Shown piece after piece: positions 1 to 33,785 of a DNA stretch of 33,785 bases; positions within the stretch are counted from its first letter, which is position 1; the number at the start of each line of letters is the position of its first letter. Made by a program: the position numbers and the translations under genes. Origin of the DNA: Candidatus Parcubacteria bacterium (lineage in GTDB: Bacteria > Patescibacteriota > Patescibacteriia > UBA1558 > GWA2-36-10); contig QZJA01000006.1 in assembly GCA_003599205.1 (NCBI GenBank), positions 1-33,785 on the forward strand. Direction: 5' to 3'. The notes beneath the pieces are model-generated. The model was not told the origin of the DNA and made no database searches. It saw only the letters and a list, made by a program, of their open reading frames with translations.

Positions 1-1
1 T

Positions 2-1057
2 GGCAATGTCGGCATTGGCACCAATGATCCAAAATCAGCTTTGCATGTGGCCAGCGATGTAGCCAATGGTAGTGATCTTAGATTACTTAATACTACTGGA
101 GACATGAGTATTATTTTTCAAGAATATATTGGTCCAAGTGACAACGGAGATTTTTTTGTCACTTACAATGGCGGTACTGGTGGTTTTGCTAATTGGCTGG
201 AATTCAAAGGTAAACCAGGCTCTCAAAATCTAGACGACGGTCGCCCAGTCATGACGCTACAAAGAGACTATAATGCTCCAAACAATACTTACAAAGGAGT
301 GGGTATTGGCGTACCACAACTGCATAATATAAATGCTAAACTTCGAGTGCAGAACTACGGCACGGAAGATATTCTCCAGCTTTACGATGGTAATAATATT
401 ACTTTCCAGGTCAAAGACGGAGGAGCTGTTGGTATTGGTGGAACTAATGTACATACAGGTACTCCTTTATTCATCAATGGCTCAGGCGGAACTACTGGAC
501 TTAAATTATATCCAGAAGGTATTCATTCTTGGAATACCACTGGTCTTGAGTTAAAGGCTACTAATGATATTTATTTAAATCCGGGAGCAGATAATGGTGT
601 GGGTGTAGACGTGATAAATCCACAACAAATTTTACATGTCAAAAATCCAGCAGATAGTTTTGCGGATACAAAATTTAGGTTGGATAATAGTTATACTAGT
701 TCTTTCCTTAATCAAACAACACAAATAGAATTTTCTCGTGGACCTAATATAGCGACTCATTATTCTTGGTTTGGACCAAGTAATGCTGGTACTTTTGATA
801 TTTGGACAAATGAAGACATACCAATAGTCTTTGGTTCAAATAATCTAGAATTAGCAAGAATGAGTGAGACAGATTTGACTCTGGCCGGATACTTAAAGTT
901 GGGGACACAGTCTGGAATTCCGAGTGCCCTTGATTGTTTGGTAGTAGGGGATATGGGTAGAATGAAAATGGATACTAGAACAGGTATTATTTATGCTTGC
1001 GTAGGTGATCCTAACAATGGTGTACCTGGCACTTGGAAGACAATAACACTTCAGTAG
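2..1057 (+). CDS. Secreted repeat protein, 5'-truncated by the window edge; function unknown
   Basis: The frame is open from nt 2, before the listed ATG at 41. Translation starts GNVGIGTNDPKSALHV, the same V-G-I-G...LHV-type repeat seen again inside this ORF and in the next ORF. The C-terminal DC...T.TG...C...GT.W module is shared with 1093-2325. Confidence 0.7.
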   Translation, partial: GNVGIGTNDPKSALHVASDVANGSDLRLLNTTGDMSIIFQEYIGPSDNGDFFVTYNGGTGGFANWLEFKGKPGSQNLDDGRPVMTLQRDYNAPNNTYKGVGIGVPQLHNINAKLRVQNYGTEDILQLYDGNNITFQVKDGGAVGIGGTNVHTGTPLFINGSGGTTGLKLYPEGIHSWNTTGLELKATNDIYLNPGADNGVGVDVINPQQILHVKNPADSFADTKFRLDNSYTSSFLNQTTQIEFSRGPNIATHYSWFGPSNAGTFDIWTNEDIPIVFGSNNLELARMSETDLTLAGYLKLGTQSGIPSALDCLVVGDMGRMKMDTRTGIIYACVGDPNNGVPGTWKTITLQ

Positions 1058-1092
1058 TATATTTTTAATATTTAAAATTTTAATCAACGGCT

Positions 1093-2325
1093 ATGTTTAA
1101 AAAAATAAACAATTGGCATTTATCACTCATGATTATTATTGTGTCTGTCTTGAGTGTATCTTTGATACAGCAATACGCTTTTGCTCAGTGGTCTCCACCT
1201 TCTACAGCTCCGGGCGGATCAGCTATCAATCATCTAGTGGTAACGCCAATGAGTGAAAATTTGAATTTGAATGGTTCAACTATTGTTGATCCGGGAACAG
1301 ACGCTAATTTTTCTATTGATCCAGCTGGGCCAATAGGAATCACCACCAAAGGTGCATCATTTGACGGTGATGTGGCTATCACTAGTGGTAATGAGTTGTG
1401 TTTTGACAGTGATTGTCGGGATTGGGCAGAACTAGTGGCTAGCATTGGACCGGATACTGATTGGACAGAGAGTGGTAGTGATGTTTATCGTTTGTCTGGT
1501 GATGTTGGTATTGGTTTGAATTCTCCTGATTACAAGCTACATCTTTATGATGGTACTTATACTTTGAAATTTGACGGCAATGAAATATTACACCCCGAAG
1601 CCAGTCCTTTGTATGTACGCTCTGGTGCTGATATAAAATTTGAACCTGATGCTTTGTCTAGTAAAGTGACTTTTAAGAGCTCTGGTTATGTTGGTATTGG
1701 TACTGAAAGTCCTAATAAAAATTTGCACGTTTTTGCCGAAGCCGCTAACGCCGAAATTGATCTCCAAAGCGGTTCAGCTCTGACACATTGGGGTATTTAT
1801 CAAGATAGTAGTAATGAAGATCTTTATTTTTGGAATGACGATAATCGAGTAATCTTTACTAACGAAGGCCGAGTTGGTATCAATAAGCCAGCACCAAACG
1901 CTATGCTTGATATAGAAGCTAGTGGTGTTAGTGCTATCCACGCTGAGTCTGCTAATGCTAGCTATCACCCTATTTCTGGTGAAAATTCAGCTTCTTTGGG
2001 CACGGCAGTCTTGGGTCAGGGATATTATGGTGTGCGCGGTGAATCAACTATTTCTGGAGGTTCAGCTATCTACGGCAATCAGTCTTCAGGCGCTTATGCG
2101 GGATATTTTACAGGTAACGTCAAAGTGGCCAACAACGGCACCAGTATAGGTTATTTTCAATTCAACGTAGTAACTGCCGATCCACCAAGTTCTGATTGTG
2201 CTTCAGTCTACGACAGGGGTAAGGCAGTTTTTAATACTACTACTGGAGAATTGATTATCTGTAATTTTAATAAGACCATTGGCACTGATTGGGATCGTTT
2301 TGAAAGAGCGATAGAGTTACCTTAG
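1093..2325 (+). CDS. Secreted or membrane-anchored repeat protein, paralogous in motif content to the upstream ORF; function unknown
   Basis: N-terminal hydrophobic segment LSLMIIIVSVLSVSLI. Repeats GDVGIGLNSPDYKLHLY, GYVGIGTESPNKNLHVF and GRVGINKPAPNAMLDIE. C-terminal SDCASVYDRGKAVFNTTTGELIICNFNKTIGTDW module. Confidence 0.75.
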   Translation: MFKKINNWHLSLMIIIVSVLSVSLIQQYAFAQWSPPSTAPGGSAINHLVVTPMSENLNLNGSTIVDPGTDANFSIDPAGPIGITTKGASFDGDVAITSGNELCFDSDCRDWAELVASIGPDTDWTESGSDVYRLSGDVGIGLNSPDYKLHLYDGTYTLKFDGNEILHPEASPLYVRSGADIKFEPDALSSKVTFKSSGYVGIGTESPNKNLHVFAEAANAEIDLQSGSALTHWGIYQDSSNEDLYFWNDDNRVIFTNEGRVGINKPAPNAMLDIEASGVSAIHAESANASYHPISGENSASLGTAVLGQGYYGVRGESTISGGSAIYGNQSSGAYAGYFTGNVKVANNGTSIGYFQFNVVTADPPSSDCASVYDRGKAVFNTTTGELIICNFNKTIGTDWDRFERAIELP

Positions 2326-2355
2326 ATGTTAATTTTTAAAATCTCTTAGATATAA

Positions 2356-4560
2356 ATGAAAGCTATTTTTGATTTTCATTTTTATAGTCGAATAGCGGTT
2401 TTGGCGATTTTTGTTTTGGCTGCTTGGTCTTGGCACCAAGCTTTGGAGAGTAGAGCGGACATTCCGGCTGCCAATCCGCCCAGAGAAAATATAAAAATAG
2501 GTGGCTGGGCTTGGTCAGAAATAAGTGGCTGGGTCAGCTTGAATTGTAAAAATGATGTTGACGGTGACGGCATCATAGATGATGCTTGTAATGGCACGGC
2601 TGGTGAGTGGGGACTTTATACAGAAAATGATTATGTTAAGGGTTGTGGTTATTCAGGTACGATTTTGACCGGTTCAACTCCTTTGGGTTGGATTTGTTGG
2701 TCTGATCCCGGTGGTACTTTGGCACCAGTAGCTGGTGTACCTGTTTATGATGGTAGCCCAGTAGCAACTGAGCCGAGAAATAATCTAAATCAAAGTAGCT
2801 ATGCTAGTATTTTATCTTTTGAAGGCATAGCTTCTGGCTCTAGTGAGCTTCGTTTTCCTATTGCTGACGCTAGCGTCGGCAGTGGTGAGATAGAGGGGTG
2901 TTTTAATTGTTATAGAGATCCGGTATTTGCTTGCGATGTGGGTTCAGGATCATGTGATTGTGCTCCTGACATCTATGGTAATGTACCAGACAGTTGTTCA
3001 GATGTGGCTAATTGTCCGGACTACGGCGATCCACCAACTCCTGATGTTTGTAAAATCGCATATTACGCTGATAAGTGTGATAATTGTTTGGATTATACCT
3101 ATTATAATGGCGTTTGTAGCGATGATCCTAATAGGGTTTGTACCACTGACGATAATTGTAACACCGGTGAGTACTGTCGGAATATGAGCACTTGTAGTGA
3201 AAATCCTGATATCAATTGTACTGATGGTATTTATGCTTGTTCAGGCATTTGTGTAGAAAGACAGTTAGGTGAATTCAAAGAAATTTTATCTGGTTGGGAT
3301 TGTAGTACTTGTACTTTTGAGGATGTCGATGGCATAGTAGTGAACAATAAATCATGCGGTGTGAATGCTTATGGCTATAATATAAATAGTTGTGCGACCT
3401 GTTCGGTCTATTATAATACTCCGGGAGTTACTTTGGATAATAGACATAATAAGGTATTGCCGGAATCTAATCCTAATAATACTTGCGATCCAGCAGAGAC
3501 AGACCCCTCTGAATCTGATTTTTGTTTGCGAGGTGATCTCTGTGGCTGGGCTTGGAATGCTTGGGATGCTGGCAATTCCGGTCTTGGCTGGTTTCAATTT
3601 TCTCCGCGAATCACTACTACCACCAAACCATATTTTTCCATTGAAGGTGGCAAAATTTATTCAAAAAAAGATATTTTTAATCGTTATACACCACCGTTTG
3701 GTCAATACAATGCTACTTATTTGATAGAAGCTGGTGGTACTATTACCAATTTAGTCAGTTCTAGTACTTTGTCCGGCGTTTATCAAGGTGAACTCGGTGG
3801 TCGGCCAATAATTAATTTTTTGGCTAAAACCGACACTAAGTATAGCAATGCTTTGGGTACAATAGATTATGATGGTCTGGTATCAGTTTCTGAAGAGCGG
3901 GGCTCAGATTACTATAATAAATACGGTTCGCTTATATCAACCATAGAAACCTCTGAAGTGGAGAATTTTGAAAGTGAATTTTTGGTAGCGGCCAACGGAA
4001 AAGTAGTTTATGTACCAGCGGCAAGTTTGGCGGGGGTAGGAGAAACTTTAACTATAAATCAGGATATTACTTTTAATAAAGGAGATGTCGCGCCCTCACC
4101 AGTTAATAGAGCATCGGCAGTTATAGTAATTGAGGGGGATCTAATCATTCAAAATGATATTAATTATGAAGCTGGTACGGGCCCGGCTATAGAGAATTTG
4201 AAACAAATACCTTCTATAGTTTGGATTGTCAAAGGTTCGGTTTTGGTTATGCCTAATGTGCAAAATTTAGCGGGAACTTTTGTGATTTTAGGCAAGGAAG
4301 GTCTTCAAGATTGTTCAGCTGTTAGTCCGGATTTTAGCTGTGGTTTATTTATAGCCTCCAGTAATTCCAATGGTACTGATCCGCAACTTCAGGTAAGCGG
4401 TAATGTGTTGGCTAGAAGATTTTATTTGAATAGGGATTACGTAGCCAATCGGGAGCCATCTGAAAAATTTATTAATGACGGCAGACTTCAAGCCAATCCG
4501 CCTTTGGGCTTGGAAAATTTGAGTAAAGTTATCCCCAGATTTAGTGAAAGCCCTTTTTAG
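2356..4560 (+). CDS. Large cysteine-rich secreted protein (734 aa), function unknown
   Basis: N-terminal TM/signal segment IAVLAIFVLAAW. Two W-rich motifs: GGWAWSEISGWVSLNC and CGWAWNAWDAGNSGLGWFQFSP. The central ~200 aa are dense in Cys (many CxxC / CxC spacings). The C-terminal third has an alternating hydrophobic pattern. Confidence 0.75.
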   Translation: MKAIFDFHFYSRIAVLAIFVLAAWSWHQALESRADIPAANPPRENIKIGGWAWSEISGWVSLNCKNDVDGDGIIDDACNGTAGEWGLYTENDYVKGCGYSGTILTGSTPLGWICWSDPGGTLAPVAGVPVYDGSPVATEPRNNLNQSSYASILSFEGIASGSSELRFPIADASVGSGEIEGCFNCYRDPVFACDVGSGSCDCAPDIYGNVPDSCSDVANCPDYGDPPTPDVCKIAYYADKCDNCLDYTYYNGVCSDDPNRVCTTDDNCNTGEYCRNMSTCSENPDINCTDGIYACSGICVERQLGEFKEILSGWDCSTCTFEDVDGIVVNNKSCGVNAYGYNINSCATCSVYYNTPGVTLDNRHNKVLPESNPNNTCDPAETDPSESDFCLRGDLCGWAWNAWDAGNSGLGWFQFSPRITTTTKPYFSIEGGKIYSKKDIFNRYTPPFGQYNATYLIEAGGTITNLVSSSTLSGVYQGELGGRPIINFLAKTDTKYSNALGTIDYDGLVSVSEERGSDYYNKYGSLISTIETSEVENFESEFLVAANGKVVYVPAASLAGVGETLTINQDITFNKGDVAPSPVNRASAVIVIEGDLIIQNDINYEAGTGPAIENLKQIPSIVWIVKGSVLVMPNVQNLAGTFVILGKEGLQDCSAVSPDFSCGLFIASSNSNGTDPQLQVSGNVLARRFYLNRDYVANREPSEKFINDGRLQANPPLGLENLSKVIPRFSESPF

Positions 4561-4567
4561 GTAACTC

Positions 4568-4597
4568 TTGGATATAAATAGCAAAATGTGTTATAAT
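4568..4597 (+). promoter_or_regulatory. Sigma70-like promoter for the pilM operon: TTGGAT, 18 nt, TGtTATAAT (extended -10)
   Basis: TTGGAT at 4568-4573 and TATAAT at 4592-4597, preceded by TGt. It lies in the only sizeable intergenic gap upstream of pilM. Confidence 0.5.
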
Positions 4598-4643
4598 TAT
4601 ATAAACATTTTGTTTTAAATTGTTAAAATCTTTCGCAGAAATT

Positions 4644-5855
4644 ATGAAATTATTTTCTAGTGCAACTAGTTACTTAGGAATTGATATTGGTACATCCAGC
4701 ATTAAGATGGTGGAACTTGAAAACTACAAAGATCAGGCCAGATTGAAGACCTATGGTTATGCTGAAGTTTCTACTAATGTTTTACGTGGTAATATAGAAA
4801 GAAATAATCAGTTGGTAGCTGATTATATCAACAATATAGCTCGAAAATCTCAAGCTCAAACTAGGCAAGTAGTGGCCGCACTACCGACTTTTTCGGTTTT
4901 TAATTTTATTATAAATTTGCCGCCAATGCCCAAAAAAGACCTAGCTTCAGCCATAAAATGGGAAGCTAAAAAGTTTATTCCCGTGCCGATAGAGGAGATG
5001 ATACTTGACTGGAAAATTCTAAACAAAAAAAAGGTAGATAGTGGCGGTAAAAAAGACCTAGTTGGTGGAATTTTGGGCAATAAAGACGGAAAAACTCCTC
5101 AAAATGAAGCTTCATCAGACCAGTCTAGTATTGATAATTTGTCAGACAACGGGGCCAAAGATATGGTTGCTGGCAAAGCTGACTCAGAGGTGCTTGAGTA
5201 CAAGAGTAAACAGTCAGACAAAAATTATCGGATATTACTTACAGCTGCTCCCAAAAATTTGGTAGCGCGCTATATAGATATTTTCAAAAGAGCAAAATTT
5301 AATTTGCTTAGTTTAGAGACGGAGGCTTTTGCCTTGTCACGTTCTCTGATTGGTAATGATTTGTCTACCGTTATGATAGTCGATATCGGAGCGACTAATG
5401 CTGATATTTGTATTATTGAGCAGGGTGTACCGATATTGAATCGTGGTATTGATACGGGCGGTGAATTTATCACCAAAACTATCATGAATAGCTTGAATGT
5501 AAATCAAGAAAGAGCAGAACAATTCAAAAGAGATTTTGGTTTGTCTGATATTGGTGGCTACAAAAATGTTCCCGATGTAATTCAGAAATCTTTGAATTCT
5601 ATCATCAATGAAATAAAATATGTTTTTGAAATTTATCAAAAACAAGGCACGGTCAAAATTGACAAAATAGTTTTGACTGGCGGAAGTTCATTTTTGCCAA
5701 ATTTACCAAATTATTTATCTGAGTTATTAGATTTGCCGGTAGTTATCGGTGATCCTTGGGATAGAGTCATTTATCCTTTGGATCTAAAGCCAATTTTGCA
5801 AGAAATTGGTCCGAGAATGTCAGCGGCAATTGGTTTAGCTATGCGCGATATTTAA
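4644..5855 (+). CDS. pilM: Type IV pilus assembly protein PilM (actin-like ATPase fold)
   Basis: MKLFSSATSYLGIDIGTSSIKMVEL N-terminus, later VDIGATNADICII and LTGGSSFLPNL. The ORF track starts at TTG 4620; ATG 4644 gives the typical PilM N-terminus. Either start is possible. Confidence 0.85.
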   Translation: MKLFSSATSYLGIDIGTSSIKMVELENYKDQARLKTYGYAEVSTNVLRGNIERNNQLVADYINNIARKSQAQTRQVVAALPTFSVFNFIINLPPMPKKDLASAIKWEAKKFIPVPIEEMILDWKILNKKKVDSGGKKDLVGGILGNKDGKTPQNEASSDQSSIDNLSDNGAKDMVAGKADSEVLEYKSKQSDKNYRILLTAAPKNLVARYIDIFKRAKFNLLSLETEAFALSRSLIGNDLSTVMIVDIGATNADICIIEQGVPILNRGIDTGGEFITKTIMNSLNVNQERAEQFKRDFGLSDIGGYKNVPDVIQKSLNSIINEIKYVFEIYQKQGTVKIDKIVLTGGSSFLPNLPNYLSELLDLPVVIGDPWDRVIYPLDLKPILQEIGPRMSAAIGLAMRDI

Positions 5856-5858
5856 AAT

Positions 5859-7142
5859 ATGACGGCTGATAAAGGTATCAATTTAATGCCCGAAGACCTA
5901 AGGTCTAAGGAAGACGAAGCTCTGGCAAAAAAGAGGAGTGTTTTTGATCTTGATTTAGTAACGCCAAATTTGACTCCAGGGCAGGCAACAGGTAAACCAA
6001 CTGGCGGTCAAGAATCTTTTTGGTCAAAATTTTTGGCTATTTTTAAGCCAAAAGTAAAAGAGCCAAAGATCAAGGAAAATAAGGTCAAAGATAATGATGG
6101 TTCTATTTTAGCCAGAGAAATAAAGAGAAACAAAGATACCCATAAAGAAGTAGAAGTAGTAGAGCACAAAATAGCTCAGCCGCAAACACCAGCAATAAAT
6201 CTGGCCAAAGCAAAAAACGGCAATGGCTCTATCTTGGCCAGAGAAATAAAGAGAAATGGCTATGATAAATTGCCGGAAACAAAACCAGAACTACCAAAGA
6301 TTGAGGAAAAGCAAATAAAAAATGATTTTTTCATTCCTGAAGAGCCAAAGCTACAGGTGATGTCTCAGCCGAAACCAGAACCAGAAGTACCACAGCCAGA
6401 GAAGAAAGACAAAGAGAAAAAAGAAGAAAAAAAGAAGGCCAAAAAACCCGAAAAAGATCAGGATAAAAATTTAGGCTTTCATGAACCAGAAGCTCGTGTA
6501 AAATCAAAATTCATGAGTGAAGGTGGGGGCGTTGATTTGATTCCGACTTCAGTCAAGGTTAGGAGTTGGCGTCAGATCAGTAATTTGATTTTGTTATCTT
6601 TGATTGGTTCGGTGGTGATAGTAGGTATATTTTATGGTTCTTTGTTTATACAAGAGAGGAATATCAAGGCCAACCAAGCCAATCGTGATCGTCAAATATC
6701 TGATCTGGAGGTTGAAATATTAAAATTTGAAGCATTCAACCAGACGATTGATGTTTTGGGCAAAAATATAAAAATGACTCATGAGGCCTTAAACAAGCAT
6801 ATACACTGGATAAATTTCTTTGAGCTTTTGGAAAAGTATACGGTGTCTGATGTTTACTACCATGGTTTTGCTGCCGGCAATGATGGGGCTTTGACGCTCA
6901 GTGCTACTGGCGGATCATATGATTCCGTGGCTAAACAGCTCAAACTTTTACAGCAAGATGAGGCCAAAGAATTTGTTCAATCAGTTGCTATATCTGGTGC
7001 TCAGATGGGTGGTAGCGGAGTTGAATTTAGTATGGTTTTGGTCTTAAATCCGGATATATTTTATTACCAGGAAGATATTTTGGGAAATGACAATCAGGAC
7101 AATGATGATGATCAAGGGGATGACCAAGGTCAAAGGAACTAA
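5859..7142 (+). CDS. PilN-like bitopic pilus assembly protein with a long Lys/Glu-rich N-terminal extension and an acidic tail
   Basis: Lies directly after pilM. Single TM segment ILLSLIGSVVIVGIFYGSLFI followed by a coiled-coil-like segment (QISDLEVEILKFEAFNQ), which is the PilN architecture. About 230 aa of low-complexity sequence precede the TM segment. Confidence 0.6.
   Translation: MTADKGINLMPEDLRSKEDEALAKKRSVFDLDLVTPNLTPGQATGKPTGGQESFWSKFLAIFKPKVKEPKIKENKVKDNDGSILAREIKRNKDTHKEVEVVEHKIAQPQTPAINLAKAKNGNGSILAREIKRNGYDKLPETKPELPKIEEKQIKNDFFIPEEPKLQVMSQPKPEPEVPQPEKKDKEKKEEKKKAKKPEKDQDKNLGFHEPEARVKSKFMSEGGGVDLIPTSVKVRSWRQISNLILLSLIGSVVIVGIFYGSLFIQERNIKANQANRDRQISDLEVEILKFEAFNQTIDVLGKNIKMTHEALNKHIHWINFFELLEKYTVSDVYYHGFAAGNDGALTLSATGGSYDSVAKQLKLLQQDEAKEFVQSVAISGAQMGGSGVEFSMVLVLNPDIFYYQEDILGNDNQDNDDDQGDDQGQRN
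6099..6257 (+). repeat. Two copies of a 33-nt direct repeat (6099-6131 and 6225-6257, 29/33 identical) inside the PilN-like gene
   Basis: ggttctattttagccagagaaataaagagaaac versus ggctctatcttggccagagaaataaagagaaat. Both encode GSILAREIKRN. Confidence 0.85.
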
Positions 7143-7154
7143 TTTTTTATAAGA

Positions 7155-7850
7155 ATGACCAAAGATAAAGAAATAAAATTTGAACAGCCATCAGAAATAT
7201 TGATCATAGTCAATCGCTATGTGATGATTATTATGGCGGTGATTATATTGGGTATTTTGGCTTTGGGTTATTTTTTCTTATTATCACCAAAGATAGCTAG
7301 TATCAAAGTTATAGAACAAGAAACTACCGATATTGAGCAAAGGAGAATATTAAACGAAAATTTATTGACCAAGATAAAGCAGCTTCAGTTCGAGTATGAT
7401 GGTTTAATTGAAGACCGTGAAGGTCAACTGTCAAAGTTACTCAAAGTCATACCGGATGAACCACAACTAGCAGAATTGTTTGTTTTGACAGAAAGGCTAG
7501 CCAAGCAAAGAGGTTTTGAATTGCAATCAATAAATATTTCTGAAGGAAGCACTTCTTCTGGTTCGGTTAATCCCGATGGCAGTAGTGCTGTTGTGTCAGA
7601 AGAAGGTCTTAAATCTTTGGTTATACACGCCAATATAGCTTATGGTTCTGAAGCTGTAGAGGGTGACAAAAAACAATCTTCAGACGAAGAGGAAGTCAAA
7701 ACTCCTTACCAGATTTTCAAGCAGTACTTGGTTGATTTGGAAAATAATTTACGTTTGATGGATGTCCAAGCAGTTAGCTTTGGTTCACTTGATCCTACTT
7801 TGGAGGGAGCAGTAAGCTTTAGTTTTGATATTATTACTTATTATAAATAA
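7155..7850 (+). CDS. PilO-like bitopic pilus assembly protein
   Basis: Third gene of the pilM-N-O order. N-terminal TM segment VMIIMAVIILGILALGYFFLL followed by a coiled-coil region. Assignment rests on position and architecture only. Confidence 0.55.
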   Translation: MTKDKEIKFEQPSEILIIVNRYVMIIMAVIILGILALGYFFLLSPKIASIKVIEQETTDIEQRRILNENLLTKIKQLQFEYDGLIEDREGQLSKLLKVIPDEPQLAELFVLTERLAKQRGFELQSINISEGSTSSGSVNPDGSSAVVSEEGLKSLVIHANIAYGSEAVEGDKKQSSDEEEVKTPYQIFKQYLVDLENNLRLMDVQAVSFGSLDPTLEGAVSFSFDIITYYK

Positions 7851-7852
7851 TT

Positions 7853-8212
7853 ATGGCTAGTCACGATAGTAAAAAAACTTTGTATATACTATTTGCCGTT
7901 CTAGGAGTTGTCATTATCGGTGGCGGTATTTGGTTTTTCCAATTTATGAAGCCTGTAGAAACATTGACTTTTGATGTTGAGGGTGACGCTCAAGTAAGTA
8001 AAGTTTACGCCATCAAACAGCTGGCGGCCAAAAATGTCATTGATTTTATGGGTTCTAAGACCTCGCAGGCGACCATATTGGATCAGGTTTATAATGACCC
8101 CCAGTATCAGGCTTTAAAGGATTTTGAAGTTGTGATTGATATCAAAGAAGGTATTGGTAATGAAGAGCCATTTGCCCCGATAGTTTTAGAGGATGTTTCA
8201 GAAGAAGAATAA
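7853..8212 (+). CDS. Small membrane-anchored protein in the pilus operon, function unknown
   Basis: TM segment LYILFAVLGVVIIGGGIWFF and an acidic C-terminus. Tightly packed between the pilO-like gene and pilB. Confidence 0.6.
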   Translation: MASHDSKKTLYILFAVLGVVIIGGGIWFFQFMKPVETLTFDVEGDAQVSKVYAIKQLAAKNVIDFMGSKTSQATILDQVYNDPQYQALKDFEVVIDIKEGIGNEEPFAPIVLEDVSEEE

Positions 8213-8226
8213 AAATTTAGTTGTTT

Positions 8227-9963
8227 ATGACACCAGAGGAAACAAAAAAACTTTTTGATTATATCAGAGAGCAAAATTTTATAAATGACGACCAATATCA
8301 GGAACTCATGCAGCAAAAATTTTCTTCTTTTGCTGAAATGGAAAAATATCTGCGTCGTGTTGCTTTGCTTTCCGGAGAAGATTGGACCCAGGCTAAGGGT
8401 GTTTTTTATGGTGTGGAATATGCCAATTTGATTGGCAGAAATATAGATTCTGAAGTTTTAAATGTTTTGCCACAGAGCTTGTCAGAAAATTATCAAATGG
8501 TAGTTTTCAACAAAGAAGGTGGCAATTTGGAAGCTGGACTAGTAGATCCAACCAACTTCAAAGCTATTGAAGCGCTTAATTTTTTGGCGCGTAAGAAAGA
8601 GTATAAGGTCAAATATTATATAATATCCGAAGAGAGCTACCGTGCCGCTGCCAAGCAGTATGAAACCTTGGGTGAAGAGGTAGGTGAAGCTTTGGATACG
8701 GCCGAAGCTATTTTTGCTCCCAAAGAGGATATTTATGATGCTGATGAAGATGTTGAAGACGTTGTCAAAAGCGCTCCAGTATCAAAAATAGTTTCAGTTG
8801 TATTGCGCCACGCTATTGAGGGGCGAGCTTCAGATATTCATATTGAGCCGGTTGGCAATCAAAGCAAAGTGCGTTATAGGATTGATGGTGTTCTTCATAC
8901 AACCATTGTTTTGCCGATTTATGTGCATTCCGCTTTGGTATCAAAGATAAAAGTTATGGCCAACCTGAAGATTGATGAAACTAGGATTCCTCAAGATGGC
9001 CGTATTAGAATGAAAATTCACAACAAAGATGTTGACTTCCGTATATCTACTTTGCCGCTCATGGGTCAAGAAAAAGTAGTTATGCGTATTTTGGAAACTC
9101 CAGAAAAGGCTCCGAGTTTTGGCGATTTGGGCTTTATGGGTTTACAGCTCAAGGTAGTAGAGGAAAACATTTACAAGCCGAACGGTTTGTTTCTCCTTAC
9201 TGGTCCGACTGGTTCAGGAAAATCAACTACTTTGTTTGCCGCTTTGAATTATTTGAATAAAGAAGAAGTAAATATAGCCACTCTGGAAGATCCAGTAGAG
9301 TATTATATCCCCGGTGTTAATCAGTCTCAGATTAGACCAGAAGTAAACTATACTTTTGCCAGCGGTCTAAGAGCTTTGCTTCGTCAGGATCCAGACATCA
9401 TCATGGTCGGTGAGATTCGTGACAATGAAACAGCTGAGTTGGCTATCCATGCCGGCTTAACTGGACACTCAGTCTTGACGACTCTTCATACCAATAGTGG
9501 TATGGGAGCCATTCCTCGGTTGTTTGATATGCAAGTGGAGCCATTTCTCCTAGCTTCTACTTTAAATGCTGTTATTGCTCAACGTTTGGTGAGGAAGATA
9601 TGCCCCAAATGTAAAGTAGAAGAAAAATTACCTTCAGAGGTAATTAAACATGCCAAGGAAGTGTTGGACAGCATACCAAAGGAAGCTCTTTATCCAAATG
9701 TAGACAGCAACAACATGAAATTTTATCGCGGTCAGGGTTGTGCCAATTGCGGCCAGACAGGGTACAAAGGGCGTTTGGCTATTGTCGAAGCTATCAATGT
9801 CACCCGAGGTTTGCAAGATATAGTAGCTAGAGGATTTGCTCGTGCTGAAGCAGAAGAAGAGCTTAGGAAACAATTTTTTACCAACATGGAACAAGACGGC
9901 ATTGAAAAAGTCGTTTTGGGTATGACCACCATGGAGGAAGTCATGAGAGTAAGTAAAGCTTAA
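8227..9963 (+). CDS. pilB: Type IV pilus extension ATPase PilB (GspE family)
   Basis: Canonical Walker A LTGPTGSGKSTTL, Walker B LLRQDPDIIMVGEIRD, His box TGHSVLTTLHTN, and the tetracysteine motif CPKCK...CANCGQTGYKGR. The ORF track starts at TTG 8221; ATG 8227 is preferred. Confidence 0.93.
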   Translation: MTPEETKKLFDYIREQNFINDDQYQELMQQKFSSFAEMEKYLRRVALLSGEDWTQAKGVFYGVEYANLIGRNIDSEVLNVLPQSLSENYQMVVFNKEGGNLEAGLVDPTNFKAIEALNFLARKKEYKVKYYIISEESYRAAAKQYETLGEEVGEALDTAEAIFAPKEDIYDADEDVEDVVKSAPVSKIVSVVLRHAIEGRASDIHIEPVGNQSKVRYRIDGVLHTTIVLPIYVHSALVSKIKVMANLKIDETRIPQDGRIRMKIHNKDVDFRISTLPLMGQEKVVMRILETPEKAPSFGDLGFMGLQLKVVEENIYKPNGLFLLTGPTGSGKSTTLFAALNYLNKEEVNIATLEDPVEYYIPGVNQSQIRPEVNYTFASGLRALLRQDPDIIMVGEIRDNETAELAIHAGLTGHSVLTTLHTNSGMGAIPRLFDMQVEPFLLASTLNAVIAQRLVRKICPKCKVEEKLPSEVIKHAKEVLDSIPKEALYPNVDSNNMKFYRGQGCANCGQTGYKGRLAIVEAINVTRGLQDIVARGFARAEAEEELRKQFFTNMEQDGIEKVVLGMTTMEEVMRVSKA

Positions 9964-9974
9964 CCAAAAATATT

Positions 9975-10367
9975 ATGCCAGAAAGAAAAGTATTAGTTGT
10001 AGAAGATGATGATTTTTTGTTGGAGATGTACAGCACCAAACTTGAGCTGGAAGGCTTTAAAGTATACAACGCTACCAGTGGTATGCAAGGCTTAAAAGTC
10101 GCTCAAAGAGAGCTACCAGATTTAATACTTTTGGATTTGAATCTGCCTGAGATGAGCGGTTTTGAGGTTCTGGAGCATCTAAAAAATGGAGACACTACTA
10201 AAGATATATCGGTAGTTGTCTTGACCAACTATTCACAAAAAGATCATATTGATCGTTGTCTTGATTTGGGAGCTGATGATTATTTGATCAAGGCTCATTT
10301 TGTACCTTCAGAGGTTATCAGCAAGATAAAAAAAATATTAGACGAAAAAGAAACGCAAAATAAATAG
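9975..10367 (+). CDS. Single-domain response regulator (CheY-like receiver only)
   Basis: VLVVEDDD acidic pocket, phospho-acceptor context LILLDLNLPEMSG, VVVLTN, and YLIKA (conserved Lys). There is no output domain. Confidence 0.88.
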   Translation: MPERKVLVVEDDDFLLEMYSTKLELEGFKVYNATSGMQGLKVAQRELPDLILLDLNLPEMSGFEVLEHLKNGDTTKDISVVVLTNYSQKDHIDRCLDLGADDYLIKAHFVPSEVISKIKKILDEKETQNK

Positions 10368-10371
10368 TTTC

Positions 10372-11436
10372 ATGCCAGATACTTTACTTATAAATAATAT
10401 TTTAAATATTGCCTCAGAGAGGAAAGCAACCGATGTTCATCTGATTGCTGGCAATAGTCCTGTCATTAGAGTTGATGGGCGTCTTGTTACTTTGACTGAA
10501 GAGAAAGTTTTGACACCGAGTTCGCTCAATAGCGTAGCGGAAATTATCTTGACCAAAGAGGACATTGAGCGTTTGGGTCAGGAAAGGGAGGTTTCTACTA
10601 TTTATTCCTGGAACAATCGCGCTCGTTTTAGAATCAAGGCTTTTTACCAAAAAGGCTTTATTGCTATTTCCATGCGTTTGATTCCGGCTTATATCCGCTC
10701 ACCCAAAGATTTGGGCATTCCTCAAGCAATTATTCAGCTGTTAAACAGGGAAAAAGGTCTATTGATAATTACTGGTCCCTTTGGCAGTGGCCGGACAACG
10801 ACAGTAGCTTCACTTTTGGAAACATTGAATCAAAACAAAGGTGTCCATATCCAGACTTTGGAAAAACCAATTGAGTATTTATTTGCCAATAACCAATCAG
10901 TTATTGAGCAGAGAGAAATTGGCAAAGACGTAGCAGATTTTTCTCAGGGCATTGCTGATGTAATAGATGAAGATATTGATGTAGTTTATATTTCAACGGT
11001 TCATGAGTTTGGTATAGAAGAAAAAATATTGGAATTGGCAGAAAGTGGCAAATTGGTGATTATAGTAATGGATGCCGATTCGGTAATTTCTGCTATTGAG
11101 AGATTTATCAGCGATCTGCCTCAAGAAAAAAGAGAGTGGGGGCATGATCTTTTAGCCGATGTATTGCTCGGTGCTTTGGGCCAGCGTTTACTGCCTAGGA
11201 TAGGTGGAGGATTTTCTTTGGCTTGTGAAGTTTTGACTAGTATCCCAGCAGTCAAATCCAGCATCAGAGAGGACAAACTTCATCAGTTGAGCAGTATTAT
11301 GCAGACTTCAAAGGATGAGGGCATGATTGATTTGGATAAAGCTCTCTTGGCCAAGATAAGAGCCGGTGAGGTCAGCCCCGAAGATGCTATGAATCAAGCG
11401 CTTGATCCGCAAATATTTAAACAGAATTTTAGTTAA
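10372..11436 (+). CDS. pilT: PilT-family hexameric ATPase homolog with degenerate catalytic motifs
   Basis: PilT-like N-terminus ATDVHLIAGNSPVIRVDGRL, IEQREI, and AVKSSIREDKL (AIRNLIRE-like). However, Walker A is GPFGSGRTT (Lys to Arg, CGG at 10792-10794), the Asp box is LEKPIEY, Walker B reads DIDVVYISTVHE and the His box reads SGKLVIIVMDAD. Confidence 0.8.
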   Translation: MPDTLLINNILNIASERKATDVHLIAGNSPVIRVDGRLVTLTEEKVLTPSSLNSVAEIILTKEDIERLGQEREVSTIYSWNNRARFRIKAFYQKGFIAISMRLIPAYIRSPKDLGIPQAIIQLLNREKGLLIITGPFGSGRTTTVASLLETLNQNKGVHIQTLEKPIEYLFANNQSVIEQREIGKDVADFSQGIADVIDEDIDVVYISTVHEFGIEEKILELAESGKLVIIVMDADSVISAIERFISDLPQEKREWGHDLLADVLLGALGQRLLPRIGGGFSLACEVLTSIPAVKSSIREDKLHQLSSIMQTSKDEGMIDLDKALLAKIRAGEVSPEDAMNQALDPQIFKQNFS

Positions 11437-11438
11437 TT

Positions 11439-12647
11439 ATGGCTGTCTATAAATATCGATCCAGAAATAATGACGGTCGGATAACCGTCGGTGTAGTAGA
11501 AGCTAGCAATCAAAGTGAAGCGGCTGAATTGTTGATGGACAAAGGTCTAATAGTTTTGTCTTTGGCCGAAACAAGTGCCAAATCAAAAACGGGACTCAAT
11601 ATAAATATTGGTCGAATAAAGCATAAAGATATAGTTATATTTTCTCGTCAGCTTTCGGTCATGATTTCCGCTACTGTGCCGATAGTGCAATCACTCAAGA
11701 TATTGGCGCAGCAGACAGTTAATCCTATTTTTATAGAAAAAATTATTGAAATAGCCAACGATGTTGATGGCGGTATGAAGCTGTCTGATGCTTTGGGCAA
11801 GCACAAAAAAGTTTTTAGTCATTTTTATGTAGCTATGGTCAGATCCGGCGAGACTTCTGGTCGTTTGGATGAGGTCTTGGAATATTTGGCTGATCAGATG
11901 GAAAAGGATTATGATTTGGTCTCTCGTATCAAGGGAGCGATGATTTATCCGATATTTATTATTGGTGGTATGATAGCGGTCGGTGCTCTAATGATGGTTT
12001 TTGTGGTGCCCAAGATGACCCAGATGCTCAAAGATACTGGCACTGAGCTGCCACTTTTGACCAGGATACTGATAGGTACTTCAGATTTTATTCAGAGCAA
12101 CGCAATACTTCTCTCTTTGACATTAATAATTTTGATAGTTTTGACCAAAGTGTGGGTCAGCTCAACGGCTGGTAAGGTTGCTTGGGATTCAGTCAAAATA
12201 AACATTCCTATATTTGGTACTTTATTTAAAAAAATATACATTGTCCGTTTTACCAGGAGCTTATCCACTTTGATTAGAGGTGGTGTGCCAATTGCCGTAG
12301 CTTTGCGTATTACTGGTGAGGTTGTGGATAACCGAGCTTATGAAAAATTGATTATGGATACAGTCGCTGAAGTAGAGGGAGGTAATTCTATTGCTACTTT
12401 GTTTGTCAAGTCTGATTTGGTGCCAAAGATGCTTTCACAGATGATAGTTATTGGTGAGCGCACTGGCAAATTGGACACTGTTTTGGAAAGATTGAGCGAT
12501 TTTTACAGCCGAGAAATAGACAATTTGGTCCAGGGCCTGACATCTTTGATTGAGCCTTTGATACTTATCATCATGGGTGTCGGTGTCGGCGGTATGGTAG
12601 CGGCTATTATGTTGCCAATGTTTAAGGTAGCCCAGAGCATATCCTAA
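11439..12647 (+). CDS. pilC: Type IV pilus platform protein PilC (GspF family)
   Basis: 402 aa with two GspF-type repeats, three TM segments and the typical N-terminus MAVYKYRSRNNDGRITVGVVEA. Confidence 0.92.
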   Translation: MAVYKYRSRNNDGRITVGVVEASNQSEAAELLMDKGLIVLSLAETSAKSKTGLNINIGRIKHKDIVIFSRQLSVMISATVPIVQSLKILAQQTVNPIFIEKIIEIANDVDGGMKLSDALGKHKKVFSHFYVAMVRSGETSGRLDEVLEYLADQMEKDYDLVSRIKGAMIYPIFIIGGMIAVGALMMVFVVPKMTQMLKDTGTELPLLTRILIGTSDFIQSNAILLSLTLIILIVLTKVWVSSTAGKVAWDSVKINIPIFGTLFKKIYIVRFTRSLSTLIRGGVPIAVALRITGEVVDNRAYEKLIMDTVAEVEGGNSIATLFVKSDLVPKMLSQMIVIGERTGKLDTVLERLSDFYSREIDNLVQGLTSLIEPLILIIMGVGVGGMVAAIMLPMFKVAQSIS

Positions 12648-12652
12648 AATTA

Positions 12653-12681
12653 TTGTTGCTTTTTAAAAAAAGTGCTATAAT
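12653..12681 (+). promoter_or_regulatory. Candidate promoter of the major pilin gene: TTGTTG, 17 nt, TGcTATAAT
   Basis: TATAAT at 12676-12681 is preceded by TGc, with TTGTTG at 12653-12658. A second TATAAT lies at 12687-12692. This implies a ~115-nt leader. Confidence 0.4.
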
Positions 12682-12808
12682 AATTGTATAATTAAATAAT
12701 TTTTAAACATTAACATCCTTAGCGCTCATCTTAATAAAGTTAGAACTTTAGGGATTCCGAGCTTTAACTTTTATTAATTTGAGCACTAGTATGAAGGGAG
12801 GTGAAACA

Positions 12809-13234
12809 ATGAGACAAAAAGGATTTACTTTAGTTGAGTTGTTAGTCGTTATCGCTATTATTGGTATTTTATCAACAGTAGCAATCGTCAATTTAAACAG
12901 TGCTCGTGACAAGGCCAAATTTGCGTCAGCTCAATCTGCTATGTCACAAATGGCCACTCCAATGATTCTGTGTATGGATGAAGAAGTGGGTGGTGGTACG
13001 GTTACTTGGCTCGCTAATGGTCCTGTAGCAAACCAAGAACCATGTGATGCGACTGCCGTTGATGGGTCTGAATTTCCAGATCTAGGAACCGGTTGGTCTT
13101 ATAGTGCCACTGGAGCGTATTGGGGGCATGACTATGATACTTATGAATGGCATTTCTGTGCTGTAAGTACTAGTGGAGACGATATTGATTGTACCCAAGA
13201 TGGTTGTTCAGCAACATCAACTTGTCCAGTATAG
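12809..13234 (+). CDS. Major type IV pilin (type IVa-like short leader)
   Basis: MRQKG/FTLVELLVVIAIIGIL class III signal with Glu+5. A strong SD, AAGGGAGGTG, lies 6 nt upstream of ATG 12809. The listed TTG 12779 start would translate through this SD. It has its own promoter and terminator and six Cys in the globular domain. Confidence 0.88.
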   Translation: MRQKGFTLVELLVVIAIIGILSTVAIVNLNSARDKAKFASAQSAMSQMATPMILCMDEEVGGGTVTWLANGPVANQEPCDATAVDGSEFPDLGTGWSYSATGAYWGHDYDTYEWHFCAVSTSGDDIDCTQDGCSATSTCPV

Positions 13235-13273
13235 TAACAATTTAGTAAAAAATTTAATTTAGAAAACAAAAGG

Positions 13274-13300
13274 TCTCTCTTTTATAAAGAGGGATTTTTT
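13274..13300 (+). terminator. Rho-independent terminator after the pilin gene
   Basis: A 9-bp stem (13274-13282 with 13286-13294, including one G-U pair), a 3-nt loop, then TTTTTT at 13295-13300. Confidence 0.7.
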
Positions 13301-13341
13301 GTTTTGTTGGGATTTATGCTATAATAAAGACAAGTTTTTAT

Positions 13342-13776
13342 ATGTTTAAGGCATACAGCGTAAAAGTAAAAGTAATATTTATTGTTGTCATAGTTTTGGC
13401 CATTGTTTTGCTAATTGTGTTCAACAATTACAACAAAGGCAAGGCTAGGGATTTACAAATGGTTATTCAGGCAAAATCATTAGCTATTTCTCTGGAAGAA
13501 TATTATGACAAGTTCAATGCTTATCCAGCTACTGCTAGTGTTTCTTTGGATAGTATTTATACTGTTACTCAAGCGGGACTTAATCAAAATGAAGGCGTTA
13601 TTTATTTTAAGCGGGATTTTGAGTGGGCTAGGCCAGGTAAATATTTGAGTGATGGCAGAAATTATGCGATTGATTTTGATCTGGATTATGGTTGGTCAGT
13701 CTGGGGTCTAGACAGGGACGGTGGTAAGTGCCGAGTTTCTACCAATGTAACTATGGCCTGTATAGCTGATAATTAG
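13342..13776 (+). CDS. Pilin-like membrane protein lacking a prepilin cleavage motif
   Basis: N-terminal hydrophobic helix VIFIVVIVLAIVLLIVF followed by NKGKARDLQMVIQAKSLAISLEEYY. This resembles the post-helix region of the pilin (NSARDKAKFASAQSA), but there is no G/F-x-x-x-E site. Confidence 0.6.
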   Translation: MFKAYSVKVKVIFIVVIVLAIVLLIVFNNYNKGKARDLQMVIQAKSLAISLEEYYDKFNAYPATASVSLDSIYTVTQAGLNQNEGVIYFKRDFEWARPGKYLSDGRNYAIDFDLDYGWSVWGLDRDGGKCRVSTNVTMACIADN

Positions 13777-13817
13777 ATATATTATTTTTCGAACAATTAT
13801 GTTATAATAAAACTACT

Positions 13818-14597
13818 ATGATAGTAGTTTTTGTTTTAATTTTTGGCTTATTTATTGGTAGCTTCCTCAACGTGGTTATTTATCGTTTGCATCGCGAGGA
13901 ATCTTTTGTTAAAGGCAGTTCCAAGTGCCTTTTTTGCGGGCATAGACTGTACCCAAAGGATTTAATTCCTTTATTTAGCTATGTATTTTTGAGAGGGCAC
14001 TGCCGTTATTGTCAGCAGAGGTTTTCCTCGCAATATCCTTTGGTAGAAGCCACCACAGCTTTGGCTTTTATTTTAATTTTTATAAATATTTTTCCTCAAG
14101 ATAGCTGGAATTACGCGCAGATAACGGATTATTTTAAATTGTTATCTTGGTGGACAATGGCTTCTTTTCTAATTATTATTTTTGTTTACGATTTGAGATA
14201 TTATTTGATTTTAGACAAAGTAATATTGCCGGCGATTATTTTTTCTTTTTTTGCCAATCTGGTGCTTGGTCATAATTGGTGGCAGATGCTGTTGGCCGGA
14301 GTTGTCGGTGGCGGTTTCTTTTTGTTGCAGTATGTTTTGTCAAAGGGTCGTTGGATCGGAGGAGGCGATATCCGCCTAGGGGCACTGATGGGTATAATTT
14401 TGTCTTGGCCCCATGTTTTGACGGCATTATTTATTGCTTATATTTTAGGTAGTATAATTAGCGTAATTTTGCTTTTGGGTAGCAAGAAAGCTTGGGGAGA
14501 TAAAGTTCCTTTTGGTACTTTTTTGTCCTTAGCTACTTTTGTTACTTTATTGTATCATCAGGAGTTAACAAATTGGTATTTTTCTTTATTTAGTTAA
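13818..14597 (+). CDS. pilD: Prepilin peptidase PilD (A24 aspartic peptidase)
   Basis: N-terminal CLFCGHRL...CRYCQQRF cysteine pairs. Multiple TM segments carry the two catalytic Asp contexts VYDLRYY and GGGDIRLG. Confidence 0.9.
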   Translation: MIVVFVLIFGLFIGSFLNVVIYRLHREESFVKGSSKCLFCGHRLYPKDLIPLFSYVFLRGHCRYCQQRFSSQYPLVEATTALAFILIFINIFPQDSWNYAQITDYFKLLSWWTMASFLIIIFVYDLRYYLILDKVILPAIIFSFFANLVLGHNWWQMLLAGVVGGGFFLLQYVLSKGRWIGGGDIRLGALMGIILSWPHVLTALFIAYILGSIISVILLLGSKKAWGDKVPFGTFLSLATFVTLLYHQELTNWYFSLFS

Positions 14598-14610
14598 TAA
14601 ATAAAATATT

Positions 14611-15264
14611 ATGAGAAAAATTTTTAAGAATCGAGCAGGGTTCTCTTTCATTGAGCTGATCATAGCCGTGGCTATCATCATCATTATTTCTTCTGTATTT
14701 ATAGTCAATGTCCGACTCAATACGCAAGAAGATGTTCGCACTAGTACTGAAAAATTGGCAGCTGATATAAGGTATATAAGAAATTTGGCTGTTTCGCGAG
14801 CTGAGTATCAGTTTGCCGATCAGACCGCTGATCAAAAAACCTATCCAGCTGGTGGTTATGGTATATTTTTTTATGGTAGTCTGGCTAGGGACAAGTATTT
14901 TATTTTTGCCGATGATGGCACTACTATTGGTTACCAAGCAGATTCAGACGAAATTTTATATGAAGTGGAAGTTTATCCTTTGTTGCTTGATGATCAAAAT
15001 GGTCCTTTGACTGATTTTTGGTTTACTTTCATCAGTGAAAATCAAGTCGTGAGTTCTATGGGTTTGGCCGCCGATAAGAAATACATGGTTAACTTGAGAG
15101 AAAATATCGGCACTTGGGGTACCGGCTATCAGGGTAGTTTGGTGCTGGGTGAAGTCTCTAGTGATGGTTATGTTTGGAGCAATATTGGCACTTCTTATAG
15201 CACTTTCAGTATTGCCAAACCGGCGCCACTACCAAAAGATCCAGAAGAAGCCATGGAAATTTAA
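14611..15264 (+). CDS. Minor pilin / pseudopilin with class III signal
   Basis: MRKIFKNRAG/FSFIELIIAVAIIIII. Confidence 0.8.
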   Translation: MRKIFKNRAGFSFIELIIAVAIIIIISSVFIVNVRLNTQEDVRTSTEKLAADIRYIRNLAVSRAEYQFADQTADQKTYPAGGYGIFFYGSLARDKYFIFADDGTTIGYQADSDEILYEVEVYPLLLDDQNGPLTDFWFTFISENQVVSSMGLAADKKYMVNLRENIGTWGTGYQGSLVLGEVSSDGYVWSNIGTSYSTFSIAKPAPLPKDPEEAMEI

Positions 15265-15899
15265 TGTCCGAAAAAAATATAAACAAAAATCAAGGTTTTA
15301 CTTTGATAGAACTGTTGATTGCAATAGCGGTATTTACCTTAGGCATAATGGGTGCCTTTACTTTGGCTTTGGCTAATATCAATACTATCAGGGAAAATTT
15401 TAATAGAGTTTTGGCAGCTAATATTTCCCGCGAGGGAGTGGAAATAGTCAGAAATATGCGGGATAGCAATTGGTTGAGAGAAGAGGCTAATGAATATTGT
15501 GGCGCTTATATTTGTTCTTGGTCTGATGGTTTAACGGCCGGTTTTTATTATGCTGATTATAATGATGCGGCTTTAAATCCTTTTGTTTGCTCAGATCTTG
15601 ATGCTTGTATTTCCAGCTGTACTAATTCCGGCATTTGCTCCCTTTATTTGAATAGTAATGTCTATGATCATACTATTGGTCCCAACAAAAGTAACATGTC
15701 TCGGATTATTCAGATAGAAAATATTTGTATTGTTGATGCTAGTGGTGCTCCAGTAGAGGATATTAGAACTTCAAGCTGTGATAAATCTGCTGGCGAGATT
15801 GATGCTGGCATCAGAGTGACTTCTAGAGTGCGCTGGTCCGGTAGAGACAAAAATATTGACATTGATTCGTCAGAGCTTATTTATAATTGGCGCAGATGA
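15264..15899 (+). CDS. Minor pilin with class III signal
   Basis: MSEKNINKNQG/FTLIELLIAIAVFTLG. Its ATG overlaps the upstream TAA by 1 nt (TAATG). Confidence 0.8.
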   Translation: MSEKNINKNQGFTLIELLIAIAVFTLGIMGAFTLALANINTIRENFNRVLAANISREGVEIVRNMRDSNWLREEANEYCGAYICSWSDGLTAGFYYADYNDAALNPFVCSDLDACISSCTNSGICSLYLNSNVYDHTIGPNKSNMSRIIQIENICIVDASGAPVEDIRTSSCDKSAGEIDAGIRVTSRVRWSGRDKNIDIDSSELIYNWRR

Positions 15900-16540
15900 T
15901 GGATAAAAAAAACAACCAAGGCTTTACTCTGCTAGAACTTCTGATTACAGTCGGTATTTTTTCTATGACGGTTTTGATGGTGGCCGGTATCTATGTAGCT
16001 TTTTCAAAAAATCAAGCTCGAGCCAAGGCAGCTCAGACTTTGCTTAATAATTCCCAATATACTTTGGAAATAATTTCTCGAGAAATAAAAAATAATGAAA
16101 TTTTTGATTATAACCCCAATAATTCTGGTGGCCTTTGCGGGGCAGTGAGTTGCTGTAATTATTATATTGGTCCAGATTATGAAAGCTGTATCTTGCTACA
16201 AAAGCCTGATGGGCAATTAGTCGCTTTTGTGGCTGATTTGAGCCTGGATCAACAAAAAGTATTTTATGTTGTTCCACCAGGAGATTCTTATGCTCAGTCT
16301 CCATGGGAGTCAGTGGAAGAGGCTTACACTAAATTATTAGCTCCGGAGTTAAATGATGTAGTAGTTGAAAGTTTGGATTTTTATTTTTCTCCTGATACCG
16401 ATCCTTTTGTGGTTGGTGGTCCAAATTTACAGCCCAAGGTGACTATCAACATGAATACGGTCTATGATACCGAGCAAATCATCGCCCAAGTGTCATATCG
16501 TCTTCAGACAACAATTTCATCTCGTATATATAAGCGTTAG
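15896..16540 (+). CDS. Minor pilin with class III signal
   Basis: MMDKKNNQG/FTLLELLITVGIFSM. ATG 15896 forms an ATGA overlap with the upstream TGA stop (15897-15899). The listed TTG 15887 is less likely. Confidence 0.8.
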   Translation: MMDKKNNQGFTLLELLITVGIFSMTVLMVAGIYVAFSKNQARAKAAQTLLNNSQYTLEIISREIKNNEIFDYNPNNSGGLCGAVSCCNYYIGPDYESCILLQKPDGQLVAFVADLSLDQQKVFYVVPPGDSYAQSPWESVEEAYTKLLAPELNDVVVESLDFYFSPDTDPFVVGGPNLQPKVTINMNTVYDTEQIIAQVSYRLQTTISSRIYKR

Positions 16541-16544
16541 ATTT

Positions 16545-17414
16545 ATGGAAAAATTTTTCCACAAGGTTAAAGAAAAAGATCAAAATGGCATGATTTTAGT
16601 TATGGCCATTATGATTTTGTCTATTGTGCTTACTTCTGTTTTAGCTTTGAGTCAGATAATTATGGGTGAGCTCAAGATGTCTTTAAACGCTGGTAATTCA
16701 ATTTTGGCTTTTTATTCAGCTGAAAGTGGTATAGAAAAAGGTTTGTATTATATAAAATATTCTCGAGAAAATAGTGATTTTAGTGATTTTATAAAATTGT
16801 CATACACTACGTCTTATAATGTAGATGATTTGGGAAATAAAAAATTTGTTATTTCAACATCCACTATTCTTGGCGGAGTGACGGATTTTTATGGTGTTAG
16901 TACTACTTCACCAGCCTATTTGGATATCATGGATCCGGCCGGAGCAGTTGGTATTATTGATTGGTCTGCTAGCGTTGGCTTGCCTAGTTATACTCAGATT
17001 TTTTGGGAAATAGAAAATTGTTTTCCTCTGCATGCTTCAGACAAGCTTGAGGTTACTATCAATTCTTTTGCCCAGGAATTTTCTGATCCCAAAACAGAGA
17101 CTAGGATAGCTATCTGTAATTGTGGTTATGGTGACGATGATTGTGATATTAGCTCTTATAGCAATATCAGTCCCAATAGGTATTATCATTTTTCTTTTAG
17201 GCCGCTGGATAGTGAAATAAAAGAATTGAATTTTAGAATGAGAAATGCCGCTAATGCTGAATTGAAAATAATGTCATCTGCCTTGATTGAAGCTTATGGT
17301 GAATACAGCAATTCACGCTATCGTCTTCAGGCAACAGTACCGACCTTAAATCCTGTTTCTGATGTTTTTAGTTATGTCTTATTTTCGGAAGAGGATTTGA
17401 CTAAAGGCTTATAA
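16545..17414 (+). CDS. PilX-like minor pilus protein (N-terminal anchor, no cleavage motif)
   Basis: MEKFFHKVKEKDQNGMILVMAIMILSIVLTSVLAL followed by AFYSAESGIEKGLYY, resembling the PilX N-terminal pattern. The listed start at 16464 overlaps the previous gene by 77 nt; ATG 16545 lies 5 nt after its stop. Confidence 0.65.
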   Translation: MEKFFHKVKEKDQNGMILVMAIMILSIVLTSVLALSQIIMGELKMSLNAGNSILAFYSAESGIEKGLYYIKYSRENSDFSDFIKLSYTTSYNVDDLGNKKFVISTSTILGGVTDFYGVSTTSPAYLDIMDPAGAVGIIDWSASVGLPSYTQIFWEIENCFPLHASDKLEVTINSFAQEFSDPKTETRIAICNCGYGDDDCDISSYSNISPNRYYHFSFRPLDSEIKELNFRMRNAANAELKIMSSALIEAYGEYSNSRYRLQATVPTLNPVSDVFSYVLFSEEDLTKGL

Positions 17415-17419
17415 TATAA

Positions 17420-19414
<1,995 letters not shown>

Positions 19415-19417
19415 CTT

Positions 19418-20008
19418 ATGGATAATTTTTACTTAGTAAACATTTATCTTTTGGTAATGGCAGTAGCTCTGGCACTTTTGGAAATTCAGATAGAAGGAGA
19501 GCATGGTTGGGCGCAGAATTTGCCGACTTGGCGTCCGCAGAAAAAGAGTTTTTTTGTTAATTTGTATAGCAAATTAATAGGTGGTAGACAAGTCACTGGT
19601 TATCACGTAATGATGTTTATTTTTATTTTGTTGATTTTCCATTTGCCATTTGTTTTTGGTTTGGAATTTAGACTAGAAGACTGGCTTAAAGTGGTTTCTC
19701 TTTACTTTATGTTTGTGGTGCTTTGGGATTTCTTGTGGTTTGTGCTCAATCCGCATCGGCCACTCAAGAAATTCAAAAAAGAGTATATCTGGTGGCACAA
19801 GTATTGGTGGGGAGGTATGCCAATTGATTATTATATCGTTTTGATTCTGTCTTTTGTTGTCTTGATCCCAGGAATGTTTCTTTTGGGGCCATATTTTTTT
19901 GTTAACTGGTGGATTACGAATGTTATTCTATTCTTTATAGAAGTGATGTTGATTATTTTGTTTACTCTTTATGTGCTTAAGATTGATATGTGGAACAGTA
20001 AAAAATAG
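19418..20008 (+). CDS. Trp-rich polytopic membrane protein, function unknown
   Basis: At least 4 predicted TM segments. Motifs LEIQIEGEHGWAQNLPTW and WWHKYWWGGMPIDYY. Confidence 0.65.
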   Translation: MDNFYLVNIYLLVMAVALALLEIQIEGEHGWAQNLPTWRPQKKSFFVNLYSKLIGGRQVTGYHVMMFIFILLIFHLPFVFGLEFRLEDWLKVVSLYFMFVVLWDFLWFVLNPHRPLKKFKKEYIWWHKYWWGGMPIDYYIVLILSFVVLIPGMFLLGPYFFVNWWITNVILFFIEVMLIILFTLYVLKIDMWNSKK

Positions 20009-20044
20009 TTTGCTCAATATCGATATTTTAGTTAAAATGACCTT

Positions 20045-20332
20045 ATGAAATTCAGTAAAGAAGAAGTAGAAAAATTAGCTAACCTGGCAAAATTGAAGCT
20101 ATCCGACCAGGAAATAGACCTTTACCAAAAGCAAGTAGAGGATATTTTGGCCTATGTAGATAAAATAAATAAGCTGAATTTGGCTGATATCAAAGAAAGC
20201 TTGAGTGGAATAGACAATAATGATCTCAAGCCCCGATCCGATAAAGTTGAGGTTTCGGACCCTCAAAGTATCAAGCAGGCTGGTCAGTTAAAAGATGATT
20301 ATATGGTCGCACCTAAAGTTTTTGACATTTAG
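20045..20332 (+). CDS. gatC: Asp/Glu-tRNA amidotransferase subunit C
   Basis: 95 aa with KEEVEKLANLAKLKLSDQEIDLYQKQVEDILAYVDKINKLN, directly upstream of gatA. Confidence 0.9.
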   Translation: MKFSKEEVEKLANLAKLKLSDQEIDLYQKQVEDILAYVDKINKLNLADIKESLSGIDNNDLKPRSDKVEVSDPQSIKQAGQLKDDYMVAPKVFDI

Positions 20333-20335
20333 ATT

Positions 20336-21775
20336 ATGGCAAATTTAGATTTGGAAAAATTAAGTATAGATAAAATTCAAGCTGGATTTTCAGCTGGTGA
20401 TTTTAGTAGTGAAGAATTGACTAATGCTTATTTGGAAAAAATCAAAAATGATGATACCAATGCTTTTATTTCTATCAATGAGCAGGCAATAGCTCAAGCT
20501 CAAGCAGCTGACAAGCGGATAAAATCAGGTCAGGGGACAGTTTTGACAGGAGTGCCTTTGGCAGTGAAAGACATTATTGTTGTTGCTGGCTTGAGAGCTA
20601 CTGGTGGCTCCAAGATTTTGGAAAATTATATAGCTGCTTATGATGCTACGGTTATAGCTAGATTGAAAGAAGCTGGCATGGTCGTTTTGGGCAAAACCAA
20701 CTGTGATGAATTTGCCATGGGCTCTTCCAATGAAAATTCTTCTTTTGGGCCAGTCTTGAATCCTTATGATAAGACTAGAGTGACTGGTGGCTCTTCTGGT
20801 GGCTCAGCAGCAGCTATAGCGGCCAATTTGGCTCCTGTAGCCCTAGGAACCGATACTGGTGGTTCTATCCGTCAGCCAGCAGCTTTTTGCGGTATATACG
20901 GTCTAAAACCGAGTTATGGCCGGGTTTCTCGTTGTGGCTCTATGGCGATGGCGTCTTCCTTGGATCAGATTGGTCCTATGGCCAATAATGTCAAAGATTT
21001 GGCTTATCTTTTGTCTTTTATGGCTGGCTTTGATGATAAGGATGCTAGCTCGGCTAAGGCCAAAGTCGGTGATTATCTGTCAGCTTTGCACAGTGATGCC
21101 AAGAAATTGACAATTGGTATTCCCAAAGAATATTTTGCTGGAGACATTGAACCTGATATAAAAAAAGCCTTAGAAGAGCAGATAGAAAAATTAAAAAAAG
21201 AAGGTCTAAAGATAGTAGAGGTGTCATTACCATATACTGATTATGCTTTGGCAGCGTATTACCTTTTGATGCCGGCCGAAGTTTCTTCCAACTTAGCGCG
21301 TTATGATGGTTTGCGTTATGGCGGGTCAGATTTGGCGGATAAAGAATTATCTTTGGATAATTGGTATAAAGAAGTAAGGAGCATTGGCCTTGGTGCTGAA
21401 AGTAAGCGCAGAATTATTTTGGGTACCTACATACTTTCAGCTGGCTATTATGATGCTTACTACAAGAAAGCGCAAAAGGTAAGGACTTTGATCAAACAAG
21501 AATTTGCCCAAGTGTTTTCTCAAGTAGATTTGCTTTTGACGCCAGCTACCCCGACCACTGCTTTCAAGCTTGGTGACAAAGCGCAAGATCCTTTGTCTAT
21601 GTACCTTTCTGATGTTTTTACAGTGGCTGCTAATATCGGTGGTATATCAGGTTTGGTTTTGCCAATAGCCAAGGATAAAAATGGTTTGCCGATTGGCTTA
21701 CAACTTTTGGCTAATGCTTTTTCTGAAGAAAAACTTTTCAACCTTGCTAGTTTTATAGAAAATTTAAACAAATAA
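20336..21775 (+). CDS. gatA: Asp/Glu-tRNA amidotransferase subunit A (amidase signature family)
   Basis: KDIIVVAGLRATGGSKIL, GGSSGGSAAAIA and GTDTGGSIRQPAAFCG. Confidence 0.95.
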   Translation: MANLDLEKLSIDKIQAGFSAGDFSSEELTNAYLEKIKNDDTNAFISINEQAIAQAQAADKRIKSGQGTVLTGVPLAVKDIIVVAGLRATGGSKILENYIAAYDATVIARLKEAGMVVLGKTNCDEFAMGSSNENSSFGPVLNPYDKTRVTGGSSGGSAAAIAANLAPVALGTDTGGSIRQPAAFCGIYGLKPSYGRVSRCGSMAMASSLDQIGPMANNVKDLAYLLSFMAGFDDKDASSAKAKVGDYLSALHSDAKKLTIGIPKEYFAGDIEPDIKKALEEQIEKLKKEGLKIVEVSLPYTDYALAAYYLLMPAEVSSNLARYDGLRYGGSDLADKELSLDNWYKEVRSIGLGAESKRRIILGTYILSAGYYDAYYKKAQKVRTLIKQEFAQVFSQVDLLLTPATPTTAFKLGDKAQDPLSMYLSDVFTVAANIGGISGLVLPIAKDKNGLPIGLQLLANAFSEEKLFNLASFIENLNK

Positions 21776-21784
21776 AAAAATAAA

Positions 21785-22546
21785 ATGCCAATTGACAAAA
21801 ATATTAAAAAAAGATTGGCCGATGCCTTGGCACAAAGTTATTTTGTACCTTGGCACAAAAGATGGTGGGGTAAAGTTTCGATTGTGGTAGCAGTTTTTGT
21901 TGTTATATTTATGGCTTATTTTGGTTATATTACAGTTGATAATATTCGTTATCTGGCCAAGGGTTATGTCTATGATAATTCTAGTGGCCTCTGGATATCG
22001 CCAGAACAGTACCAAGAGAGTCAGAGATTGACAGCTGAATTCATGAAAGACGACGATCCTTGGTTGGGTAGTGAAAATCCAGTTTTGTTTGTTGTAGCTT
22101 ATGAGTCGTTCACTTGCCCACATTGTAAGGCCAATCAGGAGGATTTACATAATTTCCTTACCAAATATGGCAGTATCGTTTTACTTATAGCCAAAGATTA
22201 TCCGGCAGAAGGCATTGATCCTTTTGCTTTTGAAGCTCATCTAGCAGCAGCCTGCGCCAATGAGCAAGATCGTTATTGGGAATACAGGGATCTTTTATTT
22301 GAAAATCAAGGTGACTTTTCTATTGAAAATTTCAAAGAATGGGCTAGGGATATTAATTTGAATGAAAGTCAGTTTAATGTTTGTTTGGATAATAAAAAAT
22401 TTAGCCATGAAATCCGTCAGGATGTAGCCGAGGGCAATCAACTAGGTGTTCCTGGTACTCCTACTTACGTCATCAATGGAGCGATGGTTCCGGGTGAAAT
22501 TCCTTTTAGCGTTTGGGAGCAAATATTGTCCGTTGTGATAAAATAA
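21785..22546 (+). CDS. Membrane-anchored DsbA-like thiol:disulfide oxidoreductase
   Basis: N-terminal TM segment VSIVVAVFVVIFMAYFGYI, thioredoxin-fold active site FTCPHCKAN, and the cis-Pro region GVPGTPTYVING. Confidence 0.85.
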   Translation: MPIDKNIKKRLADALAQSYFVPWHKRWWGKVSIVVAVFVVIFMAYFGYITVDNIRYLAKGYVYDNSSGLWISPEQYQESQRLTAEFMKDDDPWLGSENPVLFVVAYESFTCPHCKANQEDLHNFLTKYGSIVLLIAKDYPAEGIDPFAFEAHLAAACANEQDRYWEYRDLLFENQGDFSIENFKEWARDINLNESQFNVCLDNKKFSHEIRQDVAEGNQLGVPGTPTYVINGAMVPGEIPFSVWEQILSVVIK

Positions 22547-22549
22547 ATT

Positions 22550-23356
22550 ATGAATTTATTCTGGCAAAATTATATACCACAGCCCATTATATTTTCTTTA
22601 GGGCCGATTTCAGTCCGTTGGTATGGATTGATTTTAGTGGCAGCGATAGTAGCTGCTGGGTTATTGATAGGTAGATATTTACTCAAAAAATCAATTTTGA
22701 ATAAAGATCAGCTGGAAGATTTTTTATTTTATACAGTTATTTTAAGTTTGATTGGTGCTCGTTTTGGCCATGTGGTATTTTTCAATTTAGACTATTATTT
22801 GAAATATCCAGCGGAGATAATCCAAGTTTGGAATGGCGGTTTGTCTATCCAAGGAGGAGTTTTGTTTGGTTTGTTGACAGTTATCTTTTGGGCCAAGAAG
22901 CACAAAATTAGTTTTTGGAGATTGGCTGATGTTATTGTACCGGGTTTAGCCTTGGGCCAGGCGATTGGTCGGTGGGGCAATTATTTCAACCAAGAGCTTT
23001 TTGGTCGGCCAGTTAGTTGGGGTATTCCTATAAATTTTGCCAACCGGGAATTTCCTTATTTTAAAGAAGAATATTTTCATCCAACTTTTTTTTATGAATC
23101 AGTTTTGAATTTTTTATTGTTTATGGTTTTATATCTACTGCTAAAAGCCGGTAAGCTTAAAACCGGCCTAATAGCTATGATTTATTTGTTATCATATTCA
23201 GTGATCAGATTTTTTATGGAGTTTGTCAGGATAGATTTTACCCCAACAGTTTGGGGCCTGAGGATGCCTCAATTTATCAGTGTCTTGGTAGTAATGGCAG
23301 TTTTGGTTTATATATTTGCCTTTTACCTAAAACCCTTGCCAAAATCGAAAAAATAG
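22550..23356 (+). CDS. lgt: Prolipoprotein diacylglyceryl transferase
   Basis: ISVRWYGLILVAA, GARFGHV, IGRWGNYFNQELFGRP. Confidence 0.93.
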   Translation: MNLFWQNYIPQPIIFSLGPISVRWYGLILVAAIVAAGLLIGRYLLKKSILNKDQLEDFLFYTVILSLIGARFGHVVFFNLDYYLKYPAEIIQVWNGGLSIQGGVLFGLLTVIFWAKKHKISFWRLADVIVPGLALGQAIGRWGNYFNQELFGRPVSWGIPINFANREFPYFKEEYFHPTFFYESVLNFLLFMVLYLLLKAGKLKTGLIAMIYLLSYSVIRFFMEFVRIDFTPTVWGLRMPQFISVLVVMAVLVYIFAFYLKPLPKSKK

Positions 23357-23364
23357 GGTATTAT
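23336..23364 (+). promoter_or_regulatory. Sigma70-like promoter TTGCCA, 17 nt, TATTAT upstream of the tRNA-Asp nest
   Basis: TTGCCA at 23336-23341 and TATTAT at 23359-23364. The predicted start lies ~10 nt before the outer tRNA 5' fragment at 23381. Confidence 0.55.
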
Positions 23365-23380
23365 ATTCATGTTTTAATTA

Positions 23381-23729
23381 GGGGTGGTAGTTCCCCGCTA
23401 GGCGGGGCCCCGCCATAGGCGGTGGCAGCCCTAGTTATTTATTGGCCATTGATTTCATTTTGAAGTTTGATGAAATCTTATGAGAACGCCTGCCTGTCAT
23501 CCCACTACGCGCTGCGCGCTTCGCGGGACACAGCGCAGGAATTATTGTATGTCTGCCTGTGCTGGGGTGGTAGTTCAGCTGGTTAGAACGCCTGCCTGTC
23601 ACGCAGGAGGTCGAGGGTTCGAGTCCCTTCCATCCCGCCACAGGCAGACATAAATTAGAGGGTTCGCTTGTCCGCCAAAGTCCTGAGTTTCAGTGAAGGA
23701 CGACGGCGGAAGTCCCTTCCATCCCGCCA
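23381..23729 (+). other. Loop-expanded outer copy of tRNA-Asp: five colinear exact fragments enclosing the intact tRNA
   Basis: Exact matches to the intact tRNA: nt 1-13 at 23381-23393; nt 22-38 at 23483-23499; nt 39-45 at 23534-23540; nt 50-58 at 23658-23666; nt 59-77 at 23711-23729. All four helices are kept and all interruptions fall in loops. Confidence 0.6.
23564..23640 (+). tRNA. tRNA-Asp (anticodon GUC), 77 nt, CCA encoded
   Basis: Acceptor GGGGTGG/CCATCCC, D-stem GTTC/GAAC, anticodon stem CCTGC/GCAGG with loop CTGTCAC, T-arm GAGGG-TTCGAGT-CCCTT, discriminator G and a terminal CCA. Confidence 0.93.
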
Positions 23730-23734
23730 CTATT

Positions 23735-23759
23735 TAGCCTTTTTGTTTAGGCTATTTTT
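23735..23759 (+). terminator. Rho-independent terminator after the tRNA nest
   Basis: TAGCCT (23735-23740) pairs with AGGCTA (23749-23754), followed by TTTTT. Confidence 0.55.
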
Positions 23760-23771
23760 GTTGTTTTATTT

Positions 23772-23800
23772 TTGACAATTATAAGCCATTATGGTATTAT
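23772..23800 (+). promoter_or_regulatory. Near-consensus promoter TTGACA, 17 nt, TATTAT
   Basis: TTGACA at 23772-23777 and TATTAT at 23795-23800. Confidence 0.6.
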
Positions 23801-23828
23801 AAAGTAGCTTATTAAGGATAATCTTTAG

Positions 23829-24044
23829 CTGATAAACTATAAAAATAATATAAAAAAAGATACAAAAAATAAATTTATAGCTGGCGAGTCTAAGTATTGT
23901 CAAAGTTGTGGACAAGAATCACATAATCTCTTTGAGGTTACTTGCAATGTTCAAAAAATAAATCAATTACGTTATTGTGATAAGTGTAAAGGAAGCTATA
24001 AAATAAAGGAAAAAACAGTTAATAGTAGTATTTTACTTAAGTAA
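23829..24044 (+). CDS. Candidate small zinc-ribbon protein with no canonical start codon (71 codons open)
   Basis: The open frame encodes ...KYCQSCGQESHNLFEVTCNVQKINQLRYCDKCKGSYKIKEKTV... It contains no in-frame ATG, GTG or TTG. CTG 23829 lies 10 nt after AAGGA (23814-23818). The unit is bracketed by a strong promoter and a weak terminator. Confidence 0.3.
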   Translation: MINYKNNIKKDTKNKFIAGESKYCQSCGQESHNLFEVTCNVQKINQLRYCDKCKGSYKIKEKTVNSSILLK

Positions 24045-24081
24045 GCATTCTTATAATTTTATTGCTTAATATTAATTATCC

Positions 24082-24107
24082 CACCTTATATTAATAGGGT
24101 GTTTTTT
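24082..24107 (+). terminator. Weak terminator-like hairpin plus T-run
   Basis: CACCT (24082-24086) pairs with GGGTG (24097-24101), with a 10-nt loop, followed by TTTTTT. Confidence 0.3.
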
Positions 24108-24186
24108 ATTTGATAAATTATGATTTTATTATTATAATATAGCTATAATAATTAATTGAATTTTTATGAGAGAAGGAGGCGAGAGA

Positions 24187-24384
24187 ATGCCAAAGACGCC
24201 AGAGCAAGAGGCGATTGATTATATTGGCTCCGTGATTCAGAACTGTTATATGTTGGGGGCTAATGATTTTGAGCTTCCTACTTTGCGTGGGCTCCAAGAT
24301 AAAGTTAGAACAAAGGAAATTAGTCCAGAAGAAGCTAGAAAACTAGCTAGTGAAATAGAAAATCGAAAACAAAGCGATCACTAA
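24187..24384 (+). CDS. Small hypothetical protein (65 aa)
   Basis: GGAGG at 24174-24178 lies 8 nt upstream of ATG 24187. The listed ATG 24166 would translate through this SD. No recognisable motif. Confidence 0.6.
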   Translation: MPKTPEQEAIDYIGSVIQNCYMLGANDFELPTLRGLQDKVRTKEISPEEARKLASEIENRKQSDH

Positions 24385-24400
24385 TTTTTCAGTATTAAAA

Positions 24401-24427
24401 AGACGCCCTCAAGAGGGCGTCTTTTTT
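24401..24427. terminator. Bidirectional terminator between convergent small genes
   Basis: AGACGCCCT (24401-24409) pairs with AGGGCGTCT (24414-24422). It is flanked by AAAA upstream and TTTTTT downstream. Confidence 0.8.
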
Positions 24428-24439
24428 ATTAGTTGACTT

Positions 24440-24613
24440 TTAGAATTTTCGGTCTCTTTTTGGTGGTCTTTTTTTACGATAGCAGTCCCGACAGAAAATT
24501 GGTCGGTCACCATCTGGCTCAAAAGGTAGTTGGGTGATTTCAACACCGCATTCAGAACATTCCCAGTGACCTTCTACCATTGGTCTTTGACCAAAGTCTT
24601 TTTGATTGTCCAT
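24440..24613 (-). CDS. Small zinc-ribbon protein (57 aa), absent from the ORF track
   Basis: My reverse-strand translation is MDNQKDFGQRPMVEGHWECSECGVEITQLPFEPDGDRPIFCRDCYRKKRPPKRDRKF. It has CxxC-x17-CxxC and a basic tail, starts with ATG, and the bidirectional terminator lies downstream. Confidence 0.7.
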   Translation of the reverse strand: MDNQKDFGQRPMVEGHWECSECGVEITQLPFEPDGDRPIFCRDCYRKKRPPKRDRKF

Positions 24614-24731
24614 TTAAATGGCCTCTTTTCGTATTTTGAGGAATTTTTATAAAAAATTTCAGCAAAATATCTTAATTAATTAGCTTATAAATATTATCAT
24701 AGCCATATTTTTTTATCAATAGAGGTCGATA

Positions 24732-24760
24732 TTGTTGTTTTTCCTTATTTAAAGTATAAT
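24732..24760 (+). promoter_or_regulatory. Promoter TTGTTG, 17 nt, TATAAT upstream of the DUF378-like gene
   Basis: TTGTTG at 24732-24737 and TATAAT at 24755-24760. Confidence 0.5.
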
Positions 24761-24809
24761 AAATACATAATTATTGAGCTATTCTTAGCTTAAGAAAGGA
24801 CTTAAAAAT

Positions 24810-25091
24810 ATGAAAGGAATTCACATGTTGGCCTTTTTACTGCTGGTAGTTGGCGGTTTGAATTGGCTATTAGTAGGCGTCCTTGGCTGGGACGTGGGTG
24901 AATTGTTTGGTGGACAACAAGCAATGATCTCTAGGATTATTTATATCCTAGTTGGTTTAGCTGCTTTGTGGGAAGTACTTACTCACAAAGGAGCCTGTAA
25001 GTATTGTCAGGCAGTAGTAAAAGAAGAAAAACCAATGCCAAGTGAACCGGCAGTTGAAACTAGTGGTTCAAGCGAAGGTGAGTCAATGTAA
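24810..25091 (+). CDS. DUF378-family small membrane protein with a C-terminal extension
   Basis: LLLVVGGLNWLLVGVLGWDVGELFGG...ISRIIYILVGLAAL is the typical two-TM DUF378 pattern. AAAGGA lies upstream of the ATG. Confidence 0.8.
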   Translation: MKGIHMLAFLLLVVGGLNWLLVGVLGWDVGELFGGQQAMISRIIYILVGLAALWEVLTHKGACKYCQAVVKEEKPMPSEPAVETSGSSEGESM

Positions 25092-25103
25092 AATTTTATA
25101 AAA

Positions 25104-25136
25104 AACACCCTTAGACAAAGCTGGGGTGTTTTTTTG
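25104..25136 (+). terminator. Rho-independent terminator
   Basis: AACACCC (25104-25110) pairs with GGGTGTT (25124-25130), followed by TTTTT. Confidence 0.65.
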
Positions 25137-25199
25137 TGCTAATTTTTGTTATACTTAAGCTATAAACTCTGTTTTAAATAATAATTAATTTTTATCGGA

Positions 25200-25595
25200 G
25201 TGAAGTACGAGCACAAGGAACAGCTTTTTTTCTTGCTACTGGCAGCTTTATGGGGGTGTTTGATTTTTTATCTTTCTTCAATACCTGATCTGTCCAGTGG
25301 TCTGCCTAGTATGTATGATTTTATTTTGCGGAAAATGGCCCATGTTTCTGTGTTTATGATACTTACTTATTTTCTAGCTGGTTCTCTGTCCAAAAATAGT
25401 CGGCCATATTTGTTTTTTGTTATTATAGTGGCTGTTATTTATGCTTTTATTGATGAATTACATCAGGCTGATGTAATTACTCGCCACGGTTCGCCGGTAG
25501 ATATTGTTATAGATTCAATCGGTGTTTATTTGGGTATAAGAATTTATCAATACAAACCACCGAGCAAGATTTTGAGAAAAAAGTTTTTCAAATAA
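25200..25595 (+). CDS. VanZ-like membrane protein
   Basis: RKMAHVSVFMILTYF, DELHQ and SPVDIVIDSIGVYLG match the VanZ-family pattern. GTG start. Confidence 0.7.
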   Translation: MKYEHKEQLFFLLLAALWGCLIFYLSSIPDLSSGLPSMYDFILRKMAHVSVFMILTYFLAGSLSKNSRPYLFFVIIVAVIYAFIDELHQADVITRHGSPVDIVIDSIGVYLGIRIYQYKPPSKILRKKFFK

Positions 25596-25661
25596 AAATA
25601 ACCCCCTCTGCTCTTTGAGCATCTCTCCCTTGAATAAGGGGGAGAAAGAGGGGGTTATTTT
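25595..25661. terminator. Compound bidirectional terminator: 15-bp perfect inverted repeat enclosing a 10-bp hairpin
   Basis: AAAATAACCCCCTCT (25595-25609) pairs with AGAGGGGGTTATTTT (25647-25661). The inner stem is 25622-25631 with 25636-25645, loop GAAT. It sits between the convergent VanZ-like gene and rplT. Confidence 0.7.
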
Positions 25662-26008
25662 TATTTTTTAAAGTTTTCTACTAATTTTTTGAAGGCTTTA
25701 GGGTTTTCTTCAGCTAGTTGTGCTAAAACTTTACGATCCAATTCGCATTGATTTTTTTTCATGGCATCAATAAAGGCTGAATATTTCCAATCTAATTGTT
25801 TTAGTGCAGCACTTAGCTTTGTCTGCCATAATCTGCGATTGACTCTTTTTTTCTTTCGTCTATCGCTTAGAGCATGTTGACCAGCGTGAAGAACAGCTTC
25901 TTGAGCTTGTTTAATCTTAGTTTTTCGTCCCCATTTATAACCTTTGGTTTTTTTGAGGATATTTTTTCGGCGTTTTACATGACTTACACCACGTTTTACT
26001 CTAGGCAT
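25661..26008 (-). CDS. rplT: Ribosomal protein L20
   Basis: MPRVKRGVSHVKRRKNILKKTKGY... Confidence 0.96.
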   Translation of the reverse strand: MPRVKRGVSHVKRRKNILKKTKGYKWGRKTKIKQAQEAVLHAGQHALSDRRKKKRVNRRLWQTKLSAALKQLDWKYSAFIDAMKKNQCELDRKVLAQLAEENPKAFKKLVENFKK

Positions 26009-26031
26009 ATTGTTGTATCTTTAAAATCAAA

Positions 26032-26226
26032 TTATAGGTAAGGCAAAAGCTCCTTGACGGTTTTGACATTGGCTTTTGATAATTGTTTATCACGCCTTTT
26101 ATTTTTAGTTACTTTGCCACTTTCTCTAGCATTAAAATGATCCTGTCCACCAGAGCGGATTATCATTTTTTTCTTGCTGGTCAGTTTTATTCTTTTGCTG
26201 ACTAATTTTTTCGTCTTTAACTTCAT
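26032..26226 (-). CDS. rpmI: Ribosomal protein L35
   Basis: 64 aa, basic, with the KRIKLTSKKK...LLPYL pattern. Lies between infC and rplT. Confidence 0.93.
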   Translation of the reverse strand: MKLKTKKLVSKRIKLTSKKKMIIRSGGQDHFNARESGKVTKNKRRDKQLSKANVKTVKELLPYL

Positions 26227-26230
26227 ATTT

Positions 26231-26761
26231 TTAGGATTTTTTAGTGATAGTTATACTAAACACTCCGCCTTGGAAATCCATAGGCTTTTCTACTTGATGT
26301 TCAGTGTTTAATGTTTCAATGAATTGCTTGATTACTTCTTTAGCTTTTTCTTTAAAAGCTTTTTCTCGGCCACGTAATCTCAGCTCAATTTTGGCTTTGT
26401 GTCCTTGGCCCAAAAATTTATTGACCTGTTTTTGTTTGGTTTGGATATCGTGCTGTCCGATTTTTAGGGATAAACGGACACACTTGGTTTCGGTTTTTTT
26501 GGTCTTTCCTTGGCTGCGAGCTTGTTGGTAAAGAAATTTACCATAATCCATAATCCTACAAACAGGTGGTCGGGATAGAGGAGAGACCTCAACTAAATCA
26601 AGGCCTTTTTCCTGCGCTAGGTTTTTGGCTTGCTCATTGGTCATGATGCCAAGCTGCTGTCCGTCATCATCAATTATCATTAGCTCTGGTAAGCGTATTT
26701 GATGATTGACGCGGTAGCTTTTTAAGGTATCTTTTGGCCGGTTGTTTCTAGTTGGTCTTAT
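26231..26761 (-). CDS. infC: Translation initiation factor IF-3, probable non-AUG (AUA) start
   Basis: The listed ATG at 26680 truncates the N-domain. The frame stays open upstream and reads IRPTRNNRPKDTLKSYRVNHQIRLPELMIIDDDGQQLG, which contains the conserved R.N..IR.PE...I...G.QLG segment. An in-frame TAA lies 3 codons before ATA 26761, and there is no ATG, GTG or TTG in between. Confidence 0.85.
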   Translation of the reverse strand: MRPTRNNRPKDTLKSYRVNHQIRLPELMIIDDDGQQLGIMTNEQAKNLAQEKGLDLVEVSPLSRPPVCRIMDYGKFLYQQARSQGKTKKTETKCVRLSLKIGQHDIQTKQKQVNKFLGQGHKAKIELRLRGREKAFKEKAKEVIKQFIETLNTEHQVEKPMDFQGGVFSITITKKS

Positions 26762-26851
26762 AGCTTTGTTTTAATTTTTAGCTGGTTTTCTCTTGATCTT
26801 TTAGAGATTTTGAGAAGTTATAAAAAATTTTTTGTTTTTGGTATAGTCAAA

Positions 26852-27228
26852 TGGTGGAGATGAGGGGTATTACACCCCTGTCTGACAAATTGCCTAATAC
26901 AGCTCTACAAGTTTAGTCAATTTTGTGTTTCAGCCGAAGACTATAAAATTAACAAAAAATCATCGGCCAAGTTGGTGATGGTTTTGAAATATCCAGCCCA
27001 ACAATGGATATTTCTAGCCTAGTGAATGACGTCTCAAATTGATCCTAGGCTATCAAAGGGAGACGGTCGTAGCATTTTTAAGCTACAACTGGGTAAAGCT
27101 GCGGGACCTTGAAAAGATCCTTGGCTTTAGCAATGAAGTTTTTTGCACTTATTGCAGGAGATGTTTAATGAGATCACTCTCAACTTGCAATATATTATTT
27201 CACTTGCCGTCGAATAAGTTACATCCCC
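26852..27228 (-). ncRNA. ssrA: tmRNA (ssrA), ~377 nt
   Basis: The minus strand starts GGGGATGTAACTTATTCGACGG and ends AGGGGTGTAATACCCCTCATCTCCACCA. The acceptor GGGGATG/CATCTCC includes a G3-U pair. The tag ORF GCA AAA AAC ... GTA GCT TAA is preceded by AAUAAGU. It starts 5 nt downstream of the smpB stop. Confidence 0.88.
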
Positions 27229-27232
27229 AAGT

Positions 27233-27685
27233 TTAAAAATTCTTGAGTTTGCGCGAAATATTGCGCTCAATGTCTCTTTTTTTGATGGTTTCTCTTTTGT
27301 CAAATTTCTTTTTACCCTTAACCAAGGCAATCTTTACCTTGATCAACCTTCGCGTAGTATACACTGAAATAGGTACAATTGTCAAGCCTTTTTCGTTGGT
27401 TTTGCTGGATAAATAGGCGATTTGACGCTTAGCCAGCAAAAGTTTGCGATCACGATCAGGATTATAATTTTTCAAACTTTGTAGGGAAGCTTTAGAATAG
27501 GTCGGGATGTGCATTTTTTTGAGCCAAGCTTCACCTCTTTTTAGTGAAACAAAAGCTCCCTTAAGGCTGATATGGTGGGTTTTGATTGACTTTACTTCTT
27601 GGCCAGTCAATACCAAGCCAGCCTCGAGTTCTTCGACAACTTTATAGTCAAGATTAATTTGTTTGTTTCGTGCAATTTCCGCCAT
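27233..27685 (-). CDS. smpB: SsrA-binding protein SmpB
   Basis: NKQINLDYKVVEELEAGLVLTGQEVKSIK... plus a basic C-terminal tail. Confidence 0.95.
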   Translation of the reverse strand: MAEIARNKQINLDYKVVEELEAGLVLTGQEVKSIKTHHISLKGAFVSLKRGEAWLKKMHIPTYSKASLQSLKNYNPDRDRKLLLAKRQIAYLSSKTNEKGLTIVPISVYTTRRLIKVKIALVKGKKKFDKRETIKKRDIERNISRKLKNF

Positions 27686-27703
27686 ATTTTTAATCTATAG
27701 CTA

Positions 27704-27732
27704 AATATAGACCATTTTTAGGTATTTGACAA
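27704..27732 (-). promoter_or_regulatory. Candidate smpB promoter TTGTCA, 17 nt, TATATT (minus strand)
   Basis: The reverse complement of 27727-27732 is TTGTCA and that of 27704-27709 is TATATT. The start codon is at 27685. Confidence 0.45.
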
Positions 27733-27754
27733 TAAGGGCCTTTTTTGTTAAAGT
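27726..27754 (+). promoter_or_regulatory. Candidate promoter TTGACA, 17 nt, TAAAGT for the downstream structured RNA
   Basis: TTGACA at 27726-27731 overlaps the minus-strand -35 box. TAAAGT at 27749-27754. Confidence 0.45.
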
Positions 27755-27757
27755 AGC

Positions 27758-27923
27758 GGGTTCCCCTAGAACAAACTGGTAATTTCCAAGCTATTTTGTC
27801 AGATGTTAGCCCAATAACCCTCCTTATCGGTGCTACTCACCCTGGCAGATAGCTTGGAGGTTATTAGATAGCCCTGAGCTCCTCTGCGCTACGCGCGTAG
27901 TTGAGGTGTCTAGGGGTTTTTTT
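27758..27923 (+). ncRNA. Unclassified structured RNA candidate (~165 nt)
   Basis: End-to-end stem CCCCTAGA (27763-27770) with TCTAGGGG (27909-27916), followed by T7. A 19-bp helix pairs 27776-27794 with 27849-27867, and 27797-27802 pairs with 27842-27847. Five G-U pairs are valid only on the plus strand. No ORF is present. Confidence 0.5.
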
Positions 27924-27952
27924 ATTACTTCAAATTAGCTATAATAAGTCTG

Positions 27953-28348
27953 ATGTATAAAATAAAACAAAACAAAGAATCACAAATTAGCGTTAAGCGT
28001 TCCAAATTTCTTGGTTTTTGTTTTAAAGTAGAATCAATCAACCAGGTAAAAGATATTTTACAAAGTTTCGAGGGTAAATACAAAGGCGCCAAGCACACGG
28101 TCTATGCTTATCGTTTAGCAGAAGATGGAGTACTCAGGGAAAAGTTTGATAACGACGGCGAACCAACAGGTTCAGCCGGTCCGCCACTTTTATCACTGTT
28201 GCAGAAAAAAAATATCATGAGTTGTCTTTTGGTAGTAGTCAGATATTATGGAGGTATAAATTTGGGAGTAGGAGGTTTAATTAGAGCTTATACTCAAGCA
28301 GCTCAGGAAACATTGGAAGAAAATTTTGATGAAAATCAGGGAAAATAA
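27953..28348 (+). CDS. IMPACT/YigZ-family protein (N-terminal UPF0029 domain only)
   Basis: KRSKFLGFCF, HTVYAYRL, DDGEPTGSAGPPLL, VVVRYYGGINLGVGGLIRAY. Confidence 0.85.
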   Translation: MYKIKQNKESQISVKRSKFLGFCFKVESINQVKDILQSFEGKYKGAKHTVYAYRLAEDGVLREKFDNDGEPTGSAGPPLLSLLQKKNIMSCLLVVVRYYGGINLGVGGLIRAYTQAAQETLEENFDENQGK

Positions 28349-28898
28349 AAAATCAATCAAACTAGATGGTCAAACATATGATTATACTTTGCGTCGCCGT
28401 CCGCGAGCAAAGTATGTGCGTCTGACAATCAATCATCAGGCTACTTTGACAGTAACGGCTCCGGTAGCTTATCCAATTTTTTTGATCAATAGATTTTTAC
28501 AAAGCCGCTCTCGTTGGTTTTTGTCTGCCCTAGCTAAGGCCCGACTTAATCCTAGTATTTTTTCGCGCCATCATACAGGCCAGGAGTTAGCGCTTTACAA
28601 AAGGCAGGCTAGAAAATTGGTAGAGGACAGATTGAAATATTTTAATCAGTATTATAATTTTGAATTCAAACAAATTGCTATCCGCAATCAAAGCACTCGT
28701 TGGGGTTCTTGCTCATCTGCTAAAAACTTGAATTTTAATTATCGGATTTGCCTTTTACCCAGTGAATTGGCTGATTATATAATTGTTCATGAGCTTTGTC
28801 ATTTGTCAGAAATGAATCATTCTGTCAAGTTTTGGCGGTTGGTAGAGCGGACAATCCCGGAGCACAAAAAATTGAGAAAAGAATTAAAGAGAATTTAG
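28326..28898 (+). CDS. YgjP-like M48-family metallohydrolase (DUF45)
   Basis: WGSCSSAKNLNFNYRI and the HExxH motif IIVHELCHLSEMNHS. Overlaps the upstream gene by 23 nt. Confidence 0.85.
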   Translation: MMKIRENKKSIKLDGQTYDYTLRRRPRAKYVRLTINHQATLTVTAPVAYPIFLINRFLQSRSRWFLSALAKARLNPSIFSRHHTGQELALYKRQARKLVEDRLKYFNQYYNFEFKQIAIRNQSTRWGSCSSAKNLNFNYRICLLPSELADYIIVHELCHLSEMNHSVKFWRLVERTIPEHKKLRKELKRI

Positions 28899-28940
28899 CT
28901 AACATTAGCTAAATTTTTTGTTTGAAAAAAGAGGAAGATT

Positions 28941-29738
28941 TTGCTAAAATTAAGGCACAAAAATATGGAAGAAAAATACTTAAAAATAATAGAAGCAGCT
29001 AAGGCTGGTGGCGCAATTTTGCGCCAATATTTTGGTCAGGATCTAGCAATTGAAGAAAAGTCTATGCCAGCTGATTTTTTTACTAAAGCGGATACTGAAT
29101 CAGAAAGAGCGATTTTAGAAGTGTTGAAAAAAGAATATCCAAATTATAATATTTATTCAGAAGAGGATGGTAAAACCAACAATGGTTCGGAATATACTTT
29201 TGTGATTGACCCGCTTGATGGTTCAAATAATTTTGTAGTTGGTGTGCCGAATTTTTCGGTTTCTATTGCTCTGACAAAAGGCAAAAATATTGAGGCAGGT
29301 GTGATCTATCAACCAATACTGGATAGAGTATATTATGCACAAAAAGGTAAAGGAGCATTTCTAAATGGCAAGAAAATCTCAGTTAGCCGAGAAACTGATA
29401 GCAAAAGAGCGGGTATTTCATATGTTGCTTCTTATGGTCATGATGCCGAAGATTATGGACAGATGATGAAAAATCTGGAGACTATTGAAGCGAAAAGAGT
29501 TTTTTATAACTGGTCAGTAGCTATGGATTTTTGTTACCTAGCTTCAGGAAAAATGGAAGCGATAATCAACGAAGGTTGTGAAGTTTATGATTATTTGGCT
29601 GGCAAGATAATTGCCAAAGAAGCGGGTGCTTTAATTTTAGATTTTAGCGGGTCAGAGGAAAAGGATGAAAATGGTAGTAAATTTGTGGCTGTTAATAATA
29701 GAGCTATTTTTGATAAGTTATTAAAAATTTTAAGTTAA
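28941..29738 (+). CDS. Inositol monophosphatase family protein (SuhB-like)
   Basis: EEDG, VIDPLDGSNNF, WSVAMDFCYLASG. TTG 28941 follows GAGGA (28931-28935); ATG 28965 is an alternative start. Confidence 0.88.
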   Translation: MLKLRHKNMEEKYLKIIEAAKAGGAILRQYFGQDLAIEEKSMPADFFTKADTESERAILEVLKKEYPNYNIYSEEDGKTNNGSEYTFVIDPLDGSNNFVVGVPNFSVSIALTKGKNIEAGVIYQPILDRVYYAQKGKGAFLNGKKISVSRETDSKRAGISYVASYGHDAEDYGQMMKNLETIEAKRVFYNWSVAMDFCYLASGKMEAIINEGCEVYDYLAGKIIAKEAGALILDFSGSEEKDENGSKFVAVNNRAIFDKLLKILS

Positions 29739-29760
29739 TAAAATATTAATTAACAAAAAT

Positions 29761-30258
29761 ATGAGTAATGAACCTAGAAAAGATTTTTTGTCTTGGGATG
29801 ACACATTTATGCTAATGGCAATGCTAATGGCTCAAAGATCAAAAGAACCAAATACTCAAACTGGTGCAGTTGTAGTTGATGAAAGAAATGTGGTCTTGGG
29901 TTTGGGCTATAATGGTTTTCCTCGTGGTATTGGAACTGATGACCTGCCTTGGGGCAAAGAACAGGACGATTGGGTCTATACCAAATATCCATATACAGTT
30001 CACGCCGAGAGAAACGCTATTTATAATGCTAATAAGACAGTAGCTGGTGGTAAAATGTATTGCACACTTTTCCCTTGTAATGAATGCGCTAAAACCATCA
30101 TTCAAACTGGCGTCAAAGAATTAATCTATTTTGATGATAAGTATATGAATGAGGAATATTCTGTTGCCGCTAAGAAACTTTTTGATTTGGCTGGTGTCAG
30201 GTACAAAAAATATGTACCAACTAAAAAATTGAACCTCGAAGATAATGGCAAAAAATAA
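29761..30258 (+). CDS. dCMP deaminase (ComEB/cytidylate deaminase family)
   Basis: Zinc motifs HAERNAI and PCNECAKTI. Confidence 0.9.
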   Translation: MSNEPRKDFLSWDDTFMLMAMLMAQRSKEPNTQTGAVVVDERNVVLGLGYNGFPRGIGTDDLPWGKEQDDWVYTKYPYTVHAERNAIYNANKTVAGGKMYCTLFPCNECAKTIIQTGVKELIYFDDKYMNEEYSVAAKKLFDLAGVRYKKYVPTKKLNLEDNGKK

Positions 30259-30793
30259 AGTAATACTTGGTTTTACTGGTTTGATAGCCTGTGGCAAAGG
30301 TACGGCGGCCAAATATTTTAAAGACAAGTACAATGCTGATACTTTTCGTTTTTCTACAATGTTAAGAGACGTACTTGATCGTTTGTATTTGCCCCAGTCT
30401 AGAGAAAATTTTCAAATTCTTTCCCCACTACTTAGAGAGACTTTTGGTCAGGACATCATGGCGAAAGTAATAGCCGAAGATGTCAAAAAATCTAAAGCAG
30501 ATATAATAGTCATTGATGGAATGAGGCGTCCAGCTGACATAGAATATCTTCGTAATGTGCCAGGTTTTAGGATGGTAGCCATAGATGTTGATATGCGTAC
30601 TCGTTATGAGCGTTTGGTGAAGCGTGGAGAAAATACAGATGACACTAGTAAGACTTTTGAACAATTTCAAAAGGAGCATGAAGCAGAAACTGAAATATAT
30701 ATTCCAGAGCTTATGAAACAGGCCGATGTTACTATCGATAATAACGGTTCGGTTGAGGATTTTTATAAACAATTAGATAAATTGATTAAGTAG
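30245..30793 (+). CDS. P-loop nucleotide kinase-like protein (dNMP-kinase / dephospho-CoA-kinase-like fold), substrate unknown
   Basis: Walker A GFTGLIACGKGT and a Walker-B-like IIVIDGMRRP. Embedded in the deoxypyrimidine cluster and overlaps the deaminase gene by 14 nt. Confidence 0.55.
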   Translation: MAKNKVILGFTGLIACGKGTAAKYFKDKYNADTFRFSTMLRDVLDRLYLPQSRENFQILSPLLRETFGQDIMAKVIAEDVKKSKADIIVIDGMRRPADIEYLRNVPGFRMVAIDVDMRTRYERLVKRGENTDDTSKTFEQFQKEHEAETEIYIPELMKQADVTIDNNGSVEDFYKQLDKLIK

Positions 30794-30796
30794 CGT

Positions 30797-31705
30797 ATGA
30801 AACAATACCTTGATATCCTCAAAAAAATAAAAGATGAAGGCAATGATCGTGGTGATAGAACTGGTGTCGGTACGCGCAGTATTTTTGGTGCACAGATGAG
30901 ATTTGATTTGAGTCAGGGTTATCCTTTAGTTACGACCAAGAAAATGTTTTTGCGAGGAATTATACACGAGCTTCTTTGGATGTTGAGAGGGGAGACAAAT
31001 GTTAGGTATTTAGTTGAGAATGATGTCCATATTTGGGATGCTTGGCCTTATGCTGTTTATCTTCAAGTCAAAGAGGGGTCGGGTCAAGAAGCACTCTCTC
31101 AGGAAGATTTTGTAAATAAAATAAAAGAAAGTAAAAGTTTTGCTCGTGAGTGGGGTGATCTTGGGCCAGTGTATGGTAAACAGTGGCGTCGTTGGCTTGG
31201 TCCAGGTGGTAAAGAGATAGATCAAATCGCTATTGCTATTGATCAGATAAAAAATGATCCCGGCTCAAGACGCATCATTGTTAGTGCTTGGAATACCGGT
31301 GAATTACAAATGTTGATTAAAGGCAAAAGAACAGCACCACCACCATGTCCAAGTTTTTTCCAATTTTATGTTAATAATGGCAAGCTTTCTTGTCATTTAT
31401 ATCAGAGGAGTGCTGATGTATTTTTGGGAGTGCCGTTTGATATTGCTAGCTATTCACTGCTTACAATGATGATGGCGCAAGTTACTGGGTTGAAGCCTGG
31501 GGATTTTGTGATATCTTTTGGCGATATTCATATTTATAAGAATCATTTTGAGCAAGTTGATGAGCAATTGAAACGTGAGCCGTTAGCATTGCCGACAATG
31601 AAGATAAATTCAGAAGTAAAAGATATTGATAGCTTTAAGTTTGAAGATTTTGAATTGTTAAATTATAAATCTCACCCTTCTATTAAAGCACAAATTGCCG
31701 TATAA
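30797..31705 (+). CDS. thyA: Thymidylate synthase ThyA
   Basis: [61 protein letters not shown]. Confidence 0.95.
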
Positions 31706-31708
31706 ATT

Positions 31709-32200
31709 ATGGAAAATAAAAAAACTACAATTAGCTTGATTGCGGCAGTTGCCAAAGATCGCGGTATTGGTTATAAAAATAAATTATTAATTCATTTGCC
31801 ACCTGATTTGAAGCACTTCAAAGCAATCACCAGCGGTCATAGTGTGATCATGGGTCAGACTACCTATGAATCTATGGGTGGTGCTTTGCCCAATCGGACC
31901 AATATTATTTTGACCAATGACCCAAATTTTAAAGCACCTGGTTGTGTAATTTTACGTTCTTTAGAAGAAGCTTTAGATTATATTGAAAAGAGTAAAGAGG
32001 ATGAAGTATTTTTTATTGGTGGTGCTTCAGTGTATAGACAGTCTATCAAATATGCTGACAAATTATATCTGACTGTGATTGATCAAGAGTTTGAAGCTGA
32101 TACATTTTTTCCGGATTACTCTGATTTTAAAGTCATAGCTGAGTCAGAAATTCAGGAATATAATAATGTTAAATTTAAGTATTTAGAATTAAGTAAATAA
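31709..32200 (+). CDS. folA: Dihydrofolate reductase
   Basis: ISLIAAVAKDRGIGYKNKLLIHLPPDLKHFKAIT, VIMGQTTYES, FFIGGASVY. Confidence 0.92.
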   Translation: MENKKTTISLIAAVAKDRGIGYKNKLLIHLPPDLKHFKAITSGHSVIMGQTTYESMGGALPNRTNIILTNDPNFKAPGCVILRSLEEALDYIEKSKEDEVFFIGGASVYRQSIKYADKLYLTVIDQEFEADTFFPDYSDFKVIAESEIQEYNNVKFKYLELSK

Positions 32201-32205
32201 AATAT

Positions 32206-32610
32206 ATGAGTGTAGAAGTGCCAGAAGAATTTCGACCAGAAAATCAGGGGGAAAAGCCAAAAGATAAGGATCCTGTGGTTGAAAAATATTTAGTTTTTTT
32301 TAGGCGCTTGAAAGATGGCTATAGCAACGAGATCCCAAAAGATCTGGTTCATAGTACTAGTGAAAGTAGTAGATTCAAGGTAAGAAAGGGTTGGTTTACA
32401 GCCTTGATTACTCAGCTGGAAATGTTTAGAGAAGACTATTTGACTGATTCTCTTGATAGTCGGTCAGAGCCACTGGTTGCTGATGTGAGAAATTTTGTTG
32501 CTAGTTATACTAGCGAAGATTTTAAATTTTTAGACAGAGTCAGAGCAGAAGATATAGAAGCGGGTGATGCTATTTTGGATAAAGTTATTTCTTATTTAGA
32601 AAATTTATAA
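32206..32610 (+). CDS. Hypothetical protein (134 aa) inside the thymidylate cluster
   Basis: Tightly packed (5-nt gaps) between folA and dut. No motif I can recognise. Confidence 0.65.
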   Translation: MSVEVPEEFRPENQGEKPKDKDPVVEKYLVFFRRLKDGYSNEIPKDLVHSTSESSRFKVRKGWFTALITQLEMFREDYLTDSLDSRSEPLVADVRNFVASYTSEDFKFLDRVRAEDIEAGDAILDKVISYLENL

Positions 32611-32614
32611 CAGG

Positions 32615-33037
32615 ATGAATATAAAATTTAAAAAAATAAACGACAAAGCTACTACGCCAACCTTTGGTTCAAAACACAGCGCAGCTATGGATTTTTATTC
32701 TTGTCAGGATGTGGAATTACAGCCCGGTGACTATACTTTGGTTGAAACGGGGATAGTTGTAGAAATACCAGAAGGTTACTGGGGTAATATTCGCGACCGT
32801 TCTGGTTTGGCAGCTAAACACGCTATTCATACTCTAGCCGGTGTGATTGATTCAGATTATCGGGGAGAAATAAAAATAGTTTTGATTAATTTAAGTAAAG
32901 AAACTTATAATATAAAAATTGGTGATAGGATAGCACAGATGATAATCTCCAAGCATGAGAGCCCAATGCTAGAAGAAGTAAGTGAATTAGAGGATACAGA
33001 TAGGGGTGAGGGAAGTTTTGGTTCAACTGGTTATTAA
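32615..33037 (+). CDS. dut: dUTP diphosphatase (trimeric dUTPase)
   Basis: AAMDFYS, RDRSGLA, GVIDSDYRGEI, RIAQMII, and the C-terminal RGEGSFGSTG. Confidence 0.93.
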   Translation: MNIKFKKINDKATTPTFGSKHSAAMDFYSCQDVELQPGDYTLVETGIVVEIPEGYWGNIRDRSGLAAKHAIHTLAGVIDSDYRGEIKIVLINLSKETYNIKIGDRIAQMIISKHESPMLEEVSELEDTDRGEGSFGSTGY

Positions 33038-33045
33038 TTTTATAT

Positions 33046-33720
33046 ATGAAAGGAAAATTTATTGTGATTGACGGAACTGATGGTTCTGGCAAAGCAACAC
33101 AGGTGAAAATTTTGGAAGAACGTTTGAAAAAAGAAGGCCACGATGTGGTAGTGGTTGATTTTCCTCGTTATGGCAATCCGTCAGCTTTTTTTGTGACCAA
33201 ATACTTAAACGGCGAGTATGGTCAGGCTGAGGATGTGGGAGCCAAACGTGGCTCTTTGTTTTATGCTCTGGATCGCTATGACGCCAAATTTCAAATGGAA
33301 AAGGATTTGGCCGAGGGCAAGATTATTTTGGCCAATCGTTATGTATCGGCTAATATGGGGCATCAGGGTGGCAAAATCTCTGATCCCGATAAGCGAGTGG
33401 AATTTCTCAAGTGGCTCTATGAATTGGAATACGAGATTTTGGGTATTCCCAAGCCTGACGCCAATATTATTCTCCATGTTTCCGCCAAAATCAGTCAGGA
33501 GCTAGTGGACAAAAAGGGCCATCGAGATTATGTCGGCGGTGAAAAAAGAGATTTGCACGAAGCTGATATCAAACATCTGCAAATGGCTGAGCAAACTTAT
33601 CTGTGGGTTACTGATAATTATCCGGAATTTTTTTTGGTAGAATGTGTCAAAGATGATCAAATCATGACTAGAGAAGAAATTCATGAATTGATTTGGGCAA
33701 AAGTGAAAGAATTGATATAA
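33046..33720 (+). CDS. tmk: Thymidylate kinase
   Basis: P-loop FIVIDGTDGSGKATQ, DRY motif (ALDRYD), and a lid region. Confidence 0.9.
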   Translation: MKGKFIVIDGTDGSGKATQVKILEERLKKEGHDVVVVDFPRYGNPSAFFVTKYLNGEYGQAEDVGAKRGSLFYALDRYDAKFQMEKDLAEGKIILANRYVSANMGHQGGKISDPDKRVEFLKWLYELEYEILGIPKPDANIILHVSAKISQELVDKKGHRDYVGGEKRDLHEADIKHLQMAEQTYLWVTDNYPEFFLVECVKDDQIMTREEIHELIWAKVKELI

Positions 33721-33727
33721 TGTATCT

Positions 33728-33785
33728 ATGGCAAAATACGAAACAATTATTGGGTTAGAGATACACTTGCAACTCAAAACCAAGA
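33728..33785 (+). CDS. gatB: Asp/Glu-tRNA amidotransferase subunit B, 5' end only (runs off the window)
   Basis: Translation MAKYETIIGLEIHLQLKTK matches the conserved GatB N-terminus (YE.VIGLE.H.QL.T.). Confidence 0.75.
   Translation, partial: MAKYETIIGLEIHLQLKTK

What the first reader, a model, noticed from the sequence alone, without database searches (positions are those of the whole stretch)
10372..11436. The only PilT-like ATPase in the locus has every catalytic motif degraded
The neighbouring PilB keeps textbook motifs: GPTGSGKST, DPDIIMVGEIRD and TGHSVLTTLHTN. The PilT homolog keeps the family fold markers: ATDVHLIAGNSPVIRVDGRL, IEQREI and AVKSSIRE. But its catalytic motifs all differ from the canonical PilT pattern:
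- Walker A is GPFGSGRTT (invariant Lys to Arg).
- The Asp box is EKPIE where PilT has EDPIE.
- The Walker B region reads VVYISTVHE where PilT has ILVGEMRD, so the catalytic Glu is lost.
- The His box reads SGKLVIIVMDAD, so both His are lost.
This pattern predicts a non-hydrolysing pseudo-ATPase retained under selection, since the frame is intact and the gene is translationally packed between the response regulator and pilC. It may act as a regulatory or structural partner of PilB/PilC rather than a retraction motor.
Basis: partly seen in the sequence, partly recalled or inferred. Interest (0 to 1): 0.7.

Follow-up and report, generated by a model that had tools for sequence, protein, structure and literature searches.

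The report
Conserved catalytically remodelled PilT in Parcubacteria
In a large group of ultra-small (CPR/Parcubacteria) bacteria, the pilus operon's own retraction-motor gene has lost the residues needed to burn ATP but kept those that grip it, and it is still under strong selection, so these cells probably retract or regulate their pili without a conventional retraction motor.

Summary
ORF 10372-11436 (354 aa) has a confident PilT fold (pLDDT 93; TM 0.91 to ATP-bound Geobacter PilT4). It has Arg for the Walker A Lys, Thr for the catalytic Glu, and Lys/Asp for the two His-box histidines, and it lacks the second Asp-box residue.

This is not private decay. Of the 120 closest protein clusters, 119 carry GxxxSGR[ST], all from Patescibacteria where named. 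The gene sits in the slot (PilB-REC-PilT-PilC) that holds a fully canonical PilT in most sampled CPR lineages, so it is the operon's own PilT orthologue, remodelled.

Within the 93-member near clade, the phosphate/Mg-binding scaffold is invariant: P-loop glycines, R141, T142, E164, E168 and three N-domain arginines. The catalytic-base, R207 and D161 positions are among the 4-8% most variable sites.

pN is about 0.1 against a saturated pS of about 0.7. The protein evolves about 1.6-fold faster relative to PilC than canonical CPR PilT does.

Best reading: a nucleotide-binding, hydrolysis-dead PilT ring acting as a non-motor gate or regulator. Whether a canonical PilT exists elsewhere in these genomes could not be tested. 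I found no prior description.

The parts
10372..11436 (+). PilT* : PilT-fold protein (354 aa) with remodelled catalytic motifs. It is the positional orthologue of the CPR pilus operon's PilT.
   Evidence: ORF. Pfam T2SSE 66.5 bits. TIGR01420 pilT_fam 287.7 bits, below the 319.1 cutoff. PDB PilT hits down to E 1.5e-70. AF2 pLDDT 93.1 and TM 0.91 to 6OJX.
10624..10632 (+). RFR (R85, R87), equivalent to PilT-Gm R81/R83: N-domain arginines next to the nucleotide site. Retained.
   Evidence: R85 is in 93/93 and R87 in 92/93 of the near clade, the same as in canonical PilT. Roles from PMC6858323.
10675..10677 (+). R102: third conserved N-domain arginine. Retained.
   Evidence: 93/93 in the near clade and 194/194 in canonical domains.
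10774..10800 (+). Walker A variant GPFGSGRTT: Lys to Arg (R141), Thr133 to Phe (F137). Glycines and T142 are kept.
   Evidence: Alignment. R141 is in 93/93 near and 25/25 far clade members; F/Y137 in 93/93; T142 in 87/93.
10858..10878 (+). Asp box LEKPIEY: E164 and the Mg-contacting E168 are kept; D161 is replaced by K165.
   Evidence: E164 and E168 are invariant. Position 165 falls among the 8% most variable sites.
10972..11007 (+). Walker B region DIDVVYISTVHE: the catalytic Glu is replaced by T209, R207 by H211, D208 by E212.
   Evidence: Position 209 reads S35 A27 C7 G5 E5 T3 and is among the 6% most variable sites. E212 is in 92/93.
11038..11082 (+). His box AESGKLVIIVMDADS: T221 to S225, H223 to K227, H230 to D234.
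   Evidence: S225 84/93, K227 86/93 (R in 7), D234 81/93. No His at either position in the near clade.
11128..11142 (+). KREWG: clade-specific motif with an invariant Trp (W256) where canonical PilT has Gln.
   Evidence: W in 93/93 of the near clade and 64% of the far clade. Canonical representatives have Q at 0.93.
11248..11271 (+). AVKSSIRE: counterpart of the PilT-specific AIRNLIRE motif, partly retained.
   Evidence: A293 and I298 are conserved in at least 90% of alignment A1. Clade variants are AV[KRQ]SSI[KR][DE].
8221..9963 (+). PilB extension ATPase with fully canonical motifs and an N-terminal MshEN domain.
   Evidence: T2SSE 425 bits, MshEN 38 bits, TIGR02538 511 bits. Motif strings checked.
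9975..10367 (+). Single-domain response regulator (REC) with an intact acidic pocket, D54-type acceptor, and Thr and Lys.
   Evidence: Pfam Response_reg 87 bits. Residues checked. Present between PilB and PilT in 33 canonical and 13 non-fully-canonical sampled CPR loci.
11439..12647 (+). PilC platform protein.
   Evidence: Pfam T2SSF 203 bits, two repeats.
4620..8212 (+). PilM, followed by three ORFs in the PilN / PilO / small-protein positions.
   Evidence: PilM_2 159 bits. The other three have no Pfam hit and are assigned by conserved position only.
12779..17414 (+). Major pilin, a 144-aa unknown ORF, prepilin peptidase PilD, three N_methyl minor pilins and a PilX_N protein.
   Evidence: N_methyl, A24_N_bact/Peptidase_A24 and PilX_N hits.

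Best explanation
The gene is the pilus operon's own PilT orthologue. In one large sub-radiation of Parcubacteria/Patescibacteria it has been converted from a motor into a nucleotide-binding ring that hydrolyses ATP very poorly or not at all. Shown: it keeps the two-domain PilT fold; it keeps the elements that clamp the triphosphate and Mg (P-loop backbone glycines, an Arg at the Lys position, T142, E164/E168, and arginines R85/R87/R102/R272); and it partly keeps the PilT-specific AIRNLIRE-like helix. Shown: it has lost the catalytic base (E205 equivalent), the gamma-phosphate histidine (H230 equivalent) and the Walker A lysine, and the catalytic-base position is now free to vary. Inferred: the protein still forms a hexamer that docks on the PilC/PilM platform in competition with PilB. 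Inferred: ATP binding still closes the subunits, so the ring acts as an ATP-dependent gate or switch. Once PilB is displaced it would allow slow, filament-driven (motor-independent) retraction, or it would set the extension/retraction balance, possibly under control of the adjacent response regulator. It would not generate retraction force itself.
For: Fold: AF2 pLDDT 93.1, pTM 0.88. The best PDB matches are all PilT, with TM 0.91 to ATP-bound PilT4 6OJX, then PilU, DotB and PilB. Motif losses rest on a nearly gapless alignment and were verified against canonical controls. Clade-wide conservation: 119 of 120 nearest clusters have GxxxSGR[ST]. Split constraint in 93 near-clade sequences: R141, E164, E168, R85 and R102 are invariant, and R87, T142, E212, K227 and R272 are at least 92% conserved. 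The E205, R207 and D161 positions are among the 6%, 4% and 8% most variable sites. The whole G-E-x-R element is conserved in canonical PilT but free to vary here. Purifying selection: pN 0.094-0.117 against pS 0.69-0.74, similar to PilB and PilC. Relaxed but real constraint: PilT is more conserved than PilC in 99% of 1,326 canonical CPR pairs but in only 1% of 136 degenerate pairs; at PilC identity 0.5-0.6, PilT identity is 0.63 versus 0.39. Orthologous slot: PilM..PilB-REC-PilT-PilC holds a fully canonical PilT in 61 of 81 PilT-like ORFs in the 80 sampled loci, and PilT* in the rest. The same downstream synteny (PilC-pilin-PilD-minor pilins-LigA-GatC-GatA) follows canonical PilT in L007 and L009. 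No second PilT-like gene lies within 6-10 kb in 12 in-operon PilT* loci read with their flanks or on the readable part of the source contig. [quoted passage not shown] Motor-independent retraction is a documented property of type IV pili (bioRxiv 10.1101/2021.02.10.430637). From my own knowledge rather than a test: Walker A Lys-to-Arg mutants such as RecA K72R bind nucleotide but hydrolyse it very slowly.
Against: No biochemical data exist, so loss of hydrolysis is inferred from sequence only. The near clade has a conserved cluster of carboxylates (E212 92/93, D234 81/93, D236 75/93) close to where the gamma-phosphate sits, plus a conserved K227, which could form an alternative catalytic arrangement. 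The more distant PilT* subfamilies keep the Walker B Glu (17 of 25), so some members may retain slow activity. Hexamer formation and docking on PilC/PilM are assumed, not tested; two interface covariation tests were not significant. A canonical PilT or PilU elsewhere in the genome has not been excluded, and the gating or passive-retraction role has no direct support.
Confidence: 0.5

Rival explanations
1. Adaptor for a separate motor. PilT* keeps only the machine-docking function and recruits a second, catalytically intact PilT/PilU-type hexamer encoded elsewhere in the genome. That second hexamer supplies the retraction force, as happens when ATPase-dead PilT mutants still support PilU-driven retraction.
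For: In Vibrio cholerae and Acinetobacter baylyi, PilT Walker A/B mutants still retract through PilU, whereas a pilT deletion does not (PMC6821130; PMC6762196). Proteins fusing a degenerate PilT half to a canonical half exist (P0129, P0182, P0189, P0224), so such pairings are structurally possible. Canonical PilT families do exist in Paceibacteria.
Against: No second PilT-like gene lies within 6-10 kb in 12 in-operon PilT* loci or on the source contig. pilU is often encoded beside pilT (PMC6762196 abstract). CPR genomes are about 1 Mb and streamlined. The canonical Paceibacteria PilT occupies the same slot as PilT* rather than a separate locus. The one named fusion is from Verrucomicrobiota, not CPR.
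Confidence: 0.17
2. Still a working retraction ATPase with a rewired active site. R141 replaces the Lys, one of E212/D234/D236 replaces the catalytic Glu, and K227 replaces a histidine, giving a slower but functional motor.
For: The substituted residues are themselves conserved in the near clade: R141 100%, E212 99%, K227 92%, D234 87%. All phosphate/Mg-binding residues and arginine fingers are intact. The near clade has lost E205 but keeps E212, whereas far clades keep E205 and vary at 212.
Against: No replacement carboxylate is shared across the radiation. The 71 representative clusters show a mosaic of states, and 4 have no acidic residue at any of the four positions. D234 is replaced by N, G, S or V in some near-clade members. 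The rate of evolution relative to PilC and PilB is clearly raised, as expected for lost rather than rewired catalysis. Single substitutions E204A and H229A already abolish PilT function.
Confidence: 0.15
3. A decaying relic: a PilT gene on its way to loss with no remaining function.
For: Several catalytic residues are lost, and it evolves faster than neighbouring pilus genes.
Against: About 120 full-length, frame-intact homologue clusters at 43-84% identity were listed. pN is far below pS. Thirty-one positions are identically conserved with canonical PilT, and there are new clade-specific invariant residues (R141, W256). Tight operon packing is conserved.
Confidence: 0.02
4. Alignment artefact: the catalytic residues are present but shifted.
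For: None found.
Against: The alignment to solved PilT structures is nearly gapless. Canonical controls read K/D/E/E/H/H at the same columns. Foldseek superposition gives TM 0.91.
Confidence: 0.01

Closest known systems
Canonical PilT retraction ATPase (e.g. Geobacter metallireducens PilT4 6OJX, P. aeruginosa PilT 3JVV, Aquifex PilT 2EWV)
   Same: Same two-domain fold (TM 0.85-0.91), same length, same operon slot next to pilB and pilC. Also shared: the N-domain arginines, P-loop glycines, Asp-box glutamates, the QRL motif and a partial AIRNLIRE motif.
   Different: Lacks the Walker A Lys, the catalytic Glu, both His-box histidines, T133, D161, R195 and R207. Scores below the TIGR01420 cutoff. 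Evolves faster than PilC instead of slower.
Engineered ATPase-dead PilT (Walker A / Walker B mutants) in Vibrio cholerae and Acinetobacter baylyi
   Same: A PilT that cannot hydrolyse ATP yet still contributes to pilus dynamics (PMC6821130).
   Different: Those are laboratory point mutants and depend on a co-encoded PilU. Here the state is natural, ancient, multi-site and clade-wide, and no PilU-like partner was seen near the locus.
PilU and other PilT paralogues (Geobacter PilT1-4, Myxococcus PilT paralogues)
   Same: Members of the same PilT/PilU family and fold.
   Different: All characterised paralogues are reported to keep the Walker A, Asp box, Walker B and His box (PMC5065972; PMC13584747). 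They are additional copies, whereas PilT* sits in the operon's PilT slot.
Nucleotide-binding, non-hydrolysing partners of secretion-type motors, e.g. archaellum FlaH/ArlH, and degenerate nucleotide sites such as NSF-D2 or degenerate ABC sites (from my own knowledge, not tested here)
   Same: The concept is the same: a P-loop protein or site that binds ATP for assembly or regulation rather than for work.
   Different: Unrelated or only distantly related families. The resemblance is functional analogy only.

Membership tests
Pfam PF00437 T2SSE (type II/IV secretion system protein E superfamily) | Profile score above the gathering threshold (24.9 bits) | tested here: met
   66.5 bits, E 2.2e-18, residues 6-276
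NCBIfam TIGR01420 PilT/PilU family type 4a pilus ATPase | Whole-protein score at or above the curated cutoff (319.1 bits) | tested here: not met
   287.7 bits over the full length (7-346 of 354). It is the best-scoring family but falls below the cutoff.
PilT retraction ATPase | Two-domain PilT fold (N-terminal PAS-like domain plus RecA-like C-terminal domain) | tested here: met
   AF2 pLDDT 93.1. The top 30 PDB matches are all PilT or PilU, with TM up to 0.92.
PilT retraction ATPase | Walker A GxxGxGK[ST] with the invariant Lys | tested here: not met
   GPFGSGRTT: Arg at the Lys column in 93/93 near-clade sequences, against K in 194/194 canonical domains.
PilT retraction ATPase | Asp box E-D-P-I-E | tested here: inconclusive
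   E164 and the Mg-contacting E168 are retained and invariant. The D161 equivalent is K165, and that position is variable in the clade.
PilT retraction ATPase | Walker B hhhhGE with the catalytic Glu (E204 in Pa, E205 in Gm) | tested here: not met
   T209. The column reads S/A/C/G/E/T and is among the most variable sites.
PilT retraction ATPase | [quoted passage not shown] | tested here: not met
   K227 and D234. No His at either column in the near clade.
PilT retraction ATPase | PilT-specific AIRNLIRE motif | tested here: inconclusive
   AVKSSIRE keeps A, I, R and E. A293 and I298 are conserved in at least 90% of the family alignment.
PilT retraction ATPase | Encoded in a type IV pilus cluster beside pilB/pilC | tested here: met
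   PilM-N-O-x-PilB-REC-PilT*-PilC-pilin-PilD-minor pilins. The same slot holds canonical PilT in other CPR loci.
PilT retraction ATPase | ATP hydrolysis and force-generating retraction | not testable with these tools
   Needs a purified-protein ATPase assay and in vivo pilus dynamics.
Pseudoenzyme (pseudo-ATPase) | Clear homology to an active enzyme family, with loss of residues shown to be essential for catalysis | tested here: met
   Essentiality of E204 and H229 from PMC6858323.
Pseudoenzyme (pseudo-ATPase) | Maintained by purifying selection, i.e. not a pseudogene | tested here: met
   pN 0.09-0.12 against pS about 0.7. About 120 full-length homologue clusters listed.
Pseudoenzyme (pseudo-ATPase) | Demonstrated lack of catalytic activity | not testable with these tools
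   Biochemistry is required.
PilU (PilT-dependent accessory retraction ATPase) | Intact catalytic motifs; encoded in addition to a PilT | tested here: not met
   The motifs are not intact. It is the only PilT-like gene in the operon.

The most novel reading that the evidence does not exclude
A whole sub-radiation of Parcubacteria runs its type IV pilus with no retraction motor at all. PilT* would be the only PilT homologue in the genome and would work as an ATP-binding, non-hydrolysing ring. It would switch the PilC platform from PilB-driven extension to passive, filament-driven retraction, possibly under control of the adjacent CheY-like regulator. That would be a natural, energy-saving alternative to motor-driven retraction in cells with minimal energy budgets.
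Probability: 0.3. Interest if true: 0.8.

Novelty: new variant of a known kind. Interest (0 to 1): 0.66.

Why it matters
PilT is regarded as one of the strongest molecular motors, and its catalytic residues are treated as universal. [quoted passage not shown] A widespread, selected clade in which the operon's own PilT lacks the Lys, Glu and His residues is a natural experiment on the non-catalytic roles of PilT: docking, displacing PilB, recruiting partners and sensing.

It also bears on how CPR bacteria, which depend on pili for host attachment and DNA uptake, retract their pili. In practical terms, these genes are annotated as 'PilT retraction ATPase', 'TadA' or 'hypothetical'. Metabolic reconstructions that infer twitching or forceful retraction from their presence may therefore be wrong for these lineages.

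Tried and rejected
1. Charge swap at the R195-D161 inter-subunit salt bridge (D199/K165). It is common in the near clade, but there is no covariation when one representative per 50% cluster is used (Fisher p = 0.79). Not used as evidence for retained interfaces.

2. Size compensation between T133 (to F/Y) and T221 (to S/A/G). Not significant within degenerate representatives (p = 0.55).

3. Migration of the catalytic carboxylate from position 209 to 212/234/236. The pattern is suggestive between near and far clades but is a mosaic across 71 representative clusters. Kept only as a caveat.

4. Co-occurrence of PilT* with a canonical PilT in one genome. I compared longest-contig values between the PilT* and canonical hit lists and found no overlap, but both lists are top-120 subsets. 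It is therefore uninformative about absence.

5. The NJ tree places 108 of 119 degenerate sequences in one clade. The stem is very short, there are no support values, and long-branch attraction is likely. Treated as weak.

6. Is REC a PilT*-specific partner? Rejected: REC sits between PilB and canonical PilT in 33 sampled loci.

7. Look-up of the left-edge ORF (window 1093-2322) found no record. From the contig coordinates the window appears to begin at the contig end.

8. One search was a malformed literature query.

9. Model coordinates are not exposed, so active-site geometry could not be inspected.
Full report
**1. The observation**

The window carries a complete Gram-positive-style type IV pilus cluster on the + strand:
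- PilM (4620-5855), then three ORFs in the PilN/PilO/small-protein positions
- PilB (8221-9963)
- a single-domain response regulator (9975-10367)
- the finding's ORF (10372-11436, 354 aa)
- PilC (11439-12647)
- a pilin, PilD and four minor-pilin-like genes
- then LigA and housekeeping genes

The ORF is intact. It lies 4 nt after the regulator's stop and 2 nt before the pilC start.

The register is right. phmmer aligns the protein almost without gaps to Aquifex PilT (2EWV, E 1.5e-70). It pairs GPFGSGRTT with GPTGSGKST, LEKPIEY with IEDPIEY, DIDVVYISTVHE with DPDVIFVGEMRD, and AESGKLVIIVMDADS with AETGHLVFGTLHTNT. The same column mapping returns K, D, E, E, H, H in canonical control sequences.

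The protein passes Pfam T2SSE. Its best NCBIfam family, PilT/PilU TIGR01420, scores 287.7 bits, below the 319.1 cutoff. An AlphaFold2 model built on 76 homologues is confident (pLDDT 93.1). It superposes on ATP-bound Geobacter PilT4 with TM 0.91, and PilT ranks ahead of PilU, DotB and PilB. No other PilT-like gene is in the window or in the 10 kb of the 47.1-kb source contig beyond it.

**2. It is a clade, not a one-off**

The exact protein is on record as a 'hypothetical protein' of a Candidatus Parcubacteria MAG. Of the 120 nearest 90%-identity clusters, 119 have Arg at the Walker A Lys column, none has the His-box histidines, and all that carry names are Patescibacteria. The one canonical hit is a Lentisphaerae PilT.

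An exhaustive HMMER search of 50%-identity representatives shows a much larger and very divergent set. Seventy-one of the 150 best representatives are single-domain PilT-like proteins of about 355 aa that lack different subsets of the catalytic residues. The commonest state (111 domains) keeps only E164. The next (33 domains) also keeps the Walker B Glu. H230 is lost in nearly all.

A crude neighbour-joining tree puts 108 of 119 degenerate sequences in one clade with no canonical members. The stem is very short and long-branch attraction is likely, so I treat single origin as unproven.

**3. It is the operon's own PilT**

Orthologues at 63-84% identity, and even the 44-48% 'far' subfamilies, sit in the same context: three large unknown ORFs, PilM-N-O-x, PilB, REC, PilT*, PilC, pilin, PilD, minor pilins, LigA, GatC, GatA.

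PilM..PilB-(REC)-PilT-PilC is the general CPR operon. In 61 of 81 PilT-like ORFs the slot holds a fully canonical PilT (Saccharibacteria, Giovannoni-, Sungii-, Taylor-, Yonath-, Kaiserbacteria and others), and the regulator is present in 33 of those. In another Paceibacteria lineage, a very conserved canonical PilT (top 120 clusters at least 81% identical) precedes the same PilC-pilin-PilD-minor pilins-LigA-GatC-GatA block.

PilT* is therefore a positional orthologue of canonical PilT, not an added paralogue, and the regulator is not specific to it.

**4. What selection is doing**

I mapped residues to the Geobacter PilT numbering used by McCallum et al. 2019 (PMC6858323). The query reads:
- R81 = R85, R83 = R87, and R102 retained
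- T133 to F137, K137 to R141, S138 to T142
- E160 = E164, D161 to K165, E164 (Mg contact) = E168
- R195 to D199, E205 (catalytic base) to T209, R207 to H211, D208 to E212
- T221 to S225, H223 to K227, H230 (gamma-phosphate) to D234
- R278 = R272

In the 93-member near clade:
- R141, E164, E168, R85 and R102 are invariant.
- R87, T142, E212, K227 and R272 are at least 92% conserved.
- The E205, R207 and D161 columns are among the 6%, 4% and 8% most variable sites of the protein.

Against a non-redundant canonical set, 31 positions are identically conserved in both groups. The whole G-E-x-R element, D161 and P198 are conserved in canonical PilT but free to vary here. Eight positions have switched to a new conserved residue: K to R141, D to E212, T to S225, H to K227, L to M233, H to D234, T to A235 and Q to W256.

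This is the signature expected if triphosphate/Mg binding and domain closure are still selected while canonical hydrolysis is not.

Codon-level comparison with two orthologues at 80-84% identity gives pN 0.094-0.117 against pS 0.69-0.74. Synonymous sites are saturated, so the nominal dN/dS of 0.03-0.07 is only rough. The values are similar to those for PilB and PilC.

Relative rates are inverted. In 1,326 canonical CPR locus pairs, PilT is more conserved than PilC in 99%. In 136 degenerate pairs that holds in 1%. At PilC identity 0.5-0.6, the median PilT identity is 0.63 versus 0.39 (first seen). Constraint is clearly relaxed but far from absent.

**5. Mechanism**

Experiments show that E204A and H229A abolish PilT function, and H230 is described as conserved across the whole PilT/VirB11-like family. 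With the Lys, the Glu and both His residues replaced, and the base position drifting, the most likely state is a ring that binds nucleotide but does not turn it over at motor rates. Walker A Lys-to-Arg mutants such as RecA K72R behave this way; that statement is from my own knowledge.

The PilT fold, the arginine fingers, a partial AIRNLIRE motif and the operon slot are all retained. I therefore infer that the protein still forms a ring that docks under PilC/PilM and competes with PilB. Once PilB is displaced, the ring could gate or permit the slow motor-independent retraction documented for type IV pili, or tune the extension/retraction balance. That part is inference.

Rivals:
- An adaptor for a separate canonical PilT/PilU, by analogy with ATPase-dead PilT mutants that still support PilU-driven retraction. 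No partner gene lies near any of the 12 in-operon PilT* loci examined, but the rest of the genomes could not be read.
- A rewired, slow ATPase using E212/D234/D236 and K227. These residues are conserved in the near clade, but the wider radiation shows a mosaic with no common replacement.
- A decaying relic, or an alignment artefact. Both are excluded.

**6. Comparison with what is known**

The searchable CPR literature simply lists PilT as a retraction ATPase. The Saccharibacteria study reports well-conserved Walker boxes for its PilT, which agrees with the canonical Saccharibacteria loci seen here. Searches combining PilT with pseudo-ATPase, or with candidate phyla radiation and catalytically inactive, found no paper; a search with Parcubacteria and retraction found 10 papers, and the two I opened do not describe this state. 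All characterised PilT paralogues in Geobacter and Myxococcus are reported to keep the four motifs.

I therefore file PilT* as a new, naturally occurring catalytic-site variant of the PilT family. It fails the family's defining catalytic features and the curated TIGR01420 cutoff, while meeting the fold, superfamily and context criteria.

**7. Limits**

- No biochemistry is available.
- Hexamer formation was not tested.
- Two interface covariation ideas were tested and were not significant.

Noticed in passing
L040:5983-8121 (also L019:5989-8129 and L018): A different degenerate PilT-like gene (Walker A Lys kept, both His lost, GPF P-loop) forms an isolated pair with a 350-aa PilM paralogue. 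The pair sits between Der-Pth and Mfd-DprA, with no PilB or PilC within 6 kb. This may be a second, orphan PilT'/PilM' module in some Patescibacteria.
   Followed up: partly
proteins P0122-P0131, P0129, P0182, P0189, P0224: Tandem PilT-PilT fusion proteins of 660-1024 aa. Most join two canonical halves, but four have a degenerate N-terminal half joined to a canonical C-terminal half. P0189 is from a Verrucomicrobiota MAG.
   Followed up: partly
window 41-4560: Three large ORFs (338, 410 and 734 aa) with no Pfam hit lie directly upstream of PilM. ORFs in the same positions (sizes vary between loci) occur in every PilT* locus read with upstream flank, so they are likely part of the pilus system.
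   Followed up: no
window 13342-13776: A 144-aa ORF with an N-terminal hydrophobic segment but no N_methyl or other Pfam hit. A 143-145 aa ORF is conserved at this position between the major pilin and PilD across related loci.
   Followed up: no
L007:10001-11071, L009:10001-11071: The canonical PilT of another Paceibacteria lineage is exceptionally conserved (the top 120 clusters are at least 81% identical). It heads a split operon (MraY-like | PilT-PilC-pilin-PilD-minor pilins-LigA) with PilM/N/O/PilB elsewhere.
   Followed up: partly
window 11128-11142: Clade-specific motif [KR][RK]xWG with an invariant Trp (W256) where canonical PilT has a conserved Gln. It may be a new interaction surface.
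   Followed up: no
window 10372-11436 and its homologues: Annotation is inconsistent. PGAP calls members 'hypothetical protein', 'Flp pilus assembly complex ATPase component TadA' or 'ATPase, T2SS/T4P/T4SS family', while JGI calls them 'twitching motility protein PilT'.
   Followed up: yes
window 8221-9963: PilB carries an N-terminal MshEN domain (38 bits). In other systems this domain type binds c-di-GMP (from my own knowledge; not examined further).
   Followed up: no
window 29761-33720: A compact run of seven + strand genes, six with Pfam hits in nucleotide metabolism: dCMP deaminase, a P-loop kinase-like protein, ThyA, DHFR, dUTPase/DCD-like and thymidylate kinase; one small ORF has no hit. 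GatB follows just beyond the window.
   Followed up: no

Follow-up and report, generated by a model that had tools for sequence, protein, structure and literature searches.

Disrupted tRNA genes, including genes with multiple BHB introns as well as split and permuted ones, have been described in archaea, e.g., in Thermoproteales and Nanoarchaeum (PMC3978253). The locus analyzed here harbors a bacterial tRNA-Asp gene nested in a broken-up copy of itself; this arrangement is real and represents neither an assembly artefact nor chance. Compared with the archaeal genes, it is similar in having breaks at canonical position 37/38 and in other loops, an insert pairing with the anticodon, and colinear pieces folding to a cloverleaf. 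Unlike them, it resides in a bacterial host, displays no BHB, consists of incomplete pieces in the stretch analyzed, and possesses a complete copy of the same tRNA as one of its “introns”; its function seemingly comes from the inner gene and not from splicing.

Other known systems share certain features with the locus. Thus, leader–trailer processing stems of rRNA operons are substrates of RNase III. As in these stems, a long covarying helix formed by both flanks encloses the mature RNA; unlike them, the helix surrounds just one tRNA, extends into C75-A76, and shares its axis with the acceptor stem, its cleavage here being putative. tRNA-like modules are also known, e.g., engineered tRNA scaffolds, mascRNA, and the bacterial YrlA Y-RNA-like RNAs. 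In both the scaffolds and our locus, a tRNA-shaped frame with paired ends and a terminal CCA carries RNA on one arm; the difference is that the cargo is a genuine tRNA located on the variable arm. In the Rfam search, YrlA gave no match, and mascRNA reached 17.9 bits (gathering score 42.5) on the inner tRNA only. The locus also resembles the tRNA repeats left by integrative elements, with direct repeats broken at the anticodon and T/variable loops and a hot spot at this site in relatives; it differs in its gene-free inserts of 34–117 nt, repeats on both sides (nesting), a covarying helix of the inner flanks, and deep conservation.

Bacterial REP and RPE elements are mobile palindromes comparable to those of mitochondria. 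In the AT-rich mitochondrial genome of yeast, GC clusters represent mobile GC-rich palindromes (PMC4478555), and the tRNA genes of Neurospora mitochondria are bordered by GC-rich palindromes (Yin, Heckman and RajBhandary 1981, as cited in PMC4478555). The hairpins of our locus are likewise short, GC-rich, embedded in an AT-rich genome, nested or merged, endowed with a shared 5' motif, and associated with a tRNA gene; in contrast to the mitochondrial palindromes, they are present in few copies in the DNA examined, have no known transposase, and reside within a tRNA pseudocopy and not beside genes. No description of a nested tRNA-in-tRNA architecture was found in the literature on CPR tRNA introns and insertions, nested or duplicated tRNAs, bacterial BHB, or palindromes in tRNA genes.

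Structure of the Locus

The window, i.e., the whole stretch of DNA analyzed, comprises 33.8 kb of the Candidatus Parcubacteria (CPR) contig QZJA01000006.1; positions are given on its forward strand. The features of the locus are as follows:

23336..23364, +, sigma-70-type promoter TTGCCA-17-TATTAT (consensus scan, 10/12 matches)
23381..23393, +, outer nt 1–13: acceptor 5' strand, U8, A9, D-stem 5' strand (exact match to the inner tRNA)
23394..23482, +, 89-nt D-loop insert replacing nt 14–21, specific to the lineage of the window
23483..23499, +, outer nt 22–38: D-stem 3' strand, anticodon-stem 5' strand, anticodon loop to A37 (exact match)
23500..23533, +, insert i1 at canonical 37/38: hairpin UCCC...GGGA, then C-ACAG; common to five nested lineages
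23534..23540, +, outer nt 39–45: C38, anticodon-stem 3' strand, A44 (exact match)
23541..23563, +, AT-rich linker (23541–23547), leader strand s1 (23548–23559), and spacer TGCT (23560–23563) (register table, pair counts)
23564..23640, +, inner tRNA-Asp(GUC) with encoded CCA (ARAGORN, Rfam)
23641..23657, +, trailer strand s2 (23641–23652) directly after A76, then linker AATTA (register table, pair counts)
23658..23666, +, outer nt 50–58: T-stem 5' strand, T-loop bases 1–4 (exact match)
23667..23710, +, insert i2 at canonical 57/58: cttg-TCCGCC-AAAG-(hairpin GTCCT...AGGAC)-GGCGGA, a hairpin within a hairpin
23711..23729, +, outer nt 59–77: remaining T loop, T-stem 3' strand, acceptor 3' strand, GCCA (exact match)
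23735..23764, +, intrinsic terminator TAGCC...GGCTA with a T run, closing the unit (consensus scan)

The inner tRNA-Asp(GTC) at 23564–23640 is the single match returned at the locus by ARAGORN and Rfam. It scores 70.3 bits against RF00005 (gathering score 29), passes in the tRNA detectors as a canonical bacterial cloverleaf with its anticodon, and matches the plain gene of L201, the closest relative, at 77/77 nt. The promoter overlaps the 3' end of lgt, the predicted leader before the outer G1 being ~10 nt long, and the consensus scan, which placed the terminator at 23735–23754, detected no further promoter or terminator between the two. The block cccttgccaaaa...tagtgtattata is situated upstream of the tRNA-Asp locus in all relatives, as in the window. 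The minimum free energy (MFE) fold of 23372–23759 is a nested double cloverleaf (−166 kcal/mol, z = −6.8), in which the two termini of the primary transcript pair with each other in the manner of a tRNA, the outer nt 1–13 fragment pairing with 23717–23723. This nested fold is the MFE structure in the window, L001, and L222 and is 1–2 kcal/mol off the MFE in L202 and L007.

According to a script recomputation, the colinear outer fragments cover 65 of the 77 nt of tRNA-Asp. Four of the five are unique within the 33.8-kb window, the 7-mer having one other match on the opposite strand, and the 65-nt colinear chain compares with a maximum of 26 nt in 2000 flank shuffles and 15 nt elsewhere in the window. 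All four helices keep both strands in the outer copy of the window. The D-loop break has 89 nt in place of nt 14–21; 34 nt are inserted in the anticodon loop and 44 nt in the T loop (at canonical 37/38 and 57/58, respectively); in the variable region, nt 46–49 are replaced by 117 nt including the intact tRNA. Hence, the description given in the initial annotation has stood: the intact tRNA, the five exact colinear fragments, the sparing of the four helices with breaks confined to the loops and the variable region, the single promoter ~10 nt before the outer 5' fragment, and the single terminator after the outer CCA were all recovered, and the folding that it proposed gave the double cloverleaf.

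Outer fragments, even those as short as 7–13 nt, display zero substitutions relative to their own inner copy, though the tRNA varies among lineages. Such substitution-free short fragments would point to either very recent insertions or selection.

Nested and Plain Loci in Relatives

The nested locus is present in four further Parcubacteria lineages, with the neighboring Lgt 47–79% identical to that of the window: L001 (Lgt 78%), L202–L208 (79%), L222 (62%), and L007 (47%). Contigs of six or more separate samples share an identical L202–L208 sequence. An assembly artefact was considered and rejected on the basis of independent assemblies and lineage-specific variants; for the Lgt of the window itself, the look-up returned no independent assembly on record. 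In the Lgt tree, the nested form appears scattered across lineages, down to 47% Lgt identity. The outer shell is absent in L201, L006, L211, L221, and L215. Since the closest relative, L201 (Lgt 84%), carries a plain tRNA-Asp, both the shell and the helix are dispensable. In L215–L219, a stand-alone tRNA-Asp has its own promoter and retains the TGCT spacer, a 7-bp portion of the helix, and the GC-TTTTTTT tail, suggesting that the inner unit works without the shell. Relic loci with 3'-only or 5'-only fragments were found as well (L223, L070, L009, L003, L052).

The outer copy is incomplete or altered differently in each lineage: nt 44–50 are missing in L001, the T-stem 5' strand is missing in L222, and L202 bears G19C and C32U; L007 alone retains all 77 outer nt. 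A U run follows s2 in L001, L202, and L222, so many transcripts may stop before the outer 3' part in these lineages.

In metagenomes, the i1-junction pattern CTGCCTGTCAN{10,40}CRCAGCGCAG gave 120 random matches (L081–L200), which were left out, none of them with a downstream second tRNA copy. Similarity searches in phages and plasmids found ordinary tRNA-Asp matches only, and a scan of viral contigs with the 3' part of the tRNA (for attP) found ordinary phage tRNA-Asp genes lacking the fragments and the helix.

The Leader–Trailer Helix

The inner tRNA is enclosed by a helix formed by its flanks, with the TG of the TGCT spacer pairing with C75-A76. In the window it includes 14 Watson–Crick pairs (12 between s1 and s2, U-A76, and G-C75), and its length is 14–18 bp over the nested lineages. 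The register is fixed: U-4 pairs with A76, G-3 with C75, and position -5-k with position +1+k. In an ungapped alignment of the five nested lineages (the window, L001, L202, L222, and L007), 99.5% of the helix cells are paired, and changes on both sides have occurred in 17 pairs, among them each of the 14 variable pairs of the helix; this level was reached in 0 of 500 shuffles, and slid alignments were 39–51% paired. Among 75 tRNAs in the retrieved loci, such a helix is exclusive to this tRNA-Asp family, and it combines flank pairing with covariation in the manner of a leader–trailer stem. The compensatory changes argue that the helix is under selection.

Inserts and Palindromes

Insert i1 has the same position and design in all five nested lineages, with 96.9% of its cells paired. 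Its C-ACAG pairs with C32-U33-G34-U35, thereby masking the outer anticodon. Three U-A/U-G switches and three double changes were recorded in i1 across the five lineages; the switches are apparently sensible only in a sense-strand RNA. Thus, the covariation among related loci that the initial annotation had proposed to look for is borne out by the compensatory changes in both i1 and the s1/s2 helix. The excess of G-U over A-C in the predicted helices (24 versus 3) is biased by the folding algorithm and was counted as weak support only.

An insert exactly at 37/38 with a 3' end pairing with the anticodon is reminiscent of archaeal/eukaryal pre-tRNAs, and the 77 outer nt of L007 would be consistent with an intron-bearing gene as well. 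Against splicing stand the missing or altered exon parts in the window (nt 14–21 and 46–49), L001, L222, and L202 and the absence of BHB at 37/38, where a 4-bp helix with a 1-nt bulge and a 2x1 internal loop takes the place of two 3-nt bulges; the other inserts have no exon–exon helix or BHB motif. Group I introns comprise at least ~200 nt with a P1–P9 core, as opposed to the 34 nt of i1. At gathering or permissive thresholds (E up to 5), Rfam yielded no match to ribozymes, a group I core, introns, or YrlA; EndA and RtcB are not encoded in the 33.8-kb window, and the host, possessing tmRNA and SmpB, is bacterial. When joined, the outer pieces of the window make 65 nt with no D loop and a variable loop of one base. 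Judging by these pieces, splicing of the outer copy cannot yield a tRNA.

The other inserts are less uniform. The D-region insert of the window holds the GC hairpins CCCCGC-tag-GCGGGG and CCCCGCC-ata-GGCGGTGG, as well as an AT hairpin at 23451–23477. The outer D arm is intact in L001, L202, and L007; different D-region hairpins are found in L222 and L003, and the palindrome CCGCC-AWA-GGCGG recurs in the D arm of L222. Insert i2 shares its site with CCTG-CCCCGTA...TACGGGG of L001, the stems at this T-loop site differing by eye between the window and L001; its ends correspond to the D-arm hairpin TCCGCCAAAGGCGGA of L222, and it is matched by a relaxed pattern for the “CCTG + GC stem” family. The pattern CCTG + CCCSS...SSGGG has 14 matches in 655 kb of CPR loci vs. 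~1.2 in shuffles (0–3 in 20 shuffles). Members of the family are located at non-tRNA intergenic sites in L022 (two) and L060, with another copy noticed by eye in L042, and two of the non-tRNA copies are located within the loops of other hairpins. The GC hairpins hence represent dispersed, imperfect palindromes sharing a consensus, as is typical of REP-like and MITE-like elements.

The preference of the palindromes for insertion into hairpin loops, as suggested by a handful of cases, can account for the breaks being found only in loops. The initial annotation had considered the pattern to be more than random decay, and the conservation in five lineages together with the covariation of the stem speaks in favor of this; its argument that breaks confined to loops imply selection on the helices is weakened, since the insert in the T loop and a portion of that in the D region resemble dispersed palindromes and the CCTG + GC family also occupies hairpin loops outside tRNAs. 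All GC-rich hairpins of this kind in the window lie within the tRNA locus. REP-like elements throughout the window were rejected because the non-coding GC islands are confined to this locus. The right insert was also compared with the reverse complement of the left one, and no likeness was seen by eye beyond s1/s2.

Possible Origin and Maturation of the Nested tRNA

The explanation to which we give an even chance is that the locus produces a single precursor, from which a functional inner tRNA is released out of a stem selected for processing or insulation, with the outer copy as a non-decoding shell. It would constitute one co-transcribed unit with the inner tRNA-Asp as the sole decoding product. 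The inner tRNA is predicted to sit at the tip of the 14–18-bp helix rising from the variable region of the outer copy, so the helix may close the inner cloverleaf as an independent folding domain and keep the identical outer strands away from it. By stacking on the acceptor stem, the helix would extend into a near-continuous duplex, ~22 bp long in the window, a likely entry for endonucleolytic release. The putative route includes an RNase III-type cut and/or RNase P cleavage at G1, after which the 3' end would be trimmed back to the encoded CCA.

The outer copy presumably does not decode: its anticodon is predicted to be base-paired, and the copy of the window is devoid of both the D loop and the variable loop. 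With the function provided by the inner copy, the outer one is probably tolerated, and it may have become a landing pad for small, GC-rich palindromes preferring hairpin loops. The nesting appears to be old in the clade. The identity of the outer copy with the inner one may be maintained by concerted evolution, e.g., by gene conversion; tracts of 7–13 nt seem too short for this process. The nested form would have been lost repeatedly, plausibly via recombination between the direct repeats of 30–38 nt. Repeats of this size should be deleted easily, yet the nested form persists, which suggests that the shell itself is favored.

Alternative Explanations

Somewhat unlikely, albeit the foremost of the alternatives, is that the shell is a selected RNA, the outer halves of which are held together by the acceptor stem and s1/s2 after the excision of the inner tRNA. 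The product would be a stable, tRNA-shaped, non-decoding RNA, class II-like, with a long variable arm and GC-hairpin clamps; it might act as a chaperone for the folding/processing of its cargo, keep the precursor in protected storage, or distract tRNA-binding enzymes, toxins, or integrases as a decoy. Such selection would fit the persistence of the shell across deep divergence, the near absence of substitutions in fragments that have received insertions, and the tRNA-like paired ends of the transcript. None of the five nested lineages has lost the D stem, the acceptor stem ending in GCCA, or the i1-bearing anticodon stem, and the i1 hairpin covaries as well. However, the five shell-free loci demonstrate that the shell is dispensable, the erosion of the T arm and D loop is lineage-specific (L222, the window, and G19C in L202), palindromes resembling some of the shell inserts also occur at non-tRNA sites, and covariation specific to the shell and independent of the inner copy is not demonstrable. 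Accordingly, the scaffold hypothesis of the initial annotation, i.e., a tRNA-shaped RNA presenting the inner tRNA, has kept its core in that the inner tRNA is carried on a selected helix; it seems to be only part of the truth.

Another unlikely possibility is a selected tRNA-in-tRNA device and/or an undescribed class of CPR palindromic elements. As a device, a GC-clamped, tRNA-shaped shell would escort, store, or control the release of tRNA-Asp and survive as a two-piece tRNA-like RNA after the excision of the inner tRNA. As elements, the palindromes would specifically target hairpin loops in terminators and in genes of structured RNAs, duplicate the target locally, and build up nested RNA genes stepwise.

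It is also improbable that the locus consists of neutral scars of integrative elements or duplication-generating insertions, with nothing mattering beyond the inner tRNA. According to this explanation, a 5' part displaced by a crossover in the anticodon loop and a 3' part displaced by a crossover in the variable/T loop surround a reconstituted gene, and the remnants have shrunk to 34–117 nt. The tRNA-Asp locus is indeed a hot spot of integration and replacement in relatives, and the recombination-scar hypothesis of the initial annotation is likewise true in part. One strain of a relative with an otherwise plain tRNA-Asp, from JGI sample 3300072015, has genes for a tyrosine integrase and Rep_O directly 3' of lgt-tRNA-Asp, L223 and L224 are identical through CCA and then continue with different cassettes, and several contigs end within this tRNA-Asp. 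The relics with one-sided fragments fit as well, as do the breakpoints: tRNA-targeting integrases reportedly use sublocations in the anticodon loop and the T loop, as Williams is said to have noted in 2002. As expected of an attachment site, the inserts of L007 and L202 are flanked by second copies of nt 1–38 and 48–77; the direct repeats of the window are fragmented further. At the same time, scars leave unexplained the complementarity of the left and right flanks in a fixed register with 14/14 compensated positions over five lineages, and the conserved anticodon-masking helix is unaccounted for. No integrase or cargo was found between the repeats in any nested locus, the inserts (34–117 nt) being free of ORFs, and two events of opposite polarity would be required. 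A variant in which s1-tRNA-s2 is an element with terminal inverted repeats and target-site duplications was unconvincing, displaying only a 4-nt GCAG duplication (L007, L202) and a weak AAGTA repeat.

Finally, the multi-intron pre-tRNA of the initial annotation, in which four introns, one carrying a tRNA, are removed to give a second mature tRNA-Asp, is contradicted by the sequence and highly implausible in view of the 65-nt joined product, the gaps in relatives, and the lack of a BHB, ribozyme, or group I core.

Implications for Annotation and tRNA Biology

The odd behavior of tRNA finders and assemblers at this locus, where several contigs break inside the tRNA, is a consequence of the nested architecture. 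In annotation, only the inner gene should be called, and the fragments should not be treated as pseudogenes of separate origin. Moreover, these genomes seem to harbor a family of GC palindromes that seek out loops.

Provided that a tRNA released from a conserved stem within its own disrupted copy is the correct description, the locus would represent a bacterial addition to the unconventional architectures of tRNA genes (intron-containing, split, and permuted), in which the disruption is solved not by splicing but by an intact embedded copy. The locus offers a testable substrate for studying how tRNAs mature in CPR bacteria, a group with a reduced and little-known RNA-processing machinery.

Genomic Context of the Nested tRNA Locus

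The window is bacterial in character, with the look of a compact CPR genome and a GC content of ~37%; its Lgt matches, at 100% identity, a database entry bearing the name Candidatus Parcubacteria bacterium. On the forward strand, a type IV pilus operon is followed by ligA, gatC, gatA, a DsbA-like gene, lgt and the tRNA locus, beyond which lie DUF378 and VanZ-like genes, rplT-rpmI-infC (reverse strand), tmRNA and smpB. According to ARAGORN and Rfam, the window harbors a single tRNA.

Features of the window
4620–17414: complete type IV pilus gene cluster (PilM, PilB, response regulator, PilT-like ATPase, PilC, several pilins, prepilin peptidase, PilX-like protein)
23336–23364: promoter of the tRNA unit
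23564–23640: intact tRNA-Asp(GUC), the inner copy
23735–23754: terminator of the tRNA unit
23772–24101, forward: small conserved Cys-rich frame (...YCQSCGQESHNLFEVTCNVQKINQLRYCDKCKGSYK...) between a strong promoter (TTGACA-17-TATTAT with TG) and a terminator (24082–24101)
24440–24613, reverse: 57-aa zinc-ribbon ORF (CSECG...CRDC), its counterpart in relatives being annotated as PF23477 zf_Tbcl_2
26852–27228, reverse: full-length tmRNA (Rfam, 128 bits), missed by ARAGORN in the same window
27233–27685, reverse: smpB, directly adjoining tmRNA

The Cys-rich frame lacks an ATG, GTG or TTG start and was therefore skipped by the ORF lister; it is also kept in the closest relative, L201 (3520–3735).

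The initial annotation described the intact tRNA-Asp as enclosed by five exact, colinear fragments of itself within one promoter-to-terminator unit. This observation is confirmed: each of the five fragments matches exactly at the coordinates given, and their colinear chain spans 65 nt, as compared to a maximum of 26 nt in 2000 shuffles. The scan of the unit revealed no promoter or terminator between 23364 and 23735, and its minimum-free-energy structure is a nested double cloverleaf (z = −6.8).

Recurrence of the Nested Form in Relatives

Orthologous loci were fetched from GTDB genomes and metagenome assemblies using Lgt as the anchor, and the nested architecture was found again in four further lineages.

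Nested loci in relatives (Lgt identity to that of the window)
L001: 78%
L202–L208: 79%; seven contigs, drawn from six or more different samples, with the same sequence except for one gap
L222: 62%
L007: 47%

One more contig, L209 (76%), breaks within the 5' repeat, consistent with this architecture. In the common layout, the outer copy first runs from its 5' end to A37, where a hairpin insert ending in C-RCRG occupies 37/38 and is followed by CGCAG; then come an AT-rich linker, a leader strand, a 4-nt spacer TGNN and the intact tRNA. The trailer strand directly follows A76; a linker and a GC hairpin then lead into the outer 3' part, which ends in GCCA, and the terminator. This second GC hairpin varies in site: L007 and L202 have it in the variable loop (the T arm being intact there), L001 and the window in the T loop (57/58), and L222 between the T stem and the acceptor strand. 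Hairpins in the D region are limited to the window, L222 and L003.

A plain tRNA-Asp with unconserved flanks and no covariation in relatives had been named as evidence against the nested reading. Plain genes do occur (L201, L211, L221, L006); the nested form recurs elsewhere with a covarying helix. The closest relative, L201 (Lgt 84%), carries a plain 77-nt tRNA-Asp identical to the inner copy of the window, and the flanking DNA of L006 (plain) and L007 (nested) is ~87–91% identical. Relics were also encountered: L223 displays the tRNA, a terminator, a 3' fragment studded with hairpins and a second terminator; L003 retains a 5' fragment with a hairpin before the tRNA; L005 harbors a decayed nested form at a different locus (8966–9470). 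A rough Lgt tree places nested and relic forms throughout the clade with plain forms interspersed, a scatter compatible with old inheritance followed by repeated loss as well as with horizontal spread.

The Helix Carrying the Inner tRNA

The strands flanking the inner tRNA (23548–23559 and 23641–23652 in the window) align without gaps in the five nested lineages, in a fixed register: U−4 with A76, G−3 with C75, and position −5−k with +1+k. Covariation, which the initial annotation had suggested testing in the inserts, proved strong in this stem, with both sides changed in 14 of the 14 variable pairs and 99.5% of the cells paired; these values were reached by none of 500 shuffles, and slid controls dropped to 39–51% paired. 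In L222, the helix is unrelated in sequence to the others and has the same register. No comparable helix was found at any other tRNA among the 75 in the fetched loci.

In the contigs L215–L219, tRNA-Asp is inverted and stands alone with its own promoter. It keeps the TGCT spacer, 7 helix base pairs and the tail GC-TTTTTTT, and so derives from the inner unit and works without the shell. The predicted fold has the helix and the acceptor stem stacked into a ~22-bp duplex with one C/C mismatch. The helix would close the inner tRNA into a separate folding domain and may act as its processing site.

A locus of Komeilibacteria (L004, 6812–7130) harbors tRNA-Asp within a long imperfect leader–trailer duplex (~40 bp) lacking the outer tRNA shell, with merely a CTGCCTGTC fragment downstream.

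Identity of the Inner and Outer Copies

Between lineages, the tRNA varies at pair 6:67 (G-C or C-G), pair 27:43, D-loop position 17 and, in L007, one T-stem pair. Despite these differences, the outer fragments agree with the inner copy of the same genome, a pattern of concerted evolution: over 65–81 nt, the two copies are free of differences in the window, in L007 and in L222, L001 fails to retain one position at a fragment edge, and the copies in L202 differ at two loop positions. The persistence of the shell and the missing substitutions suggest that the shell itself has a function, which we consider unlikely. The simplest cause of the identity would be gene conversion between close direct repeats. 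Since conversion is a poor fit for fragments of 7–13 nt, some insertions may be recent, or selection may be acting.

GC-Rich Palindromes

Within the window, GC hairpins are confined to the tRNA locus; some of them belong to wider families. The palindrome "CCTG + CCCSS...SSGGG" has 14 matches in 655 kb of CPR loci vs. 0–3 in shuffles; copies of this "CCTG + GC stem" family outside tRNA genes include two in intergenic DNA of L022 and one in that of L060.

Copies of "CCTG + GC stem"
L022, 3428–3469, forward
L022, 5570–5599 in reverse-strand coordinates (forward-strand region 6764–7004)
L060, 406–426
L042, 9618–9652, seen by eye

One L022 copy and the L060 copy reside within the loop of another hairpin (a terminator-like stem in L022), and the L042 copy is flanked by a 14-nt direct repeat (tatcttgtttcttg). 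The sequence TCCGCCAAAGGCGGA from the D arm of L222 makes up both ends of the T-loop insert in the window, the loop of which holds a further hairpin. Partial tRNA copies with GC hairpins in place of loops or whole arms adjoin intact tRNAs in other Patescibacteria.

Partial copies beside intact tRNAs
L009, 1660–1830, reverse: tRNA-Leu
L052, 8620–8790: tRNA-Met
L070, 6957–7165: another tRNA-Asp, the CCA being encoded by the downstream fragment only
L005, 8966–9470: the decayed nested form mentioned above

These sequence patterns suggest that the GC hairpins are small palindromic elements preferring hairpin loops; a tRNA copy could harbor them only while an intact copy is present. The interruptions do fall in loops, as initially noted, and such a loop preference would account for this without selection on the outer helices. 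Analogues include the mobile GC clusters of yeast mitochondria (PMC4478555) and the GC-rich palindromes beside tRNA genes in Neurospora mitochondria, which appear in the reference list of the same paper.

Recombination at tRNA-Asp

In one strain of a relative (P0005 place, JGI sample 3300072015), genes for a tyrosine integrase (Phage_integrase) and Phage_rep_O directly follow lgt-tRNA-Asp on the 3' side; this looks like an integrated element, other strains of this relative having the plain locus. L223 and L224 (2410–3100) are identical in Lgt and up to the CCA, then carry different ~100-nt cassettes and downstream ORFs, and are again ~99% identical further on, marking a hot spot of strain-level replacement. 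In L007, a 660-nt two-gene insert (2712–3372) absent from L006 lies beside the nested tRNA, and several contigs end inside tRNA-Asp. By eye, the insert genes (117 and 87 aa) look like a putative HicB/HicA-type toxin–antitoxin module.

Hence, the partial copies may stem from site-specific recombination, which nevertheless fails to account for the complementary and covarying sequences on either side of the inner gene. Purely neutral att-site scars, which seem improbable, conflict with this covariation.

Rejection of the Outer Copy as a Pre-tRNA

A multi-intron pre-tRNA, as suggested in the initial annotation, is rejected on the grounds of missing outer nucleotides, wrong bulges and the lack of a ribozyme or group I core. 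The joined outer pieces of the window amount to 65 nt, without D-loop nt 14–21 and variable-loop nt 46–49; nt 44–50 are missing from L001 and the 5' strand of the T stem from L222, L202 bears G19C and C32U, and all 77 nt are retained only in L007. The 37/38 insert prolongs the anticodon stem (C32–U35 paired with RCRG), with C38 bulged and C36–A37 opposite a single C. This central 4-bp helix is akin to the archaeal intron structure, whereas the bulges there are 3 and 3, as opposed to 1 nt and 2x1 here. The insert helix is conserved, with 96.9% of its cells paired, three pairs changed on both sides and three U-A/U-G switches; such wobble changes favor a helix formed in the sense RNA. The locus has no match to a ribozyme, a group I core or another Rfam family, and neither EndA nor RtcB is encoded within the 33.8-kb window.

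Proposed Role of the Locus

The searched literature contained no description of a nested tRNA-in-tRNA architecture; as a class, the locus combines known kinds, i.e., disrupted or duplicated tRNA loci, processing stems and palindromic repeats. The most likely reading, to which we give an even chance, is that of one precursor with the inner tRNA as its sole functional product, freed from a selected leader–trailer helix. The outer copy would represent a non-decoding remnant which keeps its structure and gathers loop-seeking palindromes, and the nested form would be old in the clade and lost again and again.

What the first reader, a model, noticed from the sequence alone, without database searches (positions are those of the whole stretch)
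27758..27923. Unclassified ~165-nt structured RNA exposing a CCUCCUUA (anti-SD-like) segment
The intergenic region between divergent smpB and the YigZ-like gene has its own TTGACA-17-TAAAGT promoter. It folds into:
- a closing stem, 27763-27770 with 27909-27916, followed by U7
- a 19-bp helix, 27776-27794 with 27849-27867
- a 6-bp continuation, 27797-27802 with 27842-27847
- a 3' hairpin around the palindrome CTACGCGCGTAG (27889-27900)
Five G-U pairs would be C-A mismatches on the other strand, which argues for plus-strand transcription. The apical ~39 nt are C-rich and contain ACCCUCCUUAUC (27817-27828). This includes CCUCCUUA, identical to the 16S rRNA anti-Shine-Dalgarno tail. The RNA might therefore mimic the anti-SD and pair with mRNA ribosome-binding sites. 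I could not match it to SRP, 6S, RNase P or any riboswitch from memory. It could instead be a 5' leader of the YigZ-like gene if the terminator is leaky.
Basis: partly seen in the sequence, partly recalled or inferred. Interest (0 to 1): 0.6.

Follow-up and report, generated by a model that had tools for sequence, protein, structure and literature searches.

The report
Conserved small RNA with anti-Shine-Dalgarno loop
Between smpB and a YigZ-like gene, this ultra-small (Parcubacteria/CPR) bacterium carries a separately promoted small RNA gene, conserved in a narrow group of relatives, whose hairpin loop always shows the ribosome's mRNA-docking sequence (CCUCCUU); it probably silences the very few genes here that still use a classical ribosome-binding site, but no transcript or target has been shown.

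Summary
Window 27760-27923 (+) folds far better than shuffles (z -4.9) and matches no Rfam 15 family.

The element belongs to a small family. I found nine distinct sequences in Komeilibacteria-like Parcubacteria, all divergent from smpB-ssrA. Each has a TTGACA-type promoter and a T-run or terminator.

**What is conserved:**
- The core is one long hairpin, 27776-27867.
- Its 26-bp lower helix has nine pairs with compensatory changes. It is 95% paired, against 31-48% in slid controls.
- CCUCCUU is invariant and lies unpaired in the apical loop in all nine.

**What is not conserved:**

**Context:**
- Of 40 genes in the window, 36 have no Shine-Dalgarno (SD) sequence.
- Only a type IV pilin gene and a 65-aa small ORF have a strong one. 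These two are the top predicted partners of the loop.

**Most likely function (about 50%):** a trans-acting anti-SD-mimic sRNA that blocks SD-led mRNAs.

**Against or missing:**
- No transcript evidence. Metatranscriptomes show this organism's tmRNA but not this RNA.
- Several close relatives have lost it.
- Pairing is only 7 nt.

Verdict: a new member of a known kind, in an unusual setting.

The parts
27726..27754 (+). Promoter of the sRNA: -35 TTGACA (27726-27731), 17-nt spacer, -10 TAAAGT (27749-27754) preceded by TG. The -35 overlaps the TTGTCA -35 of the divergent smpB promoter.
   Evidence: 10 of 12 matches. It is identical in L001 and L002. TTGACA- or TTTACA-type promoters lie at the same distance in L004, L009, L013 and L016.
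27760..27923 (+). Predicted primary transcript in this genome, about 164 nt. The start is inferred from the -10 box and the end from the U7 tract.
   Evidence: Inferred. There is no RNA-seq support.
27771..27872 (+). Conserved family core, matching the covariance model: one long imperfect hairpin.
   Evidence: The match to R2 scores 98 bits on the sense strand and 26 bits on the opposite strand. It is the only copy in the window.
27776..27802 (+). 5' arm of the lower helix. 27776-27796 pairs with 27847-27867, and 27798-27802 pairs with 27842-27846.
   Evidence: The helix has 26 pairs and 94.9% of cells are paired. Nine pairs show changes on both sides. No shuffle of 500 reaches the observed value.
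27842..27867 (+). 3' arm of the lower helix.
   Evidence: One U-G pair is invariant in all nine sequences (alignment columns 14 and 141), which argues for an RNA-level constraint on this strand.
27807..27835 (+). Apical hairpin that presents the loop. The stem is 27807-27817 with 27824-27835, with bulges.
   Evidence: Compensatory A-U to G-C and U-A to C-G changes separate the window from L001 and L002.
27819..27825 (+). Invariant CCUCCUU (anti-SD-like) motif. The six-base loop CCCUCC is 27818-27823.
   Evidence: The motif is identical in all nine family members, while the flanking apical sequence varies. Its CCUCC core has unpaired probability ~1 in every member (0.77 at one base in L016); the trailing UU is paired in the window, L001 and L002.
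27868..27923 (+). Window-specific 3' extension. It holds a GC-rich hairpin around CTACGCGCGTAG, then TCTAGGGG (27909-27916), which pairs with CCCCTAGA (27763-27770), then U7. It probably acts as the terminator here.
   Evidence: It is absent from L001 and L002, where the T-run follows the hairpin directly. The simple terminator scan did not call it.
27940..27955 (+). Separate -10 box TATAAT (27940-27945) lying 7 nt before the ATG (27953) of the UPF0029/YigZ-like gene. This implies a leaderless or near-leaderless mRNA that is independent of the sRNA.
   Evidence: GCTATAAT is conserved in relatives both with and without the sRNA.
24173..24384 (+). Candidate target 1: the SD AAGGAGG (24173-24179) and a 65-aa small ORF (ATG at 24187). 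The unit has its own promoter and terminator.
   Evidence: It gives the best predicted duplex with the sRNA loop, -12.6 kcal/mol. No Pfam family matches.
12795..13234 (+). Candidate target 2: a type IV pilin gene (ATG at 12809) preceded by AAGGGAGGTG.
   Evidence: The N_methyl motif matches at E 8e-10. It gives the second-best predicted duplex, -11.7 kcal/mol.

Best explanation
This is the gene for a trans-acting small regulatory RNA, about 100 nt in most relatives and about 164 nt here. It is transcribed from its own sigma-70-type promoter, divergently from smpB-ssrA.

The RNA is essentially one long hairpin. A conserved 26-bp lower helix acts as a stable scaffold, and in most relatives also as the intrinsic terminator. 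It holds up a short apical hairpin whose loop displays CCUCCUU, the same letters as the anti-Shine-Dalgarno (anti-SD) tail of 16S rRNA.

The loop would pair with AAGGAGG-type SD sequences of mRNAs, about 7 bp in a loop-to-linear contact. That would compete with the 30S subunit and lower translation, and perhaps the stability, of those mRNAs.

Almost all genes of this organism start without any SD, and many look leaderless. The RNA would therefore act only on the small class of SD-led genes. In this window these are the type IV pilin gene and a 65-aa small ORF.

**Shown here:** the promoter and terminator signals, conservation, covariation, the strand, loop exposure, the scarcity of SDs, and the ranking of predicted partners.

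**Inferred:** that the RNA is made, that it pairs with SDs, and that pairing represses.
For: 1. **Stable fold.** z is -4.9 on the plus strand.
2. **A family of nine distinct sequences.** I found them with covariance models R1 and R2 next to smpB in related MAGs and metagenome contigs.
3. **Covariation in the lower helix.** It is 94.9% paired, against 31-48% for slid controls. Nine pairs change on both sides, and 0 of 500 shuffles reach the observed value. In addition, 19% of cells are G-U, which fits only this strand.
4. **Invariant exposed motif.** CCUCCUU is invariant while neighbouring apical stems and inserts vary. Its CCUCC core is predicted unpaired in every member; the trailing UU pairs in the three closest.
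5. **Independent transcription signals.** Every member has a near-consensus promoter and a T-run or terminator. The downstream genes differ and have their own -10 box.
6. **SD census of the window.** Of 40 genes, 2 have a strong SD, 2 a weak one and 36 none. L009 shows the same split: 9 housekeeping genes without an SD and 3 membrane-protein genes with a perfect SD.
7. **Predicted partners.** The loop's duplexes with the two SD-led starts are -12.6 and -11.7 kcal/mol. The next best is -8.0 and the median is -4.3.
8. **Neighbouring SD-led gene.** In L013 and L016 an SD-led small ORF lies directly upstream of the sRNA on the same strand.
Against: - **No transcript evidence.** Eight metatranscriptome runs contain tmRNA contigs. 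In seven they are 99% or more identical to the window, at depth about 4-25, and none of these has a contig for the sRNA 530 nt away. The exception, X16, has a low-depth contig of ~94% identity that crosses smpB, the promoter and the RNA. It looks like DNA carry-over or read-through from a related strain. No RNA run is indexed for the sRNA alone. Size selection and assembly could explain this, so it is weak negative evidence.
- **Short, unspecific pairing.** Complementarity to every candidate target is only the 7-nt SD core, with no target-specific extension.
- **SDs fit the ribosome better.** SDs in the clade mostly continue GGAGGTG, which matches the canonical 16S tail better than the sRNA's CCCUCC. 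The ribosome should therefore out-compete the RNA unless the RNA is abundant.
- **Loss in relatives.** The close relatives L003, L005 and L006 keep both flanking promoters but lack the hairpin, and L012 lacks it where L013 has it. The RNA is dispensable, or has moved elsewhere in those genomes.
- **Unexplained conservation.** The strong sequence conservation of the lower helix is not explained by a pure scaffold role.
Confidence: 0.5

Rival explanations
1. Molecular decoy. The loop mimics the 3' tail of 16S rRNA and titrates a protein that normally reads that tail, rather than pairing with mRNA. Candidates are Era's KH domain, a 16S 3'-end processing or modification factor, bS21, bS1 or IF3. 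The conserved lower helix would be part of the protein-binding surface.
For: - The only invariant single-stranded letters are those of the 16S tail.
- The lower helix is conserved in sequence beyond what pairing needs: 5 of 26 pairs never vary, and one U-G pair is invariant.
- The gene always sits beside ribosome-related genes: smpB, ssrA, infC, rpmI and rplT.
- From established knowledge, Era binds GAUCACCUCC at the 16S 3' end.
Against: - The letters 5' of CCUCC are not conserved and never read GAUCA, which is part of Era's recognition sequence.
- No candidate partner gene co-varies with the RNA in the loci I hold.
- Loss of the RNA in close relatives argues against a core role in ribosome biogenesis.
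Confidence: 0.15
2. A structured RNA with a different function, not yet guessed. Examples are an RNase III substrate whose processed apical hairpin is the active species, or a partner of an unknown RNA-binding protein. The resemblance of CCUCCUU to the anti-SD sequence would be incidental to its true ligand.
For: - The helix is at least 25 bp and nearly perfect, which is in the size range of RNase III substrates.
- The apex tolerates large inserts: a second hairpin of about 45 nt in L009, L083 and L016.
- No target-specific complementarity was found.
Against: - A 7-nt motif identical to the anti-SD core, kept in nine sequences whose other apical letters drift, is hard to call incidental.
- The genomes contain a small, distinct class of genes with perfect SDs, which is an obvious ligand.
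Confidence: 0.15
3. A cis-acting 5' leader or attenuator of the downstream gene (YigZ-like/UPF0029), with a leaky terminator.
For: In the window the element lies only 30 nt upstream of the YigZ-like ATG, on the same strand. UPF0029 follows within about 0.3-0.5 kb in L002, L009, L013 and L016.
Against: - The next gene differs between members: UPF0029 in the window, a 299-aa sugar-kinase-like ORF in L004, and a 73-86-aa membrane protein in L009, L013 and L016.
- A T-run follows the hairpin in all members.
- The downstream gene has its own GCTATAAT box 6-7 nt before the ATG. That box is also kept in relatives that have lost the hairpin.
- The downstream gene has no SD for the loop to sequester.
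Confidence: 0.04
4. Not an RNA gene at all: a long DNA palindrome, terminator or miniature mobile element that happens to sit after a promoter shared with smpB.
For: - It shows presence or absence as a clean ~110-125-nt indel between close relatives.
- No transcript has been seen.
- The TTGACA box is also kept where the hairpin is absent, so it may serve smpB.
Against: - It is single-copy in the window with filters off. All nine sequences lie at the same locus, and the metagenome scan added nothing elsewhere. That is unlike a mobile element.
- 19% of helix cells are G-U pairs, including one invariant U-G. These would be A-C mismatches in a DNA cruciform or on the other strand.
- The invariant loop motif has no role in a plain terminator.
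- The -10 box sits at the correct spacing in all members.
Confidence: 0.06

Closest known systems
CcsR / 'cuckoo' sRNAs and the alpha-r14/AbcR-type sRNAs of Alphaproteobacteria. These are hairpin loops carrying CCUCCUCCC-type anti-SD motifs. This description comes from my own knowledge, not from a test here.
   Same: - Stand-alone sRNA genes.
- The conserved single-stranded letters are an anti-SD-like CCUCC motif presented in a hairpin loop.
- They are thought or shown to pair with ribosome-binding regions of mRNAs.
   Different: - No sequence or structure match: Rfam 15 scans give nothing at the sRNA.
- This RNA has one motif on top of a single 26-bp helix rather than tandem hairpins.
- The host is a CPR bacterium in which most genes have no SD at all.
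- Hfq dependence is unknown here.
RsaE/RoxS (Rfam RF01820) and other C-rich-loop sRNAs of Firmicutes, such as the UCCC-motif Rsa RNAs.
   Same: The proposed mechanism is the same: an unpaired C-rich loop pairs with the G-rich SD of a set of mRNAs and blocks initiation. These are also independent promoter-to-terminator units of about 100 nt.
   Different: - Not a member: no covariance-model match.
- The seed here is the full anti-SD heptamer CCUCCUU rather than UCCC/CCCC.
- It occurs once, not two or three times.
- Firmicute targets sit among genes that nearly all use an SD, whereas here SD-led genes are the rare exception.
The 3' tail of 16S rRNA (anti-Shine-Dalgarno sequence ...CACCUCCUUA).
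   Same: It shares the identical heptamer CCUCCUU. L016 shares nine letters, ACCUCCUUU.
   Different: - In the sRNA the motif sits in a closed hairpin loop, not on a free 3' end.
- In eight of nine members the base before CCUCC is C, not A.
- SDs in the clade extend as GGAGGTG, which matches the rRNA tail rather than the sRNA.
Other unannotated anti-SD-loop sRNAs reported by this scan in CPR genomes (notes e1-1578727, e1-809348, e1-2232428, e1-4613196). These are unchecked AI notes.
   Same: - Promoter-to-terminator units of about 100-160 nt in Patescibacteria.
- An invariant CCUCC(U) loop.
- Host genomes whose genes mostly lack SDs.
- One is also reported upstream of smpB.
   Different: Homology to this family is not shown. 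Look-ups by sequence found no look-alike outside this genome. The resemblance may be convergent.

Membership tests
Any Rfam 15 family, including Bacteria_small_SRP RF00169, 6S RF00013, RNase P, RsaE/RoxS RF01820, the CcsR families, riboswitches and drum RF02958 | A match to the family covariance model at or near its gathering score | tested here: not met
   The gathering scan of the window finds only tmRNA and tRNA. The E-value scan of 27650-28000 gives nothing credible: its best hit is drum at 19.1 bits against a cut-off of 43, and that hit covers the terminator and next promoter rather than the hairpin. The E-value scan of seven homologous loci gives no hit at the sRNA.
Trans-acting base-pairing sRNA with an anti-SD / C-rich seed loop (a functional class) | A conserved C-rich or anti-SD motif kept single-stranded in a hairpin loop | tested here: met
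   CCUCCUU is invariant in nine of nine sequences. Its CCUCC core has unpaired probability ~1 (0.77 at one base in L016); the trailing UU is paired in the window, L001 and L002.
Trans-acting base-pairing sRNA with an anti-SD / C-rich seed loop (a functional class) | An independent transcription unit: its own promoter and terminator, not tied to one downstream gene | tested here: met
   Promoter and T-run signals are present in all members. The downstream genes differ and carry their own -10 box. This rests on sequence signals only.
Trans-acting base-pairing sRNA with an anti-SD / C-rich seed loop (a functional class) | A discrete stable transcript is detected | tested here: inconclusive
   Seven metatranscriptome runs hold this organism's tmRNA and no sRNA contig; X16 holds only a low-depth ~94% contig crossing smpB, promoter and RNA. 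No RNA run is indexed for the sRNA. Assembled contigs of size-selected libraries cannot prove absence.
Trans-acting base-pairing sRNA with an anti-SD / C-rich seed loop (a functional class) | Pairing with the SD or start region of target mRNAs that changes their translation | not testable with these tools
   Only predictions are available. The two SD-led starts in the window rank first at -12.6 and -11.7 kcal/mol, against a median of -4.3.
Cis-regulatory 5' leader or attenuator | A constant association with, and co-transcription into, one downstream gene family | tested here: not met
   The downstream gene is UPF0029, a kinase-like ORF or a small membrane protein, depending on the member. A separate conserved -10 box precedes the downstream ATG.
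Miniature mobile element or repeat | Multiple dispersed copies | tested here: not met
   There is one copy in the 33.8-kb window with filters off. All nine distinct sequences lie next to smpB; the metagenome scan's six true hits were that same locus (four duplicates, two new variants).

The most novel reading that the evidence does not exclude
In this CPR lineage the cell's own genes start without an SD, and many are leaderless. A small set of genes for surface, membrane and small proteins (type IV pilin, DUF2784 membrane proteins, variable small ORFs next to smpB) keep perfect SDs.

The anti-SD-loop RNA could be a class-wide switch. As a trans copy of the ribosome's docking sequence, it would turn the whole SD-led channel down or up at once, independently of each gene's identity. 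It may be co-ordinated with ribosome rescue through the back-to-back promoter it shares with smpB-ssrA.

Notes from this scan report similar anti-SD-loop RNAs in several other CPR groups, one of them also beside smpB. If these are related, or repeatedly re-invented, this would be a general regulatory principle of SD-poor ultra-small bacteria that is not described in the literature I could search.
Probability: 0.22. Interest if true: 0.8.

Novelty: new member of a known kind. Interest (0 to 1): 0.55.

Why it matters
My literature searches found no described riboregulator in Candidate Phyla Radiation bacteria. These organisms are uncultured, have tiny genomes and have unusual ribosomes. Published work finds the anti-SD motif in only 48% of Parcubacteria 16S genes (PMC9297842).

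This RNA is conserved, supported by covariation, and has the anti-SD heptamer as its one invariant exposed element. It sits in a genome where 36 of 40 genes lack an SD, and the exceptions include the pilin gene. That gives a concrete, testable handle on two questions: how these cells separate SD-dependent from SD-independent translation, and how they control surface structures (type IV pili) that may matter for a host-associated lifestyle.

If it proves to be an ordinary sRNA with two or three targets, it is still a new RNA family worth adding to Rfam.

Tried and rejected
- **Known RNA families** (SRP, 6S, RNase P, riboswitches, Y RNA and others). Rejected by Rfam scans at gathering and E-value thresholds. 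The drum hit (19 bits, E 0.22) covers the terminator and next promoter and is not credible.
- **Minus-strand reading** (an AAGGAGGG SD followed by a mini-ORF). Mini-ORFs of 2-5 codons exist in some members but are not conserved. G-U pairs, the promoter, the T-runs and the model scores all favour the plus strand.
- **Peptide coding on the plus strand.** The only candidate is a non-conserved 4-codon ATG frame.
- **Extended, target-specific complementarity** to neighbouring SD-led ORFs in the window, L013 and L016. None was found beyond the 7-nt SD core.
- **Homology between the SD-led small ORFs.** L011, L012 and L013 are related (E 2e-28 and 3e-4). The window's 65-aa ORF is not detectably related to them.
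- **Wider family.**
  - The covariance-model search of all 80 smpB loci from diverse Parcubacteria found members only among the 16 closest.
  - A scan for CCTCC in non-coding hairpin loops of all loci found no other family.
  - The L044 hit is an infC-leader hairpin and the L051 hit is an SD/anti-SD palindrome.
- **Metagenome pattern scan.** It gave 8 loci, of which 6 are true. Only 2 of those are new variants.
- **Transcript evidence.** Four run searches and three read-laying runs showed tmRNA only.
- **16S rRNA 3' end.** None is present in the window or in any locus.

Full report
**Setting.** The window is AT-rich (37.6% GC) and comes from an uncultured Parcubacteria/CPR bacterium. The nearest SmpB relatives are MAGs labelled Parcubacteria, Patescibacteria and Komeilibacteria. 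Around the finding lie:
- tmRNA on the minus strand at 26852-27228 (128 bits)
- smpB on the minus strand at 27233-27685
- the candidate RNA on the plus strand
- a UPF0029/YigZ-like gene (27953-28348), a YgjP-like metallopeptidase gene and an inositol-monophosphatase-like gene

**Observation.** The promoter TTGACA-17-TAAAGT is called by the consensus scan, with TG before the -10. The plus strand folds at -67 kcal/mol with z -4.9, and none of 200 shuffles folds as well. The minus strand folds less well, at -55.7 kcal/mol with z -3.1. Rfam 15 assigns nothing, either at gathering thresholds over the window or at E up to 10 over 27650-28000.

**Relatives.**
- I fetched 80 smpB loci from GTDB species genomes.
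- Sequence search found the element only in the two closest, L001 and L002. Their alignment is informative. The promoter is identical and the long hairpin is conserved with compensatory changes. The hairpin is followed directly by a T-run, and then by another promoter.
The conserved entity is the hairpin 27776-27867.
- A covariance model from the three sequences (R1) found L013, L004 and L009. A second model (R2) added L016.
- One degenerate pattern scan of the metagenome collection returned eight loci. Six are true, and two of these (L083, L085) are new variants.
- In all there are nine distinct sequences, all divergent from smpB-ssrA. Rfam finds nothing at the element in the homologous loci either.

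**Structure.** On the nine-sequence alignment (A4) the 26-bp lower helix has these properties:
- It is 94.9% paired, against 31-48% when the partners are slid by 1-3 columns.
- Nine pairs have changes on both sides.
- None of 500 column shuffles reaches the observed paired percentage, double-change counts or covariation score.
- By my count from that table, 44 of 234 cells are G-U pairs, including one U-G kept in all nine. These would be A-C mismatches on the other strand.

Model scores are 98-108 bits on the sense strand and 15-26 on the antisense strand. Together these fix the strand.

The apex varies: a short bulged stem in the window, L001 and L002; a different stem in L004 and L085; and an extra ~45-nt hairpin in L009, L083 and L016. 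In every member, however, CCUCCUU sits in the terminal loop of the first apical hairpin. Its CCUCC core has predicted unpaired probability ~1 (0.77 at one base in L016); the trailing UU pairs in the window, L001 and L002. It is the only invariant stretch of the apex. In the window the loop is CCCUCC, 27818-27823.

**An independent gene, not a leader.**
- All members have a TTGACA- or TTTACA-type -35 and a -10 box at 17-nt spacing, 10-25 nt upstream of the hairpin.
- All have a T-run or a separate terminator hairpin after it.
- The next sense-strand gene differs: UPF0029 in the window, a 299-aa kinase-like ORF in L004, and a small membrane protein in L009, L013 and L016.
- In the window the downstream gene has its own TATAAT (27940-27945) 7 nt before its ATG. 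That GCTATAAT box is also conserved in relatives lacking the hairpin.

**Distribution.** The RNA is present in lineages whose SmpB is 83% to 60% identical to the window's. It is absent from L003, L005 and L006 (73-75% identical), which keep both flanking promoters but miss ~110-125 nt. It is also absent from L012 where L013 has it. It is single-copy in the window even with filters off. It is therefore an old but dispensable, or movable, gene of a narrow clade, and not a repeat.

**Context that bears on function.** I listed the 30 nt before 39 starts and saw no SDs. After correcting two starts I scored 40 genes:

| SD class | Genes |
|---|---|
| None | 36 |
| Weak 4-nt core | 2 |
| Strong | 2 |

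The two strong cases are a type IV pilin gene (AAGGGAGGTG, ATG 12809; N_methyl motif) and a 65-aa ORF (AAGGAGG, ATG 24187) that has its own promoter and terminator.

L009 shows the same split. Nine housekeeping genes have no SD, and three membrane-protein genes have a perfect SD, two of them DUF2784-like. In L013 and L016 an SD-led small ORF lies directly between smpB and the sRNA. In other relatives a variable SD-led small ORF occupies that position without the sRNA.

Duplex prediction between the window's loop segment and all 41 start regions puts the two SD-led genes first, at -12.6 and -11.7 kcal/mol. The next best is -8.0 and the median is -4.3. Complementarity never extends beyond the SD core.

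SDs in the clade usually continue GGAGGTG. That matches the canonical 16S tail (CACCUCC, from established knowledge) rather than the sRNA's CCCUCC. I infer that the ribosomal anti-SD is probably intact here. A published survey found the anti-SD motif in only 48% of Parcubacteria 16S genes (PMC9297842), so this needs checking.

**Expression.** Eight metatranscriptome runs hold tmRNA contigs. In seven they are at least 99% identical to the window's, at word depth about 4-25. None of these holds a contig of the sRNA. The exception, X16, has a low-depth contig of ~94% identity that crosses smpB, the promoter and the RNA up to 27853, which looks like DNA carry-over or read-through from a related strain. 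Searches with the sRNA alone, or with the L009 and L004 versions, found no RNA run that holds them. These are assembled contigs from libraries not designed for small, tightly folded RNAs, so the result is weak negative evidence. It does mean that transcription is not demonstrated.

**Interpretation.** The best-supported reading (about 50%) is a trans-acting sRNA. Its scaffold helix presents an anti-SD mimic that pairs with AAGGAGG-type ribosome-binding sites and competes with the 30S subunit. In this SD-poor genome it would act only on the few SD-led genes. The rivals are:
- a 16S-tail decoy for a protein (15%)
- another RNA function, with processing of the long helix (15%)
- a DNA-level or non-functional hairpin (6%)
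- a leader of the downstream gene (4%)

**Comparison with known systems.** The mechanism proposed is that of C-rich or anti-SD-loop sRNAs: RsaE/RoxS in Firmicutes, and CcsR/'cuckoo' and alpha-r14/AbcR in Alphaproteobacteria (from my own knowledge). Membership in any catalogued family was tested and not met. This is therefore a new family of a known kind.

Notes from earlier agents of this scan describe similar anti-SD-loop RNAs in other CPR genomes, one of them also upstream of smpB. I treat these as leads only. Look-ups by sequence found no look-alike outside this genome, so common descent is not shown.

**Limits.**
- The family has only nine distinct, fairly closely related sequences, so shuffle-based statistics overstate independence. 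The slid-partner control and the number of pairs with double changes are the sturdier evidence.

Noticed in passing
window, all gene starts (for example 1093, 2356, 13818, 17423, 27685, 27953): Almost no gene has an SD: 36 of 40 have none. Several have a TATAAT box only 6-10 nt before the ATG (17423, 27953, 13818), which suggests widespread leaderless or SD-independent initiation.
   Followed up: partly
window 12795-13234 (+): The type IV pilin gene most likely starts at ATG 12809, preceded by the strong SD GGGAGGTG. It probably does not start at the upstream TTG 12779 given by the mechanical ORF list. It is one of only two strongly SD-led genes in the window.
   Followed up: partly
window 24130-24430 (+): This is a self-contained unit with a promoter, the SD AAGGAGG, a 65-aa ORF with no Pfam family, and a strong terminator (AAAAAGACGCCCTCAAGAGGGCGTCTTTTTT).
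   Followed up: partly
L008, L010-L013, L016-L018, about 90-320 nt upstream of smpB, divergent strand: A variable small ORF of 67-102 aa with a strong SD sits divergent from smpB in many relatives. The L011, L012 and L013 ORFs are homologous, and the others are not detectably so. In L013 and L016 the sRNA follows this ORF.
   Followed up: partly
L009 5160-6202 (+): Three consecutive membrane-protein genes, two of them DUF2784-like, each have a perfect SD. They lie directly after SD-less infC-rpmI-rplT.
   Followed up: partly
L044 2890-2960 (-): In a Paceibacterota MAG, the leader of infC (divergent from smpB) contains a small hairpin whose loop reads GCCUCCUUUUGG. This is an anti-SD-like loop in cis, before the IF3 gene.
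   Followed up: no
L051 1550-1580: There is a perfect SD/anti-SD palindrome, CCCCTCCTT-ACA-AAGGAGGGG, in a non-coding stretch.
   Followed up: no
window 27886-27901 and 23504-23519: The GC-rich mini-hairpin sequence in the window-specific 3' extension (GCGCTACGCGCGTAGT) has a 13-of-16 match on the minus strand, inside the tRNA-Asp region that was flagged earlier. This may be a small GC-rich hairpin module that gets inserted.
   Followed up: no
window 26852-27228 (-): The tmRNA of this organism, or a >=99% identical one, is assembled in at least seven public metatranscriptome runs from groundwater, river and sediment samples. The organism is therefore active in sampled environments.
   Followed up: partly
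window 25579-25677: A long hairpin lies between the ORF ending at 25595 and the end of rplT (25661). It gives weak model hits on both strands (17 and 16 bits) and is probably a bidirectional terminator.
   Followed up: no
window 27704-27754: The sRNA promoter and the smpB promoter are back to back and share the palindromic TTTGACAA/TTGTCAAA -35 region. The box is also kept in relatives that lost the sRNA hairpin.
   Followed up: partly
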